Shown in pieces: positions 1 through 64,000 of a stretch of 64,000 nucleotides of DNA; position 1 is the first letter of the stretch, and every line of letters begins with the position of its first letter. A program made the position numbers and the translations under genes. Location of the stretch: NCBI GenBank assembly GCA_000091205.1, contig AP006490.2; one strand, written 5' to 3'. Under the pieces are notes generated by a model. It was not told the DNA's origin and ran no database searches. It saw only the letters and a program-made list of their open reading frames with translations. This DNA comes from Cyanidioschyzon merolae. Its lineage: Eukaryota.

Positions 1-316
1 AGAGCGTCTACATCGCAAATTTCTGGAAGCACAGGCTTCGGGCCTCTTGTCCAAACTTGGCATGGAGCCTTGACACCCATCTGATCAATATGCTTCTCGC
101 ACCGAGACTGGTTTCATTCGCGAAGATGTAGACGTCGGGCTTACGATCTATCACGTACCATGAAAGTCTCCAGCGAGCGCTTGCTACGAAACAGCAGCGA
201 ATTTGGCGCCGCCGGTTACGTTCGCAGACAATCGCTCAGCGCCAAGGCCAGCAACGTTATCGATACCCAAACGCATTCGGCCCGACAAGCGAGCTGTCGC
301 GAAGGAACTGTACGTT

Positions 317-1237
317 TCAAAGCGAGCGGAAACGTTTCTGACTTGGCGTACGGCGCCGAGTGCGCAACCACTGCCAGTCCAGCGTTGGCAGAAGCGTGCA
401 CAAGGCATCTTCTAGTCGCGGTTGATGACCATGATCTAAACGCCACCAGTACTCGACGACGTTCCAAAACACGAGTGGTGACACCTGTGCCATTTTCGCT
501 GGTCGCAAATTCTCTCTATGTTCAGGAGGCATGCCGTAGACCTCCCGAATGATTTCCCGCAGCACATCCACAGGCAGACTGCGCACATGGGTGTCTTCGT
601 GCATTGCCGTGCGTGCGCCCATCTTGGGATACTGCACGATCCAAAAGCGAGACGCATTCCCGGAAGCACCAGTGTCAGCGTGGTCGGACTCCTCGCGTAC
701 CACGTGATATGAGCGTGCGAGTGCCGCTCGGTACCGATCCGCCGCTCGTACCTCCTGGTCGTGTTCAGTGCGCGCTTCACGCAGCGCTCTGCGAAACGCC
801 TGTGCTTCCCGAGCACTCCCCGCTGAGCCCGATAACGCGTTTACGAGTTGCGTTCCCAGTGCAGCAGTCGCCTCAGCGGGTTGAATCGCTGCATCCGTTG
901 CCAGTTGTTTCGCACCCCGGGTGCCAACAGGTCGCTTTCTATTTCTGGACGCAGTGTTCGTGTTCGTGCTCGGTCTTCGTCGATGGTGTGGCGTCTCAGG
1001 CACAGTGCTTTCCAGCAGAATCGTATCCAGGGGCTGAATATCCGCCGCAGTCTCCACTAACCGCGGTGGAACGCCAGCCCGCAGACGCTGACATGCAACG
1101 GGTACAGCGAACACCTGCTCAAGCCGCTGTCGCAGAGCCTCCAGACCGTGCTCGCCGGTCAAGTCGACCTCGTCGAGCACCTCCGCACGACCGGTACCCA
1201 CGTGCCGCACACATACACGAGCACAGTTGCGAGACAT
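317..1237 (-). CDS. hypothetical protein (306 aa ORF, no recognisable domain)
   Basis: Long GC-rich ORF on the minus strand. The overlapping plus-strand ORF is Pro/Arg-rich and looks spurious. No motif recognised. Confidence 0.3.
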   Translation of the reverse strand: MSRNCARVCVRHVGTGRAEVLDEVDLTGEHGLEALRQRLEQVFAVPVACQRLRAGVPPRLVETAADIQPLDTILLESTVPETPHHRRRPSTNTNTASRNRKRPVGTRGAKQLATDAAIQPAEATAALGTQLVNALSGSAGSAREAQAFRRALREARTEHDQEVRAADRYRAALARSYHVVREESDHADTGASGNASRFWIVQYPKMGARTAMHEDTHVRSLPVDVLREIIREVYGMPPEHRENLRPAKMAQVSPLVFWNVVEYWWRLDHGHQPRLEDALCTLLPTLDWQWLRTRRRTPSQKRFRSL

Positions 1238-1482
1238 AGACTAAGAAATGAGTGGCGATACGGAGTAGCCGGTCAGGGCGCCACACGGACCATTGGTGCG
1301 TCAGCGTGTGGTCGATTTGCGGCCGCGTTCGTATCGCTGGTGTTGCGCTATGCGCCGACTCCAGGCTTTCGCTCGCTCCTTACTGGGCATTGTCGATACC
1401 TACATACGTACAGACGTACGAACAAATCGTAGACTCGGTGGAGTTGACGCGTTGACGGACTGGCGAACGACGGACGAGACGT

Positions 1483-2100
1483 ATGGCCTGTGCGCAAACC
1501 ATGTCTCTTTTGGTTGAAGACGAGGAGACCGGCCACGCTGACAAGGAAGGTCAAATCAGCGGGGCGCGTGTTCGGAAGGTGGTGCCAGCGCCCTGGTGTC
1601 GCAACCCGTTGGTCGAGATTCTGGTGATTTACAACGCCGACTCGACACTCGTGGGAGAGGTTCGATATTTTTTGCAAAAGGTGCTATTTCATAACTACTG
1701 CGCTGCTTGTGTGCTGACGCACGGACGGCGTAGCGAGAAGCCCGAGTGGGTCGCGCTCAAGTCCGGGCAGCACGACTGGGGTTCCAGGGTTCGCCTCCGG
1801 AACGTCCACCGAGACGAGATAGGACCAGAGGCCCGAAAGGTCGCCGGCAAACATCTGCCTTGTGTGCTGGGACGACTGGAGAACGGGTCGTACTTGTTGC
1901 TGCTCACGCGCGAGGAGCTCGAGCTCTGTAACGGCCACGTGGGCGGGTTCCGGGAGCGCCTCAGCGAAACCCTGGTCCGGCACGGTCTCTTTGTCTGGCT
2001 GGATGGCACTACAGGGGACGCGACCTTAACCAATGGTGCCTGCAAGATGGTCGCGGAGCACCTCGAGAATACGAATGCGACTGTAACGCATTCTCGATAG
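1483..2100 (+). CDS. hypothetical protein (205 aa)
   Basis: Uninterrupted ORF with plausible composition. No family recognised by eye. Confidence 0.3.
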   Translation: MACAQTMSLLVEDEETGHADKEGQISGARVRKVVPAPWCRNPLVEILVIYNADSTLVGEVRYFLQKVLFHNYCAACVLTHGRRSEKPEWVALKSGQHDWGSRVRLRNVHRDEIGPEARKVAGKHLPCVLGRLENGSYLLLLTREELELCNGHVGGFRERLSETLVRHGLFVWLDGTTGDATLTNGACKMVAEHLENTNATVTHSR

Positions 2101-2982
2101 GGATGCTAGTCTGTGGTATATTGGTTGTGTGTTTGAATTTCACTGCATCCGAGCAGAAGCTCCCGGATGCGTCCGTGTTACGGGCAACCAGGACAAAAAC
2201 CCGGATTCTTCCTCGAATGCTTCCACTGTTGACGGGCCCAGTAGAGTTTTCCGGTAAGGAGCAGACAGCGGCGACATGCCGGCACCGTCCGCGTGCCGGC
2301 CTGAGCGCAAAACTCGCATCCAGACCGAACCGTTTTTGGCGGTAAGATGCGGATGTTTGCCCGATGCAAGGTACGGTTGCATGCCCCTTGAAGTGCTTTC
2401 TCGTGCGAATGCCACATTTATGTTCGTGAACACGATTGCTCATCATGTTGTTGGATACGGAGATCGATATAGCAATCAGACAGGAAGGATCCATACGAAC
2501 GGCCTGCGCGGTGCATTTGAAATCTCTTTTTTCAATCCATTATCGGCGTTGTTTGAACGCCGCCCCATACCACGCTGATTTAGCTGCTCCTTAAACCCCA
2601 GAGTACCTCAATTGTGGACCCGCTCTTGCAGTGAACGCTGGCGCACCTATTCTTGCGGTAGTCATTCGACCGCGGCGCTGAACAACGTTCCGAATGGCGC
2701 AGCGTGCCACGCCCGTGATAACTCCCGCTTCTGGGGTTCTGTGCAGTCCTGGGGCTCCCAGACTCGTAGCGTATTATTCTTGTCTATGCACGGCGGGTCC
2801 GGGTTCCCGTGCGCATCCCAGGATATTGCACTGGTTTGACGCTTGGGAACGTGTGCTCCCGACGCAAGGCGCCTCAGACTCGCATCGACTCGGTTTACGG
2901 CAGGGGCTCCTGCGCAAAGCCTTCATGCTTCGATACGCAACGATCTTGACACTTCGAAGCGCTATGATGAGCGAAGCACCCG

Positions 2983-3309
2983 TTGTACGCAGTTTTGCTG
3001 CGTCGTTCCGTGCAGGCCTCTGACGCACCTGTTTGCGTAGCAGCGGTCAAACGTGGAACGTCAGCAGACGAAAACTGCCCTGACGCATCGATTATACGCA
3101 GTTTTGCTGCGTCGTTCCGTGCAGGCCTCTGACGCACCTGTTTGCATAGCAGCGGTCAAACGTGGAACGTCAGCAGACGAAAACTGCCCTGACGCATCCA
3201 TTGTACGCAGTTTTGCTGCGTCGTTCCGTGCAGGCCTCTGACGCACCTGTTTGCATAGCAGCGGTCAAACGTGGAACGTCAGCAAACGAAAACTGCCCAG
3301 TATCAAGCC
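2983..3309. repeat. Tandem repeat, 109-bp unit x3 (copies start 2983, 3092, 3201)
   Basis: Direct inspection shows the unit ttgtacgcagttttgctgcgtcgttccgtgcaggcctctgacgcacctgtttgc(g/a)tagcagcggtcaaacgtggaacgtcagcagacgaaaactgccctgacgcatc repeated with only a few substitutions. The six-frame ORFs repeat the peptide RSFAASFRAGL. Confidence 0.9.
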
Positions 3310-3438
3310 TCGCCACCCCGCGAGCCAGGCCATCGGCGCAGTGGGCAAGCGCGCAGCAGCGGCAACTGGAACGATCGGCATGGCGCAGTGAAGTCTTTAT
3401 ATACAAATTTTGTGGAACGTTCATAGCGAGTTCCTGTT

Positions 3439-3571
3439 TCTCGCGTGGTCTAGTGACCGCATCGAGCGACTAGATGTTAGCGTCAAATCGCGTCTGCCTG
3501 AAGCAGACCTTGACAACTCAGATGCCTGGCTTTCACCCAGGAGATCGCGGGTTCGAACCCCGCCGCGAGAA
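3439..3571 (+). tRNA. tRNA-Glu(TTC)-like gene with an approximately 60-nt insertion in the D-loop (non-canonical intron position)
   Basis: The 5' part TCTCGCG-TG-GTCT-AGTGAC matches a eukaryotic tRNA-Glu acceptor stem and D-stem start. After about 62 nt comes AGAT-G, which closes the D-stem. Then follow the anticodon arm CCTGG-CTTTCAC-CCAGG (anticodon TTC), variable loop AGATC, T-arm GCGGG-TTCGAAC-CCCGC, and the 3' acceptor strand CGCGAGA, which pairs perfectly with the 5' TCTCGCG, plus discriminator A. Apart from the oversized D-loop all arms are canonical. Confidence 0.55.
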
Positions 3572-4515
3572 ACCCCTTTTGACATCTTTTCGAATTGGCA
3601 GCGTACTGAGCAAGCGGCTCCCGCGCCGCGTTGGACGTGAAAACGCGTCACCTAAAGAGGCTGCCATCTGTTGTGCATAGTGCAGACTCGTGTTTTGCGT
3701 CGATCTTGCTTTTTGATGCCTATGGATGTGTGGGCATGAGGCCAGCATCATCAACGCTTTACCGTTCCATGCGCGCAAGTTCACGAGATCTGTCCGGGGC
3801 CCAGACGTTGCGTCGCACAGGTACGGTGTGCGAACGGGTATTCGACACTGAATGTGCCGCAGCGACGAAGCGGGTATTGTCGGGCGGGTACCCGGCGAGC
3901 GCTCTACCTACCAGCGCAAGCGCACGAGGGGTGCAAGGAGCAGTGAGCGGGCCCGGCGTCACGTCAGTAACGACGTTGTACGCGAGCATTTGGGGTACAG
4001 GTGTGCCAGGCTGGTACCCGGAGGACGTGTTGTTAGCACGCTCACAATGCGTCCATGCGGAGAATCCGGGGAATCCTTTTCTGCCGCGCAGTGCTTTCAA
4101 TATGCGGGGTCATGCAACCGAGTCAGCGCGTGCATGTTTTCGATCGCGACGCGGGTGCGATTCACGCTGCTGTACCCAGTGGGACGCTCAGTTGCGGAAA
4201 TAGCGTGGAGTTGGTGTGCAATGCTGGGGCCTGGTTGCTCGTGATCCGTTTCGCTGCAACCTGATCATGGGTTCTCGCATGGGGTGGCGGATGGCATTGG
4301 TAGTGCCGTTTGTCGGCTGTGCGCTTGAGCGGGCAAAAAAAGAGCCGGTTGAGAGCGCTGTATGATAGCCGTTACACCACGCCGGATGTGGACGGGGCGA
4401 TTTCCGGCGCCGGGATGTTCGAGGTGTCCGATCGAACCCGGATCTCAGCGGCGCTTTGCCGGAGCTGTCAAGTATAAGCGTGAAATCCGTATATAAAGCC
4501 TTGTGAGGCTTTGGA

Positions 4516-5532
4516 TTGATCGATGCCAGTCGGCTGATGCCTTGGGCGCTACGGGGTGCTGCAGCTTGCCGGTGTCGAGGATTCCAGCCCAGTATTGCAG
4601 TCTTTATGTGGGTCACGAGTGCGTATGCTCGTGGAAACCGGTTTGCAAGGTTCTTCGGCAGGCCCCGTTCTGCAGGAACGTGCGTCAGCGGGAGAATGTG
4701 TTCCATGGAGGTGCCCGCTCCAGCACACTATTCCGGGAACGTCAGCGACGACTTGGTCGCTCTCGCGCGAAGGATCGCTTCGGCCGGGTCTCAGGTGGTT
4801 GCTCGGCACTTTCGCCGAAAGGATTCCTACGTATCTTATACGAAAAAGGACCGCAGTCCTGTAACTGAGATTGACCGACAGGCCGAAGAGGCCATGCGTG
4901 CGGTTATTCGACGTGACGCGCCCGCAGCGCTGCAGGGGGTTCTCGGCGAGGAGCTGTCCGACTCGGACGTCAACCCACGCACTGGAGGCTTTCTCTGGGT
5001 GCTGGATCCGATTGATGGAACCAAAGCTTTCATGTGTGGAAAACCGACTTTTGCTACCCTGGTGGCCCTGCTGCGAGACGGCGAGCCCGTTCTCGGTATC
5101 ATTGAGCAGCCGTTTCTTGGCGAGTGCTGGCTTGGTGTCCACGGGCGACCGACGCTATGGAACACCCAAGTTGCGCATACTAACCAAACAAATACTGAGT
5201 TGTCAGCTGCAATTCTAAGCGCAACAACACCGGCTATGTTCCAGCACGCAAACCGCGAACGTTTCTTCGAGGGACTGGCAGCAAAAGTTTGGCAGGTGGT
5301 TTATGGCTGTGATAGCTACGCGTATGGCCTGCTCGCTGCCGGGTTCATCGACATCGTTGCTGAGGCAGATTTGAAACCCTGGGACTACATGGCCTTGGTT
5401 CCGATCGTTACTGGTGCTGGAGGTATCATCACTGACTGGAATGGTCAGGCGTTAACAGTGGAAAGCGACGGCCGAGTGTTAGCAGCTGCAAACCCCGAAC
5501 TTCACCGAAAAGCGCTCACAGCATTGCAGTAA
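4516..5532 (+). CDS. Inositol monophosphatase-family protein (IMPase / histidinol-phosphatase-like). The likely true start is an internal Met near 4696 to 4705.
   Basis: IMPase-family motifs are present: EIDRQAEEAMRAVI, WVLDPIDGTKAF, YGCDSYAYGLLAAGFIDIVAEADLKPWDYMALVPIVTGAGGIITDWNG. The first 60 residues of the ORF are Cys/Arg-rich and unlike the family. Confidence 0.8.
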   Translation: MIDASRLMPWALRGAAACRCRGFQPSIAVFMWVTSAYARGNRFARFFGRPRSAGTCVSGRMCSMEVPAPAHYSGNVSDDLVALARRIASAGSQVVARHFRRKDSYVSYTKKDRSPVTEIDRQAEEAMRAVIRRDAPAALQGVLGEELSDSDVNPRTGGFLWVLDPIDGTKAFMCGKPTFATLVALLRDGEPVLGIIEQPFLGECWLGVHGRPTLWNTQVAHTNQTNTELSAAILSATTPAMFQHANRERFFEGLAAKVWQVVYGCDSYAYGLLAAGFIDIVAEADLKPWDYMALVPIVTGAGGIITDWNGQALTVESDGRVLAAANPELHRKALTALQ

Positions 5533-6299
5533 TCGTGGACGAGATGATCAGGCTGTTTGCAGTAATGCCCGCGTATTTCCTCAGGGCGCTCCGTACCGAT
5601 GGTGGCACCAATACAGGTACCTTGGAACCAGCATTCCACCTGCGTATCGGGGCGATTCCTGCTCGCTTTCAGAGTGCATTCTTTCGGTCGGTGTGCCTGC
5701 GTCGACGTGGTGCGGAAAAGCTGCGGTAGAGTTTGTTTTTGCGCGTGGTTCCGCTTGGTAGCATCGATTTATCCAGCCCCGGCAACTGAGCCGAGCTTAG
5801 CACGACAAGAGCATGCGCTCGCGCTTGTTCAGGGATATTCTGTGTACGCTCTAGGCGCTCTTTTTTTCTACATGGTAGAAACTCGAGTCCATGCGCCTCC
5901 AGCTGGTCGAGGTATCGCATGCACCTGCTGGTCTTGTTTTTGACCGCGAACCCGCCTCGCGCATCATTCGTACCGGTTTTATTCGGCTGTTGCTGCGCTT
6001 TGCAGAGAATTCCGGAACACCTGTACTAGCACGCCATTTTCTCTGGTAGGTATTCTATAGAAGAAATGTCTCTTGTAGATCGCGGGAAGATCGCGGAGAG
6101 ACTTGATGCATTCAACACATGCTCGAGACAAAAGGCCTTCATTCGATAGGTCTATGATTCTAACATCTGCAAGAGGATGAACCACGCTTGTCGTAGTCCT
6201 CATCCTGAACATCATGCACTAAAAGCAGGACTTGTGGCACTCTACGTATCAGAGCGTCTGCTCATTCATGCATTCCACACCGTAAGTAGTCTAAAAAGT

Positions 6300-6318
6300 C
6301 CCCCCCCCCCCCACCCCC
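6300..6318. repeat. poly(C) homopolymer tract (C11 A C5)
   Basis: Direct reading of the sequence. Confidence 0.9.
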
Positions 6319-8332
6319 AAAGAATCCATAAGATATAAAGTTTCCATACATTTGATTCGAAGGCTGACCAAGAGATGCGCATGGACATAGAATCATGTAC
6401 GCTTCTAACTGCGAATGTCGTGCGCTCAACAAAAATTCTGTCCATTCCGTACGGAAACCCGAACGCTCATTCCATTAGGAATTGATTTCGTCTCAGTCAG
6501 TGAAAGCCCATCCAGGAGAAACGATTCATCTCTAAATGGATACTATAAGAATACCCATGCAACGATGCTGGTGAAGAAGAGCTAAACGAGCACGACGAAG
6601 ATGCCATGCCAAGCAGCGGTACGGTCATGTGCTCGCCAACAAATCGGCAATCGGACAGAACGGATCTGCATTTCATCCTCTTTAAAAAAAGCTCTCTTCG
6701 CGGCTTCTCAATCCCGAATGCTTTTGGCCTGCACTCAGAAAACGTCGCTTTCCACCACACAAAAGCGATCAAGGAGTGCCTGGTTGAGACTGTGATTGAG
6801 CTGCTCTCCGTGGGAGCCCGGGTTCCGAGGTTCAGTCGAGTCAACGGCGTCTCCGCTGTTGACGAAAGCTCTGTTTCGGCTCACGGCTCATTCGACGAGT
6901 CGTTCGCATTCATGGCACCGAGAGCTGCCGGACGGCATTCGGGATGGTGTCGGTTCTTGCTCATGGGAGGCTCGGCGAGCTTCTCCCGCACTCCTGCAGC
7001 GTTTCGAGCATCCGAGGGTAGTAGTTCCGGAAGCGGTGATGTCAGTTGTCCGCATTCCTGTAGCATTTTTTCATCAAAACTTGGTGCAACAAGACAGCTG
7101 ATACTCGGGATCCAAGTCTAACACGGCCTCATCTTAGGATCAGAGATATGCACACACGCTTTCCGAAACCTCAAGAGAAGTAGCTGTACGTGGGTAATCA
7201 GAACGTCTACAGAGCAGGCGCCTGAAAGTATCCAACGAAACATTAAACCCGTATGCGGGTCAATGTCAATTGCTTCATGAAGCGCACCCTGTGGGCGTAG
7301 TACCCCCAACGTACCGGTCTTCGAAAAGCGAGTACTCATCACACAGGGGCCTTGGAATGTCCATGATGGCAAATGACGCGAGCGAGCATCGCCTCGGATC
7401 GTCCAGACCCATCGTGTAGCGCTTGGCTTCGGATCGACGAACGTTGTATCCAACGGATGGTGGGCGCGTCATGCCTGTCCTGCTTGCATCGTACGCTCCT
7501 ACGCTCTGCTGATTAGAGCTCTCCAGCACAGAGCAGACTCCATCCACGAATAGAAGAGGATAATCAATTAGAAACTGATACACAATATGACGGACGACAA
7601 GCCGCCCGGACTTGCGTTATCGAGACAATCGAATGCGAGATTCTCTCTACAGCGTGATCCTAGCAGCAAGCATGCGCACAAGCATTTCCTGAATCGAGAC
7701 TTGGGCGCCTCCAGCTGCATCTCAAAAAGCGTCGTGCTTCCGGAACGTGCAGCGGTATTGTTTCGAGCGAGCATCCCATGTAATGGTGTGGTACGCAGTG
7801 CGGGCAGCATCTGGAAACGCTCAAGACCTCCGTTTCGACCTAACCATTGGCCAGGAGTGCGGGTATTGGATTCTCGCCCGAAGCAAGGCACTCGTATGGC
7901 ACGGTCAGCGATCTAGCAAGGCTGCGATACCGTCCATATGGATCGTAAATAACTTTCCTGGGCTATTGGTGAACGATCGTGAAAGCCCATGATTCGATGC
8001 TACTTGGCATACTGCGCAGCCTCTGATGCGCGGCTCCCGGATCACTGGTGGAAAGATGGGTAGTAACGTCCATCGTTGCACATCCACAGGCATCTCTCTG
8101 TGTCTCTCTAATGCAAGACTCTTGGATTCCTGTTGAAAAAAAGGGCGTTGGCGTCTGTCGCTGTACAAAAACCGGCATCTCAGTGCGAGTGCCGCTGCCC
8201 TCAGACTGCTGCGACCGCGAGTCATCGCAGCGCCGCTCTGAACCTTGATCAGATGCTTTCACCAAGCGAACCCAGTGCTCTTTGCATCCGCCTTGTTAAA
8301 AAAAGGTCATCAGGGTTGGCACAACAAGTTCG

Positions 8333-9019
8333 TCACTCACCAAATGTGTTGGTTGCAGGGTGCGCGCTTCGCCACTGCTCGGCCCGCGGTGCGCTGAAAC
8401 ACGACGCGTTGCCCTCGACTTCCCCCAGGATACAACAACGCACGGCTATCCAGTCAGAAACTCGGTTATAATGGATCCAGCGAGCCTCCGAGGCGCCCTG
8501 TCCCGCCGCCTCAATAAGAACTGCCGCCAGTAGGTGCTTACATAACGATATGTCCGCACAGCTACACGAACAGCGTAGAGGGCACGATTCACACAGGTAG
8601 GGCGCCCCTGAAAGCGGTCGACCTGGTCGAACAAGCGCAAACCACTGAGCCTTAGTACAGTGCAGCGTGATGCGTTTTGATTCGCTCGCAGCGAGTTCCA
8701 GTGCTGCATCCAAGGTTGCCGCGTTGCAGCCACTCAGAACATAGAGCGCAACAAGCTGGTCGTTGGTTAGCGTGCCGCGACTTGCTCGAAGCTCTTCAAC
8801 GAGTCGATTGAAAAGCTCTTCCGTCCATAGTTCTGCTAAACGAGCTGCTGCGTCGTCGTCCAACCTGCTGTCTACGTCCATGACAACACAACAGAAAGGT
8901 GTGGGATTTTGAGATCTGACGTCAACGCGACGCGGTCTAGGCACCTCACCGTTGCAGCGAACGCGGCGCTTCCAGTCGTCAGAAGCAGCGTCTCGGAGCT
9001 CTATTTCTGAAACAAGCAA
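8333..9019 (-). CDS. SWIM-type zinc-finger protein, possibly SWS1/ZSWIM7-like (228 aa)
   Basis: CxCxnCxH signature: CPLRCSCSCADISLCKHLLAAV near the C-terminus. Small size fits ZSWIM7-like proteins. The rest is unrecognised. Confidence 0.45.
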   Translation of the reverse strand: MLVSEIELRDAASDDWKRRVRCNGEVPRPRRVDVRSQNPTPFCCVVMDVDSRLDDDAAARLAELWTEELFNRLVEELRASRGTLTNDQLVALYVLSGCNAATLDAALELAASESKRITLHCTKAQWFALVRPGRPLSGAPYLCESCPLRCSCSCADISLCKHLLAAVLIEAAGQGASEARWIHYNRVSDWIAVRCCILGEVEGNASCFSAPRAEQWRSAHPATNTFGE

Positions 9020-9523
9020 CGCAAGAGCTTTTAACTTTATTTAAAAACACTATCCGCCAGACAAATACGATGGTGTCAGCGAAGAACGCTGTACGCAGAT
9101 CATACAACGAGCGGTGGAGCCGGACGAAGCACACGAACGACACCGTCGTGAATCCAAGCAGGGGCACTGGTGCCGTTCGAGCCCCCGTGGATACCATCGA
9201 GGCTCCAACGCGTTGACGCGAAGCACGAAAGGTTGCGGAACGCGCTATGCCGCAAATATGGCACTGCCGTGTCTGCTGGCTTTCGATCAGCAAACAAAAG
9301 GTTCAGTTGTGTGCTCTGAGACGCAACTCATCAATCCAGTGCATCGGTTTTGGAACCTTTGATGTGCAGCGCAAAGCATATCGTAATGCAGAGCGGGTGT
9401 TTCAGAAACACGCTTGGCCTCGCCCGCGGCATCAATGGCCGGTGCGGACGCTTGTGATCCTTCCGTGCACATGTGCAACATTCCCAGAGATGCCCGCCAT
9501 ATACTGATGCCCATGAGCGTCGT

Positions 9524-9550
9524 AGCAGCAGCAGCAGCAGCAGCAGCAGC
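9524..9550. repeat. (AGC)9 trinucleotide microsatellite
   Basis: agcagcagcagcagcagcagcagcagc read directly. Confidence 0.85.
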
Positions 9551-10011
9551 TTCTACGCAAATGCCCCGATAACCTGCCAACACCGCCGTATTCGCAAGCG
9601 ATCATCGTCTGAACGAACAGTGATCTCCAAAGGCAAGTCTCGATGGTGGCGATGGTGATGCCGATGGCATTCGCGTACCCAAAGATCCCTGCTTCAGTGC
9701 TAGAATCTCGCACACCATAAGAAAAGCGAGCGAACATGATGCTCCACTGACGTCTCATGGCGAGCGCATACCGGTGTCGATCGCCGTGCACGAGCAGCAT
9801 CGGCCCCGGCAAGCGCACAACACGACGCACGACAAGCAAAGTCGCAGGCGTGCAAAAATGTAACGCAAAGGCGAACTCGCTCGTTCATCTGGGAGCATCT
9901 GGTTGCTCGCTTCAGCTCTAGACCATAAATAAAGCGCGAACACAAACACATAACGTACCCTTGATCATATCCAGTGAATCCGGGCAGGGCACACCACAAC
10001 AGCCTTCGACA

Positions 10012-11370
10012 TCAACCAAACGTATCATAGTCACGGTTTGCATTACGGTTCGATGACCAGAAGGGTGCGCGTTGCAGAGGTCGCCACCGCGTGCCAGCGG
10101 CTGCTTGTCGCACTGGTGATATCGCTCCTGCTGGTGTGTCGAGAAGCAGAGGCTCGCTCAGAATCGGACCGACGGCAACGTTCGCGCTCGCTTCGTGATC
10201 GCGCTCCAGCGCCTGACTCGCCTCAGTGGCAGCTTCGTTTTCAGTTCGATGAGCGGCCCGCTCTTCCCAGCGGTAAATACACAGGCCAATGAGGATCACG
10301 ACAAGGCCAACGAGGTCATACCAGTCGACGGGTTGCGCCTCATCGCCCATGAAAAATGACATGCAGAATGCAAAGCTCACCAGAGGGAGACGGAGCGTCA
10401 TCAGCATCGTATAGAGCGTTGCACCCCCGTGTTTGATCACCAGGATGCCGAATACATTATACAAGATGTTCGCAATCATATACAGAAGAACTGGGAGCCA
10501 TGCCCCCCGACAATGGTCGCACGGCGGCAGGGATGTGCCGTCGTCCCCGCGCTCTATTATGCAGTCGGTGCGAAGGACATCTTGACCGAGTAAGCACTTG
10601 ATTCCGTTCAGAAGAAGGCTAGGCAAGTCATGCAGTGGGACGCGGGCCGGTCCAAAAAGCCGCAGGGAATTCACCGGAATCAAAGAGAGCCCGATCAAGG
10701 ACTGATACCAGGCGATGTAGAACATGACTATGAACACGCTCATCTCTTGGCCGCGAAGGGCGTATTCCTTGTACACATGGGCTAGAGATTGCGGCAGTTG
10801 TGCAGCGAGAAACACCAAATTGAAGAACAGGAGGTCAACAGTGCCTGTGCTTGTGCTCCCGCTGCTGTGGATACCAATGAGCCGTGGCGTTAACACGACA
10901 AGTGCCCCTCCGATGATGACGCCCGCCGCAACAAACTGATGTACGACGTATCGCGTCCCGAGAATGCAAGCGGACCAAAACATGGTCATGGGGATGCTGG
11001 CCTGGACGAGGATCATTTGTGTTGTGCCGCGAGTGTAGACACCTCCGAGGACGGTGCAGATTCCTGCGATTGCCTCTAGGAGACCGACAAAAGCGAGCTT
11101 GAGCTGCGGCAGCTCCTCATCTTCCAATGGCGACGGCCGATCGAAAACGCGCTTGAAGAGCAGCACGAGGCCCAGGACTGGCAAGTAAATCCAGCTCGTG
11201 ACCTGCGATAGAAAATAGGGATAATTTGGCATGGTATTTGTCATACGCTTGAAGAACACAGCATTCCAAACCGAGAAAAAAAGCAGTGCCGATGCATAAA
11301 CGCCCAGAACGCTCTGCTTTAGCCATCGGTCCGCAGGCTGGGACGGTTTCCAACTCGAAGCGCTGCTCAT
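10012..11370 (-). CDS. CRT-like (chloroquine-resistance-transporter-like / CLT) drug-metabolite transporter superfamily membrane protein, 452 aa
   Basis: Several blocks align to PfCRT/CLT: FKRMTNTMPNYPYFLSQVTSWIY (compare [23 protein letters not shown]), ILVQASIPMTMFWSACILGTRYVVHQFVAAGVIIGGALV (compare VLQLSIPINMFF..ILRYRY...GAVIIVVTIALV), and CDHCRGAW (compare CDDCDGAW). Many hydrophobic helices. Confidence 0.85.
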   Translation of the reverse strand: MSSASSWKPSQPADRWLKQSVLGVYASALLFFSVWNAVFFKRMTNTMPNYPYFLSQVTSWIYLPVLGLVLLFKRVFDRPSPLEDEELPQLKLAFVGLLEAIAGICTVLGGVYTRGTTQMILVQASIPMTMFWSACILGTRYVVHQFVAAGVIIGGALVVLTPRLIGIHSSGSTSTGTVDLLFFNLVFLAAQLPQSLAHVYKEYALRGQEMSVFIVMFYIAWYQSLIGLSLIPVNSLRLFGPARVPLHDLPSLLLNGIKCLLGQDVLRTDCIIERGDDGTSLPPCDHCRGAWLPVLLYMIANILYNVFGILVIKHGGATLYTMLMTLRLPLVSFAFCMSFFMGDEAQPVDWYDLVGLVVILIGLCIYRWEERAAHRTENEAATEASQALERDHEASANVAVGPILSEPLLLDTPAGAISPVRQAAAGTRWRPLQRAPFWSSNRNANRDYDTFG

Positions 11371-11562
11371 ATTGCTCGCTTATCGCGTGCGCTACGCTGT
11401 CGACGGACAACGTACCAGGTTTTTTCGTCGTTCCAAACAGGTTCTGGATCTCGATGTGGTAACGCAATATCTTTGCCAGAATAAATACAGGACGCGTGTC
11501 CACGCAGCGCCTCCAGCTAAACGAAAGCGAGTTCCGGGCCCAGGTGCGTACGCCGCAGACGG

Positions 11563-11722
11563 ACCGGAATCCTTCTACGAGGACTCGAAACTCGCAAGTG
11601 ACTGTTTGATGGAGCTTCTCGGTGATCCGCGGCGGAGTGAGCTCTTCATCGCCTTGACTGCAGCAGCGGAAAGCGGATGGGACTTTGTCGCGCTGGCTGC
11701 GCGATCGGCGAAGCCTGTGCTC
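11563..11722 (+). repeat. Dispersed duplicate (about 95% identity, 160 bp) of an internal trehalase coding segment (trehalase nt 17330-17491)
   Basis: Direct DNA comparison: accggaatccttctacgaggactcgaaact(c/t)gcaagtgactgtt(t/c)gatgga(g/a)cttctcggtgatccgcggcggagtgagctcttcatcgccttgactgcagcagcggaaagcggatgggactttt(c)gtcgcgctggctgcgcga(t/c)cggcgaagc(c/a)tgtgctc. It encodes the trehalase AESGWDF motif. It is not part of an intact gene here. Confidence 0.85.
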
Positions 11723-11819
11723 ACACACCAACAACGCCGCTCTAAAGTCGAACGACGTCGGGCGTGTACAGTAGTGGCAGCAACCGCGCCCTCGACAAGA
11801 CGTCTCCAACTGACGCGCA

Positions 11820-14270
11820 GACGCCTCCCCGTCTTATTGGACCGGCCACCGATTACTGCTTCCAACTTTTTCTCATATAGTTCCACTTTGAGAGGTTGCC
11901 GCACAAAATTCTCTCTTGTCAGCGCTGGAGGTCTTCTTTCCAGCACCGCACATCTCCTGATATTGATAGTGGCATTAAAGTCTCGATTCACAAACTCCAT
12001 ACGCCTCTTGCCATCATTGGTTGTACTTACTAGTGCAAGTGGCCCTCACACTTTTGCCCTCCTTTCCATTTGCTCCTCCGTCAGCGGTCTATACTTCTTT
12101 ACATCTTCAGGGCTCCTCTGGCACTTTTCCATCTCGACCCTCTGAAGTGTACAACCCAGCTCGTGGTGTGTATAAGATGTTCGGAACTCATCTATCGGTA
12201 TTGTAACGAAACGCCGTGCGCACTCCTTGTACACCCTCGTCGTTGGAGCTGGCGTAGCTCCTTTCTTGGGCGCTCAGCGCCCTGCTCCGTACGCTACTAC
12301 CAGCCTTTGGCTCTCGTCCTCCTTCAGGGCGTTCAACTCATTGAAAAAGTTCGCGAGCACGCGCTGCCTCCCACCGTATAGACTCATTCGCAGACGAGCC
12401 CGCCGGGGCTTTGTATACTCCTCCCGTAGCGCCTCCCGATGAGGAACACGAACTTCCATGACTTTCCGAGAAGCTTGAAAGTGTGCTCCGCGGCCCGTCA
12501 CCTCGCTCAAAGCTTCCAGGTGATCCTTCATTCCTGCATCCCATGCAGGAATTTTCTTCCTCGCATTCATGACTCCCGATTCTCGATAGTATCTTGCTCT
12601 CGGGAACCTCAAAAGACGCATGTCTTTCTGACGCAAGGAACCGTCAGTACTATCTTCCGCACGCTACGCTGCGCGATGGTTATGATACTCGTATTCTCAG
12701 GGTCCGCGCCAACGACAAAGTCGTTACCCTGCACTTTCTGCGTCGCAGGACCCGCCTCCTTCTCATCTTCCTGCTTCACCGCGTCAACGACAAGATCGTT
12801 ATCCTCCACCTCCTGCGTCGCAGGATCCGCCGCTTTGTTTTCTGCATCCTTCGTCACGGGCGAAGCCGAGAGCGGGACTGAACGATCTTTCTTCAACCGC
12901 CGATAGTGTACACACAAGGCTACTCCATCGGTTTCGATCAACCCAGTGAATACCTTTTGTTTGCTCATTTTGAGCCGTTTGAAATTGAAGATGTTCTTCC
13001 AGTACGTCTCCAGGTTTTCACCGATGAACTCTTCCCTGTTAACATCGAACTCGGGAATGATCTCCCTCATGATGCCATAAAGGATTCTGGAGTCGATAGT
13101 CACAAAATGTGACTTGAAGTTGCACAACGGAACGACACTGAAGCGCTTACCCACTAGGGCAGCCTTCCGTCTCTCCCACTCTTCATTTTTCTCTCACTCA
13201 GCTTCATCTCTGCCTTGCGTTTGAGTTCTCGGTCCAAAATCACGAAATACCGCAGGACGAGGCGATAGTATCTTTCCTTATCTTTTTCAACTCTGATATC
13301 TTTTCTGTTGGATTAACCAACCCCAGTACCGCACGATGCTCTTGTATAACCGCGCGGATGACGGAATCCTCATTCGTGCTCTTGTTTGACGCCTTCTTGT
13401 CGACGACTTCGACCTCATCTTCATGCTTACGATCTTTCGTGATGCCATTGATAATCGCCCATTTTCCATTGCGAGATAGGCTCTGGTAGAGTGCAACCAC
13501 GGCGCGTATCATGAAACGTTCGAGGTTCGCTGTCAAATGGTTTTTCAGATTCGTGAGGTACTTCATCGCCCCATATGTGTAAATATCCCCGTCACCCTTG
13601 TATCGAGTACCATTGAAGCTGTAAAAGGGATGTTTTTCGTGGAGGGCATGCATTCGCTCGTTTTCCCTCCGCGCTTCCCCTGTAACAAGCATCAGCTGAC
13701 GAATAAAGGTCATGTCGAAAAACTCGTCCGGAATTTCGACTGTTTCCATATGCGTCACGTCGCGATACATCTACCTCGCCAAATGCATCAGTCCTGACGA
13801 CGCCTTGACAATACTCTCGGAGTCTGACGCAACACGTTTTTCGATAGCGTCTCGCAACGTTTCCCTGTTGGGATCCTTGATATGTTTAAGAAGACAGCCT
13901 TTAACCACCATCTCGTCGTACAGTTGTCTTTTTTGCCGGCTTCGACGTAGGACCTCACCTTTTGCTTCTTTTTCTCTTCCTTTTCTTCTGGAATCGGCAC
14001 TGTTTTTTGTTTTTTTTTCTGGCAGCCGGCGACACTGGGCCTCCAAGATCGTGGACTTGCTTTTTCATATCTTTCCTTTTTTTGTTTTTTTTGAAAAGGA
14101 ACGCTCTTTGGACGCTTGTGGTATATGCTGCGAAAAAACACTTGACTAGACTTGTTTGAAGTTTTAAACAAAAATGAGCTGAAAGACTGTACTTTGCTAC
14201 GAACTGAACGGAAATCCAACTTTTTACAGCTGAACAACACGCTTCTGATCGAGATCACGTTTCCCTTCAA
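11820..14270 (-). mobile_element. Degenerate Fanzor/TnpB-like (IS605 OrfB-family RuvC nuclease) gene, about 2.4 kb. It has a Lys/Arg-rich N-terminus, is broken by in-frame stops and frame changes, and carries a conserved 3' noncoding block.
   Basis: The minus-strand pieces are co-linear with TnpB. (i) K/R-rich N-terminal pieces (13788-14270 and 13771-14046). (ii) 13240-13770, in frame with the preceding piece but separated from it by one TAG. (iii) 12609-13154 in another frame, containing [15 protein letters not shown] (a possible RuvC-I). (iv) 12274-12636, 12046-12234 and 11575-12000, all in one frame and separated only by TGA codons. Together these read LYGGRQRV...MYKECARRFVTIPIDEFRTSYTHHELGCTL, which matches the TnpB consensus YKaewyGr.vv.vdP.yTSq.Cs.CG. 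Then comes EFVNRDFNATINIRRCAVL, which matches RuvC-III DRDxNAAxNIxRR. I checked ATG GAG TTT GTG AAT CGA GAC TTT AAT GCC ACT ATC AAT ATC AGG AGA by reverse-complementing 11953-12000. The 3' end at 11820-11829 is revcomp GGGAGGCGTC, shared with the other copies. Confidence 0.5.
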
Positions 14271-16235
14271 CGGCGAGATACATGTCGTGTCTCATGTCTG
14301 CCTGATCTCCCAGGTGCGCTCACCGATCGATGAAGGTCACGTGTCCGACACCCCGCCTTGGCACTTGCGTGTTCGCATCGCGCAGCAGCAAAAATCAGGT
14401 GTCCTAAATCGAAAACTCACGTGGAGTAGTCTCGTGCTATAGGCTATGTCGCTGGTGCTGACGCTACTGCCCATCGCATTACCGCCCTGACAGACATGGA
14501 GCTGTTGGGGCCTGGCACGATACCTCTCGACGCTTCTATCAAATGCGTAGCGTTCTCTGCGGCTTACGCTTGTGTGGATAAGATACGCATCACTCTACTC
14601 AATAGGAATTTTGTTAGTTTTATTGATCGTAAACAAACAAGGTACGGTAGGATTCCTGAACACGGATACAAGTTTATTTCCTATGCTTGTAATGCATGCT
14701 GCACGGACGCTGGAATAAGGAACTGACATGAATTTTGCTTCTTTCCGGCGTCATGGGCTGGTACTGATGACCGTTCAAGTCATTTTCCATGCTATCGTCA
14801 TTGCCCAAGTTATGGTGCCTGCTACTGTCTCGGACCCGGTGATCTTGACAGAGGCATAGCACACAGGTAGCGTCCATATCTGCCACGACGTTTGAGCCTT
14901 GCATCTCGCCTGGCACGATCGAGGAACCCGATAAAAGCACATACTGTATTCTTATCTACTCTATAAGATTAGTTTCAAGAGCCTAACCTGTATGTAGTTG
15001 TGCAAGCACCAAACCGTAAACTTATCTGCACCCCCTACGCCCCCCGCCATTCCTTAAGCAAGCGGATGTTCGTTAGCCACCTGCTGATTTTTCCCTTCCA
15101 GTAGTAAAACTGCTCAAGAGACGGATTTTTTCTCTATCCCTTACCGTTCAATGGAAAGAAAACGTTTCACGACCATGTAGGGTAAATTAATATCCAATCA
15201 CAGACGTCTCCTAGCCTTTTCCACCGGCCCCCTGCTATCGGTTGCAGCTTCTCTTTGTACAATTCGACCCTGAGAGGATGTCCCAGAAAGGTGGACCGCG
15301 TCAGCTCCGCCGGTCGCGCCTCCATCACCATTCGTCTTCTGATATTGATGAGGTTTTGTCGAAAACGCTAGTGATAGAGCTGAGGTCAAGAAACGATCCA
15401 TCTTGACTGGCGCTATCAAACGATCGGTACCAGAAGCTGGAGGCTGCAGCCGGCACCAGGTGCTCTGGTGACGGCATGCTGGCCGTGAATAGTGCGCGAC
15501 GAAGCCGCACAGCATGCTACGGTTTCCTAGTACGTAGGTAAAACAAGCGCGTACCCTAAACGTTCATATTCAGGGCGATGACTAGTCGCCGCCACGGTAT
15601 CCTGGGAAAAATATGCGAGTGCACTTTGGTTGCTCGACTATCGAGCACCATCACGAGTATGGGTGCACTTCACTACACGGTTTCCAACGATCATTGAATC
15701 CACCATCATCCAAAAGTGACGAAAAGTCACAAGCGCACCGGCCTCGTACCTCCAAGTCAGGACTTGCCCATCAGCACGCACACAAATTTCGTGACCCGCT
15801 GCGCATTCACCAAACGAAAGGAAGCACGCGTTTCTTCATCCAGGGATAGAGGGTTCCAAATTCCTTCAGAGACTGCCGATGCTTCGCCCGAACCCAGACC
15901 ATCAGCTGCGGTATGCCCACGAGCATAAACCGGATGCCTGCGATTATCTGCGTCATCAATGTAAATCCTGCCCACACCAGTACCTCAAATGTGTGTCGTT
16001 CGGACACGACACAAGCTCGAAAACCAAGCCGTATGGGGCCTGTCGCAAGCGCCAGTGGCACACCAGGTTGCCAAGCTCACAAATGCCAAAGCACACCACG
16101 CCTATCCAAAAAAAGGCGGCAGCGTCAGCAGCGGAAAGCACCAGCTCTATTGATCAAGAAGCGCATCGATGCGCTTCTCGATCGACGAAACGCGAGCTCC
16201 GCGAGACGCATTCGCCATCAGTTGACGTATAGAAC

Positions 16236-18332
16236 GTGTGGTACTATGCAACTGTTCAGTACCGTAACCTGAGCACCATGACATTGAAAGTCATAGAAGC
16301 GTATGTGCATATGGCTTTTCGTCTGGGCGCGTTGGCGCCTGCATTTCCGAGTTCGGTTGTATACTGTGCCGCCAACTGCGCTGAAACTAGTGCCGGCTGT
16401 GAAAAGTCGCTGCTCGCAGTCGTTCAGCGACTCCGCATTTTCGCTGACTCAAAACACTTTGTGGATCTGCCTCTGCTACCTGGGCGAATACCGGAGCGGA
16501 TCATAGAGTACTGGGACGCTGAGTTCGGTCGCCGCGTTGTTGAGGAGCCGCTGGCGGGCCCAGGCGAAGCAACCAGCGGGCTCCGCGAGGCCGAGCGCGA
16601 GCCCCCTGTGCCCACCTTTCGGCTAGCACGTGTCGAGGGACCTGACACCGACTTCGAGGAGGTACGTCGCTTTCTGTTAGAGCACTTTGACTACGCGCCT
16701 GGTGGCGACTTGCTTGCCTGGATCCCGCGGGACTTGCCGCAGTTGGAGCTGGACCCTGAACCTGGAACGACAGCGACTGGTTCGCCACCGTTGCTGCACC
16801 AGATCTGGCGCTGGATGAAAGCACAGGATGTCGATGCGGGAAACTGGCTCATGGATATGGTCGCACGCTGGCGAAAACTCGGTCGCGAGACCTCGCCGAT
16901 GGTGTTCAGAGAACCTGAACGCTTCAGTCTGCTGCCCCTGAAACATCCATTCATCGTGGCTGGTGGTCGATTCCGCGAGTGCTACTACTGGGATACCTAC
17001 TTCATCGTTCGCGGCCTTCTGGTCTGCGGTATGTGGGAGACTGCGCGCTGCTGCGTTGAGAATCTTCTCGATCTGGTAGAGCAGTTCGGCTTTGTGCCCA
17101 ACGGTGCCCGCATCTACTATCTGAATCGTACCCAACCACCACTACTTTCGGATATGGTGCGCTGCATTGCAGAGCATGCACATGCCGGATGGGACGTGAT
17201 GACATTTTTGGGGCGAGCGTTGCCGCTTCTGGAGCGTGAATACAACTTCATGATGGAGCAACGGGCGGTAAAGATGCGCGCAGGGGGAACCCTAAATCGT
17301 TACCATGCGCCCGCAGCCGAAGGACCGCGACCGGAATCCTTCTACGAGGACTCGAAACTTGCAAGTGACTGTTCGATGGAACTTCTCGGTGATCCGCGGC
17401 GGAGTGAGCTCTTCATCGCCTTGACTGCAGCAGCGGAAAGCGGATGGGACTTTTCGTCGCGCTGGCTGCGCGACCGGCGAAGCATGTGCTCCATCCGAAC
17501 GCAGTTGATTATCCCTGTGTGTTTCAACAGTTTCATGCTTCGCATGGAACGCAATCTCGCTTTTCTCTACCAATGGTATATCAGCGGTAGCCGACCGGAA
17601 ACGGAAAAAGGTAGCATTTTCGAACAGCGGTTACCTGGAAATGAGGAGGTCCCCAATGACCCAGTGACAAGAGACTTGCTTGATCGAGTCCAACAGCGGG
17701 TCTCTACGATGCAAAAGTATTTATACGTACCAAGCCGGGATCAATGGATCGACTACGACCTGGAGGCCGATACAACGACCCTGCAAACGGTTGCAGATTG
17801 GCGGCAGACGGTGAGTTCGAGCAACTTTTTCCCGCTCTGGAGCGGCATCCTCGAGCATATCGAATCGGAACAAGCGGCTTCCATCGCGCGTGGCGTGCTC
17901 CAGTCGTTCGAGGAGAGTGGTCTCCTGCAAAACGGAGGCGTTGTTGCAACATTGGTGACCGATTCGGGTCAACAGTGGGATTACCCGAACGCGTGGCCAC
18001 CCGTGCAACTCCTGCTGCACGAAGCGTTTGCGTCGCTAGCGACGCAGTTTTCCGCGAATGAGCAAATCTCCAACCGAGCTCGCGAACTTTCTTTGCAGAT
18101 AGCCATCCGATTTCTGCGTTCTGTATACCAGGGCTGGCTTCGGAGTGGTGATCTTTTCGAGAAGTATCACGCGGAAAAGGTCGGAGAGAGTGGCAACGGC
18201 GGTGAATACGTTCCCCAGGTTGGATTCGGATGGACAATTGGGGTGAGCCTTGCGCTCTTGTCCAGTGTATGGCAGCTTGATCGAAGCCTGCTCGCACAAG
18301 TCTGGCAGAGGGTATCCGATGAAGCCACATAA
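16236..18332 (+). CDS. Neutral trehalase (glycoside hydrolase family 37), 698 aa from the first ATG. The probable start is the signal-like Met at about 16311 (MAFRLGALAPAFPSS).
   Basis: GH37 signatures: YCAANCA...LLAVVQRLRIFADSKHFVD, GGRFRECYYWDTYF, GPRPESFYEDSKLA, AESGWDFSSRW, QWDYPNAWPP. One continuous ORF with no introns. Confidence 0.9.
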   Translation: MWYYATVQYRNLSTMTLKVIEAYVHMAFRLGALAPAFPSSVVYCAANCAETSAGCEKSLLAVVQRLRIFADSKHFVDLPLLPGRIPERIIEYWDAEFGRRVVEEPLAGPGEATSGLREAEREPPVPTFRLARVEGPDTDFEEVRRFLLEHFDYAPGGDLLAWIPRDLPQLELDPEPGTTATGSPPLLHQIWRWMKAQDVDAGNWLMDMVARWRKLGRETSPMVFREPERFSLLPLKHPFIVAGGRFRECYYWDTYFIVRGLLVCGMWETARCCVENLLDLVEQFGFVPNGARIYYLNRTQPPLLSDMVRCIAEHAHAGWDVMTFLGRALPLLEREYNFMMEQRAVKMRAGGTLNRYHAPAAEGPRPESFYEDSKLASDCSMELLGDPRRSELFIALTAAAESGWDFSSRWLRDRRSMCSIRTQLIIPVCFNSFMLRMERNLAFLYQWYISGSRPETEKGSIFEQRLPGNEEVPNDPVTRDLLDRVQQRVSTMQKYLYVPSRDQWIDYDLEADTTTLQTVADWRQTVSSSNFFPLWSGILEHIESEQAASIARGVLQSFEESGLLQNGGVVATLVTDSGQQWDYPNAWPPVQLLLHEAFASLATQFSANEQISNRARELSLQIAIRFLRSVYQGWLRSGDLFEKYHAEKVGESGNGGEYVPQVGFGWTIGVSLALLSSVWQLDRSLLAQVWQRVSDEAT

Positions 18333-18974
18333 ACCGTGCGGGTCCTGATGCTGTCATGACCTCTGCGTTTACCTCAGCGTAGATTGGCGCTCGACGATAG
18401 ATTTTTGTTTATGAATGCATGTTTATTTATGTGTATGTGCTCCAAGTTTCCCGCGCTGTTCATTCGCGAGCCCGCGATAAACACAGCCTCCAACGAGCGA
18501 CAAGAATCTTGATTTTATTCGAGACGATTGGCGTATCGCATATTTGATCGATTTGAGGCACTTGAAGACTGCAGAAGTTTTCCATCAGCCGAATACATGC
18601 ATAAATAGATGTATTGTCTCAAGGGAAGGGCAGTATCCCTTTCTCAATGATCCGCAGCTGGCTAGCTCGCTTTTTCTGAACGAGGTACCCAAAATCAGTC
18701 ACCGAACAACGTATCACCGGGTCAGGCTCGAAGCGTCTACGCTGCGTCCGGCGTGAACGTGCCTAGACTTGCTCTGTCCCGGATGCTGGACCCTGATAGG
18801 CCGTTGAAAGCACTCGAACCGTGCATTCCGCCTCGGATACGCGTTCAACAACGGAGTCGTATGTCGTTTCATCAATCTGCCGTCAGCAAGAAGGCAGCGG
18901 CAGCTGCGCTCGTACAGACTCGGCATAGCGAGGTCGATCTCGCATCGAGTTCGCCCGAGTATTCACGATTCGCA

Positions 18975-21743
18975 TCAGTTGCTGTCGTGGACAGTTGCGA
19001 GCACACAATGTTCACCAGTCAGTCGGTAGAGGAGGCGAGCGCGCTCCTCATTGTCTTCGGTTCGCGCTTCCAAGACATATTCCCGCATGTGCGGGGTTTC
19101 CAGAACAGCCGCCTCATCGAGGTCAAAGATCGAGCGCGTCAAGTACTCCAGAAGTGCTGTTTGCACCGGTGCTGCTGTTGGCGAAGCATACGGCCCCGGA
19201 AGCGTCAGCTGCCCATGTTGAAGCAATTCATCTAAAAGCTCCATACGATCCTGGAAGACTCGTCGCAAAAGTTGCACGTGCACCCAAAGCGTCAGCAGTT
19301 GATCGATCTCGTCCATGCTGTGCTGCAGGTGCGCACCCAGAACACCAGTCTCTGGCACAGAGGACTGGAAAAGCGCAGCACACGCAGCCGCTGTGGACTC
19401 GAAACAGCGACGAAAGCCCGTTACATACTGGCGTTCGATGCTAGACTGGCAGCAGATCGCTTGCCAGAGCGCTCTCACACACTGCATAGCCCCGAACTCG
19501 AGCAGTCTCTGCCATTGCTGTCGACTTGGTTCCGAGTCATCCGGAAAGAAAGATGCCTCAGCTTTGGCAGTCGCGTTGCCCGTGGGTGTCCCATTGGCCC
19601 CTGGATTTGCGTCGTACAGGGATGCGCACCGGTGTGGATCGTTTTCAACAGAAAAGATGCCTTCCGTCGAGGTGTCATCCGCGGCAACCGGCATTTGCGC
19701 ATCAGAATCCACTTCAGCCTGGCCTAGCGCCTCAGGATCCGACTTTACAGCATGCTCGCTTGCCGCACCATGCAGTTGCTTTCGTGTGCCGGCCGTCTGC
19801 AGGTGGCCCGGTCTACTGGGTACAGGCGCTGGCTCAGGTGACGGGAGCGAAGCTGAAGCAACCCCTTGCCCAGGGCTGACGGAGCCCAAAGCGCGTCCCG
19901 GCACCCGTACTGTGTATGCCTGCGATCCGAATGCATCGGACGCAAACGCTACTGCCGTTTGCTCAAGAGCTACCGCACCGGCCTCTCCGCGAATTCCAGC
20001 GTTCAGCGCATACACAGGCGTAGCAGAGGGAGCCTGTGCTCCAGCGCTCTTTTCAGATGCGACGGCTCCTCGATTCCTGGCAGCTGGGCATGTGCTTTCC
20101 ACTGGAACCCGTTGAGATTCTACGCTAGCCGCTGCGGCGTCAAGAGGTGTCGCCTCCGGTGTTGATTTCTGCAGATTCGCACTCGCCAGTCTATTCAAGC
20201 TCTCTAGTGTCACACGAAGTTCTGCCGCAACCGTCCCGTCGTTCTCGCTGTGCAGCCCTTTTGGCCATGAATTTGCAATCAAGGCGTCGTCGACGCACGC
20301 TCTCAACGCTTCCAAGAGCGGACAAATCAGGTGCCTTGACGTGAACACCCTGCTGGGCTGCTCTGGATCCAGGGACTGCTCAGTATCACTGATCGATACG
20401 GAGCGGAGGATGCGAATCAGTTGCACAAGTCGTCTGACGAGTTGTCTCAACAGTCGCATCTGTGTCCAGTGTGGCACCGGCATTACTTTCCGTGGCATGC
20501 TGGACATGGGTTCGGCGTCCAGGCTTTCGCTCGGTAACCAGAGGATCCACTCTGGTGCATCCAGCAGATCCATGCTTTCGTAGGCAGCGAGCGACCTCAG
20601 TGGCCATCGCAGCATCAACGCAAGCCGCAGGGCATCCGCATCTACAAGAGGCGATGTGACTAAGCCCTCGGACTCGACCGCTTCGGGTTCCAGCACTACC
20701 TCATAGGTCAGGGCAATCTCAAGCCGCTCTTGTGTGATGCTCCTGTTCGTCTCCGTGGCGCCTGGCGAGAGCGAAGGTGTTACGATATGCTGGCGAAAGA
20801 ATGCCAACAAGGATTCCAGATCCTCGATATTCGCAGGAGGTGTAGATAGCACGCGCATTTCGTAATGCCGCAATGCAAACCCATCACCAATCCCTAGTCC
20901 GCGGTACTCGGTTGCAGCTTCCGTCATCGTAGCGCTTGTTTCAACGAAAACTGTCGTGGGCATCATTGTCATCGAGACGCTGGTGCAGTGCTTACGGTCC
21001 TGGGGCTCAGTCGACTCTACAGAGTGTGTGCTTCCGTTTCGCTTGTTGAGCGTCGTGCACTTCCTCCTGGGACCAGTCTCGACGTCTGAGGTACAGTCGG
21101 GTGTCATACACTGGCGCCCCGCTCCGCGAGACTGCCATAGAACGCACGCGCTTTCACCAGGCTGGTCTTGATCGGTCTGTAGACAGGTCGTGGCAACGAA
21201 GAAAAGTGCGCCAACTGCAGCTTGAACCCAGTCACGATATGACGATAGTGCTGGCGTCAAACGGAGTAGCCAGTACGCAGGAACGCCAAAGAGTCTCACG
21301 AGCCCCAGAGGTTGCGCCACCTGCCAGGTTTCATCGCATACGAGGAAGAGCTCTGCAGACACACGAGTGCTTGTCGATGCGTCTTCCCTGCAGGTCGTCC
21401 AAGGTGTCCAGGGTGTCCGGTCCAGTGCTGGTGGCAGTGCGACCGTCAACGACTGTCGTACGGCTCCGGGTACGGTATTACGAGTTGCCACCTGCGTAAC
21501 CAAGGCCTTTGCGGCTTCTTCTAAAGCGTACACGAGGTCCTCCCAGGGCGTGTTCCGACTGAAGTCTTGCGTGACGCTGGATTCTCTTGGTAATAGCAGG
21601 CGGAAGCCCGGGATACGCAGGTTTGGCCACCGGAAGTCTGCTGGCGTGCCACCGCTGGGCACTTGTTGCTCCTCAGCGTCGGAGCGGCCTGCCATAGGCA
21701 CCTGACAGCCTTGAGGCTGGGCCCGGAATGGACGCCTACGCAC
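18975..21743 (-). CDS. hypothetical protein, 922 aa, no recognised domain
   Basis: Very long uninterrupted ORF with coding-like composition and both acidic and Ser/Ala-rich stretches. Its length argues it is real. No family identified by eye. Confidence 0.55.
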   Translation of the reverse strand: MRRRPFRAQPQGCQVPMAGRSDAEEQQVPSGGTPADFRWPNLRIPGFRLLLPRESSVTQDFSRNTPWEDLVYALEEAAKALVTQVATRNTVPGAVRQSLTVALPPALDRTPWTPWTTCREDASTSTRVSAELFLVCDETWQVAQPLGLVRLFGVPAYWLLRLTPALSSYRDWVQAAVGALFFVATTCLQTDQDQPGESACVLWQSRGAGRQCMTPDCTSDVETGPRRKCTTLNKRNGSTHSVESTEPQDRKHCTSVSMTMMPTTVFVETSATMTEAATEYRGLGIGDGFALRHYEMRVLSTPPANIEDLESLLAFFRQHIVTPSLSPGATETNRSITQERLEIALTYEVVLEPEAVESEGLVTSPLVDADALRLALMLRWPLRSLAAYESMDLLDAPEWILWLPSESLDAEPMSSMPRKVMPVPHWTQMRLLRQLVRRLVQLIRILRSVSISDTEQSLDPEQPSRVFTSRHLICPLLEALRACVDDALIANSWPKGLHSENDGTVAAELRVTLESLNRLASANLQKSTPEATPLDAAAASVESQRVPVESTCPAARNRGAVASEKSAGAQAPSATPVYALNAGIRGEAGAVALEQTAVAFASDAFGSQAYTVRVPGRALGSVSPGQGVASASLPSPEPAPVPSRPGHLQTAGTRKQLHGAASEHAVKSDPEALGQAEVDSDAQMPVAADDTSTEGIFSVENDPHRCASLYDANPGANGTPTGNATAKAEASFFPDDSEPSRQQWQRLLEFGAMQCVRALWQAICCQSSIERQYVTGFRRCFESTAAACAALFQSSVPETGVLGAHLQHSMDEIDQLLTLWVHVQLLRRVFQDRMELLDELLQHGQLTLPGPYASPTAAPVQTALLEYLTRSIFDLDEAAVLETPHMREYVLEARTEDNEERARLLYRLTGEHCVLATVHDSN

Positions 21744-22231
21744 TCAAAAACCGGCTAGGTGCCGTCGAGTGCAAGCTCTGCCGCACCGTCCACCCCAGCG
21801 AGGCGAACTACCTCGTACACACTCGGGGGCGTCGTCACCGTCAGGCTGTGAAGCGTCGCGAAGAGCGCGACACCCTGCGACGACGCTTTCCCGAAACAGG
21901 AGTCGTCTCTGGGTCGGTTGTAAACACAAAACTCGAAAGCAGACGCTCGGAAGGAACCGAAGCAAGCCCGCATACACCAAAAGTCGAGTGCTGGCGTCTT
22001 CCGGGGAACGCGGGGTTTCGGATAGCCACAGAGCTGTCAGCAAGCGCGGACGTTGAGGTGCTGGTTACCCCGCAACCCAGACGTCTGGGTCAAGAGATCT
22101 GGCTGATTCCCGATGTCGCTTGTATGCGGCTTGAGCAGGGGAGTTTTGTGACACGCGTACGGACACGTAGGTTCCCGGTTTGCTCTGGTGCTGTGCGTTT
22201 CGAGGTGGATCTGTATGTGCGAAGAGACTAG
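21728..22231 (+). CDS. U1/matrin-type C2H2 zinc-finger protein with an SF3A2/Prp11-like N-terminus (167 aa)
   Basis: The N-terminus MDAYALKNRLGAVECKLCRTVHPSEANYLVHTRGRRHRQAVKRRE closely parallels the SF3A2 segment PYFMKNHLGSYECKLCLTLHNNEGSYLAHTQGKKHQ. The downstream part is divergent. Confidence 0.5.
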   Translation: MDAYALKNRLGAVECKLCRTVHPSEANYLVHTRGRRHRQAVKRREERDTLRRRFPETGVVSGSVVNTKLESRRSEGTEASPHTPKVECWRLPGNAGFRIATELSASADVEVLVTPQPRRLGQEIWLIPDVACMRLEQGSFVTRVRTRRFPVCSGAVRFEVDLYVRRD

Positions 22232-23294
22232 CGCGTGTTCCGTTCACTGCGCCTTGGGGTATGCATCGAGCGCATTCAGTATCGAAACGATGAGTTAAGC
22301 CAGCGAAAACGGCTTTTGTTTCGATGCGGAGGCATCTTACGTGCATACAACAGTGATTGCACCCAGGAGGGAATGAAGCATGGAGCGCTACAGCAGCAAC
22401 ATCTCCGATCATGCGACTGCTGTATGAGCTAGTTAGCGAAGGACGGACGCTCGCGTCTGCTGCACTGCTGTGGTTGTCGCTGACGTTGAGCCTTCAAAGG
22501 TGATGATGAGGCGGGAAGCGTTTCGGGTCCAGCGTTCGATAATGCGCTGGAGGTTGCGGGTACCTCGTCGCCTGTTTCCATGCTGTATGGAGTGGGCATC
22601 AGCTCAGAGGCTTCCAGTGGAGGCGCGTCATGGTTGCCTCTCCACTGCCACCTGTGGTTTTGTATGTATCGTAAGCATCGGCAACGAATGCAAACGAGTA
22701 CAACATGTCATAGAGTGTTTATGAGCATGCTCGCACCAAGAAGCAAGCAGGCCGTCCGACGCTGCGTTGCCTATAGCGATTGTCGGTGGCTGCGAACCAG
22801 TCCTCGCTGACGGATGCCTCGCGACTCTTGAATCCTGTTCTTCTACATCTCCGTTACAGAGCTGGCGTTTAGCTTGCCGAGTGCATATCCATTAGCACGT
22901 TTATCAGCTCCGTATCTCGAAAATGGAGAACGCAGTCATCTGGACTATGGACACCTGAGCGAAGGATACACAGCGGAACTCGGTACTGAGGAGAGCTCAG
23001 GCGCTTCAAAGGCTGCTGGTGACGATTGCCGCGCTCTGCAACCGAATCAAGGTTCGATTATCCCCGTTTGTCGTTCGTATCTGGAGGTATCCGGGTGAGC
23101 ACATTGAAAAGAGCGCAGCGCTTTGTAGATAAACACCTGCTATACCAGTTGCCAGGCGCGATGCTCCAGCGCGATCACTGCACATGTTTCGATGTGAAGG
23201 CGCACGAGGCTTTGATACCTGACCCAGCGATCTCGACCTGTGCACTACGTTCGAGATGCTAGCTTGCGCATTCCAGTGCATGCTTCAGCAAACC

Positions 23295-24245
23295 TCATAA
23301 TTTGGACGGTGCTAGCGAGACACCAGGTGGTAGCGCTCTGGGGTCCTTCGCGGTTGATGCCCACGGTTTGCGTGGAGGCCAGGCTCGCTCTGGCTCCACA
23401 TCTGGATCGCAGCGGTACTGGGAAAAGTCTCGGACACCGCGGGAGCGCAGGTAGTCTTCGTCGATGAGCGCACGACCGCTCAATGCGTTGCGCTCAGGGT
23501 CATGGAGAAGCATGTGGACGCAATCAGCGATAATGCTGGCTTTTCGCCATTGCGAGCGATCTCCGAGCTGGAAGTTCTTCGTCGCGAAAGACTCTACCAT
23601 CGTAGCTGGCCAAAGAGCCACCGAGGTGACGCCAGTGCCGGCAAGCTCGCCACCAAGCCCGTGAACCAGCATGGTCATTCCGAACTTGCTTATCAAATAC
23701 CCGGTCATTCCGGGAAGCGCGTCAAGCTCTACCGGCGGCGACATCGTTATAATGAGGCCGTTCTTTTGACGCACCATAGCGGGCAGAACTGCGCGGGCAC
23801 AGGCAAACGAGCCTCGGGCGTTGACACCATGGACGAGATCGAAGCGCTCGAGGGGCGTCTCGGCCACCGGTTTCCACCATAAAGCACCAGCGTTGCACAC
23901 CAGCACGTCGATTCGACCGAATCGCTGTAGCGTCTCGTGCACCATTCGCTCGATCCCTTGGTCGTCACGGACGTCAAGCGGGAACGGGAGAACCGCAGCA
24001 GCACCACGAGCCAGGCACTCGTCAGCGACGCTCTGCACTGTTCCAGGCAGGTTTGCACGAGACACCCGGCTCTTAGCCGCGAGTACGAGAACCATGCGGT
24101 CCCTCTCGGCAAGGGTCAAGGCGATAGCCCGACCTATCCCCCGGGATGCACCCGTTATGATAGCTACCGGCTGGCTCGAGCCGAACGATGCCTCTTTGGC
24201 TTGGAGCATCGCGCTGTTACGACTGTTGCGGGAGCTGTAAAACAA
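23295..24245 (-). CDS. Short-chain dehydrogenase/reductase, HSDL2-like, with a C-terminal SKL (peroxisomal PTS1)
   Basis: AIITGASRGIGRAIAL (TGxxxGxG), NAGALWW, and a catalytic YxxxK-like context (YLISKFGM). The ORF ends ...LAPSKL. Confidence 0.85.
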   Translation of the reverse strand: MFYSSRNSRNSAMLQAKEASFGSSQPVAIITGASRGIGRAIALTLAERDRMVLVLAAKSRVSRANLPGTVQSVADECLARGAAAVLPFPLDVRDDQGIERMVHETLQRFGRIDVLVCNAGALWWKPVAETPLERFDLVHGVNARGSFACARAVLPAMVRQKNGLIITMSPPVELDALPGMTGYLISKFGMTMLVHGLGGELAGTGVTSVALWPATMVESFATKNFQLGDRSQWRKASIIADCVHMLLHDPERNALSGRALIDEDYLRSRGVRDFSQYRCDPDVEPERAWPPRKPWASTAKDPRALPPGVSLAPSKL

Positions 24246-26554
24246 GGATTGTCGCCGACTTGCGTCTCCACTTCCGGAAACACACGAACGTCGTCCAGTC
24301 CCGACTTGGACGAAGCGCTCTTTCGAACCGAACGTGATACGTATGAAAGCGCTTTTGAACGGTATCCGGTGCCTGCACTTGCTTCAAGCCACGAACGGAA
24401 GCTGTTTTGGGATGCTTTGCACCCGTTCCGCCACGTCGGGAGATGTAGCTCGCCCAGCGCCACGCTTCTCGACGGGCTGCTTCCCACACGTGTACCCAGC
24501 TGACTGCGTTCGGTATGCTCCAGCATATCCTGGACAGTGGTGAAGCGGGTTCGCCAATGGACCCTGACGGTGAGGTGCGGAACAAGCGACACGCTCTCGG
24601 ATACCAGTGAGCGTCGTGCAGTGGGGAATCCCTGGTCATGGTAAACGATCCTCTATTCTCGGGAAAGATTCTAGCTGGTAGGCATTTAACCATGGCGCTT
24701 GCCATCGATGGGTGCAGTGAGAAAAACATCGAATCCTGCGAGTGAAGTCTTCTTTGCAGGCACGATACGCGTGTTCTGTGCTGAGATGCCCGCGTTTGCT
24801 GGTGCTATGTCCGGTGCTGGACTAGGATTCAACGCTTGGAAGCTCGTTTGGTGAATGAAACGCTCATTCTCGATAGTCAGACTGGAGCGTGATTCACGTG
24901 ACCCAGAGGTCTCCGAAGCACATGAGGGCTCGCTTCCCTGGGTATAGGCAGCGGTTGTATATCCCGGGCATTGCTGGTCAGATTCGTGGATCAATCATCA
25001 AAAGATATCTCGCCTTGACGCTATTTGGAAGCAGTGCTTCGCGCGGCTACCCGCACAGCATCGCGCCTGTGTTTTTGATCGACGGAACCCCCAGAGGAAC
25101 CGACGACGCGCTATTGTACGCGAAAGGTATCGACATAAGTGAAAACGCCCATCATGCCGCATCCGACCTCCAAGTTAAGCTAGTCACTGAACATGCTTCC
25201 CTTCGGAGTGCATGCCCAGTTCATATGTCACTCGGGGTGCTGTGTGCCTGCTGCTGTGCCCGGCAATGCACGGAGAGAAGACGCAGCGGCGGGTAGAATC
25301 GTGTGCATGAGCAATCTCGAAGAAACGAAATGCGCACTAGCAACTCGAGAACCTGGTGTTTGAATGGATATGGTGAGCGATGAAAGGGGAAAACATTCCC
25401 TGTATATTCGACCATTTACGTCTAAGAGGCAGGTCCTGCGAGCCGGATGAGTGTTCTGGGCCAGCGCTTTGTGTGCTTCTGCACTGGCGGGTGCTGAGCC
25501 AATACATGGCTGCTTGTCCGAAACGCATTTCATTCTGGGAATCGTAGCTGGTAAGCTGCGTAGGGGCGTCGCTATGGTCGCAGTGGACTCCTAGCACATC
25601 GCTTCGCGCCTCCACAGGCAGTGCTTCCGTATGCGCAGGATTCAGGCTCCCAGAATGATAATGCATCCCGATTTTGTGACTAGTGAAGCGTGCCTCGAGC
25701 CGACGCTCCCGAGAGTATTTCGAAGCCGTTTCGTCTCCGTACTGAATCCGCACCGGTTGTATGGGCGTTATTGCGGGTGCTCAAGACAGCCTCGGCAGTT
25801 TTTTGTCGCAGGAAATGACCAGAATCTCCGAGAACGAGTATAAATAATCTAACGTGGATGTAGCGTCAAGAATGATCTGCGCGTTCCTGGATGTCACTAT
25901 CCATCGCGGAATCTAGCATCCCTAGTCCATACAAGCATTCTGTCCAATAAACGATAATCTTCGATCAGCGCCGAGTACCCGCCTTGCGGAACCCGCAATA
26001 GCGCCTAATTCGCTGATGCAGGTGCATCATAGAGACAGGACGGCTTTGCCGTACCACAGAGGGCGTCGGCTCAAGCAATGCTTCACCTGAAACGGAGTCG
26101 GAGTACCTGATCATTCTGGGAGCCTCCAAATTGTACAGACAGACCGACTGCCTGCGGCAGCGCGAGGCGATGTATACTAGGAGAGCACCACGACCAGGAC
26201 GACGTCGAGACGGATTCTCCCCAATGCGAGCCCCAGAATATACTGCGTATCGGAGAGTCTGCTCAGATTTCACTACAACACCAGGCACTGGTGGCGGAGG
26301 CACATGAAGCACAAGTCTAGCAGAAACGTGCGGCTCGCGGCAACTTCCACCTAGACGGTAATCGTTCACCAATATGAAAACCTTTACCCCCTTTCAACGC
26401 TTATCATACAAGCCGAACGACATTGTTATCTCGTCACTAGTTAGCGCTTGCCTTCTCTTCTACCATGTATTCGAGCCTGCTTATCGATCCGGATGCTTCT
26501 GTGCTGTAGTAGCGCTGCATCCTTCGTCGCCGCTTCGCGGCGATCCTTCAAGCT

Positions 26555-28375
26555 TTGCAGCGAGCTTTGCAGGTACGGCGTGGCGTTGCGCTCGAGTATT
26601 TTGGTATCGTGACGATGTTTGTGGTGTCTGGACACACTACAGTAAAGAGCTTTCGAAAACCCTTGGTAGGTAGTCGCTATGCTGGTGCTCCCCTAGAAAG
26701 AAGACTCTGGAACAAACGAAAGTGCGCTCGGCTCTGGATGCAACAAACGAGTAGCGCGGGAACTGCCGGAACTGGAACGGCGGACGCTTCATCCACGGAC
26801 TCGAAACCAACCGCAGGGGTAGGTACGGTTGCCGTTTTTGGGGCAAGCGGTCGGACCGGTAAGCAGCTTCTGCGGCAACTCTGTTCACAGCGGGCTTGCC
26901 GCCAGGTACGAGCCATTGTACGTGACGCGAGTCGACTGCGGAGCGAGCTTGCATCCTGGAAGCAAGACCCGTCCCTCAGTGGTGTGCATGTTGACGTCAG
27001 GGCCGTTGGTGACTTAACCAGACTTGACTCCAATGCGTTGAGTGAACTCGTACGAAGTGCCGACGCGATCATATGGAGTGCGGGAGCTTCCGGTGGTCGT
27101 GACGGGTTCCAGACGTCGCCAGCTGCGCTCGATGAGGCCACGCTACAGCGTTTATGTAGTGTGCTCGCCACGGAGTCGACCGCAAACGGTGTGACATTCC
27201 GTTCTCCGGATGAAATGGTACGCGTGCTGGACTTTGGACGCGGGCCGCTAGTACCTGCAGCCTTCACAGCAGTTGACGACGTCATTATGGGTGGCCAGTC
27301 GAAAAGCAGCTTTCACTTCGACAGCAACGACTCGGTAGGGCTTTTCACAGGGCTCGTGACGACCGATGGAGGTGGTGGCTTCTGCCACGTTCGCTGCGAC
27401 GCGTCTGCGGTGATGCCAGCGGAGCGCTTCGGAGACGCACCTCTGGTCAACGTTGACGAAAACGGTCGAAGCGTCCCTCACTGGGACTTGGCGGCATACG
27501 ATGGTATCGCGCTAGTCGTACGCGGCGATGGACGTCGCTACAAAGTCAACCTCAAGACATCATCTGAGCCAGAATTGGTTTTCCAACAGGAGTTTGTGAC
27601 AAGTGATGACTTACCGCCGGGCACCTTCGAAACGCATTTCCTCCCGTTCGCGGACTTTGTTCCCGTACGACGCGGAGAGCCCGTGTACAGCACCGGCAGT
27701 GCGCAGTTATACGCCATGAAGCTTGATCCGAATCGTATCCGTTCTGTGGGGCTCGTCTACTCGAAAGTAGCCATCGGTGGTGGACCCGCCATCGACTTTA
27801 GACCCGGAAGGTTCCATCTGGCCTGTCGTCGCATCTGCGCATATCGTCAGGTGCCGCCACGCTTCCTTGCGTTGTCGTCGGCAGCGGTCACCCGTCCGTA
27901 CTGGCCACCGTTGAAACGCCAAGCGTACCCGGAGCTCGCGCAGGTACCGATTGTGAAGCTCAACCCCGCCGGAGTTCTTGGTCACAAACTCGCTGGCGAA
28001 GACGCTGTACGGACACTGGTGAGTCATCGCTCGAGTTTGGGAGCACCCTACGCTATCGTGCGGGCAGTGGGACTCAACGACGGCGATGATCCTGATTTTC
28101 CGGGAGCTGCCCAGGGCGAGCTACGGTTCGGCCAAGGTGATCTTATGGTTGGGAAAATCTCGCGGACGGTTCTGGCGGAGCTTCTTGTGAACCTGTTGAA
28201 TGAACCCGAAGGTTTCTGCAAGACCTTTGAAGTGAAGCAGGAACCCAAGACGATGTCGCGTAATGGCACAGGGGCATCCGCTGCAACGCTTTCGCTCGCG
28301 GAGAAACTGCGACAACTGCGTACCGACGTGGCGCGTGCCCTGAAGCCCTGGAACCCGCCTCCCTCGCTATCATGA
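26555..28375 (+). CDS. NAD(P)-binding (NmrA/TIC62-like) protein with an inserted CIA30 (complex I intermediate-associated protein 30-like) domain, 606 aa
   Basis: Rossmann motif VAVFGASGRTGKQLLRQL. CIA30-like segment FTAVDDVIMGGQSKSSFHF...GLFTGLVTTDGGGGFCHVRC. A second NAD-binding-domain half follows (AIVRAVGLNDGD...GELRFGQGDLMVGKISRTVLAELLV). The first 50 or so residues may lie upstream of the true start. Confidence 0.7.
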   Translation: MQRALQVRRGVALEYFGIVTMFVVSGHTTVKSFRKPLVGSRYAGAPLERRLWNKRKCARLWMQQTSSAGTAGTGTADASSTDSKPTAGVGTVAVFGASGRTGKQLLRQLCSQRACRQVRAIVRDASRLRSELASWKQDPSLSGVHVDVRAVGDLTRLDSNALSELVRSADAIIWSAGASGGRDGFQTSPAALDEATLQRLCSVLATESTANGVTFRSPDEMVRVLDFGRGPLVPAAFTAVDDVIMGGQSKSSFHFDSNDSVGLFTGLVTTDGGGGFCHVRCDASAVMPAERFGDAPLVNVDENGRSVPHWDLAAYDGIALVVRGDGRRYKVNLKTSSEPELVFQQEFVTSDDLPPGTFETHFLPFADFVPVRRGEPVYSTGSAQLYAMKLDPNRIRSVGLVYSKVAIGGGPAIDFRPGRFHLACRRICAYRQVPPRFLALSSAAVTRPYWPPLKRQAYPELAQVPIVKLNPAGVLGHKLAGEDAVRTLVSHRSSLGAPYAIVRAVGLNDGDDPDFPGAAQGELRFGQGDLMVGKISRTVLAELLVNLLNEPEGFCKTFEVKQEPKTMSRNGTGASAATLSLAEKLRQLRTDVARALKPWNPPPSLS

Positions 28376-28539
28376 GCGCAACTTTCGGGGGGCGCAGTAA
28401 AAACGCAGTTGCGTGTGGTGTGGTTTCTTTCCTCGGCGGCGGGTTTATGTCGGTGTAGAGCATTGTAAAGGTTTGGTAAGCATGAAGCGATAGGGCATCG
28501 AGTTGGCCTCGAAATGCGATCGTGAAAAGTCGTGAGACG

Positions 28540-28690
28540 TGTCGGCAAACGCTGTGGCGCCAGCGTAGCACGCGTGGTGACGAGAGCGAACCTAGTGGGG
28601 CAACCGCTCCTGATCGAGGTGTGCCAGGAGAAGCTGAAACCGATAGCATGCGGTCGGTCGAAAAACAAAAGGCTGGGAGGCGTCTCCATG
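28540..28690 (+). mobile_element. Solo fragment homologous to the 3' end / 3' noncoding block of the Fanzor-like element family
   Basis: ggggcaaccgctcctgatcgaggtgtgccaggagaagctgaaaccgatagcatgcggtcggtcgaaaaacaaaaggctgggaggcgtc aligns with the blocks at 34880-34976, 47590-47671 and revcomp 11820-11900. It ends in the shared GGGAGGCGTC. It lies in a convergent intergenic spacer. Confidence 0.5.
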
Positions 28691-29157
28691 TCGGTGCAGA
28701 GACGTGCACTCTATGGGTGTCACAGGGAGCGCATGCTGCTCGAAGGAGGCCGCTGTAGCGGAAAGCAACGCGTAACACCGGCAGTACGCGTGGTGCTTGA
28801 CGATGCAGGGATACACACACGGGGGCATGCTTGTGTCGAGGCCGCTTCGCATCCGAAAGCTAAGACAAAGACTGGTGCTGCGCTAGCGGACTAGGAAGAG
28901 AGAGACGGATTACCGCATCCGCGCGCTCCGAAAGGCAAACGTATTGCCGCAGAGACCTGCTGTCGTTCAAATCTCGCAAAGCAGGAAAGCCAGTATAGCG
29001 TATGGAAACAATGCTTGATCTGTGCGGTGAGTGTGCATCTCGACGCTGACCGCCGCAAAGGGGACTCGTGTACGACTCGTTGGGTGCAGCTGGCGCCGGC
29101 AACGGCATCACGCGACAGGTACCGTCACCAACACGGCCAAATCATTCGTCGAGCTGC

Positions 29158-32100
29158 TCAGCCGGGCTCAGATACGTTCGAGCGAAAGAATGCCCCCTTC
29201 GAGATCCAGGCTTTGACGCGTGCCCGCCGTCGCTCCCGGCACCGTCGGAGCAAATGACCCAACGCCTGCCCGTGTGCTATGCGGCTCGCTATACAGGCGA
29301 TATCCTCAAATGCAACGCATGCAGCGCAGGCGTCTGCATCGTTCTCTGGACTGGCGTGCCAAGTGGTGTAGGGCGTCGCGTCGACGACATGCGCATCCAG
29401 TGCGCTCTCGTAGCATCGATACTGGCAATGTTCAAAGTGAATGAGCGGATACACCGGGCTAATGCGTGCATCGGTGCCATTCGATGACCGCGAATCTAGT
29501 GCCAGACAACGAGGTGGATGCACTGCGTCCTCGTAGCGCAGCCTGATGACAAGGAGCGGTCCGTCCGGGTCGTCGGCAGCGTATGCGTACCGCTGCGCCT
29601 GGCGTATATCGCCGCCGCGCAGCGCACCCACGTACAGCAGGCGCAAGCCAGGTGCTGCGTCAAACGTATCGAACGGGGTTAGCGTTTCCAGCCCCGATAC
29701 CCGGATGCGTTGCCGAGGCCAGTGGACATATACGCGACGCGTGAACACACGAGCACCCAACTTGCCGTCAGTCTCGAGTGGAACGATATTCACACCGAAT
29801 TTGGCGGAGCCTAGTAGCCGCCACACCCCGGGCTGTGCAGATACCGGCACGACACAACAGAGACGCACGAGCGAGCCCTCGTATTTGGTTCGCAGGAGCT
29901 GTGCTAGGTCCAGTGGACAATCCCAAACCTCTACCTTGGCTAAATGTTTGCCCAGCGGGTCCGCCACGCCAAGCGTTAACAAGGAGCCTATTTTTGGCGG
30001 GAATTTGTCTACGTGTCCTGATGCGTGCACCGCATCCGTGCACGCATCGCTTTCGAGATGCTCAGGGTGCCCGCACGCAGACCAGGCGCCAGGCGTACGA
30101 GGCGCCGCATCTGGGCTCCACGAAAATATGGGTACAGGGCAGGCATGGAGTTGCCCGTGTTCAGCATCTGCGACGATCTGTGCGGTGTAGGTTGCGCTCA
30201 GAAGGTATCTTGGCTTTCCGGGGAGAGTTCCCGGCTGACGGGGTGAAACATAGGCCCCATTTTTGTCCAACTGTCGTTGTTGTTGGTGGTGGTGTAGCGT
30301 TTCCGCGACGAACCTTAGTGGATGGACTCGGTGCAGGACGACGTCCAGGGCGGGAACGGTGCCGCCCAAGGGATCGGTCTGTGGCAGGGTCACCGCCATC
30401 AATGCGGATTGCACACGACCTATTGCCTGATGAACGGAATCGCCGATACGTTTCATCGACCAGCGCTGCTTCTGGAACAGTGGCGCTGGATGGACGCTGT
30501 TCAGGGACAGGGTTAAAGAGATTCGCTCGATCTGTGCAGCCGCTGTACGGATGGAGCGCCTGCTGGCATGGTGCGGTGCCGCAGCGCTGCACTCTACCCG
30601 AGCCGCACCGATGTAAAGACAACCTGCCCTGGTCCATAGGCGATGAGGTGCAGAAACCGATCTGTAGCCAATCTGCGGTCGATATTGTAACGCTCGCTCC
30701 GTTGCTGCGAATACGCGCAGGTGATGCAGCCACGCTTCAACGGGCTGGGTACCTTTCGCAAAAACCAAGTAATGCCCGTCGCAAAGCAATAAGCATACAT
30801 GCTCAGTCTCGATGCTCGTTTCGCAATCGTAGCCTGGAACGAGGAGGAGTCTCATCGGGGGCAGATAACTAAAAGCGTCTGGAGCTCGAGCAATCGCTTC
30901 AAACATGGAACTAGAGCGTTGCTGTTCCATGCGACGATGGCAACGCCAGAAGCGCCCGATGAGTTGATACAGCACTTGCCATACGGTTAAGACGCGACCG
31001 AATAGTGCTTGCGGCACAGCGAGCTCTATGAGACTCATCTCGTAAATAATCAAGCACCAGTAACGACGAAACCAAGCAAGGGAACCTACTCGATTGACAA
31101 CCTGGGAGGCATTAACAGTCGGCTCGAAATCTTGCTGAGACACCAGCCAAAAGGTGTCCGTTGGATCCGGCTTTGGGTTTTCTTGAACGGTATCGTCAAC
31201 GCAGAAGAAACAGAAGAAATCCCACGCATCTAGGACTGCACCTTGGGCACGCAGTTTTGTAACAAGGCGCTCAGTGGCAGTGTCGTCGCGCCCAGTCGCA
31301 TGCAGCGACTCGAGTTTCGTGATCAGGGCATCCGCATCGTTGCGAGAGCACTTGAACCGGAAACGTATGCTTTCCCAGGGCGCAAACGCCGCACGAATCG
31401 CATGCACGGAAGGATGTTCCAGGTCGATATCACATGGAGGGCGCGGAAAACACTTTGGAACCAAAGCTGGCGACCAGTATCCCGTGCGGCGTGCCGCATC
31501 GCCGCGGAAGGCAGCATGTGCACCAGCCTTTGGGTCATGTTCAGGGCAGACAGGCAGTGACTGGATCTCTGGTGCATCCCCTGCTCCATGAGCATCGGTA
31601 CTTGTCTTGCTTCGATGGATGCTTGTCATTGGTGCCTCAGCCTTTGACGGTGGCGTGAAGCGTCGGGCCCGCGAACTGAGCGGTCTTGCAGGCGCTTCTA
31701 CCGAAGTCACGTCTGCAAACGGTGGTCGAGCGTGACAAACGGATATTCCATTGTCTTGATCGTTGATGTTTCCCGCCCGTTTCGAATTGTCCATGGAGCA
31801 CGGCGGCCTTTTTCGTGGAAGATTACTATTTGAAGCGGGCCAGATGCATCGCTTGCTGGGAGCTGCGTATGCATTGACGCACGAGCTCGGGCCCATATGC
31901 GCTACTTGTGGCTCATTCATTCCACAATCAATAGACATAGATGAAGCGTCTTGGTTGCGGAACTCGCATGGAAAAGCTCGCGAATTTGCAAACTCTTGCC
32001 GTATGTGACAATCCTCTATGGATTTGATCTCCGAAAACGGCGATGCATCACAAGCGACTGGTGGACGATTCTCTGCCTCCTCGCTAAAGAGTCGCGCGAC

Positions 32101-33144
32101 TCGGGCGAGAGAAGCGCTCGATGCGACTTGCAGCTGCTGACCGTGACCCGTTGAGAAACCAGTTGCAGCGGCTGTAGCTCGATGTGATGCAGCTCGGGCA
32201 TCCTTGTCTGCGCCACCTGGAGCGGGATCTTCATGAAAGAGTCGCGCGACTCGGGCGAGAGAAGCGCTCGATGCGACTTGCAGCTGCTGACCGTGACCCG
32301 TTGAGAAACCAGTTGCAGCGGCTGTAGCTCGATGTGATGCAGCTCGGGCATCCTTGTCTGCGCCACCTGGAGCGGGATCTTCATGAAAGAGTCGCGCGAC
32401 TCGGGCGAGAGAAGCGCTCGATGCGACTCGCAGCTGCTGACCGTGACCCGTTGAGAAACCAGTCCTCATTGCAGACTTTGCTTTGTCAAAGTTCATTGCC
32501 TCTGCCCGTGTCCCCATGTGCTGTAAATCACCGACACGTTCGACTCCGGTTGCTTCTGTTGATCGGGTAAACACGCGCAACAGTTTCTCATTAGCAGGGC
32601 ACGTACCCGTCGCTTTGTCATCGATGCGAGCGCGCCCTGGAGACGCGTTCGGTGCGTGAACTAGCGATAATGCTGCACAACCAGCACCATATCGTTCCTT
32701 ATCTCCTAAGGGTGTGTCAAAAATAGCACTAGTTTCTAGGAACCTGGTCGGTTTTCTACCAAACGCGACATCCGCTGTACTGCCTTCATTATCGGATACT
32801 TGCGACTTGAAGTCACAGTGGTTGGGTTCCACGTTCCAGCTGTGTATTCCTTCGTGTCGGAGATCAGCGTCGCTCCGACCGAGTTCCTGCGTTATGCTCG
32901 TCGGTGTGCAGGTATCTACGCGGTCGACGATAAGCGACTGGGGCGGGTTTTCCATAGGCGCCGACCCAGCCCCCGTTTGCGCCGCTGCGTGCGGGAAACG
33001 GCTATGTTCTCCCAAGGCGACAAGATAGCAAGCCAACAAACCACTATTCAGGGCACTTTCGCTCTTCTTGAGACGTTCCGCTCGAGTCTCACACCGCAGT
33101 CGAAGCAGACAACCGACGTTCTGCTGGCCTTCAGCGCGACACAC
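29158..33144 (-). CDS. BRCA2-like protein with three near-identical BRC repeats, 1328 aa
   Basis: TGFSTGHGQQLQVASSASLARVARLFHE occurs three times, with a degenerate fourth. It matches the BRC consensus F-x-T-A-S-G-K-x-i-x-v-S-x-x-s-L-x-k-a-x-x-l-F. About 1000 further residues could hold a DNA-binding domain. I could not verify the OB folds by eye. Confidence 0.55.
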   Translation of the reverse strand: MCRAEGQQNVGCLLRLRCETRAERLKKSESALNSGLLACYLVALGEHSRFPHAAAQTGAGSAPMENPPQSLIVDRVDTCTPTSITQELGRSDADLRHEGIHSWNVEPNHCDFKSQVSDNEGSTADVAFGRKPTRFLETSAIFDTPLGDKERYGAGCAALSLVHAPNASPGRARIDDKATGTCPANEKLLRVFTRSTEATGVERVGDLQHMGTRAEAMNFDKAKSAMRTGFSTGHGQQLRVASSASLARVARLFHEDPAPGGADKDARAASHRATAAATGFSTGHGQQLQVASSASLARVARLFHEDPAPGGADKDARAASHRATAAATGFSTGHGQQLQVASSASLARVARLFSEEAENRPPVACDASPFSEIKSIEDCHIRQEFANSRAFPCEFRNQDASSMSIDCGMNEPQVAHMGPSSCVNAYAAPSKRCIWPASNSNLPRKRPPCSMDNSKRAGNINDQDNGISVCHARPPFADVTSVEAPARPLSSRARRFTPPSKAEAPMTSIHRSKTSTDAHGAGDAPEIQSLPVCPEHDPKAGAHAAFRGDAARRTGYWSPALVPKCFPRPPCDIDLEHPSVHAIRAAFAPWESIRFRFKCSRNDADALITKLESLHATGRDDTATERLVTKLRAQGAVLDAWDFFCFFCVDDTVQENPKPDPTDTFWLVSQQDFEPTVNASQVVNRVGSLAWFRRYWCLIIYEMSLIELAVPQALFGRVLTVWQVLYQLIGRFWRCHRRMEQQRSSSMFEAIARAPDAFSYLPPMRLLLVPGYDCETSIETEHVCLLLCDGHYLVFAKGTQPVEAWLHHLRVFAATERALQYRPQIGYRSVSAPHRLWTRAGCLYIGAARVECSAAAPHHASRRSIRTAAAQIERISLTLSLNSVHPAPLFQKQRWSMKRIGDSVHQAIGRVQSALMAVTLPQTDPLGGTVPALDVVLHRVHPLRFVAETLHHHQQQRQLDKNGAYVSPRQPGTLPGKPRYLLSATYTAQIVADAEHGQLHACPVPIFSWSPDAAPRTPGAWSACGHPEHLESDACTDAVHASGHVDKFPPKIGSLLTLGVADPLGKHLAKVEVWDCPLDLAQLLRTKYEGSLVRLCCVVPVSAQPGVWRLLGSAKFGVNIVPLETDGKLGARVFTRRVYVHWPRQRIRVSGLETLTPFDTFDAAPGLRLLYVGALRGGDIRQAQRYAYAADDPDGPLLVIRLRYEDAVHPPRCLALDSRSSNGTDARISPVYPLIHFEHCQYRCYESALDAHVVDATPYTTWHASPENDADACAACVAFEDIACIASRIAHGQALGHLLRRCRERRRARVKAWISKGAFFRSNVSEPG
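32087..32462. repeat. Tandem repeat, 150-bp unit x2.5, coding the BRC repeats (near-identical at DNA level)
   Basis: Units start at about 32101, 32251 and 32401 and are almost identical (tcgggcgagagaagcgctcgatgcgacttgcagctgctgaccgtgacccgttgagaaacc...). The period of 150 is a multiple of 3 and in frame with the BRCA2-like ORF. Confidence 0.9.
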
Positions 33145-33277
33145 CGTTTCTCAGCCACGGGGATTCGAACGAGAGCGCCGAGCGCCAGGCGTAGCGCGGG
33201 GGTGGCCCTGGGCGCCGCACACGCATCGGCATGCATTCTGAATGGGCAGAATTATATAATAATGATTCATAAGGTGC

Positions 33278-34210
33278 ATGATGCATGCATGCCCCATTCT
33301 GATCACGACTCGTCTACGGACGCCACAACATGAAAACATCATCGATTCATATGATCCTTGCAATAGGCAGTGTGCGTACCCTATGGCGTTCTACAGCTCT
33401 TTATCGCGTCCGCATTGGTATCGACTACTACGGGTGCAGGTGCTGAGGCTTTCGATCGAAAATCGACAGGAAACGTGCAGGTTGGCGTTTCATGAGCAGA
33501 AAAGGAACTGGCGGCAGTTTGCGTCTGCAAACGGCAATGCTGCTGGTGCTGCTGACGGGAACGCTGTACCCAACGTAGAGCCTTCGGGAACGGAGCAGAG
33601 CTCGAAGGAACCTAATGATCTTTGTACGCTAGAATCTCAGAGGAAAGCGGTTCTAGATCGGATGATTCGTGTAGATCACGCAGGCGAGATCGGTGCTCGC
33701 CGCATCTACGACGGGCAGTTACGCGTCCTCGGAGGTACGCCCGCAGCCCCAATCATACACCACATGGCGGAGCAGGAACGACGGCACGCAGAAGTCTTCG
33801 ATGAGCTCGTAAAGCGGTACCGGGTGCGGCCGACAGCGCTACTACCGCTTTGGAACTTGGCCGGCTTCTTACTGGGTGCTGGTACAGCGTTATTGGGGCG
33901 CGAGTCCGCCATGGCCTGCACCGTTGCCGTCGAAGAGGTCGTGGCACAACACTACGATGATCAGCTGCGGGAGCTCATTGCTTTGGAGAAACAGCACGCC
34001 TCGGTAGACGGAGATGTTGGACCCGCAGGAGCAGCCAAATCGCCTGAAGCGCAGCTGCGTCACTACATCCGACAGTTTCGTGACGAGGAGCTAGAACACA
34101 AGGATACTGGTCTGGAACACGGCGCCGAGCTGGCTCCGGCATATCGTTTACTTTCTTTCGCTGTGCGAACAGCATGCCGCGCAGCTATATTCGTTAGCGA
34201 ACGGATCTAA
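33278..34210 (+). CDS. COQ7: COQ7 / CLK-1 (5-demethoxyubiquinone hydroxylase, di-iron carboxylate). The likely start is an internal Met after an N-terminal presequence.
   Basis: RVDHAGEIGARRIYDGQ, HHMAEQERRHAEVFDEL, LRHYIRQFRDEELEHKDTG. These are the COQ7 di-iron ligand repeats (E-x-x-H). Confidence 0.85.
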   Translation: MMHACPILITTRLRTPQHENIIDSYDPCNRQCAYPMAFYSSLSRPHWYRLLRVQVLRLSIENRQETCRLAFHEQKRNWRQFASANGNAAGAADGNAVPNVEPSGTEQSSKEPNDLCTLESQRKAVLDRMIRVDHAGEIGARRIYDGQLRVLGGTPAAPIIHHMAEQERRHAEVFDELVKRYRVRPTALLPLWNLAGFLLGAGTALLGRESAMACTVAVEEVVAQHYDDQLRELIALEKQHASVDGDVGPAGAAKSPEAQLRHYIRQFRDEELEHKDTGLEHGAELAPAYRLLSFAVRTACRAAIFVSERI

Positions 34211-34460
34211 GTACGAAGCGTGTTTCACCAATGCGGGGGCGTGTCGGTCTCGCATGGAGCGCGAGCTGAAGTGCGACTGAGCTCCATGTTTTGACGAAAG
34301 ACCCAGACACGACCGCACGGACTTTATTGTGCATGAGACCCAAACTCACGGCTGTACCGACGTTAACCGCGTGTTCTTTGGAGAGTCACGTTGCACGGAG
34401 CGGAGATGCTGCATGGGCTAGCCAGCCGTCTTTATAGCCTTTTATTTCGGTTGTGTTTCA

Positions 34461-35052
34461 CACCCAGGTGCGAGCAATGAAATGCGATTTCGCGGTTCAT
34501 AGCAGGTACGTTCCAAGTGCGTTCTTTTTCAAGAATAAAAAATCCAAGGGAGAGGTATGCGCATGGAATCGGGGATCTTAGAGGCCTGTCAGCATCGGGT
34601 GACTGAAAAAAGACGAGGAAAAAATCCTCGTCTTGCCGCGCATTGCGCAAGGAAGAGCAAATACGGAAGAAGAAGAGTGGTGATAGTCGAGAAACGGAAT
34701 TCGCCCGACGCTACGTTGCCGAGACTCTAGTGGAAGACAAAGCACGAGTGCTAGCCATTTTCGCAATGGTGCGTTCCACCTGCGTCAATGCATGCAAGGA
34801 GTTCATCAATCGACACTTCAGTGGCACCATCAACATAAGACGATGTGTCGTGCTGAAGACGGGACACGAGAAGCTGATGTGATACAACTTCGTTGGACAG
34901 CCTCTCAGTCTCGAAGCATGCCTGGATAAACTGAAGCCGATAGCAGGCCGCTGGTCAAAATAGGCTGGGAGGCGTCACTGGATGGTTATCGGTTTACCGT
35001 CCATGGTCGTGGGTCAGTTTTTTTGTTTCATCGACATGTACATATAATCTGC
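34461..35052 (+). mobile_element. Internally deleted (non-autonomous) derivative of the Fanzor-like element: 5' end-like block, C-terminal RuvC-III fragment, conserved 3' noncoding block
   Basis: It aligns along its length with the copy at 47174-47745, with the 5' block and the last roughly 75 bp (up to the ATGTACATAT terminus) shared only between these two. The internal ORF 34643-34882 encodes ...RSTCVNACKEFINRHFSGTINIRRCVVL (compare EFVNRDFNATINIRRCAVL of the long copy). GGGAGGCGTC is at 34967-34976. Confidence 0.55.
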
Positions 35053-35518
35053 ATGCAGTATCTGCTGCACCAGACAGATCATCAAGCGAACAGTGGCAGA
35101 TAAATCACTGCTGGACACTCGTGCGAGATTTTGGGGAATATCGGCAACATGCACGTTGCCATGGAAAGGACCTCCCATCATCGGAACTGAAAGACATAGA
35201 AACGCGCCTCAGAAGAACCCTAGACTACCATTTCCGTCTCGGTTTGTAGCCAGACGAACGGTACTTGGTATCATCTCTTCACCGTTACGGAATGGCAATC
35301 CCTATCGCCCAAGCGCTATCCACAAATATGTGTCTCGATCAGCGCCACCGCATCCGCGTGGTTCTTTAGTTCGCTTCTGGTGCCGACTTCTGTCAGTGCG
35401 GCGCCCGAAGAGACTTGATGCATTGTCCACGACCTAAAGGCGTCCGAATCATCGTAGCGACTGACCCAGAATACGACGTCATCGATCTGAGCGTGCAACA
35501 TGTGGTGCAAAATTCGCA

Positions 35519-36502
35519 GTGGAGTTTTCGCATCTGATCCATGCACGTTGTTCCAGCGCACCGTTTGAGACCCCGAACTACACTTACTGTGTGACGTACC
35601 TGATCCACAACACGGAACGAACGCCTATGACCGGCTCTAGGGGTCCCAAAATGCACAAATCTCCAGAACCAGAGGCAGTGCGTTCCATTCTGTGTGAAGA
35701 GGAAGCCGTCTCTCCTGCACGGGATGGAGGCACGAGAGTGCGAGCACCCGCACGCTCATCAGCCGCAGAATCCCATATTGAGCACTGGTCTAGGAAGAGC
35801 GCCGCTTCTATGTGGTCCAGATATGCGCTGAGAAGCACGACACTGAAAATGTACGCGCAGATCCTCGATCAAGGTTGGAACGAGGTTCACCGCGACACTG
35901 CGCATCTACTTGGTGTCGAACGGACATCGCGTGCGAACATCCCTCGGACAGCGTCTCTATCAAAGTCAGCGATCCATTGTGTCTATACAGTTAAGAGCCC
36001 TGTCGTAGCAAGTTCAAGTGGTGCCGCATATCCATTCTTCGCAGAGCACGGAGTTGATCTGTTTAGCAGCAAGGCAGCTGGCGAGACGCAGAGCCTCCCA
36101 GGCACCTGTTCTCTGATTCACGGATACTATACCGAATCTATTTTGAGCGCCGGATGCAGACAAGGTACATATCGTTGGAACGCGAACCATCGACCGGAAA
36201 CGCGACGCGCAAAGTGGCACCAAGCCTGCCCTCGTCTGAAGCGAGGCTCACAAATGCCTTGGAACTGCGGCATCGAAACCATCTACCCACACCTGTCCCG
36301 TATCAAGATCGAAAACACCCTTGAAACCCTTGTCTGTCAAGGGTGCATGCCGGATCCGACCAACTGCCATGTGAGTAGGTCAGTGCATCGCGTCTGTGGT
36401 GAAGAGAGCGTACGGAGGCGTGTAGCGGGCTGGGCGCTCCCCCAGGAGCCATGGCGATATCGGGAGCATCGCGCTTTCAGCATCTCGACGGAAGGGTTGT
36501 AG
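35519..36502 (+). CDS. hypothetical ORF (327 aa); doubtful
   Basis: Long ORF but low-complexity and Cys/Arg-rich, with no recognisable domain. Confidence 0.2.
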   Translation: MEFSHLIHARCSSAPFETPNYTYCVTYLIHNTERTPMTGSRGPKMHKSPEPEAVRSILCEEEAVSPARDGGTRVRAPARSSAAESHIEHWSRKSAASMWSRYALRSTTLKMYAQILDQGWNEVHRDTAHLLGVERTSRANIPRTASLSKSAIHCVYTVKSPVVASSSGAAYPFFAEHGVDLFSSKAAGETQSLPGTCSLIHGYYTESILSAGCRQGTYRWNANHRPETRRAKWHQACPRLKRGSQMPWNCGIETIYPHLSRIKIENTLETLVCQGCMPDPTNCHVSRSVHRVCGEESVRRRVAGWALPQEPWRYREHRAFSISTEGL

Positions 36503-37311
36503 AGAGCTGCCACCGTCCGCTCTAAAGCGTAGATCTTTCTCAACTTCTTCTGGAGCAACGCTCTACAATTTTCTGTGCTGTCTGGAACGAAGATCCATAC
36601 TGCAATCGTCTAGCACGTGCGCTCCGCTCGGGTTGCCGGCAGGTGCATGCACGAGTCTCCATTAGCTGTGCCCCTGTGCTTTGTCATAACGCTATATATG
36701 TACTTTCCCAGTCTGTACAGCGTCGGAGCTACCGCGAATTCGAGTGTAACCGCCAGAGACGCGCAGTTTCGCTCAGTGGCAACGAATAGCTCCTGCCGCG
36801 CAATCTTACCTCTTTTCCCGAGGAATCAGTAGGTACTGCTTCCCGAACTGCTCCTCTGGTTCACATCCCTGTTTTGAGGCGTCAAGGCCCTGCGATTCGC
36901 AAGGCAGTAGCGCCCCCGTCCGTTGCAGAGCTCCACTGGACTGGGTGTACCCAGCGCTTCGGCCTGAAGGCAGATAACTCGACACGTCGGCCTCGTACAG
37001 CGGCCCTGTAGCGCTTATGCACTGCTTAAACCCAGTGGACTGGAGTTATCCAACTCTGACTCCAGAAAGAAGAACAACACTTTACCAGTTGGCGGTAAAA
37101 CAAAAGCCACTCCTGGAACGCTTTTCGGGCAACGATCGCCTGTGCAGCGCGTCAACGCGAACTCGTTGCCGTTTCCCCAGACTGGAGCGCCTTTCCTGCG
37201 TCGTGCGTTGCTAGCTACGAGTCAAGTCGGCACAAAGCCGGACTTTAGCAGAGGTAGTGGTCCAGTCTAGCACGTACGTCGCTATGGCCGTCTTTTTCCA
37301 GGGCAGCAACA

Positions 37312-40300
37312 GTGGCTTCAGTAGCGGTACCGTCTTTTGAGTGTGTAGAGGTCCTCAGCATGCCTTCGTTGGTGTCACGCGTCTCGAGGCTTCCAGTCGA
37401 AAACGACGACGAGCACTTGACGGACGCTAGCAACGATGATGCGCTTACAAATGAAACAAAAAGCGAGTACTCCGAAGCTCTCTCGACAGCTATGAGTGCA
37501 TCTTTGAGTCTCGATACAACCAAGGAGCTTCCCGTGGTGTACGCAGAGCCGTACCGCGCTATGCTCGTGGATCAGTTGCTTCTCGAGTCGACGCGGACCC
37601 GGTCGACTTCCGTCAGCTTCACGAGAGGGATAGGCGCTGAGCTGGACGATTCTATGGGCAACCAAAACGGATCCGTTTGCGAACTTGCAGCGCAGCCGGA
37701 AACCAACCTCACACCGAGCGGCACACCGAACTTGGCCGGCAGTTGGCAACGCCCTAGCCGCTTTGAGACACCGCACGGCTCGTTGGACACCATTGTTCAC
37801 TATTTGGAGAATGTCCGCCAAGATATTCGCGCAGAAAACATATCAGAAAAGTACGTTCCCGGGACGCCAGCGGCAACACTCGAGGTACTGGACCCCACCC
37901 AGATTCTCAAGTCCTGGCGAGTTCGAGATCGATTCAAGACAGCAGCAGTCGCGTTGGTGCTCTGCCTCAATGTAGGCGTGGATCCACCTGATGTCATCAA
38001 ACCGACACCATGTGCTCGGGTCGAGTGCTGGATCGACCCCTTCAGTATGTCACCGCAGAAAGCATTGGACTCGATCGGCAAAGCGCTGCAGCTACAATAC
38101 GAACGATGGCAACCACGTGCTCGGTATCGGGTGCTCACAGATCCGGTCGCGGATGAGGTCAAGAAACTCTGCCTAGGTCTACGTCGAACTGCGCGTGAGG
38201 AGCGGGTGCTGTTCCACTTCAACGGCCACGGGGTACCGAGACCAACCGCCAACGGCGAGATCTGGGTCTTCAATAGAAACTATACGCAGTACATCCCGCT
38301 GAGCCTCTATGACTTGCAGAGTTGGCTGGGAGCTCCAGCGGTCTATGTTTTTGATTGTCCTGCTGCTGGACTGGCGATACGTGCCTACCTCCAGTTTGCC
38401 GAGCAGCGCGAGCATGAACAGCCGTACCAGCAGCACCAGACGGGAGCGTCGCATCCCCATATGGGTGCAGAGGACGTTCCAGTGCAGAGTGCCGCGTTGG
38501 CTAGTAGTAGTAGCGGCGGCGGCGCCAACGCTCGAACAAGTCGTGCTAGTTTGGCAGGCGAGTCACTCGCAGCGGGTGAACGTGCGGCAGCTGCTTCCAG
38601 CGCATCGAGCTATGCCTCCTTCGTGCGTGACTCGTTCCTGCTGGGCGCTTGCCAGGCCGATGAATCGTTACCGACTACCCCGGACTTGCCGGCGGATTTG
38701 TTCACAGCCTGCTTGACGACGCCCATCAAGATTGCACTGCGGTGGCAGGCACTGCGCTCTGCAGGGAGAAGCATCACGATGGACATGATTGATCGCATAC
38801 CTGGACGTTTGAATGATCGAAAAACCATGCTCGGTGAGTTGAACTGGATCTTCACGGCGGTTACCGACACGATAGCGTGGAACACATTCCCACGAGCAAC
38901 GTTCAAGCGACTCTATCGCCAGGATCTGCTGGTTGCGAGCCTTTTCCGCAATTTCCTTCTGGCTGATCGCTTAATGCGGCAGTTTAACTGTACACCGGTG
39001 AGCTATCCCCCGTTACAGGCAACACATCAGCACCCGCTTTGGCAGGCCTGGGATCATGCTGTCGAAGAGTGCTTCGCACGGTTGCCGTCCTTGTTGCAGC
39101 AGGACGCATCGGAAGGTCGCGTTTCGGGAACGGGAGCAACAACTTGCCTGGCAATGCGCACCGTGGCTGCCGCTGGTGCTGGACGAATGGCAACTGCTGG
39201 TCCGTTGCTGAACAACGCGAACCCGCTCCACCAGGGTTACGGCGGCATGGGAGGCGTCGCCGTCCCTGCTGCTGCTGCTGCTGCTGCGAATACGACAGTA
39301 GCGCAGGCGCCTATCCACTTGCTTCCTAATGCACCGACGGATCCTGGCGCTCCACTGACCGCGGCGAATCATCTGATGCGTCCAGAGCCGCGTGGGAATC
39401 TGGAAGTGCTCCACGACCTCTACGACTATCGTGAGGCCGGCACCACCTCGTGCCGAACGCACGACACAGTGCAAGCGCAGACACACCATGTCGGAGGAAT
39501 GCATCGAGTGCAGGGGCCTGGTGTCACCAATCCAGCGGCACAGCCGACGCTGGACCTCTCGGCAGCGACTGGAGCCGGATCGAACGAGACGGGTTTGACG
39601 GCCCCGCTGTACGCTCACTCGCCCAGCGAAGGAGACGTATCGCTGCCGAGTCCGTTCTTTGAGAACCAGATGGCTGCGTTCGAGGTGTGGTTGGACTTGC
39701 CCGCACATCGACGAAGTCCTCCAGAGCAGCTACCAATCGTCCTGCAGGTGCTCTTGTCACAGGCGCATCGTCTACGTGCGCTTCAGCTTCTCTCTCGCTT
39801 CCTGGATACCGGCCCCTGGGCCGTTGACCTGGCGCTCTCGGTAGGCATCTTTCCGTACGTCTTGCGGCTACTCCAGAGTCCAGCTGCAGAGCTTCGCGCG
39901 GAGCTCGTGTTCATCTGGGCGAAGATCTTGGCCGTTGATCCGGCGTGCACAGAGGAACTATTCAAAGAGAGTGGCGAGCGTTACTTTCTCACCAGCTACG
40001 CTGCTGAGGACGCGAGCGCTGTGCACCTGGCTTGTGCGGCCTTCGTGCTCTGCCATGTGTTGAACAAAGCCGTGGACGCATTCGGGGATGCGAATCTCCT
40101 CGCACTCTTCCTTCAGCGCCTGGAGCATGCCTCTGAACCGGTCCGCCGCTGGACGCTCTTCTGCCTAACAGCCTGGATGGAGTCAAGTCGAAAAGTGCCT
40201 TCCACGGGGACCGTCTCGACAGTACTGGAGCTGTTGCGCACGGACCTGTCGCCCAAGGTGCGCGCTGCCGCAGCACAGACGCTAGCAACGATGTTGCGCT

Positions 40301-42618
40301 TCGATTATTGCACCGCTGATATCATCGAGGCGTTCCAGCAGAGCGCATTGAATGAAGTATCTGCAGTGGTGAGAAAGGAGATAGCGCTGGTGACACTGGC
40401 TGCGAACCGGCCGGCACAGACAGTGCTGGTGCGTGACCCACACCCCGTTGTTGCCGCTCTCGCGGAGCACTTTGGGGCAACGCTAGCGGATGCGGGCGCT
40501 GAAACCGCCCCAGTGCACGTGCCAGGATCGCCTCCGAGAGCTGCCCAGATGCCGGCGGCGGCAGCAGCAGCAGCAGCAGCAGCAGCCGATAACGATATTG
40601 ACGACGATGAAGAAGACGCAACAAACGCGGGCGCATCCCAAGTGCCTGCAGTTTCCGAACGATGGACCGCTAGCCGGCCGCCTGAGGCCATGCAGTTGCG
40701 ACCTGCATCCGCGACGGGCACGTCCTCGAGTGATCCAGTGCAACAGCAGCAACAGCAGCAGCATGGACCGAGGCAAATCCTGCGACGTGCCTCGGCCTCG
40801 TGGAGCAACCTAAGGCGATACGCGTGGAGCAGTACTACTGCTGCGGCTGCGGCTGCTACTGCGCTTGCCGCGGAAGCACCGCGCACGACCGGCGACCGCT
40901 CACAAACGTCGTCAGCATTTCCAACGGACGCTCACACTGAAGCAGCCAAAGCCCAGAAGCACATCATGGGCGAAAGAGGTTCCAGTGACGCGGAAACTCG
41001 TACCAGCACCGCAATAGCCGTTCGACTGGCACGTCCACAGAGTCAACCCGAGTTGCGTGCCGCAGCGACCCTGGAGCTGGAGGAGCGTCGTGCGAGTCGC
41101 AGTCGCCACGGTCGACTCGATACTTACCAGCCTCGCGATTTGTTTCGATTCCCGCATGAGGCGTTTACGTTCTCCCGTCGACGTCGCATGATGCATATTC
41201 GCGACTACAGCTACCAGGAAGTGCTGCAGAGCCAGACCCGAGAGCGATGGTCAGGTCACGAGCCCATGGAACCAACCCGGTTGCAGCAGCGGATGGAACG
41301 GCGCTCAGAGGCTGCCGCTGCCGCCGCTGCCTTGACGCGGCTCAGAGAGCGCTGGGTTACGCGTTTGCAGGCAGAGCAGATTTCGGCATTGTGCTTCCAT
41401 CCGTCTCAGCAGCTCGTGCTATCCGGCGATGCCTCTGGCAATGTCGTAGCACTGCAGCAGGAAAACGGTGAACGCTGCTGGCGCCTTGGGGTTGGGTCGA
41501 ACGCCAGCGCTATTGCCGCGCTGCGTGTGGTGAATGCACACACGACCTGGCCTCTGCTGCTCGTTGCGACTGCCGACGGGATTGTACGCTTCTATGAGTC
41601 ACAACAGCAGGTGTTGGCAGCGTTCTCCGCAATATCACAAGCGAGTCGAATGCCTGGCATGACGGACGCGACTCCTGCTAGCCCAGGTACGACAAGCAGG
41701 CGGGTATCTGCGACAACACCGGGTGCCAGCACGCCTCGTGATCGGGAACTCGTATGCTGCACCACCACCACCACCACCACTGCGTATTCGAACACTGCGG
41801 GATCGAGACAATGTCGGTCACCGTCAGCACCAGCGATATCACAGACGCCAAACGCGAACTCGCATGCAACGATGCCTGCAGATGTAGCGGGTCTTGCTTC
41901 TCCTCCATGGCGGGTGTCATCGGCGGGAGGTGCTGGAGAAGCAGCAGCGCTTTCGCCGGTAGATCGAGCGAGATACGACGAAAGCATGGCAACTGGTCGA
42001 GCGTTTGTCTGTGACTGGAGCCCCTGGCACGGTTGGCTGCTAACCGGCGGCCTCGAGCAGGGCACCATTCGACTCTTTGACGCGGAACGCGAGATGTGTA
42101 TCTGGAGCTGTATTGCCTCGTCGTATCGAGTGACGGCGGTAGCGCACCTGGGATCCAGCCTCTTCGCGGCAGGCTGTGCGGATGGTAGTGTCTACACATA
42201 CGATACGCGCACGGGAGCGATTGAAACGGAACTCTTGGAGCACTCCAGTCCGGTTATATCCATTGCCGGTCGATGGAGTCCGACGCCCGCCCTGGTGACT
42301 GCCGCTGCCGCCGGTGACATTCGTGTCTGGCCCTTGGCCGCTGCCTCCAGTTCGGTGTGTGTGGTTGCTCATCGACGCGATCTGACGGCAGCAGCTGCGC
42401 ATCAGGGGATGCCCTGGATCGCCACTGGTTGTGCAAGTCGCTGTATCAAACTCTTTGGCGAACAGGGTCAGTTGTTGCAGTTGATTCGGCACCATGATGG
42501 AGCCGAGAATCCTCGTATTGGTTCGATTAGTTGCCTCGAGTTCGCAGCGCAGGATCTGATGCTAGCAGCCGGAGATGTCGACTCGTCGGTGACACTGTAC
42601 ACCGCAAGCAGCAACTAG
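37312..42618 (+). CDS. RPTOR: Raptor (regulatory-associated protein of TOR), 1768 aa with large low-complexity insertions
   Basis: Conserved Raptor N-terminal caspase-like block: [30 protein letters not shown]...CWIDP...[55 protein letters not shown]. HEAT-like middle region. C-terminal WD40-like repeats ([31 protein letters not shown]). (GCA)n/(CAG)n tracts encode poly-A and poly-Q. Confidence 0.9.
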   Translation: [1768 protein letters not shown]

Positions 42619-43229
42619 CTGGTACCGATGCAAACGTGTCTCTGGATGGATCTGGATCCTGGCTTGCTCTGTTCTGAAGCGCTGCTGTTTCAGCTCGTGT
42701 GACGCGGTGTAAGCGGGTGCTGGTCCTTGGAGATGACGCGTTGGAGGCTGTGGATCAGGGTCCAGGGCTGCTCTGGCATACTTTGCTGTCGGTGCCGTTG
42801 CCGCTGTTTTTGCAGGTAACCAATGGATGCCCCGGATATAGAAACCAGCAGCAGGTATAGTCGTAGGTTTGCTTCATTTGATACTGCTTCACGCGTTTGG
42901 CTCCCCCGTTGACTCGACCATGTCTCTGGGGAGGTCGCTTGCTCGCCTCACTTCATCATCATCCTCATCATCAACCAGTCTAGACTAGACCACGGGATTA
43001 TCCGCGTGCAATACAGTCTGAAACTCGTTGTACCGCGTTCGGTTTTCTGGCGACAAGCATGCTGTTCGCTTGACGTTCCAGCGTTGCATCGGGTACCATG
43101 CCGTGCAACGACTTCATTACAGTGCTCACTCGCAAATGCGCACTTGCGGATTCCACCGCAACACAGACACTGGTCGCATCTCCTCGATGGATCGTTCAAA
43201 TTGCTGCGTCGCGCACCGCAGGGACTCAC

Positions 43230-45548
43230 TCACTGCATACGGCACTCGCGGCGCTGACCGCTGAGCGTACCACCACTACTACTACTACTACTACTCCGAT
43301 AGCGCAGCGCAAACTGCCGAACACAGAGCGCGATCAGATCCCGCTGTTCCGCACTGTTCGCTCGAAAGGCAAAGGTATGTTTCAGGGTGAGGCTGAACGC
43401 ATGCGCATCCGTCTCATCGAGGGCGACTTTGATGAAGGACGTCCAAGACTTCTTCTCTTCCGTAATCCAGTGACCCTCGCGGGGGTCAAAGTCCTCCGTC
43501 GCATGATAAAGGGATTCAGTCCAAGGATCAGCGGCACCAGCACCAGCACCAGCACCGGATGCTTGGTACGACTGCGCCGGGCGCTGAACGCTCAGATAGC
43601 GCTTGTGGACGAGGATACAGCGTGGAGCGCCCGACGCCTCGTCGCGAACCAGAAAAGCAGCGCGACCTTCGAGCATCCACACCGAGAGGCGTTCCTCCAT
43701 GGTCGGATCTACCTCGATTGGTGCAGTGAACGCTTGCAGCGCGGGTAGCCCCGCGGTTGCCTCGGTAACCGCGGCAAGTCGCATACCCACATCATCCGCT
43801 GTCGTTCGATAGCGATAGCCTTCAGCGCGGTAGGCGTATGGTGTAATGGACGCTGTTCGACGCGACAAATGATACCAGCGCACTCTTGGACCGGAACTCG
43901 ATTCGAGACCGTTCATCACTGCTGTCAGCGTACGATTATTGAAACATTCACCCTGGATGACCAGACGGGCATCCGCTTGGATGCGATCACTGGGAATCTC
44001 GGTACGTTCGGAGCGCTCTGGTCGAGTACCCTGCGAATGTTCATGCAACGTTGCTGTTGCTGTTGCTGCTGCTGCTTCTGCTGCAGGTGCTCCGCCTCGC
44101 GCCAAGCTCCCTGCTACGCTTGGTGAGAGATGTTGTGAGGTTTCGTGTCCATGCGGCTGCGCTTGGCATCCTAGTTTGCGAGAAGGAGTTAGCGGCTCAA
44201 TCTGGTCTTCGTGGAGCGTTTCGATGTCCTCGGGAACGCGTTCAGCGCCGCGTCCACCGGGGGTGTCGGCAGCACGCCAGGCACTGAGCCTGGCAGACGA
44301 TGTGGCTGGTTGCGCCTCTACAGCAGCGAGATCAAGCGGTGCGACCGTCTCTATCGATTGTTTGCTCCAGCTCGATGCTAGCCTAGCAGCGGCTGGGCGT
44401 GCCCTTCGAACGGAAGCGCCGCTTTCCAGGCGTGTACTGTGAGAAGCTGACGGTGTCTGTGACAAGCGCATCTCACGAAGCGGCACGCCTGGGGCATCGT
44501 TCTCGGAAAGCTCGCGGGGATGCGTCCAGGGCATCTCTGGTATTTGGGCGTTATTCTTCAAGGAGACGGATCCCGAGGTGCGTTCTGGGGAAACACCACT
44601 GGCAACCGCGCAGATGCTGAGGTCCGAAGTACCACCGGACGACCCTGGCACGGATTCCGGTACCGCAGGTTCAGCACCCGCACGTGAAACGATGCCTATC
44701 GGGTGTCGCTGTGCTGGTGCAGTGGCATCGGGACTTGCAGGTAACGCACTGGTAACGAGTGCTTGTTTTTGTGCACGCAAAACCTGAACCAAGTCTGCCT
44801 GGATCGCATTCTCCTCATCAAGGCCCTGGAGACGTTGCAGCTGTTGATCTCGCTGAGTTTTCAGCTTGTGAAACTCCTGCTCTCCTGCTTGAATTTCATT
44901 TTCTAAAGAAGAAAGTTCGGCAGCCAGACGTGTCTTCTCGCTTTCGCCGGCGGCAATCTGAGCAGTTCGTTCAGCGTTCTCTCGACGCAGTCGCTCGATC
45001 TCAGACTGAAGATGCTCCAGTCTTCGGCGCAGTGGTTCAGTCATTCGCGTGACCTGTTGCCAGGCTCCAATACGCGTCTGGAGGAGTTCGCGTTCGCGCA
45101 GGTATCGTTGCCGCATAGCCTCGCGCTCGCTGAGCTGGTGTAACAGCGCTCGTAGCGTTTCATCTTCGCGTGGTTCCTCACCACCAGCTAGCTCTAAACG
45201 CTGCCGTGTCAGGTCCAAAACCTCTTCATACGCTGCATTGAGTCGCTCTAAAGCAGCGTTTGTATTCTGGAGGAGACGAAGCACCGAGCTCTCCAGAGCG
45301 CGTTTTGTTGTTGCCGCTGATCCTAGAGAGCTTGTTCGACGCTGGTTCACTGCAACCTGCACTTGAGACAGACTTCGTTCCCGTTCCGTCAAAAGTTGTT
45401 CCAAGTTCGCTAGACGTGTACGCTCCGCGGCGATTTGGGGCTCCAGGGTTTCTACGCTCGGGTCGAGAAGGCGACTGGGCTCCGCGCTCGTCTCTGCTTC
45501 TGAGCGCAGCGGCGGATGCTTCAAGGAAGCGTCCCAGCTTGCATCCAT
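43230..45548 (-). CDS. hypothetical coiled-coil protein, 772 aa
   Basis: Long ORF. The N-terminal half is heptad-like and Glu/Arg/Leu/Gln-rich. The C-terminal part is globular and unrecognised. Confidence 0.55.
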   Translation of the reverse strand: MDASWDASLKHPPLRSEAETSAEPSRLLDPSVETLEPQIAAERTRLANLEQLLTERERSLSQVQVAVNQRRTSSLGSAATTKRALESSVLRLLQNTNAALERLNAAYEEVLDLTRQRLELAGGEEPREDETLRALLHQLSEREAMRQRYLRERELLQTRIGAWQQVTRMTEPLRRRLEHLQSEIERLRRENAERTAQIAAGESEKTRLAAELSSLENEIQAGEQEFHKLKTQRDQQLQRLQGLDEENAIQADLVQVLRAQKQALVTSALPASPDATAPAQRHPIGIVSRAGAEPAVPESVPGSSGGTSDLSICAVASGVSPERTSGSVSLKNNAQIPEMPWTHPRELSENDAPGVPLREMRLSQTPSASHSTRLESGASVRRARPAAARLASSWSKQSIETVAPLDLAAVEAQPATSSARLSAWRAADTPGGRGAERVPEDIETLHEDQIEPLTPSRKLGCQAQPHGHETSQHLSPSVAGSLARGGAPAAEAAAATATATLHEHSQGTRPERSERTEIPSDRIQADARLVIQGECFNNRTLTAVMNGLESSSGPRVRWYHLSRRTASITPYAYRAEGYRYRTTADDVGMRLAAVTEATAGLPALQAFTAPIEVDPTMEERLSVWMLEGRAAFLVRDEASGAPRCILVHKRYLSVQRPAQSYQASGAGAGAGAADPWTESLYHATEDFDPREGHWITEEKKSWTSFIKVALDETDAHAFSLTLKHTFAFRANSAEQRDLIALCVRQFALRYRSSSSSSSGGTLSGQRRECRMQ

Positions 45549-45737
45549 GCAACTTGTGGCTGTCGTTGCCTATCGTCTATTCTTCTACTCTCAAATTGAT
45601 GTGGCAAAGCGTGCCAGTAGCCGCAAGTCGCGCAGCACCACAGAAACCTATCAGAAGGAGAAAAAAGCTTCAGCCCGCCGGCGAGATACCGACACGGCAG
45701 TCGTACCCGCAGCAGGGCAACGCGTAACGGTCGCTTC

Positions 45738-46538
45738 TTGTTTGGCGTTCGGCATTCGCTGAGCGAGGGAGCTCCACAGAGACTAGGCTGGCGGTGTGTA
45801 AACAAGTTTTATAGGATGTTTGTTAGTGGTTGCAAGTTTTGGTGGTGTTCCTTGACGGATGCGCGCGCCAGGTCAACAACAGAGTGGTCGATGCCGGTGC
45901 GCTGGCGAGCGTCTACGTCGGAGCGGACCCGCAGCCGCACCTCAGCCGGGGACCTGAATGCTATAGAGCGACGACGCTTTTTCACCCCTGTGTGGTCTTT
46001 TAGGACAGCTGTTACCTCGTGTATGGCTTTGGACGAAACAACACCTACCCAGAGGGAACGACGCGAGAGCAGCGGAGCGCATCGACTGGACGGCTGGTTT
46101 GCGCTGCGGAAACGGGTACTGCCTCGGGACACGGACTACGCTGGTGTGGTATGGCACGGTCGTTACGTGGACTGGTTAGAGGAGGCGCGAGTGGAGTTTC
46201 TAGCTGCGCGCGGCTTTACATACGAACAGCTGGTGCGGGAGTGTCAGTGCGAAACACCTGTGATTCAGCTGTCGCTGAGCTACAAACGGCCAGTGCGGTT
46301 TGGTGAAGTCGCCGACGTTCTTCTCCGAGTCTGCCCGAGACAGCGAACGAGTGTGCGTATTATTTTCGAGTGCCGCATCGTTGCGGCAGCGGCGACAGTT
46401 GTCTTACCTGAAAACGAACAAACGCCTGTCGGCACCGTTTATGTTGACGGACGCGTCGAACTGACGATCGTGGATCGCAACACCGGGCGGGTATTACGGA
46501 AACTCCCGCCCCAGCTGGAGAAGTCGCTTTACGGCTAG
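45738..46538 (+). CDS. 4HBT-family (hotdog-fold, YbgC-like) acyl-CoA thioesterase. The likely start is the internal Met near 46023.
   Basis: RKRVLPRDTDYAGVVWHGRYVDWLEEARVEFLAARGFTYEQL... matches the 4-hydroxybenzoyl-CoA thioesterase signature (D..G.V.H..Y..wlE.AR). The N-terminal 95 residues are unlike the family. Confidence 0.7.
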   Translation: MFGVRHSLSEGAPQRLGWRCVNKFYRMFVSGCKFWWCSLTDARARSTTEWSMPVRWRASTSERTRSRTSAGDLNAIERRRFFTPVWSFRTAVTSCMALDETTPTQRERRESSGAHRLDGWFALRKRVLPRDTDYAGVVWHGRYVDWLEEARVEFLAARGFTYEQLVRECQCETPVIQLSLSYKRPVRFGEVADVLLRVCPRQRTSVRIIFECRIVAAAATVVLPENEQTPVGTVYVDGRVELTIVDRNTGRVLRKLPPQLEKSLYG

Positions 46539-47173
46539 GTGCTGTGGCTGTCCTGCGCGTGTACTGGCTCTGGGTGCGTTTCTTCCGTGTTTCCGGGACA
46601 GGACGCCGTGGAAGATACATCCATGAACATTCGTTTGAGGCAATGCGCGAAGCAGACCGGTTCTTTCGCCTGCTATACAAGCTGCCTCGAACACAGATGC
46701 ATGGTATTGCTGGCAACGCAAATGCATTGCGAGAACGTTTGTATTCCGTGCTCGAGGATGGGCGAGATGTCCACGTTCACAGCAGTCCGGGTTGTTTCTG
46801 GTGCAGCTTTCCATGCGCACGCTTGTGCGGGACTCGAAACGTACCCTGTATTTTCTACATTATCCAAATAATTGTCAGCCTGCTCTGGTCTAGCTGGCAC
46901 GGAGACGTGTTCTGCTCTGCACTCGAGGCTGTTGCGATCATCTCCAATGAAATATTCGAGATCCTACGTGCTTGCTTCAAATGGCGCGCGGATAATGCAC
47001 TACGGAAAAAAAAGTCACGGTTTTATACCATGCGCATCGTGGTGTAAAAGCAAGTGCTTGGTGCACGTTTTTGCGCACACGCGTTTGCCGCTGGATAGTC
47101 ATAGGACAAGTGTGGGCGAGCCCCAGCGCATGCGATATTCCTCTCGTTATGATCCTGCACGTCGACGGTGCTT

Positions 47174-47745
47174 CACCTCTAGGTGCACGTCATCAAATGC
47201 GTTTTCGCGGTATATAGGAGATGCATTCGAAGTGCGTTCATTTGAACAAATAAAAAATCCAAGGGAAAGGTAAACGCATAAAAGTTAGGGAACCTGGAGG
47301 GCCGGTGTCGTTGGGTCCCACAAAAAACACGAATAAAATCCCCGTCTCGTGGACGATGGAGAGACGAAGAGCGGAGATAGGCGGGGAGAGGGCATTCGCC
47401 TGACGGGACGATGACGAGACTGTGGTGGCCTAGAGGGCACGAGCTCCAGCAATTCTTGTATTGATGAGTTCCGCCAGATGCAATAAAAGTACGGCGTTCG
47501 TGAACGGAGAATTCAACGCCTCCATCGATACAAGATGATGTGCTGTGCCGAAGACGAGACCCGGGGAGCTAACACGAGCTACCTTTATGGGGCAGCCTCT
47601 CAGGCTCGTACTCTGCCTGGATAAACGGAAACCAGGAGCAGTCGGCCGGTTAAAAAAGGCCGGGAGGCGTCTGTGCATGGGTATGTACTTACGATCCGTG
47701 GTCGTGGGACATTTTTTGTTTCATTGACATGTACATATTCTAAGA
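47174..47745 (+). mobile_element. Second non-autonomous / degenerate copy of the Fanzor-like element (5' block, degenerate RuvC-III region with a stop, 3' noncoding block)
   Basis: Shares cacc.c.aggtgc...aaatgcg.tttcgcgg...aataaaaaatccaaggga.aggta with the 34461 copy. 47497-47535 encodes FVNGEFNASIDTR*C, a decayed EFVNRDFNATINIRRC. GGGAGGCGTC is at 47662-47671. Terminus ...tggtcgtgggacattttttgtttcattgacatgtacatat. Confidence 0.5.
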
Positions 47746-50700
47746 ACTGTGAGTTCCGGAACACCTGTACTATCACACTCTTATGTTTTTGTTTGATTTT
47801 CTGCAGGTATGCAAAGAAAGGGTTTGTATCCCGTAAATTGGAGAAATGTTGCGTCAAATCCTGGTGCTGGCACTGCTTGCTTGGGAAGAGCAGCTCAAGT
47901 CGTAAATGCAAGTCCTTCTCCGGTGAGGAGGTGGATGAACCATCGTTCTTATTGCGTTTGCCCGAAACGTCTTGCACCCAAAACATAACTTCATCACGGC
48001 TTTTTTCACGATCTTCGTATCGTCAATCCACTCCACTCCATATGCTCTATTAGAGAGGCGATCAAGCAAGCCGTAGGATGCGAGAATTCCGCCTCATTGA
48101 CACCAACGGTCGTGAAGCGACATGGATGGACGAGGTACAAAGCGCGAGTATGCGCTAAAAAACGCCGAGCGCTCGACAACACACTCTCGATTTCGAAGTG
48201 AAACACAAACTCGGACTATAGAAGAGACTTTCGCTCATAGAGGAAGAAATGGTAGACCTGTATATAGGTTCTCAAAGAGTGAGGGTAAATCGGTGTTCGT
48301 AAAGAAGGGACAAGCGAGTATTCCGACAAAATCTGCGCTGAAGGCGATGCTACCTTGTGGTCGCCTAGGTCACCAGAACGGACGGGTTCGTCAGTATTTC
48401 ATCCTCCGTCAAAGCAAATTTCATGGATTCTCCATCTGACATTTTTCTGTCCCGGTCGTAGACGATGACGCTTTCCGTCACACAAAAAAGCAGTGACGGA
48501 GTACGCAGTTGAGATTGTCGTTGAGCTCGTGCTCGTGCCGGCCTAGGCTGCCTGGTTCAACCCAGTCGATGGCGTCTTATCTGATGTAAAACTCTGTATT
48601 TACGTTTACGGGCCCATAGACGGGTCGTTCGCATCAGCGACACCGTTCTCTGACAAACTGTTCCTCGACAAGTCGTTCTCTACTTTCATCGGCACTCCAC
48701 TAATGTGATGCTCCTCTGTTCTTGCGCTTGAGCGAGTGAACAGGTGTGCTACAGTTCGTGAGGATTCTCGCGGTGGAAAGGTGACGAAAAAGTGCTTAAA
48801 TGATGATCGATGCGCTCATGGAAAAGGCGAATTCGAGCCCCACAGTCCACCCGGTACGAGTGCAACACGTAAAAAAGTAGGTATATCGAGTATAGCGAGC
48901 ATATTCGCGCCGTCCAGTCTGATAAAGAACAAGGAGAAGGAACGCCAGACTAAGAGGAAGAAAATTTCCCCAGAAAGTCGACGAGGGACCATAACGTAAA
49001 ACCGTCGAAGAGGGACAATCTGCCTGAAACGATGATCAGGTGCTTCGCTTTGAACCACGCCGTCGGGAAGAATTTTCCGAAACGCAAGTTTCAGGAAATC
49101 GTTAGGTGTTGCATAGCTTCTTCCAAGAACCGGGTTTCGCTCACGTTGCCCTCGAGTTTCAAGCACTTGGTTACGCAAATGTTTGTACGGGTCCCAGACG
49201 CACTGCTGCTAGATATCCACATTCCTCTGGAATTTTTCGATCAAACCCGAGTACGACCATATACCTGATACTCAGGACAGAAGATGAAATGCGGCCAGAT
49301 CGTAGTATCCACGCTTTGCATACTCGCGTTCCAGAATGCCTTGATGCTTCGCCACTCCTAGGCACTGATCGGAGCATCCACAGCACAGGTACGAACCTGA
49401 GTCTAGCAATCTCAAGAACTGTGTGCGTGCCAATGCCGAGCGTTTCATGGGGCACCTCCTGTGGGCGTTGTGCGCTCACCGCACTGGTCCAGAAAAACGG
49501 GTACTTACGGTAGGGATTCTCGGGATACGCGTGCGAGAAAAAAACGAATCCTTGGCGGCGGAAGCGATCCAGGCGGTCAGGCGCTCGGACTCGATGTCGC
49601 ATTGATCGCGAGATTCGCTTCAGATCGCCCGAGCTCATTGCGTAGCTCTGGGCCTCAGACCGGAGCACATCGTATCCAAATGATGCTGGAAACGTGACCC
49701 ATGCAGCGCTTTCATCTTGCGCATCTATGTGTTCCAGAATAGAGCCCTCTAGCGCAAAGCGAATCGTCTTTACGAATACGTCCGCGATAGCCTCCCCGAC
49801 GATCTATCCAAAGGTGTCCCGACTGGTCTGATCGATGTCCATCATTTCCTAGAAGAAGCTTCTGTTCTGTAGAGGATTTCTGAATCAGTGAGCTACGGCT
49901 GGTCTCTGCGAGCGACTCTGAAGCAAGCGAACAACTTGGCGAAGAGCATTGGCAGAGCGCGTCCAAGAGCTCTCGTTTACGGGGAGGAAATGAGACGCAA
50001 TTTACAGTGACGATCGATATAGACGGCGTATCAAGCAGCATGAACTGGTGGAAACGTTTATCTGCGTCGATCAACGAGGCTCATTTCCAGTCTTTCTAGA
50101 CAGATGACGAGAATGATTCTATGGTGTGTATGGATGCAGTGCTGGAGGTTTCCAGGTCCATCGCAACCCCTCCAAGTCAAGAGGATAGAGTCAAAGATTC
50201 CAACGGGTAGCAGATGAAGCTGCTCAATTTTTCAAAATGCTCTGTATGCTAGGGAGTCGGACGTGATGGACACCAGCAGACACACCAGCAAATAGAATAA
50301 CGGCTGCAGGGCCCATGTCGAAGCTCCAACCACCATACCGAGTAGAGGCGCATCCTTGATACGCCTCGTTCAGAGCGTACATGAGCGTCCAAATGATGCA
50401 TGCGGACGACCATTCGCAGGTGTATGTGACACCGCGCTGGATCGCCGACAGTGTTGTTTTTTTTTTGCTGAAGCCAGCATCGTCCTTTGGTCAATTTTTT
50501 TCCAACGAATTCGAGTACGGAATACCCGATATGTCGCATGGTTTCATGGCGGCCAATGGCACTAAACGTGCCGTACACCACAAATACCTCATTCCTGCAC
50601 CTTCGACGAGCGTGTCCAACGAGCGCATCAATCGGATCTGTTGGATACCTATCGATGCATTCGGAATGGCGTACGCGTATCATGAGCACGGGCACACGCT

Positions 50701-51648
50701 GGACCCGGTACAGAGGGAGAAGCAAGTGGAATAGACGCATATGTACGAGGTGGTGTCCGGGAAGCGGACCGCCCTTCACCTGGCGAGGAAATCCATGGAA
50801 TGTGAGACTCGCTCTGGTTTGATGCCAGCAGCGGCTATCCGCGGAATCAGTCTCTGCACCGAGACTTGAACGCCTCGATCAACGTTCGGAAGTGTCTTGG
50901 GCTCCTCGACTTCGAGCGGTTTTGTCGAGCGAACATTCGACGGAATCCTTTCGTACTCAACAGGGGCTTGTGCTCCTATGCAGAAGCGTTGCGATTCGAG
51001 AAATCAGTGGCCGAGACAGAGGGCATCGGGTTCTCCTAAGCGCCACGGCACTGGCATGGTACGGCGCAGCAATCAACAAGTCCGAAACGCCGTCTCAGTT
51101 CACGGGGAACGCTTTTCGTGGGCTAAAATATCCGGGTTACGCCTTGCACTCCTAGATGCGGATCGTTACCATGACAGAAATTGCATCCAGAGGCGCGTAT
51201 GCCTCTGATATGACCGCCACGTCCTCGTCATGATACACGCTCGCGCAGACACTCGAGTCGACACTGCTTCACGCGGCCCTAGGATTGGCTTCCTTCTGCT
51301 TGACGTGATCAAGTGCGCGGGAGCAATTACATCCTGACGCCTTTTAACGATGAAAGAGTCGCACCATGCAGTGCGCAGTTGCTCCATGTTGTTCCTGGCA
51401 AGGGTACTCTCGAGTTCCCAGTGTCCATACAACGTCCAGTACAACTGCTGCAGCGAGCTCTGTGTGCTCGAAGCACTGTCGTGGGCACTTGCGACGTCTA
51501 CCTCGTTGGGCACGGCTCCACCGTACCCACACCGCACTACGAAACGCGTTTCATTTTTCCTCGGACACTGTCTTGACCAGTCGCTAGATCCACCTCTAAT
51601 CTTTACACTTGAAACCAGTCTTTAGTCCTGGCATGGAGCGACCCCACT

Positions 51649-53052
51649 TTGCCCCTCGACGTCCAGGAAGCGTCTCGTGTGAGCAGAGCCTCAGCGGAGC
51701 GCGGCGTCAGCGGCCCGCAACTAGAAACGCCTGCCCCAGTCAAGCGTCGACGCAGCGTTTTTTCCTTGAAGCGCTGCTTTGCGGTGTTCGTTTCACGAAA
51801 CGTTCCGACAGCAATGTTCGGCATAGTTCGGGTCGCTTTCTCAATTCACACGAGCGCCAGCTTCAAGGCCGGTAGCAGTGCTTTCAAGTCGCACAACTGC
51901 ACCGACGTTCGTTTCCAGCACAAGCCGCTGCCTCGGGCAGCGGTTGCTCGGCGTCGGCTATGGCGTTCGCCTCTGGTACTGTGCGATCAGAGGCGTAAAG
52001 ACGCTTCGTCGAAGGCGGAGACTTTCGGAAGCGCAAATTCAAATGAAAGCACAACGAACGCTGACGCAACCGTGAACCTCGAACGAGGTCAGAGTGCAGA
52101 GGCAGCAAACCCGGGGGTGCCAACGTCCGGCGGACCGCGGCGACGTTCCCCGTTTGAGGACTTGGTCGACGGAGCTTCCGATGGTTTCGGGGGACCCACA
52201 TCCCCAGGGCTTCCTCGACGACGCTCCAACCTATCCGAGCAGAACGAGAGGATTCGAGCACTCCTGGGCCTCGAGAAACGTGACACCTCGGAGCGTACCC
52301 AGCAGCGGCCAGCGGCGCCCGTTCCCGAGCGCCCAGCAACCACGGTGACGAGCACGGAGAACGCACCAGGCCTGATCGACCTAACAGGGGACGGTGGTGT
52401 GCTCCGCGAGTTGCTCTCCCGAGGGGCACCAGAGAAAGCGGCGAACAAACAGACGCCGGTGCAAAGTACGTCGGGCAGTCGCCTTCGGGTGCACTATGTT
52501 GGCAAACTAGCGGAGACTGGCCAGATATTCGATGCATCTCGCGAGCGACAGGAACCTTTTGAGTTTATCCTGGGTGAAGGGAGTGTGATTAAGGGTTGGG
52601 AGGCCGGTCTGGTTGGTCTAGCGGCCGGCGATGTCGTGCGTCTGGTATGTGCTCCCGCTTATGCCTATGGACTGCGCGGAGTGCCGCCGGTGATCCCGCC
52701 TCGCGCGAAACTTGAGTTCGAGGTTGAGGTGCTGGAGGTGTTACCGGCCGCACCGGGCAACAGCGAAGCCCAGAGCAAATCATCTTTGCGTGCTCTCGAC
52801 GAAGATGACGTTCCACGTACCCCAGAAGATATTTCTCGCGCCTATATCAAACGTCTCGAGGAGCGCGCCGCGAATCCAAAGAAGGAATCGAAATGGTTTA
52901 TCATCTCGCCTTTTGCGAGTGCGACTGGAGAGCGACCGCCGTGGTGGTTGAATCCTAACATCACTTTCCTGATCATATTTTCCGTGCTCGGTCTGGCGAC
53001 GTATGCCGTATATGTGTCGGGTGGCATTCGTCAGGGGTTTCCGCCCTCGTAG
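51649..53052 (+). CDS. FKBP-type peptidyl-prolyl cis-trans isomerase with a C-terminal transmembrane anchor. The true start may be an internal Met.
   Basis: FKBP domain: RVHYVGKLAETGQIFDASRERQEPFEFILGEGSVIKGWEAGLVGLAAGDVVRLVCAPAYAYGLRGVPPVIPPRAKLEFEVEVLEV. Hydrophobic C-terminal segment ITFLIIFSVLGLATYAVYV. Confidence 0.8.
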   Translation: MPLDVQEASRVSRASAERGVSGPQLETPAPVKRRRSVFSLKRCFAVFVSRNVPTAMFGIVRVAFSIHTSASFKAGSSAFKSHNCTDVRFQHKPLPRAAVARRRLWRSPLVLCDQRRKDASSKAETFGSANSNESTTNADATVNLERGQSAEAANPGVPTSGGPRRRSPFEDLVDGASDGFGGPTSPGLPRRRSNLSEQNERIRALLGLEKRDTSERTQQRPAAPVPERPATTVTSTENAPGLIDLTGDGGVLRELLSRGAPEKAANKQTPVQSTSGSRLRVHYVGKLAETGQIFDASRERQEPFEFILGEGSVIKGWEAGLVGLAAGDVVRLVCAPAYAYGLRGVPPVIPPRAKLEFEVEVLEVLPAAPGNSEAQSKSSLRALDEDDVPRTPEDISRAYIKRLEERAANPKKESKWFIISPFASATGERPPWWLNPNITFLIIFSVLGLATYAVYVSGGIRQGFPPS

Positions 53053-54083
53053 GGGGCAAGCCACGGCCGCCCAGGTGCAGACACACACACACACTGGGGC
53101 GCGCTTACGCTGTATGCTTATAGAGACGTTGAGCGGCAGACATCGCAGCACCTTGGTGCTGCTTTGGTGACGAGTCGAATGCTACAAACGCGAATACTGG
53201 CGAGCATGATAGCGGTGGTCTCGTCGACAACGGAAAAAGAGCGGCTCTTGGGAGCATTCATGATCCTCAGGTAATCGACTTGGAGGAGGGCGCAAAAGTC
53301 GTTGCGGGTGCCTAGGGTACCGAATCCTGAACCCGAGCGCAATCCGCAAGCGCTACAAGGGCTCGTTCGTTCGTTGGTTCGTTCGTTCGGAGTATTCGAG
53401 AAGCAAATGCGTTCCTAGCATTCGTCTCCTGGCATAAATTGGCATCAATGTATAGAGAAACGGTACCCATGCGCTAAGCAAGGGGCAGGACACACGGCTC
53501 CGTGGGACGCATTTGTATCGACACATGGTCCCTTGTCATGGTTGACGCAGGCGTTTCCGGGTGCTCGTCTCATACCGCAGCCCGACGCGTTGCCATCCCT
53601 TCTGTCTATCCATTGGGATCCGCGCTTTCGATGGACGCAAGTCATGGGCTTTGGGGCATTTGACAGGAAACATAGGCCTAAGGTGAAGTTTTCTAGCGTA
53701 CAACAGCGCCCTGCGGACCGCTTGCAATCTTGTGCATTGCACTGCATTGCACTGCACTGCGCATACGCATCCATCACGACTCAGGTTTTTCTCGGCAAAC
53801 CGTTCCTTTCCGCAGCAAAACCAACGCAGCACCTCCTGTAGGCACCAACACCAACCTCAACATCAAGAGATGCACCATTAGCCGTCACTTCGCCTTGGGA
53901 TACCTCATTCGCGCTGCAGCGCGCGACGTTGTTCCAAAGTAGCCGATGCCGCAGCCGCAAACCCCATAGTCGTTTCCAGTGACGCTCAGATCGCCTTGGT
54001 GGTCCGATGACGGCCCCTACAGCCTTTTCAAACACTGGCCACGATGAGTCTATTGTACAGCTCGCAAAGAAACGGCACGTCGA

Positions 54084-55349
54084 TCAGATATTCTCACATT
54101 CCGGATGCGTTCCCTCGATGGCGATCCCGTTCATTTTGCAGCGCTCTCGAATAATCATTTCTGCGAGAATCATATCTTCCGGGGTCGTGATTTTGATATT
54201 CGCGTATTCGCCCATAGTAATTTTCACAGGATAATGCTTGTCGTCGAGCAACTCCACGACGCTCACGTCGTCTGTTACGCGTAGGCCCCGGCGCATGGCG
54301 TTCTCGAAGCCCTGACGCAGAAGACGAGCCCGAACCACTTGTGGTGTTTGGATCTCCCACAACCTGCTGCGATCGATAGTCCGCCTGACAAACTGTCCAT
54401 CCTCGCTCTCCTTAATCGTCGCTTTCACTGGCACGCCAATTGCTGCGGCCCCGTAGATCGAGGCGTCCCGCAGGCACGACCGTATGCAGGAGCGTGAAAC
54501 AAGTGGTCGCGCCGCGTCGTGAACACACACGAGGATGTCGTCTGTTTCATCTTTTTCACGATCCACCGTATCTGGGACGAGGGCGAGTCCAGAGCGAACT
54601 GAGTCTTGCCGCTCTAAGCCCGGGTCCGCGAATAAAATCCGCTTGTCGCGCAAAACATAGTTTCCAAAATACGCTTCACGATATCGTTTTTCAACGACGA
54701 TAATTATCTGAGTCACCTCGGGCAAGCCCAGAAAGAGCAACAGAGAACGTTCGGATACAGTCTTGCCACAGAGCTGCAGAAACTGCTTTGGCCGGTCGGC
54801 ACGCATGCGGCTGCCCAGGCCCCCCGCCAGCAGAATCACCGACACCGGCTGCCGAACCGGCGGCGGCACCAATCCGTTTCCCAAGTCATCCATCGGCCCG
54901 AACGCCGGCAGTATAGACTCTCCATTTTCTAGAAGAGTCATAAACTGCAGACGCTCGCTTGTAAAGTTCCGACGCCGAACAGATCCAACCTGGGTGCACC
55001 AGCCTTGCCGTGGTGGCCGTGAGCGCCGCTCTGCGAACGCGCCACTGCTCACTGCGGACGTTGCCACTGAGGCGCGACAACTGCAACGCCCGGGAGCTCT
55101 AACTGGTGCCTGCAGACCGTGTACTACGAAGTTCAACGGTGTCATCAACGTAACTTGTGAAATGTGGAGCTTTTCGTCGGTCAAGTCCCCGAGGGAACCC
55201 GCGGGACCTCTACCTAACAGCCGGAGCGTGCGTGGCGCATTAATGTGTGCGCTCCGCCGGTCGGAGCGCGCGCGCACGCGTACACCATCCAGGAGGCTGC
55301 GATTGGTGCAGGTGCTGGTGCAACGCATTCTGTAGGCGCGGATGCACAT
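54084..55349 (-). CDS. ispD: 2-C-methyl-D-erythritol 4-phosphate cytidylyltransferase (IspD, MEP pathway) with a roughly 130-aa N-terminal extension (candidate plastid transit peptide). The annotated first ATG lies inside the 120-bp satellite.
   Basis: VSVILLAGGLGSRMRADRPKQFLQL..., ILVCVHDAARPLVS, LWEIQTPQVVR, HYPVKITMGEYANIKITTPEDM. These are the IspD family blocks. The first 27 or so codons of the ORF merely translate the tandem-repeat unit (MCIRAYRMRCTSTCTNRSLLDGVRVRA), so the real start is probably downstream, for example the Met at MRCTSTC or later. Confidence 0.85.
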   Translation of the reverse strand: MCIRAYRMRCTSTCTNRSLLDGVRVRARSDRRSAHINAPRTLRLLGRGPAGSLGDLTDEKLHISQVTLMTPLNFVVHGLQAPVRAPGRCSCRASVATSAVSSGAFAERRSRPPRQGWCTQVGSVRRRNFTSERLQFMTLLENGESILPAFGPMDDLGNGLVPPPVRQPVSVILLAGGLGSRMRADRPKQFLQLCGKTVSERSLLLFLGLPEVTQIIIVVEKRYREAYFGNYVLRDKRILFADPGLERQDSVRSGLALVPDTVDREKDETDDILVCVHDAARPLVSRSCIRSCLRDASIYGAAAIGVPVKATIKESEDGQFVRRTIDRSRLWEIQTPQVVRARLLRQGFENAMRRGLRVTDDVSVVELLDDKHYPVKITMGEYANIKITTPEDMILAEMIIRERCKMNGIAIEGTHPECENI

Positions 55350-56345
55350 GTCCTTTATGTATAGGAAGGATCAGTTTGGGTGCATGGGTGCGCGCACGCG
55401 TACACCATCCAGGAGGCTGCGATTGGTGCAGGTGCTGGTGCAACGCATTCTGCAGGCGCGGATGCACATGTCCTTTATGTATAGGAAGGATCAGTTTGGG
55501 TGCATGGGTGCGCGCACGCGTACACCATCCAGGAGGCTGCGATTGGTGCAGGTGCTGGTGCAACGCTTTCTGTAGGCGCGGATGCACATGTCCTTTATGT
55601 ATAGGAAGGATCCGTTTGGGTGCATGGGTGCGCGCACGCGTACACCATCCAGGAGGCTGCGATTGGTGCAGGTGCTGGTGCAACGCATTCTGTAGGCGCG
55701 GATGCACATGTCCTTTATGTATAGGAAGGATCAGTTTGGGTGCATGGGTGCGCGCACGCGTACACCATCCAGGAGGCTGCGATTGGTGCAGGTGCTGGTG
55801 CAACGCATTCTGCAGGCGCGGATGCACATGTCCTTTATGTATAGGAAGGATCAGTTTGGGTGCATGGGTGCGCTCACGCGTACACCATCCAGGAGGCTGC
55901 GATTGGTGCAGGTGCTGGTGCAACGCATTCTGCAGGCGCGGATGCACATGTCCTTTATGTATAGGAAGGATCAGTTTGGGTGCATGGGTGCGCGCACGCG
56001 TACACCATCCAGGAGGCTGCGATTGGTGCAGGTGCTGGTGCAACGCATTCTGCAGGCGCGGATGCACATGTCCTTTATGTATAGGAAGGATCCGTTTGGG
56101 TGCATGGGTGCGCGCACGCGTACACCATCCAGGAGGCTGCGATTGGTGCAGGTGCTGGTGCAACGCATTCTGTAGGCGCGGATGCACATGTCCTTTATGT
56201 ATAGGAAGGATCAGTTTGGGTGCATGGGTGCGCGCACGCGTACACCATCCAGGAGGCTGCGATTGGTGCAGGTGCTGGTGCAACGCATTCTGCAGGCGCG
56301 GATGCACATGTCCTTTATGTATAGGAAGGATCAGTTTGGGTGCAT
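55262..56345. repeat. Satellite-like tandem array, 120-bp unit x about 9
   Basis: Unit tgcatgggtgcgcgcacgcgtacaccatccaggaggctgcgattggtgcaggtgctggtgcaacgcattctg(c/t)aggcgcggatgcacatgtcctttatgtataggaaggatc(a/c)gtttggg repeats with a 120-bp period (for example 55381 to 55501). Copies differ by single substitutions. Because 120 is a multiple of 3, artefactual ORFs of 390 and 456 aa read through on both strands. Confidence 0.95.
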
Positions 56346-57512
56346 GCGTTTCCCAGCTTGCGGCGAACGCCGGAGTCGCGCTGCTCCTGCACCTACATAC
56401 TCCAAGCAACATGCGTCTATATCACACGACGTGTACCGCCGCGGACGCGCAAATGAGAGGCAGCACTACCAGCCTGTGGGCATTGCCGTCACCGCTATAC
56501 AGCATAGATTCGATTCATGGAAACAGGTTCACGCGGATACGTGAAACGCAGCGGCGATTTGTCGTGATTCTGCGCTCGACTGTATGCATCCCAGGAGTTT
56601 TACTTGCGCAAGCCTAGCATCCTCTTTCGGAATAGAGGTCTGGTTAATCCAAAGACCCAGCAGCTGCGAACCTCTATTGCGCACGCCTTGCTTTACCATG
56701 ACGTGTATCGACTCGATGAGCTCAACAGTGCCGCTCCCGACACAGCTGGGTAGCACAGACAGCGGCAAATGACATAACGCTGGGCGAGCACGGATCCTAC
56801 GGAGGTTTCCGTATCAACACGGCATTGCAGCATTCGTGTTTATAAATCCTGGGAACATCCTGCCTGCTTCTGCAGTTTCCACATTACCGAATTCCCCCAT
56901 AACATGATTCTTCTACAAATCCTGGGGACTAGCGAGGGAGAGCGTCCACCTCTATCACCGTAATCGATCGCCAAGGAGCCTCGAGGCGCGCACAGTGACG
57001 CGCCAACATTGCCTAGGGCAGCGCTTGGTACGGGCGGCAGACACGGGGCGACTGCACCACTTTGCAGAGAAAACCAGAACATTCTCGCTTACACGCCGAC
57101 AGAGAAGGCTGCCGCACCACGGCACTTGTCTGGAATATCTCGTTCAGTGCACATCGCTTCGAATGCATCGCATGTGCAAAGGAAAGCCTCCAGACAAAAC
57201 ACTCTTGAATACAAGCCTCTCTGTTCGAAGCTGCCCGCTCGGCGTATGCTGACGCTCCGGTCTATCACGATGCACCAGAGATGCTTGATCGCTACGAACC
57301 TTTCCGACGCTTGCCATGCATACAATTCCGACTGGTAGCGTTTGCAGCTAGTCTATGGGATCGAAGAGTCCCAGCAGTAATCTAGCTGATCTGTAACGCT
57401 CGTAAACGCTCATGGGGCGATACGGAACTGGTTCAATAGGTCGCACCGGCTACGCAGTGCGTCTTGGTGGCGCAGCCAGTTTCCGCACAAGGTCCAGAAA
57501 AGCTCTGAGCGT

Positions 57513-59882
57513 TTGCCGTGCACCGCTCCCCAGTGGTGTTGCGTCCAAAACATCAGCGGGCATTTGTTAAGCACCATGAGATTGATTTGGAAAGGCTGGC
57601 CAATCGAGCTGTCGGAGCGACTTGCTGCCCAGGCTGACTGGGAGCGACGACGCTGGCGAACTGCTATCGTGGCGCTCGAATCAACCGTGGTTACCCACGG
57701 CTTGCCATACCCGCAGAACTTAGAGCTCGTCGACCAGATCCAGACGAATATTCGTCAAAAGGGTGCACAGCCGGCACTCCTGGCCATCATTGACGGGGTC
57801 ATTACCGTAGATCCCGACTCAGCGGTCAGTCAGCGTTTAGCTGAACAGGGAGCTCGGGTCTTTCGCAAGTGCAACCTACGCGACCTGAGTCTGGCGGTTG
57901 CCGAGCGTTGGAACGGTTCTCTAACAGTCTCGGCAGTGATGGAAGTCGCACACGGCCTTGGTTTCCGGGTGTTTGTGACCGGCGGCATCGGTGGCGTCCA
58001 CCGTGACTTTACACAGAACCACGACGCCTCCGCAGACCTGACTGCACTTGCTCGAATCCCGGTATGCGTTGTCTGCGCGGGCGTGAAAAGCGTTCTTGAC
58101 ATTGGAGCTACCCTAGAACGCCTTGAGACAGATGCAGTGCCCGCCATAGTCTTCAACTCGTCGGAGTTTCCTGCGTTCTGGTGCCGACGCTCCGGGTATG
58201 CAGCACCAGCGCGCCTCGATACCGTGGAACAGGTCGCGACAGTGCTTCGGTTGCACCTGCTACCGCTGCTCTCATCGGCTAGAGTAGACCATGATGGCGA
58301 GTGCACCAACGCAGAAAGACTACCGTGCGGTATGCTGGTAGCTGTGCCGATCCCTGCTGAGGCGGAATGCTCGGAATCCGAGACCGCTATTCAGCAAGCG
58401 CTGGCGGAGGCGACCCAGAGAGGCATTCGCGGCAAAGCGTTGACACCGTTCCTGCTCGAGCGGGTCGCAGCGCTCACCCAAGGAGCCTCAGTGCGTGCGA
58501 ACATGGCCCTGCTGCTTCATAATGCGTCCTTTGGGGCGGCGCTCGCCTCTGTCATGCACCACAGCTGTCACGGGTTGCCGCTGGGCAGTGCCCTTCGACG
58601 ATACCAGCACCAGCAGCACCAGCACCATCAGTTATCGTATGCATCGATCACGGGATCGCGACACACAATCGACGAAGCGCTCAATGGGTGCCCGTCCGAT
58701 GATCCCGAGCAGCGCCTCCTTGCCAGGAACGGCCCCGTACACGACGACAGCTCCGCATCCTTGGAGCCGGCACTGGATGCGGACGCAGCGCAACCTGAGC
58801 TAGCGCAGCACCCGAAGCAGCGCCTGACTGCGGATTGTGGGGCAAGTGCACCGCTCCGCTGGCTCCCGGTGACGGTGCTGGGTCACTGGACACTCGATAT
58901 TTACGCTTTCGCCAGCAGCAATGTGCCATTTTCCTCAAATCTTACTGCGGTACCTGCATCTTATCCTGGTGTGATCCGCAGCGCCTACGGTGGTGTCGGT
59001 TACAATATCGCCTTGACTCTGAGCTACCTCGCAGGCGGCGGCGCCAGCCCGTACTTCACGGCCTCTGAGGTGATGAGGGATGCACACTTGGGACGACTTG
59101 CCGAGTCATCACTCACTATGGCGAACGAACGACGCCTAGGCACGTTCTGGTCGACACGGCACCCTGCGGCAACGTACGTGGCCGTCCACAACGAAGCACG
59201 CGACCTGCTCTTCGCCGTCTTTGACGGAGCCGATATCACGCCCGCGATGCTTGGTCACGTGAACTCGTCTCGCCCGATTGTTTGGGATGCCAACCTGACC
59301 CCGGCAGCAATGGCTGCACTACCACGAGCAAGCAGTTTCTGGTATGAGCCCACGTCACCGGCCAAGGCAGGACGTATTGTCGCTGCGCAGCGGCTCGAGG
59401 CGCTGCCGTGGATGTCGCCCAACGAACTTGAACTCATAGCGATTGCACAGGCTGCTGGATTCTCGTTCCAGGAAGGTGCCATCGCGGATGACGGCTCGAT
59501 ATCCGATGCGCTGATTACCGCAGCAGCCGCGTACCTGGTGAACACACGGGGCGTTCGGAATATCCTGGTCACCCAGGGTGCCCGCGGCGTCACCTGGTTC
59601 TATCCGGATGCTGGTGCACTAGGTGGCATCGCATCCCGCCATTTCGATGCGATTCGTGTAGAAAAGTCTAATGTTCGTTCAACAACAGGTGCTGGCGATG
59701 TCTTCGCTGCGGCGGTCATCTTTGCGTTGTGCGGTTGGGGGCCGGCGCCGCCTCTGGCTCCCGCCCAGGCGATTTCTTTTGGACTCGAGGCGGCAGCGAT
59801 CGCTTGTCAGTATGAGACTGCAGTGCCGCCTGCAGACGCCCTAAGGCCTATTGTACAGCGAATGAGGCGCCACCGGCTCTGA
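57513..59882 (+). CDS. Bifunctional pseudouridine-5'-phosphate glycosidase (PsuG/IndA-like) fused to pseudouridine kinase (PsuK, PfkB family), 789 aa
   Basis: N-terminal half: VALESTVVTHGLPYPQNLE, KCNLRDLS, VFVTGGIGGVHRDF, SADLTALARIPVCVVCAGVKSVLDIGATLERLETDAVP, which is the PsuG signature. C-terminal half: GVGYNIALTLSYLAGGG...TTGAGDVFAAAVIFALCGWG, the PfkB kinase signatures. Comparable fusions are annotated in some eukaryotes, for example fission yeast. Confidence 0.85.
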   Translation: MPCTAPQWCCVQNISGHLLSTMRLIWKGWPIELSERLAAQADWERRRWRTAIVALESTVVTHGLPYPQNLELVDQIQTNIRQKGAQPALLAIIDGVITVDPDSAVSQRLAEQGARVFRKCNLRDLSLAVAERWNGSLTVSAVMEVAHGLGFRVFVTGGIGGVHRDFTQNHDASADLTALARIPVCVVCAGVKSVLDIGATLERLETDAVPAIVFNSSEFPAFWCRRSGYAAPARLDTVEQVATVLRLHLLPLLSSARVDHDGECTNAERLPCGMLVAVPIPAEAECSESETAIQQALAEATQRGIRGKALTPFLLERVAALTQGASVRANMALLLHNASFGAALASVMHHSCHGLPLGSALRRYQHQQHQHHQLSYASITGSRHTIDEALNGCPSDDPEQRLLARNGPVHDDSSASLEPALDADAAQPELAQHPKQRLTADCGASAPLRWLPVTVLGHWTLDIYAFASSNVPFSSNLTAVPASYPGVIRSAYGGVGYNIALTLSYLAGGGASPYFTASEVMRDAHLGRLAESSLTMANERRLGTFWSTRHPAATYVAVHNEARDLLFAVFDGADITPAMLGHVNSSRPIVWDANLTPAAMAALPRASSFWYEPTSPAKAGRIVAAQRLEALPWMSPNELELIAIAQAAGFSFQEGAIADDGSISDALITAAAAYLVNTRGVRNILVTQGARGVTWFYPDAGALGGIASRHFDAIRVEKSNVRSTTGAGDVFAAAVIFALCGWGPAPPLAPAQAISFGLEAAAIACQYETAVPPADALRPIVQRMRRHRL

Positions 59883-60283
59883 GGCGGTGCTTAGCGTGCA
59901 CCGGGCGACGCACTGTTGACGTGGATGATGACGATGTATCCACGATCAAACCGGCACATTGCCGGAACAGATGGGATCGTCTTTGCCGGCTGCTGGCTGG
60001 TCCCCCGGCATGCTATTGGAACTCCGCTGCCGGCTTTCCGGGATACCAATGGAACTCCGTTGCTGAGATCGCTGTGTCTGGCGTCTGTGCTGAACCGCTT
60101 CACTGGACATGAAGCCAGCCTCGCTTTACGGTCGAGGAATGCGTTCTCGCAAAGGCAAGAACTTTTCCGCAAGTCGATGCTTTCAAGGACACCGCTTTTC
60201 AAGTCGGTGGCGGCAAGTCATAGAGGCTGGATCGTCGCAGCCTATGCATTGCCAGGGAAGCGAATGGCATGCAGACGACAACA

Positions 60284-60310
60284 AGCCAGCCAGCCAGCCA
60301 GCCAGCCAGC
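60284..60310. repeat. (AGCC)6-7 tetranucleotide microsatellite
   Basis: agccagccagccagccagccagccagc read directly. Confidence 0.85.
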
Positions 60311-60427
60311 TTGCCTGCCAAGTTTTCCCCGCTCAGAGCGGCCCAATGGATGCTGTGGAGCTCGCGGTGCTGGACCAGCATGCCAAGGCGCGTGCTCAGA
60401 CGCCCGGGATCACCCCGTACGCTCGTG

Positions 60428-63400
60428 CTATTCACCGAGGTCGGTCAGCACCATCCGCGGAGCAATAGCCATGGACATGAGCTCCTGGAACAGTAGTTTG
60501 CAGGCATACGGAATCTCGACGGCGGCAATTCGCGTCTTGTTCTTACATCCCCGGCATTCAAAAATAGAGCGTCGGAGATCAGCGATAGCAATGAGGCCGC
60601 ACCTTTCGCACACATGCACGCGATACTTATCGCTCACGTCGCACATGCGCTCTTTGAGTACTGCTGAGGCGCCGTACGCCACAAATACATCTTTCTCCAT
60701 CTCACCGATTCGTAGGCCACCGCCTCGACTTTTGCCCTCAACGGGCTGACGCGTAAGCACCTGCACGGCACCGCGAGCACGGGCTCCCAATTTTTGGTAG
60801 ACCACATGACGGAGACGTTGGTAGTAGTTCACGCCCATAAAGATGGCCGCATTCATCGGGCGACCCGTTTGACCGTTGAAGAGCAGCTCCCAGCCGCGCG
60901 GATCGTAGCCATGGCGAACAAGCTCCCGTCCAATGGCGTCGACGGTGACTGGTGTGAACGCAGTTGCGTCGCCCTCGACCCCGCTGAGCGCACACACTTT
61001 GCCCAGGAGCGCCTCAATCAAATGTGCAATCGTCATTCGACTGGGTACAGCGTGCGGGTTCATGATAATGTCCGGCCGGATACCGTCCACGTTGAACGGA
61101 AGATCCTCCTCGGGCATGCAGAGGCCCATGGTGCCCTTCTGACCGTGTCGGGATGCAAACTTGTCCCCGACTTGCGGGATGAGCTCCGTTCGAACGCGCA
61201 CTTTCACCATTCGCGTTCCCGCCTCTCCCGTACAGATGAGCACCTTGTCGGTAACACCTCGCTCGGTGCGCTTCATGACCAGAGAGCAGTCTTTGCGCGT
61301 TCGCATACCACTTAGGGCGGCCATACCTGAGGCCGTTTCCTGTTCAGCCGCGTCGACTGCGGCACGGGATGCTCCCAGTGGTGCGGTTTTACCCACGAGC
61401 ACATCACCACCGCGAACACGTTCGCCCACACCGATCAAGCCGTCGGATTCGAGTTTTGAGTAGGCGTGTGCTTCTTTCATGCCCAGGGTGACCGCCGGAT
61501 CCGGTTTGCTGATCGTTTCCTGCTGCCCGAAGAGTTTCTTCTGTTCCTCCTCTTTGAAGGTCTTGTAATAGACAGAGCGAAAGAGACCGCGATCCACTGC
61601 AGCTTGGCTCATGATGAGTGAATCCTCCTGATTGTAACCAGAGTAGCACGCAATAGCCACCACAGCGTTGATACCGGCGGGAAGCGTGCGAAACTGCAAA
61701 TGTTCCATAACGCGCGTCGTTACCAGTGGTTTCTGGGGATAATACAGCACATGCGCCATGGTGTCCATACGCAAATTATAATTCGTCAAGTACATACCCA
61801 TCGCTTGCTTGCCCATGGCCGATTGATAGGTGTTACGCGGTGACTGGTTGTGATCCGGGAAAGGAATAATCGACGCACAGACACCGAAAATCATGGAAGG
61901 ATGGATCTCCATATGCGTATAGGTCGCGTGGTCGCCACTCGTCGCCAAATGCTCTTGGTCCATGGCAATCATTACGGTCTCTTCCTCGTTCACGTCGAGA
62001 TATTCGACCAGACCTTCACGAACAAGTCGCGAAAAGGTATAACCGGTGGTTTCATAGTCTCGAAGCAGGTCGATATGTTGCTTGCGGATCCGCAACAAGT
62101 TCGTTTCCGTATCCACGATGAATAGTGGCCGGCAGACGCGTCCAGCGTCTGTTCCAATACGCAGCTCACCGTGGCTGACATCAAACACAATGCTGACCTC
62201 GTCAGCGATCTCACCGGATCGACGTAGCACCCGCAGCGCGGTGACGAGCTCTTCGGGTCGTGGATGAATGCCCACCCAGGAGCCGTTCAGAAAAACTTTT
62301 GTTTGGCGCTTAATTCGTTCGGCGGTTACTTCGTACAGGGGCTCCATCTCGAAGTTGTACAGCATCTCGAGGATATCTGCCACGGGAGTGCCGACGCTGA
62401 TGTACGCCATGAGCGCGAGGTTTTTCACGAGGCCACAAGACTGACCCTCGGGGGTCTCAGCTGGGCAAATCATGCCCCACTGGGTGTTGTGGAGTTGGCG
62501 AGGTTTCGCGAGTTTGCCCTCTCGTCCAATGGGCGAGTTCAAGCGTCGCAGGTGCGATAACGAGGCCGCATATGTTAGGCGATTCAGAACCTGTGATACA
62601 CCTGTTCGAACCGCTGCTTTGCGGTCTGCACGCCAGTTACCCGTTGCGATTGCGTATTTGAGGTTGTCAGTTATTGTGCGACCTTTCACAGCTAACGCAA
62701 TATTCAACTCCTTGCCCATGTCAAGTTGATGCTGCAGAATCGAACGCGCATCCTTGACGACTTTTTGGAACAGCTGACGAAAGAGCCCCGTGAGCAATGG
62801 ACCCGCTAGATCCAGCCGCTTCAGGCCGTAATGGTCGCGATCATCTTCTTCGCGGCGCCCGAGAACAGTAGCCAACAACTGGTGGGTCATGTACCCCAAA
62901 AACCAGGCCTTGGCAGGTTCGTACGCACCGATACCGATGTGCGGCAGGAACTCGAGCTGCAGAACCTCACGGGCATAGCGAATGCGTCGGTCGCGAGTGG
63001 CACCAACAGAATTGCCTCGCTTGCCAATAAAATCCAGAGCCAAGTTTTGATCAGTAATCACTGAGCCCATATCCAGAGATGGCATCAAAAGCGTCTGCAT
63101 TTCCTCATCATCGGTGTCGTAAATGACACGTTCCATTATCTCCCGATCAGACTCGAGGCCCAGGGCGCGGAAGACGACCGCCAGTGGAATATCGGCACGG
63201 ATATACGGCAAGCTGACCATAATGCATTGACCGCTCTGACCTTTGACGCCACCGCGGGTGATTTTGACCTGAGTTGTTCGCGCAGGCTTATTGCCGCGAT
63301 CGAGAACAGATCGACACTCTGCCACATGTGAGTACGGGGCCGTTGATGCTCGCTTGAAAACGTAGACCGCATTGTTGCCCATACGCTCCTGGGCAATCAG

Positions 63401-63982
63401 CGCTTTCTCCGAGCCATTGATGATGAAATAGCCTCCCTGATCGTAAGGGCATTCGCCGATGTTCTGCAGTTGGTACTCTGTGAGGCCATTCAGATGGCAA
63501 AAATCCGAGTGCAACATCATCGGAACCCGACCGAGGTAGAGATTGCGAGCTGGATGTCGAAACTCGCGCTCCTCCTTGGTAGCGGGATCTATTTCGATGT
63601 CGATGCGCGTGACCTCCACGTAAAGCGGCGACGAGTACGACAGGTTGCGCAACCGCGCCTCGTGTGGGAAAAGCACCGTAGGCGTGCCGTCAACCTCCGT
63701 GAAAGTTGGCTTTCCAGCGCTCAACTGACCAAAGGAAATAATGGTCCTCGTCCCCTCGGGAGGCGCTCTTTTGCCTGGCACGTGCTGCGGCTGGGGACGA
63801 AGAACAATATCCGGCGTCTCGTCTACGATTGTTTGACACGCGTTCCCTATGAACTCGTTGAACGAGTCCAGTTGCTGCTTTACGAGACCCTTCTCTCGAA
63901 AGTGAGCAGATATAACGTCCCAGATGTCATCGGCCGAGAGCTGATCTTCTGCGGAAACGGATGCTCGCTGCGGCTTTGCCAT
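60428..63982 (-). CDS. RPB2: DNA-directed RNA polymerase II second-largest subunit (RPB2), 1184 aa, intronless
   Basis: N-terminus MAKPQRASVSAEDQLSADDIWDVISAHFREKGLVKQQLDSFNEF. Internal blocks GYFIINGSEKALIAQER and GQKGT.G. C-terminal Zn ribbon and tail ERCGLIAIADLRRSIFECRGCKNKTRIAAVEIPYACKLLFQELMSMAIAPR. The window ends 18 nt upstream of the ATG. Confidence 0.95.
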   Translation of the reverse strand: MAKPQRASVSAEDQLSADDIWDVISAHFREKGLVKQQLDSFNEFIGNACQTIVDETPDIVLRPQPQHVPGKRAPPEGTRTIISFGQLSAGKPTFTEVDGTPTVLFPHEARLRNLSYSSPLYVEVTRIDIEIDPATKEEREFRHPARNLYLGRVPMMLHSDFCHLNGLTEYQLQNIGECPYDQGGYFIINGSEKALIAQERMGNNAVYVFKRASTAPYSHVAECRSVLDRGNKPARTTQVKITRGGVKGQSGQCIMVSLPYIRADIPLAVVFRALGLESDREIMERVIYDTDDEEMQTLLMPSLDMGSVITDQNLALDFIGKRGNSVGATRDRRIRYAREVLQLEFLPHIGIGAYEPAKAWFLGYMTHQLLATVLGRREEDDRDHYGLKRLDLAGPLLTGLFRQLFQKVVKDARSILQHQLDMGKELNIALAVKGRTITDNLKYAIATGNWRADRKAAVRTGVSQVLNRLTYAASLSHLRRLNSPIGREGKLAKPRQLHNTQWGMICPAETPEGQSCGLVKNLALMAYISVGTPVADILEMLYNFEMEPLYEVTAERIKRQTKVFLNGSWVGIHPRPEELVTALRVLRRSGEIADEVSIVFDVSHGELRIGTDAGRVCRPLFIVDTETNLLRIRKQHIDLLRDYETTGYTFSRLVREGLVEYLDVNEEETVMIAMDQEHLATSGDHATYTHMEIHPSMIFGVCASIIPFPDHNQSPRNTYQSAMGKQAMGMYLTNYNLRMDTMAHVLYYPQKPLVTTRVMEHLQFRTLPAGINAVVAIACYSGYNQEDSLIMSQAAVDRGLFRSVYYKTFKEEEQKKLFGQQETISKPDPAVTLGMKEAHAYSKLESDGLIGVGERVRGGDVLVGKTAPLGASRAAVDAAEQETASGMAALSGMRTRKDCSLVMKRTERGVTDKVLICTGEAGTRMVKVRVRTELIPQVGDKFASRHGQKGTMGLCMPEEDLPFNVDGIRPDIIMNPHAVPSRMTIAHLIEALLGKVCALSGVEGDATAFTPVTVDAIGRELVRHGYDPRGWELLFNGQTGRPMNAAIFMGVNYYQRLRHVVYQKLGARARGAVQVLTRQPVEGKSRGGGLRIGEMEKDVFVAYGASAVLKERMCDVSDKYRVHVCERCGLIAIADLRRSIFECRGCKNKTRIAAVEIPYACKLLFQELMSMAIAPRMVLTDLGE

Positions 63983-64000
63983 GAACGCCAGCGTTCAAAC

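Follow-up and report, generated by a model that had tools for sequence, protein, structure and literature searches.

Two old, gene-less relatives of a Fanzor1-like element that probably stem from one internal-deletion derivative

The window, by which we mean the whole stretch of DNA analysed (64,000 nucleotides), carries two short co-linear repeats, designated copies A and B, which are probably two ancient and inert copies of a single non-autonomous internal-deletion derivative from an old Fanzor1 lineage resembling CMe-1A. In the course of events that we favour, a single in-frame deletion of approximately 1.85 kb removed almost the whole nuclease gene and left a gene-less derivative. The second copy may then have arisen when this derivative was mobilised in trans by the transposition machinery of the parent family, after which both copies would have decayed neutrally to their present identity. 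While still young, the derivative could have supplied a guide to the Fanzor protein produced from full-length copies, a role suggested by its 3' segment, which corresponds in position to the site of the Fanzor/TnpB guide-RNA scaffold. The deletion is carried by only two copies, and thus the proposal that the derivative was mobilised as a unit depends on a single duplication event. Both copies are old, decayed relics and most likely non-functional today.

Structure of the two copies

Copy A (approximately 34433–35047) and copy B (approximately 47148–47740) are located 12.7 kb apart on the same strand and are co-linear over about 595 bp, with 67–70% identity. When the segment 34401–35100 was used as a BLASTN query against the window, the match at 47168–47738 showed 69.2% identity in 595 columns (E = 9e-67), and the global alignment of A and B gave 66.7% identity, gaps included. 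The first-pass annotation had described two co-linear copies sharing a 5' and a 3' block, which was confirmed by the BLASTN match and by exact matches absent from shuffled sequences, but its estimate of 70–85% identity was too high, although individual forty-column windows ranged from 30 to 88%. The sequence AATAAAAAATCCAAGGGANAGGTA was found exactly only at 34534–34557 and 47249–47272 in the window, and TTTTTGTTTCATNGACATGTACAT only at 35020–35043 and 47713–47736, with 0 matches in 100 shuffles in either case. The 8-nt palindrome ATGTACAT, previously noticed in the terminus, is indeed common to A and B. In the MAFFT alignment, the similarity starts and stops at both ends; the left edges of the two copies agree within approximately 20 bp and the right edges within about 4 bp, the homology on that side stopping no more than about 4 nt past ACATAT. 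The copies had been annotated as starting at 34461 and 47174, whereas the left edges lie some 10–28 bp further upstream. The resulting units measure 570–615 bp and are without an ORF. Neither the conservation of the terminal blocks, evaluated as the best 40-column window against a uniform scatter of mismatches (permutation p = 0.059), nor the longest exact A–B run (permutation p = 0.13) was significant.

The window was mapped with nhmmer against a nucleotide profile of 2668 positions derived from six full-length copies of the family; the homology begins at 34433 in A and at 47157 in B, and all features described below for the two copies are on the + strand. The 5' part of copy A (34433–34620) matched profile positions 166–349 (E = 8e-18). 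Its 5' leader (untranslated region) block (34433–34556) can be aligned to the corresponding region of the six full-length copies and contains the conserved AATAAAAAATCCAAGGGAGAGGTA, followed by a relic start codon (34557–34559), aligned with the ATG of the full-length copies, and by a decayed N-terminal remnant (34557–34738). The deletion junction was placed at approximately 34725–34738 by the junction alignment and lies within the peptide RRYVAETLV/EDKARVLAIFAMV (34706–34771). The C-terminal coding remnant (34739–34976; profile 2302–2536, E = 3e-18) includes the RuvC-III motif EFINRHFSGTINIRRC (34799–34846), the tail YNFVGQPLSLEACLDKLKPIAGRWSK (34883–34960) and two in-frame stops, and is 38% identical over 88 aa to the C-terminus of P0001, an intact homologue, according to tblastn. 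Copy A is completed by a sublineage-specific 3' tail (34977–35047, ending in ...GGTCGTGGGTCAGTTTTTTTGTTTCATCGACATGTACATAT), which is common to copy B, as indicated by an exact 24-mer match, and occurs in a diverged form in a further fragment, C. The stretch between the two profile-matched parts of A is co-linear with B.

Copy B has the same composition. Its 5' leader block (47148–47272), delimited by nhmmer and the A–B alignment, has lost the start codon (ATG to AAA), and its 5' part (47157–47426) matched profile positions 175–450 (E = 5e-21). The N-terminal remnant, with EPGGPVS at 47290–47310, and the junction at 47427–47432 together occupy 47273–47432 according to nhmmer; at the junction, only 6 nt separate the matches to profile positions 450 and 2295, and the peptide DDDETVVA*RARAPAILVLM crosses it in one frame. 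The C-terminal coding remnant (47433–47682; profile 2295–2547, E = 4e-28), also followed by translation, contains the decayed counterpart of EFINRHFSGTINIRRC, namely FVNGEFNASIDTR* (47497–47535), and the tail TFMGQPLRLVLCLDKRKPGAVGRLKKAGRRL (47581–47673). The 3' tail (47683–47740, ending in ...GGTCGTGGGACATTTTTTGTTTCATTGACATGTACATAT) was identified from the exact 24-mer, the A–B alignment and a profile of A, B, C and another fragment, E.

Each copy therefore keeps the leader, the first 45–60 codons, the last ~90 codons and a tail of ~65 bp, with ~1.85 kb missing. In the three-way alignment, the junctions of A and B agree within ~5 nt, and the reading frame is unbroken across the junction in both, fusing the N-terminal ...YDEMVV to ...RAKVRGLLALV.... 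The loss of the same ~1.85 kb, in frame and with nearly coincident junctions, supports a single ancestral deletion event, the product of which subsequently reached a second locus. The presence of a 5' and a 3' profile part separated by one internal breakpoint also bears out the original reading of the repeats as deletion derivatives of a Fanzor-type element. Two details of that reading had to be revised. Approximately 90 C-terminal codons were retained, rather than only the last 25–40, and the segment regarded as noncoding 3' sequence can still be read in frame with the protein tail (QPL..KL..GGR..GRRL) in each of A, B, C and the full-length copy D. The same tail block is translated in several homologues (P0006, P0011, P0016), and hence this segment was ancestrally a coding C-terminal tail. 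Decay after the deletion is evident from stops in both copies, from indels and from a frameshift between the ATG and the junction in A; the start codon is intact in A (34557) and mutated in B.

The parent family and the age of the copies

The window contains a full-length member of the family, copy D (11694–14338, − strand; profile 15–2662), a Fanzor1 pseudogene of a younger sublineage with in-frame stops and frameshifts and the motifs GADPENT, IDEFRTS and NRDFNATINI. It is 80–86% identical to full-length copies in other loci (L001, 9654–12464; L007, 8982–11699; L008, 1–2563; and two head-to-head copies in L009). A search with the reconstructed D protein retrieved about 40 proteins, with JGI metagenomes as the source of nearly all of them; the nearest are 60–79% identical, and among these closest homologues, P0001 is an intact ORF of 752 aa. 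The RuvC motifs of P0001 follow the D...E...RD order (GADPGNT, VDEFRTS, NRDFNAAINI), are also present in the homologues and are decayed in D, and residues D484, E656 and D725 are invariant in an alignment of eight sequences. In place of the CxxC...CxxC of a C4 zinc finger, the region between RuvC-II and RuvC-III carries two His and two Cys (TSYTHHELGC...EKC), and only one Cys (C668) is invariant in the same alignment. The Foldseek search in PDB, performed with an AlphaFold2 model of P0001 that is of low confidence (mean pLDDT 43.8, with only the RuvC region reaching 55–75), returned Fanzor1 proteins (SpuFz, GtFz, PpFz) as all of the top seven matches (E = 2e-7 to 1.5e-4), followed by Cas12 variants. 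Pfam gave no match for the ORF pieces of copy D or for P0001, and the sequence searches of PDB (phmmer with the reconstructed D protein, hmmsearch with an eight-sequence profile) gave no meaningful match. The distant homologue P0040 matched the Pfam family Cas12f1-like_TNB with 23.4 bits, under the cutoff of 26.3, and the only precomputed family label was DUF8286, which is weak. Taken together, the RuvC motifs and the structural ranking indicate that the parent protein is Fanzor1-like. The codon-phase divergence in the C-terminal half of the six full-length copies (0.13/0.09/0.24) is strongly biased towards the third position, which shows that purifying selection acted on the ORF as the family was spreading. 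In its middle portion, the ORF carries variable tandem repeats of ~75 bp.

Two further fragments of the family were identified in the window. Fragment C (15147–15375, − strand) is 5'-truncated and consists of the C-terminal tail and the A/B-type 3' tail (full-length profile 2388–2539, E = 5e-15). Fragment E (28573–28740, + strand) is a short 3' piece from the same old lineage group (full-length profile 2433–2567, E = 2e-9). Both are bare 3' pieces without 5' ends. The scores of C (E = 8e-66) and E (E = 5e-38) against the A/B/C/E profile are circular, as that profile was built partly from these two fragments. In the shared 3' region, A and B are 70% identical, and on either side of the junction each is the other's nearest relative. 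Their identity to C or E amounts to 64–72% (64–66% for C with A and B; 66–72% for E, which is 75% identical to the full-length relative L020), as compared with 56–64% to the D-type copies, which are 79–87% identical among themselves. Copies A and B thus descend from an older sublineage and not from copy D, which the first-pass annotation had taken as their parent. The recent activity that it had proposed is likewise at odds with the A–B divergence of ~30%, the stops in both copies, the frameshift in A and the lost start codon of B. No full-length copy of the A/B sublineage was recovered, the nearest being L020. The latter was considered as the parent of A and B and rejected; it represents an old full-length lineage, but is 63–65% identical to A/B and closest to E. 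The family therefore appears as several Fanzor1 sublineages of different ages that coexist in one compact genome.

Routes to the second locus

A comparison of the ends of the copies bears on the way in which the second locus was reached. In A and B, homology becomes detectable at about profile position 166–175, which is some 130 bp internal to the point where the D-type copies begin; this 5' boundary is itself fuzzy, with some full-length copies sharing further upstream sequence. On the right, the A/B terminus CAT(C/T)GACATGTACAT is matched in the D-type copies by a strongly conserved motif, CCACTACTGTACAC, beyond which these copies have ~50 bp more in common; the A/B 3' tail is only distantly alignable with them. 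Hence, the earlier description of the two repeats as sharing both ends applies to A and B relative to each other but is not supported relative to the full-length copies. The TAT at both edges is parent-homologous sequence (TATAG at profile position 166), and the left edge is uncertain by ~20 bp. The search for terminal inverted repeats (TIRs) revealed none that the two copies share; a 12-nt inverted pair occurs around A but not around B and probably reflects chance. Among the best 25 of 44 Pfam families matched by 30 large ORFs of the window, all are housekeeping and none is a transposase, and the check for a TnpA-like partner proposed in the earlier annotation was consequently negative within these 25 families. 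A spliced retrocopy, which would have GT...AG boundaries at the deletion, was also considered and set aside; there is no poly(A) tail, and the junction is uncertain by ~6 nt.

The number of copies was evaluated by scanning the JGI metagenomes for the 24-nt terminus. Only five contigs were found, all 99% identical to locus A or B, and they accordingly represent orthologues from the same organism and not new copies. No further short copies were present in ~230 kb of related loci. The label "MITE-like", applied to the repeats at the outset, therefore fits only loosely: the small size and the lack of an ORF agree with it, whereas there are no TIRs and the copy number is low (two loci) instead of high.

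The second copy could alternatively have been produced by DNA repair, with a double-strand break, perhaps one made by Fanzor, receiving a fragment of the deleted element either as filler DNA or through ectopic gene conversion. This route agrees with the absence of detectable TIRs and of an identified transposase, with outer edges of A and B that differ from the full-length termini, and with the bare 3' fragments C and E, a pattern typical of capture or truncation. The common edges of A and B fit a defined unit better than random filler, and the family, including the ~150 copies of CMe-1A, spreads without recognisable TIRs or target-site duplications (TSDs) (PMC3627910), so that their absence in A and B is not a specific argument against transposition. 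We consider repair unlikely as the source of the second copy and retain the mobilised deletion derivative as the preferred explanation.

The part of the element retained in A and B raises the question of guide RNA. The interval between the 3' end of the ORF and the element's right end is where Fanzor guide RNAs have been mapped (PMC10530073), and judging from its position, A and B may have kept this region. The short copies could then be guide-RNA-only modules that are, or recently were, functional, with an fRNA expressed from the kept leader and 3' segment and used in trans by Fanzor to cut the empty alleles of their own insertion sites, in the way that has been proposed for the bacterial PATEs and their omega RNAs. 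The kept 3' segment corresponds to the scaffold site of Fanzor and TnpB (PMC10530073) and of the PATEs (PMC10055086), and the block following "FIG" is less diverged among the full-length copies (0.15–0.21) than the leader (~0.25) or the 3' tail (~0.30). In single-sequence folding, the 3' blocks of A and B also folded slightly better than shuffled sequences (z = −2.0). Several observations speak against this reading. RNAalifold gave no comparative support on either three or ten copies (consensus fold of only −4.3 kcal/mol for ten), the hand-named stem GCCUCUCAG/CUGGGAGGC was paired in 70% of cells versus 69% in shuffles, Rfam contained no match for the candidate guide-RNA segment, and the local hairpins of A and B differ. 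The mismatches between A and B are compatible with uniform decay. In the full-length family, the conserved segment extends beyond some stop codons and is without covariation. It keeps the protein frame, so that coding constraint explains its conservation. Moreover, the co-resident full-length copy D is a pseudogene. Guide-only function is for these reasons quite unlikely. Equally improbable is the more elaborate proposal that A and B are eukaryotic counterparts of the omega-RNA-only PATEs, i.e., gene-less satellites that would carry a Fanzor promoter/leader and a guide scaffold and use the downstream flank as guide, the empty allele being cut by Fanzor in trans and the satellite restored by homologous repair. 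If this were true, A and B would be "hitch-hiking guides" in a eukaryotic genome.

It is very unlikely that A and B are two full-length insertions that underwent independent, parallel internal deletions, with a short form that was never mobile. The variable ~75-bp tandem repeats in the central ORF could promote such deletions; the two junctions, though, coincide within ~5 nt far outside the repeat region (profile 450 and 2295), and the closest kinship of A and B holds on both sides of them.

The genomic surroundings were compared with those of related algae. Both copies follow a + strand ORF at a distance of 120–240 bp and have its orientation, with A behind COQ7 and B behind the thioesterase gene, in agreement with the initial annotation as to the neighbouring genes. 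The gene order (COQ7, Raptor, a ~720-aa gene, thioesterase, FKBP, IspD, Indigoidine_A/PfkB, Rpb2) matches that of Cyanidiococcus yangmingshanensis. COQ7 of the window, whose exact product has no entry on record, is 99% identical to Logan metagenome proteins, its best named match being Cyanidium caldarium (60%), and the best named match of the thioesterase is Cyanidiococcus yangmingshanensis (61%). The window as a whole has 56% G+C and long uninterrupted ORFs on both strands. From these features, the host probably falls within or close to the Cyanidiophyceae. The COQ7-to-Raptor spacer measures 3.1 kb in the window versus 0.9–2.0 kb in two related Cyanidiophyceae, and the thioesterase-to-FKBP spacer 5.1 kb versus 1.1–1.7 kb. 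No family matches were detected by nhmmer or tblastn in the syntenic spacers L013/L016 and L014/L018 (Cyanidiococcus yangmingshanensis, GCA_026122185.1); the comparison concerns presence or absence in the spacer, as the intergenic DNA of the relatives is too diverged for alignment of the exact empty sites. Given these short syntenic spacers without a family match in two related species, both insertions are lineage-specific and younger than the divergence from Cyanidiococcus and from another relative. Together with the unrelated flanks, the absence of the element from both syntenic loci upholds the view that A and B occupy independent loci.

The position and orientation of the copies, and an AATAAA within their most conserved 5' block, would suit a scenario in which the host has co-opted the copies as modules controlling the 3' ends of the upstream genes, whether as terminator, polyadenylation signal or 3' UTR. 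We regard this as highly improbable: the element is absent at the orthologous genes of the two related species, no block is conserved beyond chance, and a compact genome tolerates insertions only in intergenic spacers. A local segmental duplication, suggested by nothing more than two same-strand copies 12.7 kb apart, is scarcely credible and was refuted, since the 1-kb flanks of A and B, whose alignment had been named beforehand as the observation that would speak for such an origin, share chance matches of 9–16 nt only (E ≥ 0.43), and the intervening and neighbouring genes are present once each and retain synteny with related species.

Comparison with known systems

The closest described family is CMe-1A of Cyanidioschyzon merolae (Bao and Jurka 2013), with ~150 copies of ~3 kb that are ~80% identical to the consensus, no TIRs, TSDs that were not determined, some intact ORFs and a short companion, TE-N2_CMe, which corresponds to the 5' 635 bp of CMe-1A (PMC3627910). 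The same authors defined the Fanzor motif as D-X-[TS][TS]-X-X-[zinc finger]-X-RD (PMC3627910). By this published description, the family in the window is similar in its length (~2.7–3 kb), its single Fanzor1 ORF, the lack of TIRs and its Cyanidiophyceae-type red algal host. Its copies are ~80% identical to one another, some ORFs are intact (P0001, 752 aa), and short gene-less relatives coexist with full-length elements. TE-N2_CMe differs in being a 5' piece only, whereas in A and B a 5' part and a 3' part are joined by an internal deletion.

Non-autonomous internal-deletion derivatives of DNA transposons are exemplified by Ds, derived from Ac, and by MITEs in the broad sense. Copies A and B resemble them in that the coding region was deleted, the regions near the ends were kept and the derivative was copied to a new locus, with the functions for this supplied in trans if the preferred explanation holds. 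They differ in having no TIRs, no detectable target-site duplication, two copies only and ~30% divergence. Among bacterial elements, the PATE-like derivatives of IS200/IS605 lack tnpA and tnpB and keep the omega RNA, which is used in trans (Meers et al. preprint, PMC10055086). Copies A and B may be likened to them as gene-less elements that keep the presumptive guide-scaffold segment of a TnpB-family nuclease; they differ in their eukaryotic host, in the absence of recognised subterminal left-end or right-end hairpins, and in the lack of covariation or an Rfam match in the A/B family.

With regard to protein structure, the Fanzor1 proteins SpuFz (8GKH), GtFz and PpFz are the best matches of the parent model and have the same RuvC D/E/D order, although the sequence identity is 11–20%, the zinc finger of the parent is apparently HH..C..C instead of C4, and A and B keep only the last RuvC motif. 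On present evidence, A and B constitute an ordinary transposon relic of an already described Fanzor1 family type and not a new mechanism. Their main value is for annotating the Fanzor1 elements of Cyanidiophyceae-like algae, and they illustrate clearly how a deletion derivative can occupy two loci with the same in-frame junction. Since guide RNAs of Fanzor are encoded in the segment that they keep, relics of this kind could help to locate the limits of the guide scaffold and the actual right end of these elements.

Edges of the full-length and short copies

The D-type copies comprise the full-length Fanzor1 pseudogene D (11694-14338, minus strand) and its relatives in four other loci (L001, L007, L008 and L009). 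All of them had in common approximately 50 bp past the highly conserved motif CCACTACTGTACAC (window 11722-11775, minus strand; L001 12380-12430; also L007, L008 and L009). Additional common sequence was present upstream of the apparent 5′ edge in L007 and L009b. Either the family element in fact exceeds 2.7 kb, or the D-type copies were inserted in a repeated target; the published element TE-N2_CMe, which corresponds to the 5′ 635 bp of CMe-1A, offers a comparison for these extended edges. The interval between the CRT-like transporter and CIA30/NAD-binding genes spanned 15 kb in the window (11371-26554) versus about 2 kb in a related species (L013), the additional DNA containing copy D, the 3′ fragment C and several more large ORFs.

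The short derivative A (about 34433-35047) was flanked, immediately beyond both edges, by a 12-nt inverted pair, AGATGCTGCATG (34404-34415) and CATGCAGTATCT (35052-35063), with 92% complementarity. This pair probably arose by chance, because copy B (about 47148-47740) had no equivalent of it.

Internal repeats and a diverged relic

The middle of the Fanzor ORF contained tandem repeats of about 75 bp (25 aa) of the type ATQKVQDNDLVVDA.KHE... (12700-12860, minus strand), whose number varied among family members, as seen for the homologous proteins P0006 and P0008. Separately, near-perfect tandem repeats of about 150 bp, encoding GFSTGHGQQLQVASSASLARVARLFHEDPAPGGADKDARAASHRATAAAT, were located at 32086-32463 within a 1328-aa ORF (29158-33144, minus strand), for which no orthologue was identified in this analysis.

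A third Fanzor-like relic was detected 1.3 kb downstream of copy B (49055-50922, plus strand; tblastn against the intact family ORF P0001, 25-31% identity). It was far more diverged than the other family pieces, contained IDAFGMAYAYHEHGHTL and NRDLNASINVRKC, and was absent from the syntenic spacer in related species. A fragment at 6746-7895 (plus strand) was related to it, and 6746-6909 was 68% identical to 48469-48634.

Relatives on other contigs and the 3′ bias

A single metagenome contig (L009) carried two full-length copies head to head, at 5702-8266 (minus strand) and 8900-11470 (plus strand), about 630 bp apart; an identical arrangement was present in a second sample (L010). In L012, the homologue P0039 (37% identical) was encoded about 300 bp downstream of a DDE_3 (Tc1/mariner-type) transposase ORF (404-1024, plus strand), which may hint at the superfamily of transposons to which distant relatives belong. 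A further relative of the family, with 36% identity across residues 78-747, was encoded at 360-2000 of L019, a 33.5-kb contig classed as viral (IMG/VR UViG_3300028372_000028).

Among the five family pieces of the window, four retained the 3′ region (profile positions ~2433-2536), while 5′ parts were limited to A, B and D. The surplus of 3′ ends, represented by fragments C (15147-15375, minus strand) and E (28573-28740, plus strand), resembles the 5′ truncation reported in other Fanzor1 families (PMC3627910).

What the first reader, a model, noticed from the sequence alone, without database searches (positions are those of the whole stretch)
55262..56345. 120-bp x9 satellite filling the divergent spacer between IspD and the PsuG-PsuK gene, and overlapping the IspD 5' end
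A highly homogeneous 1.1-kb tandem array sits between two divergently oriented genes, where their promoters should be. The annotated first ATG of the IspD ORF lies inside the array. The unit length is a multiple of 3, which produces long artefactual ORFs on both strands and could confuse gene callers. Such an array may act as a regulatory, nucleosome-positioning or boundary element. Alternatively, it may be a recent expansion that has displaced the IspD N-terminal targeting sequence.
Basis: seen in the sequence. Interest (0 to 1): 0.5.

Follow-up and report, generated by a model that had tools for sequence, protein, structure and literature searches.

The report
Variable 120-bp minisatellite upstream of IspD

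Summary
The array is real: nine head-to-tail 120-bp units at 55270-56349, about 99% identical. The window is Cyanidioschyzon merolae 10D chromosome 8.

The array lies between the divergent genes IspD (-) and PsuG-PsuK (+). It fills only 1,080 of the 2,430-bp spacer. It sits 124 bp from the IspD start codon and 1,226 bp from the PsuG-PsuK start.

Only the longest IspD ORF reaches into the array. The GenBank protein starts at Met69 (55145), outside it. The Cyanidiococcus orthologue starts at the same place and has the same N-terminal Phe motif.

Conspecific metagenome contigs (99.3-99.7% identical) span the site with 1, 2 or 3 units, or break inside the array. So this is a copy-number-variable minisatellite that has expanded in 10D.

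The unit was found at no other locus. It is absent from the syntenic 626-bp spacer of Cyanidiococcus. It matches no RNA family and shows no credible coding signal. Unit junctions coincide with the longest alternating purine-pyrimidine tracts in the window, which may have seeded the duplication.

Most likely it is a near-neutral VNTR. A copy-number effect on IspD expression is untested. Low interest; mainly useful as an annotation warning and a strain-typing marker.

The parts
55270..56349 (.). Tandem array of nine 120-bp units. Unit starts: 55270, 55390, 55510, 55630, 55750, 55870, 55990, 56110, 56230. GC is 57.5%.
   Evidence: TRF. In-register listing with 10 variant sites. 33-mer found 9 times versus 0 expected.
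55266..55285 (.). Left boundary of the array: a 20-nt perfectly alternating purine-pyrimidine tract, GCGCGCGCGCACGCGTACAC. An 18-nt version, GTGCGCGCACGCGTACAC, contains the 10-nt palindrome GTGCGCGCAC. It recurs at seven of the eight unit junctions and is broken only by the G-to-T variant in unit 6.
   Evidence: these are the longest such runs in the 64-kb window. Only 6 runs of 14 nt or more (maximum 16 nt) lie outside the array. Palindromes.
54084..55145 (-). IspD coding sequence as deposited (BAM79792.1, 353 aa; 2-C-methyl-D-erythritol 4-phosphate cytidylyltransferase). Start codon at 55145.
   Evidence: Exact match to BAM79792.1/XP_005536078.1. Pfam IspD, 1.4e-50. Orthologue alignment begins at this Met.
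55146..55349 (-). Upstream in-frame extension of the IspD ORF (68 codons), which reaches 80 bp into unit 1. It is most likely the 5' leader or promoter, not coding sequence.
   Evidence: Not in the deposited protein. No counterpart in the Cyanidiococcus orthologue. Two wild contigs replace everything upstream of 55203/55204 with unrelated DNA.
56350..57575 (.). Unique, non-repetitive part of the spacer between the array and the PsuG-PsuK start codon.
   Evidence: Present and 99.3-99.8% identical in all spanning wild contigs. No Rfam match at E<=1.
57576..59882 (+). PsuG-PsuK fusion gene (BAM79793.1, 768 aa, deposited as 'similar to indigoidine synthesis protein IdgA').
   Evidence: Exact match. 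Pfam Indigoidine_A 6.7e-94 plus PfkB 6.9e-13.
55240..56412 (-). Artefactual 390-aa ORF through the array. Its Pfam 'hits' are sums of nine sub-threshold matches.
   Evidence: PSP scores 62 bits with 0 individually significant stretches. Not in the protein collection. No CDS is deposited between BAM79792 and BAM79793.
55247..56617 (+). Artefactual 456-aa ORF through the array on the opposite strand.
   Evidence: No Pfam family.

Best explanation
This is a locus-specific, non-coding, copy-number-variable minisatellite (VNTR). A 120-bp piece of the native IspD upstream region is single-copy in some wild C. merolae haplotypes. It has been amplified head-to-tail to nine copies in strain 10D.

The likely mechanism is replication slippage or unequal sister-chromatid (homologous) exchange. 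The array boundary and unit junctions fall in a 20/18-nt alternating purine-pyrimidine, partly palindromic tract. Such a tract is prone to non-B DNA and breakage, and it plausibly seeded the first duplication (inferred, not shown).

Expansion adds copies away from IspD. Unit 1 stays 124 bp from the IspD ATG, and the unique 1.2-kb spacer stays next to PsuG-PsuK. Both genes therefore keep their proximal control regions, and length changes are tolerated.

The array encodes no protein or RNA. The ORFs through it arise because the unit length is a multiple of three.

Shown: the structure, locus specificity, copy-number variation, absence in the sister genus, and the position of the IspD start outside the array. 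Inferred: the mechanism of origin and near-neutrality.
For: - Structure: nine units about 99% identical.
- Copy-number variation: conspecific contigs (99.3-99.7% identity) span both flanks with 1 unit (L001, L002, L019), 2 units (L018) or 3 units (L003). Others end inside the array (L004/L012 with at least 3.5 units, L005, L011, L013, L014), as short-read assemblies do at multi-copy repeats.
- Shared variants: wild and 10D units share variants T58, T64, C104 and C118. L018 unit 1 equals 10D unit 3, and L018 unit 2 equals 10D unit 9. This is as expected from unequal exchange among old unit variants.
- Locus specificity: a 26-mer scan of JGI metagenome contigs found only this locus. No other copy exists in the window.
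- Sister genus: the syntenic spacer in Cyanidiococcus is 626 bp, with no tandem repeat and no unit homologue.
- No RNA gene: no Rfam or tRNA hit, and folding z-scores of -0.55 to -1.7.
- No constraint visible: units differ between haplotypes at about 1.7-4% of positions, versus 0.2-1.1% in neighbouring spacers. That gives no sign of purifying selection.
- Boundary tract: the junctions are the longest alternating Pu/Py runs in the window.
- IspD start lies outside the array.
Against: - No transcript, chromatin or expression data were available, so neutrality is inferred from variability alone.
- Short-read metagenome assemblers can collapse repeats, so the low copy numbers are strictly lower bounds. 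The 2- and 3-unit contigs carry distinguishable units. The 1-unit contigs came from k=141 assemblies, where a multi-copy array would normally break the contig.
- The unit lies within 250 bp of the IspD ATG, where promoter elements are expected. A ninefold repeat of them could matter.
- The whole 10D genome could not be searched directly.
Confidence: 0.8

Rival explanations
1. Tunable promoter repeat. The unit carries IspD upstream regulatory sites, or nucleosome-excluding or Z-DNA-forming sequence. Copy number then sets IspD (MEP pathway) or PsuG-PsuK expression, as described for unstable promoter tandem repeats in yeast and humans.
For: The array starts 124 bp upstream of the annotated IspD ATG. 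Each unit has one AT-rich TATA-like patch (CTATACATAAAGG in the IspD sense) and an 18-nt Z-DNA-prone tract. Copy number varies in nature. Polymorphic promoter repeats act as expression modifiers in humans (PMC4857002). The yeast case is from my own knowledge (Vinces et al. 2009).
Against: Units are more variable than flanking spacers. The element is absent from the sister genus. No known motif was tested. The TSS is unknown. No expression data exist for different alleles.
Confidence: 0.12
2. Coding sequence. The array either extends the IspD N-terminus (421-aa ORF from ATG 55349) or encodes a separate 40-aa-repeat protein (390 aa on the - strand or 456 aa on the + strand).
For: Open frames exist on both strands, and the IspD ORF stays open up to 55349. 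Metagenome gene callers reported 421-437-aa IspD proteins.
Against: The deposited IspD starts at Met69, and no CDS is deposited between BAM79792 and BAM79793. The orthologue aligns only from residue 73. The array ORF is in a different frame from IspD. Natural variants T64 and A104/C104 create or remove stops in two frames. Copy number ranges from 1 to 9. Pfam hits are summed sub-threshold repeats.
Confidence: 0.02
3. Generic satellite with a chromosomal role, such as a centromeric, subtelomeric, boundary or insulator element.
For: Tandem, homogeneous and located between divergent genes.
Against: It is a single locus, only 1.08 kb long, and set in gene-dense DNA with no telomere repeat. One-copy alleles exist. 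It is absent from the syntenic site in Cyanidiococcus, which lies internally at 342-359 kb of a 536-kb contig. The annotated repeats of this genome are WSV-like elements, a few transposons, and telomeric and subtelomeric blocks (PMC1955436).
Confidence: 0.03
4. The count of nine units is an assembly error in the reference, although the repeat itself is real.
For: The 1.08-kb array is longer than a typical Sanger read. Every short-read assembly seen either breaks here or shows 3 or fewer units.
Against: The units carry distinguishing variants in a non-periodic order. The reference is described as finished to 100% (PMC1955436). No independent 10D assembly across the site was available.
Confidence: 0.05

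Closest known systems
Minisatellites / VNTR loci (classical hypervariable tandem repeats of eukaryotic genomes)
   Same: Head-to-tail units, a single locus, high unit homogeneity with interspersed unit variants, copy-number alleles among individuals or populations (1, 2, 3, at least 4, 9), non-coding, GC-rich.
   Different: The 120-bp unit is at or above the upper end of the usual 10-100-bp range. The organism is a haploid unicellular red alga with an extremely repeat-poor genome, so expansion is probably mitotic (unequal sister-chromatid exchange or slippage). No recombination data are available.
Unstable tandem repeats in promoters (yeast, Vinces et al. 2009, from my own knowledge; human promoter TR eQTLs, PMC4857002)
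   Same: A polymorphic tandem repeat within a few hundred bp upstream of a gene's start codon, in a divergent promoter region.
   Different: Those repeats are mostly short (1-50 bp) and AT-rich or nucleosome-disfavouring, with measured expression effects. Here the unit is 120 bp and 57.5% GC, and no expression effect has been measured.
Z-DNA / alternating purine-pyrimidine tracts as instability hot spots (Wang, Christensen and Vasquez 2006, from my own knowledge)
   Same: The array boundary and unit junctions coincide with 18-20-nt (CG/CA)-type alternating tracts, the longest in the window.
   Different: Only sequence propensity is shown. Z-DNA formation and breakage were not tested. Documented outcomes are mainly deletions and rearrangements, not tandem amplification.
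Satellite DNA
   Same: Tandem organisation and homogeneity.
   Different: One short array at one euchromatic locus, with no genome-wide distribution detected.

Membership tests
Minisatellite / VNTR | Head-to-tail tandem copies of a unit of tens of bp to about 100 bp | tested here: met
   Nine units of 120 bp in perfect register with no indels. The unit length is slightly above the conventional range.
Minisatellite / VNTR | Copy number differs between individuals or populations of the same species | tested here: met
   Contigs 99.3-99.7% identical to the window carry 1, 2, 3 or at least 3.5 units, against 9 in 10D. Caveat: these are short-read assemblies.
Minisatellite / VNTR | Locus-specific (one or few sites), not dispersed | tested here: met
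   The 26-mer scan of JGI metagenome contigs returned only this locus. No other copy was found in the 64-kb window or in L017. The full 10D genome was not searchable.
Minisatellite / VNTR | Non-coding | tested here: met
   No deposited CDS, no orthologue coverage, no genuine Pfam domain, no Rfam or tRNA hit.
Satellite DNA (centromeric, subtelomeric or generic) | Long arrays and/or many genomic sites of the same unit | tested here: not met
   A single 1.08-kb array. No other site was found.
Satellite DNA (centromeric, subtelomeric or generic) | Association with a centromere or chromosome end | tested here: inconclusive
   The window is gene-dense, and the tandem-repeat scan shows no telomere array. 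The syntenic Cyanidiococcus site is chromosome-internal. The position on the 739,753-bp chromosome 8 was not obtained (one search failed).
Functional promoter tandem repeat | Lies within the promoter or upstream of the TSS of the regulated gene | tested here: inconclusive
   The array starts 124 bp upstream of the annotated ATG. The TSS is unknown.
Functional promoter tandem repeat | Expression changes with repeat number | not testable with these tools
   No transcript data per allele.
Coding tandem repeat / N-terminal extension of IspD | The reading frame is conserved and covered by orthologues or a deposited protein | tested here: not met
   BAM79792.1 starts at Met69, outside the array. The Cyanidiococcus orthologue aligns from residue 73. 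Natural variants toggle stop codons.
Tandem RNA-gene array (5S rRNA, snoRNA, tRNA) | The unit matches an RNA family or folds significantly better than shuffles | tested here: not met
   0 Rfam matches at E<=1. 0 tRNAs. Fold z-scores -0.55 to -1.7.

The most novel reading that the evidence does not exclude
The array is a copy-number 'rheostat' for the plastid isoprenoid (MEP) pathway gene IspD. Each unit would contribute upstream activating sites and a Z-DNA-forming junction that absorbs the negative supercoiling generated between the two divergently transcribed genes. Natural 1-to-9-copy alleles would then give heritable, rapidly reversible differences in IspD or PsuG-PsuK expression in hot-spring populations.
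Probability: 0.08. Interest if true: 0.45.

Novelty: new member of a known kind. Interest (0 to 1): 0.15.

Why it matters
Mostly practical.
- It shows that the IspD start codon and transit peptide are intact. The 421-437-aa 'IspD' proteins and the repeat ORFs in public metagenome protein sets are gene-calling artefacts.
- It provides a simple length-polymorphic marker (1, 2, 3, at least 4, 9 units) for typing C. merolae strains and wild populations. The genome is famous for having almost no repeats.
- It marks a site where short-read assemblies of this species break.
- C. merolae allows precise homologous replacement, so the locus could serve as a small test case for promoter-repeat effects. 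Nothing here suggests new biology.

Tried and rejected
- RNA-gene array (a 120-nt unit is about the length of 5S rRNA): the Rfam E-value scan of 54900-57600, ARAGORN and single-strand folding were all negative.
- Coding repeat: the Pfam hits to the 390-aa ORF (PSP 62 bits and others) have 0 individually significant stretches. They are summed noise from nine identical weak matches.
- Dispersed satellite: the metagenome 26-mer scan and a sensitive BLASTN against the masked window found only this locus.
- Conservation in the sister genus: no unit homologue and no tandem repeat in the Cyanidiococcus syntenic spacer.
- Mobile-element origin: I saw no terminal inverted repeats or target-site duplication at the array edges on reading the flanks.
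- Chromosome coordinates: a look-up of the reference record through BAM79792.1 failed.
- Literature: searches on C. merolae tandem repeats, TSSs and H3K27me3 on repeats found no description of this array or of minisatellites in this genome.
- Higher-order periodicity among the nine units: the order of variants (T64 / none / T58+T64+C104 / T64 / none / T5 / C104 / T64 / C118) shows no clean supra-unit repeat.

Full report
**Source of the window.** The 1,184-aa ORF at 60428-63982 (-) is identical to RNA polymerase II subunit RPB2 of Cyanidioschyzon merolae 10D (BAM79794.1), on a record of 739,753 bp. That length is chromosome 8 in the finished genome (PMC1955436). The neighbouring proteins are also exact matches and have consecutive accessions:
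- FKBP-type isomerase, BAM79791.1
- IspD, BAM79792.1
- the Indigoidine_A+PfkB (PsuG-PsuK) fusion, BAM79793.1

No protein is therefore deposited between IspD and PsuG-PsuK.

**The observation.**
- TRF reports period 120, 9.0 copies, 98% matches, no indels, score 2098 at 55270-56346.
- In register there are exactly nine units at 55270-56349, with 10 variant positions in 1,080 bp.
- A 33-mer from the unit occurs nine times, against zero in 100 shuffles.
- This is by far the largest tandem repeat in the window. The others are a 109-bp x 2.9 intergenic repeat and a 150-bp x 2.5 repeat inside a long ORF.
Otherwise the coordinates, unit length, copy number and homogeneity are right.
- Long ORFs run through the array on both strands (456 aa +, 390 aa -), because 120 is a multiple of three.

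**Position relative to the genes.**
- The longest IspD ORF (54084-55349, 421 aa) has its first ATG 80 bp inside unit 1. The deposited protein is 353 aa and starts at Met69, position 55145, which is 124 bp outside the array.
- The orthologue in the sister genus Cyanidiococcus yangmingshanensis (355 aa, 77% identical) aligns from its residue 7 to residue 73 of the long ORF. Nothing aligns upstream.
- Both proteins begin with a bulky-residue/Phe motif: MTPLNFVVHG and MVWLQAGFVANG. Such a motif has been described for rhodophyte plastid transit peptides (PMC12531127).
- The IspD transit peptide is therefore intact, and the array lies upstream of the gene, not in it.
- The PsuG-PsuK ATG is at 57576. 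The spacer between the two start codons is 2,430 bp. The array takes 1,080 bp (44%), and 1,226 bp of unique DNA lies on the PsuG-PsuK side.

**Variation in nature.** Looking up RPB2 and IspD variants in public assemblies gave contigs 99.3-99.7% identical to the window, that is, conspecific wild populations.

| Contigs | Units | Note |
|---|---|---|
| L001, L002, L019 | 1 | span both flanks |
| L018 | 2 | spans both flanks |
| L003 | 3 | spans both flanks |
| L004/L012 | at least 3.5 | contig ends in the array |
| L005, L011, L013, L014 | partial | contig ends in the array |
| 10D (this window) | 9 | finished reference |

- Contigs that end inside the array behave as expected where near-identical units defeat short-read assembly.
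- The multi-unit contigs carry distinguishable units.
- The unit variants T58, T64, C104 and C118 are shared with 10D. L018 unit 1 is identical to 10D unit 3, and L018 unit 2 is identical to 10D unit 9.
- This is the pattern expected from unequal exchange among old unit variants. It shows that the 120-bp segment is native single-copy upstream DNA that has been amplified.
- Caveat: collapse by short-read assemblers cannot be wholly excluded, so the low counts are formally lower bounds.

**Is it a genome-wide satellite?**
- A scan of JGI metagenome contigs with an invariant 26-mer returned four contigs, all from this locus.
- Sensitive BLASTN found no other copy in the masked window.
- In Cyanidiococcus the gene order RPB2 / PsuG-PsuK / IspD / FKBP is conserved. 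The PsuG-PsuK/IspD spacer there is only 626 bp and has no tandem repeat and no similarity to the unit.
- The array is thus species-specific and locus-specific.

**Does it encode anything?**
- No Rfam family at E<=1, no tRNA, and folding energies within the range of shuffles (z -0.55 to -1.7).
- The Pfam 'hits' of the 390-aa ORF (for example PSP, 62 bits) have no individually significant stretch. They are sums of nine identical weak matches.
- Natural variants create or remove stop codons in two of the frames.

**Constraint.** Between haplotypes the unit differs at about 1.7-4% of positions, against 0.2-1.1% in the neighbouring non-coding spacers and 0.06-0.5% in coding DNA. The counts are small, but they give no sign of purifying selection on the unit.

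**Anatomy of the unit.**
- The left boundary is a 20-nt perfectly alternating purine-pyrimidine tract (55266-55285).
- Seven of the eight unit junctions carry the 18-nt version GTGCGCGCACGCGTACAC, which includes a 10-nt palindrome.
- These are the longest such runs in the 64 kb.
- I infer, without testing, that this non-B-DNA-prone tract favoured the initial duplication. Slippage or unequal homologous exchange then changed the copy number.
- Each unit also has one AT-rich TATA-like patch. Its relevance is unknown.

**Interpretation.**
- The best-supported reading is an ordinary, probably near-neutral minisatellite/VNTR upstream of IspD that has expanded in the 10D lineage (confidence about 0.8).
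- Copies are added distally, so both genes keep their proximal upstream DNA in all alleles. This would explain why length variation is tolerated.
- The main rival is that copy number tunes IspD or PsuG-PsuK expression, as promoter repeats do in yeast (own knowledge) and humans (PMC4857002). It cannot be excluded without TSS and expression data (about 0.12).
- Coding, satellite/boundary and RNA-array readings failed their tests.

**Unresolved.** Two short JGI contigs (L015, L016) match the window up to 55203/55204. That point is 58 bp upstream of the IspD ATG and 66 bp before the array. Beyond it they continue into two different unrelated sequences. I could not decide whether these are assembly chimeras at a common point or structural alleles that lack the unit.

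**Literature.** The C. merolae genome papers and later repeat or chromatin studies describe WSV-like interspersed elements, a few transposons, and telomeric and subtelomeric blocks. I found no description of this array or of minisatellites in them.

**Verdict.** The suggested encroachment on IspD and the satellite or boundary roles are not supported. Interest is low (0.15). The value lies in annotation hygiene and as a strain-typing marker.

Noticed in passing
window 55203-55204 (L015:1-143, L016:1-217): Two JGI metagenome contigs from different samples are 99.5% identical to the IspD side of the window. Both switch at the same base (just before CGCGGGTTCCC, 58 bp upstream of the IspD ATG) to unrelated DNA that differs between the two and matches nothing else fetched. 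They are either assembly chimeras at a common point or structural alleles lacking the 120-bp unit.
   Followed up: partly
window 2986-3298: A second tandem repeat, 109 bp x 2.9 copies and 98% identical, lies between ORFs and is unrelated in sequence to the 120-bp unit.
   Followed up: no
window 32086-32463: A 150-bp x 2.5-copy repeat (99% identical) lies inside the 1,328-aa ORF 29158-33144 (-). It is probably a recent in-frame 50-aa duplication in a protein-coding gene.
   Followed up: no
window 57576-59882 (+): BAM79793.1 is deposited as 'similar to indigoidine synthesis protein IdgA'. It is a fusion of an Indigoidine_A (pseudouridine-5'-phosphate glycosidase, PsuG) domain and a PfkB kinase domain, conserved as a 760-aa protein in Cyanidiococcus. 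The deposited name looks outdated.
   Followed up: partly
window 55240-56412 (-): The artefactual repeat ORF gets whole-protein Pfam scores above the curated cut-offs (PSP 62 bits against a 19.6 cut-off; DUF3378; LSDAT_euk; PC_rep) with zero individually significant stretches. This shows how a tandem repeat can generate false domain annotations.
   Followed up: yes
window 51649-53052 (+): The FKBP gene is deposited as 412 aa (start 51814). Many metagenome calls use upstream starts (457 or 467 aa), another start-codon discrepancy between the reference and the automatic calls.
   Followed up: no
window 56350-57575: After removal of the array, the C. merolae PsuG-PsuK/IspD spacer is still about 1.35 kb, against 626 bp in Cyanidiococcus. 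The extra unique DNA has no Rfam match. Some pipelines call a non-conserved 144-aa ORF there.
   Followed up: partly
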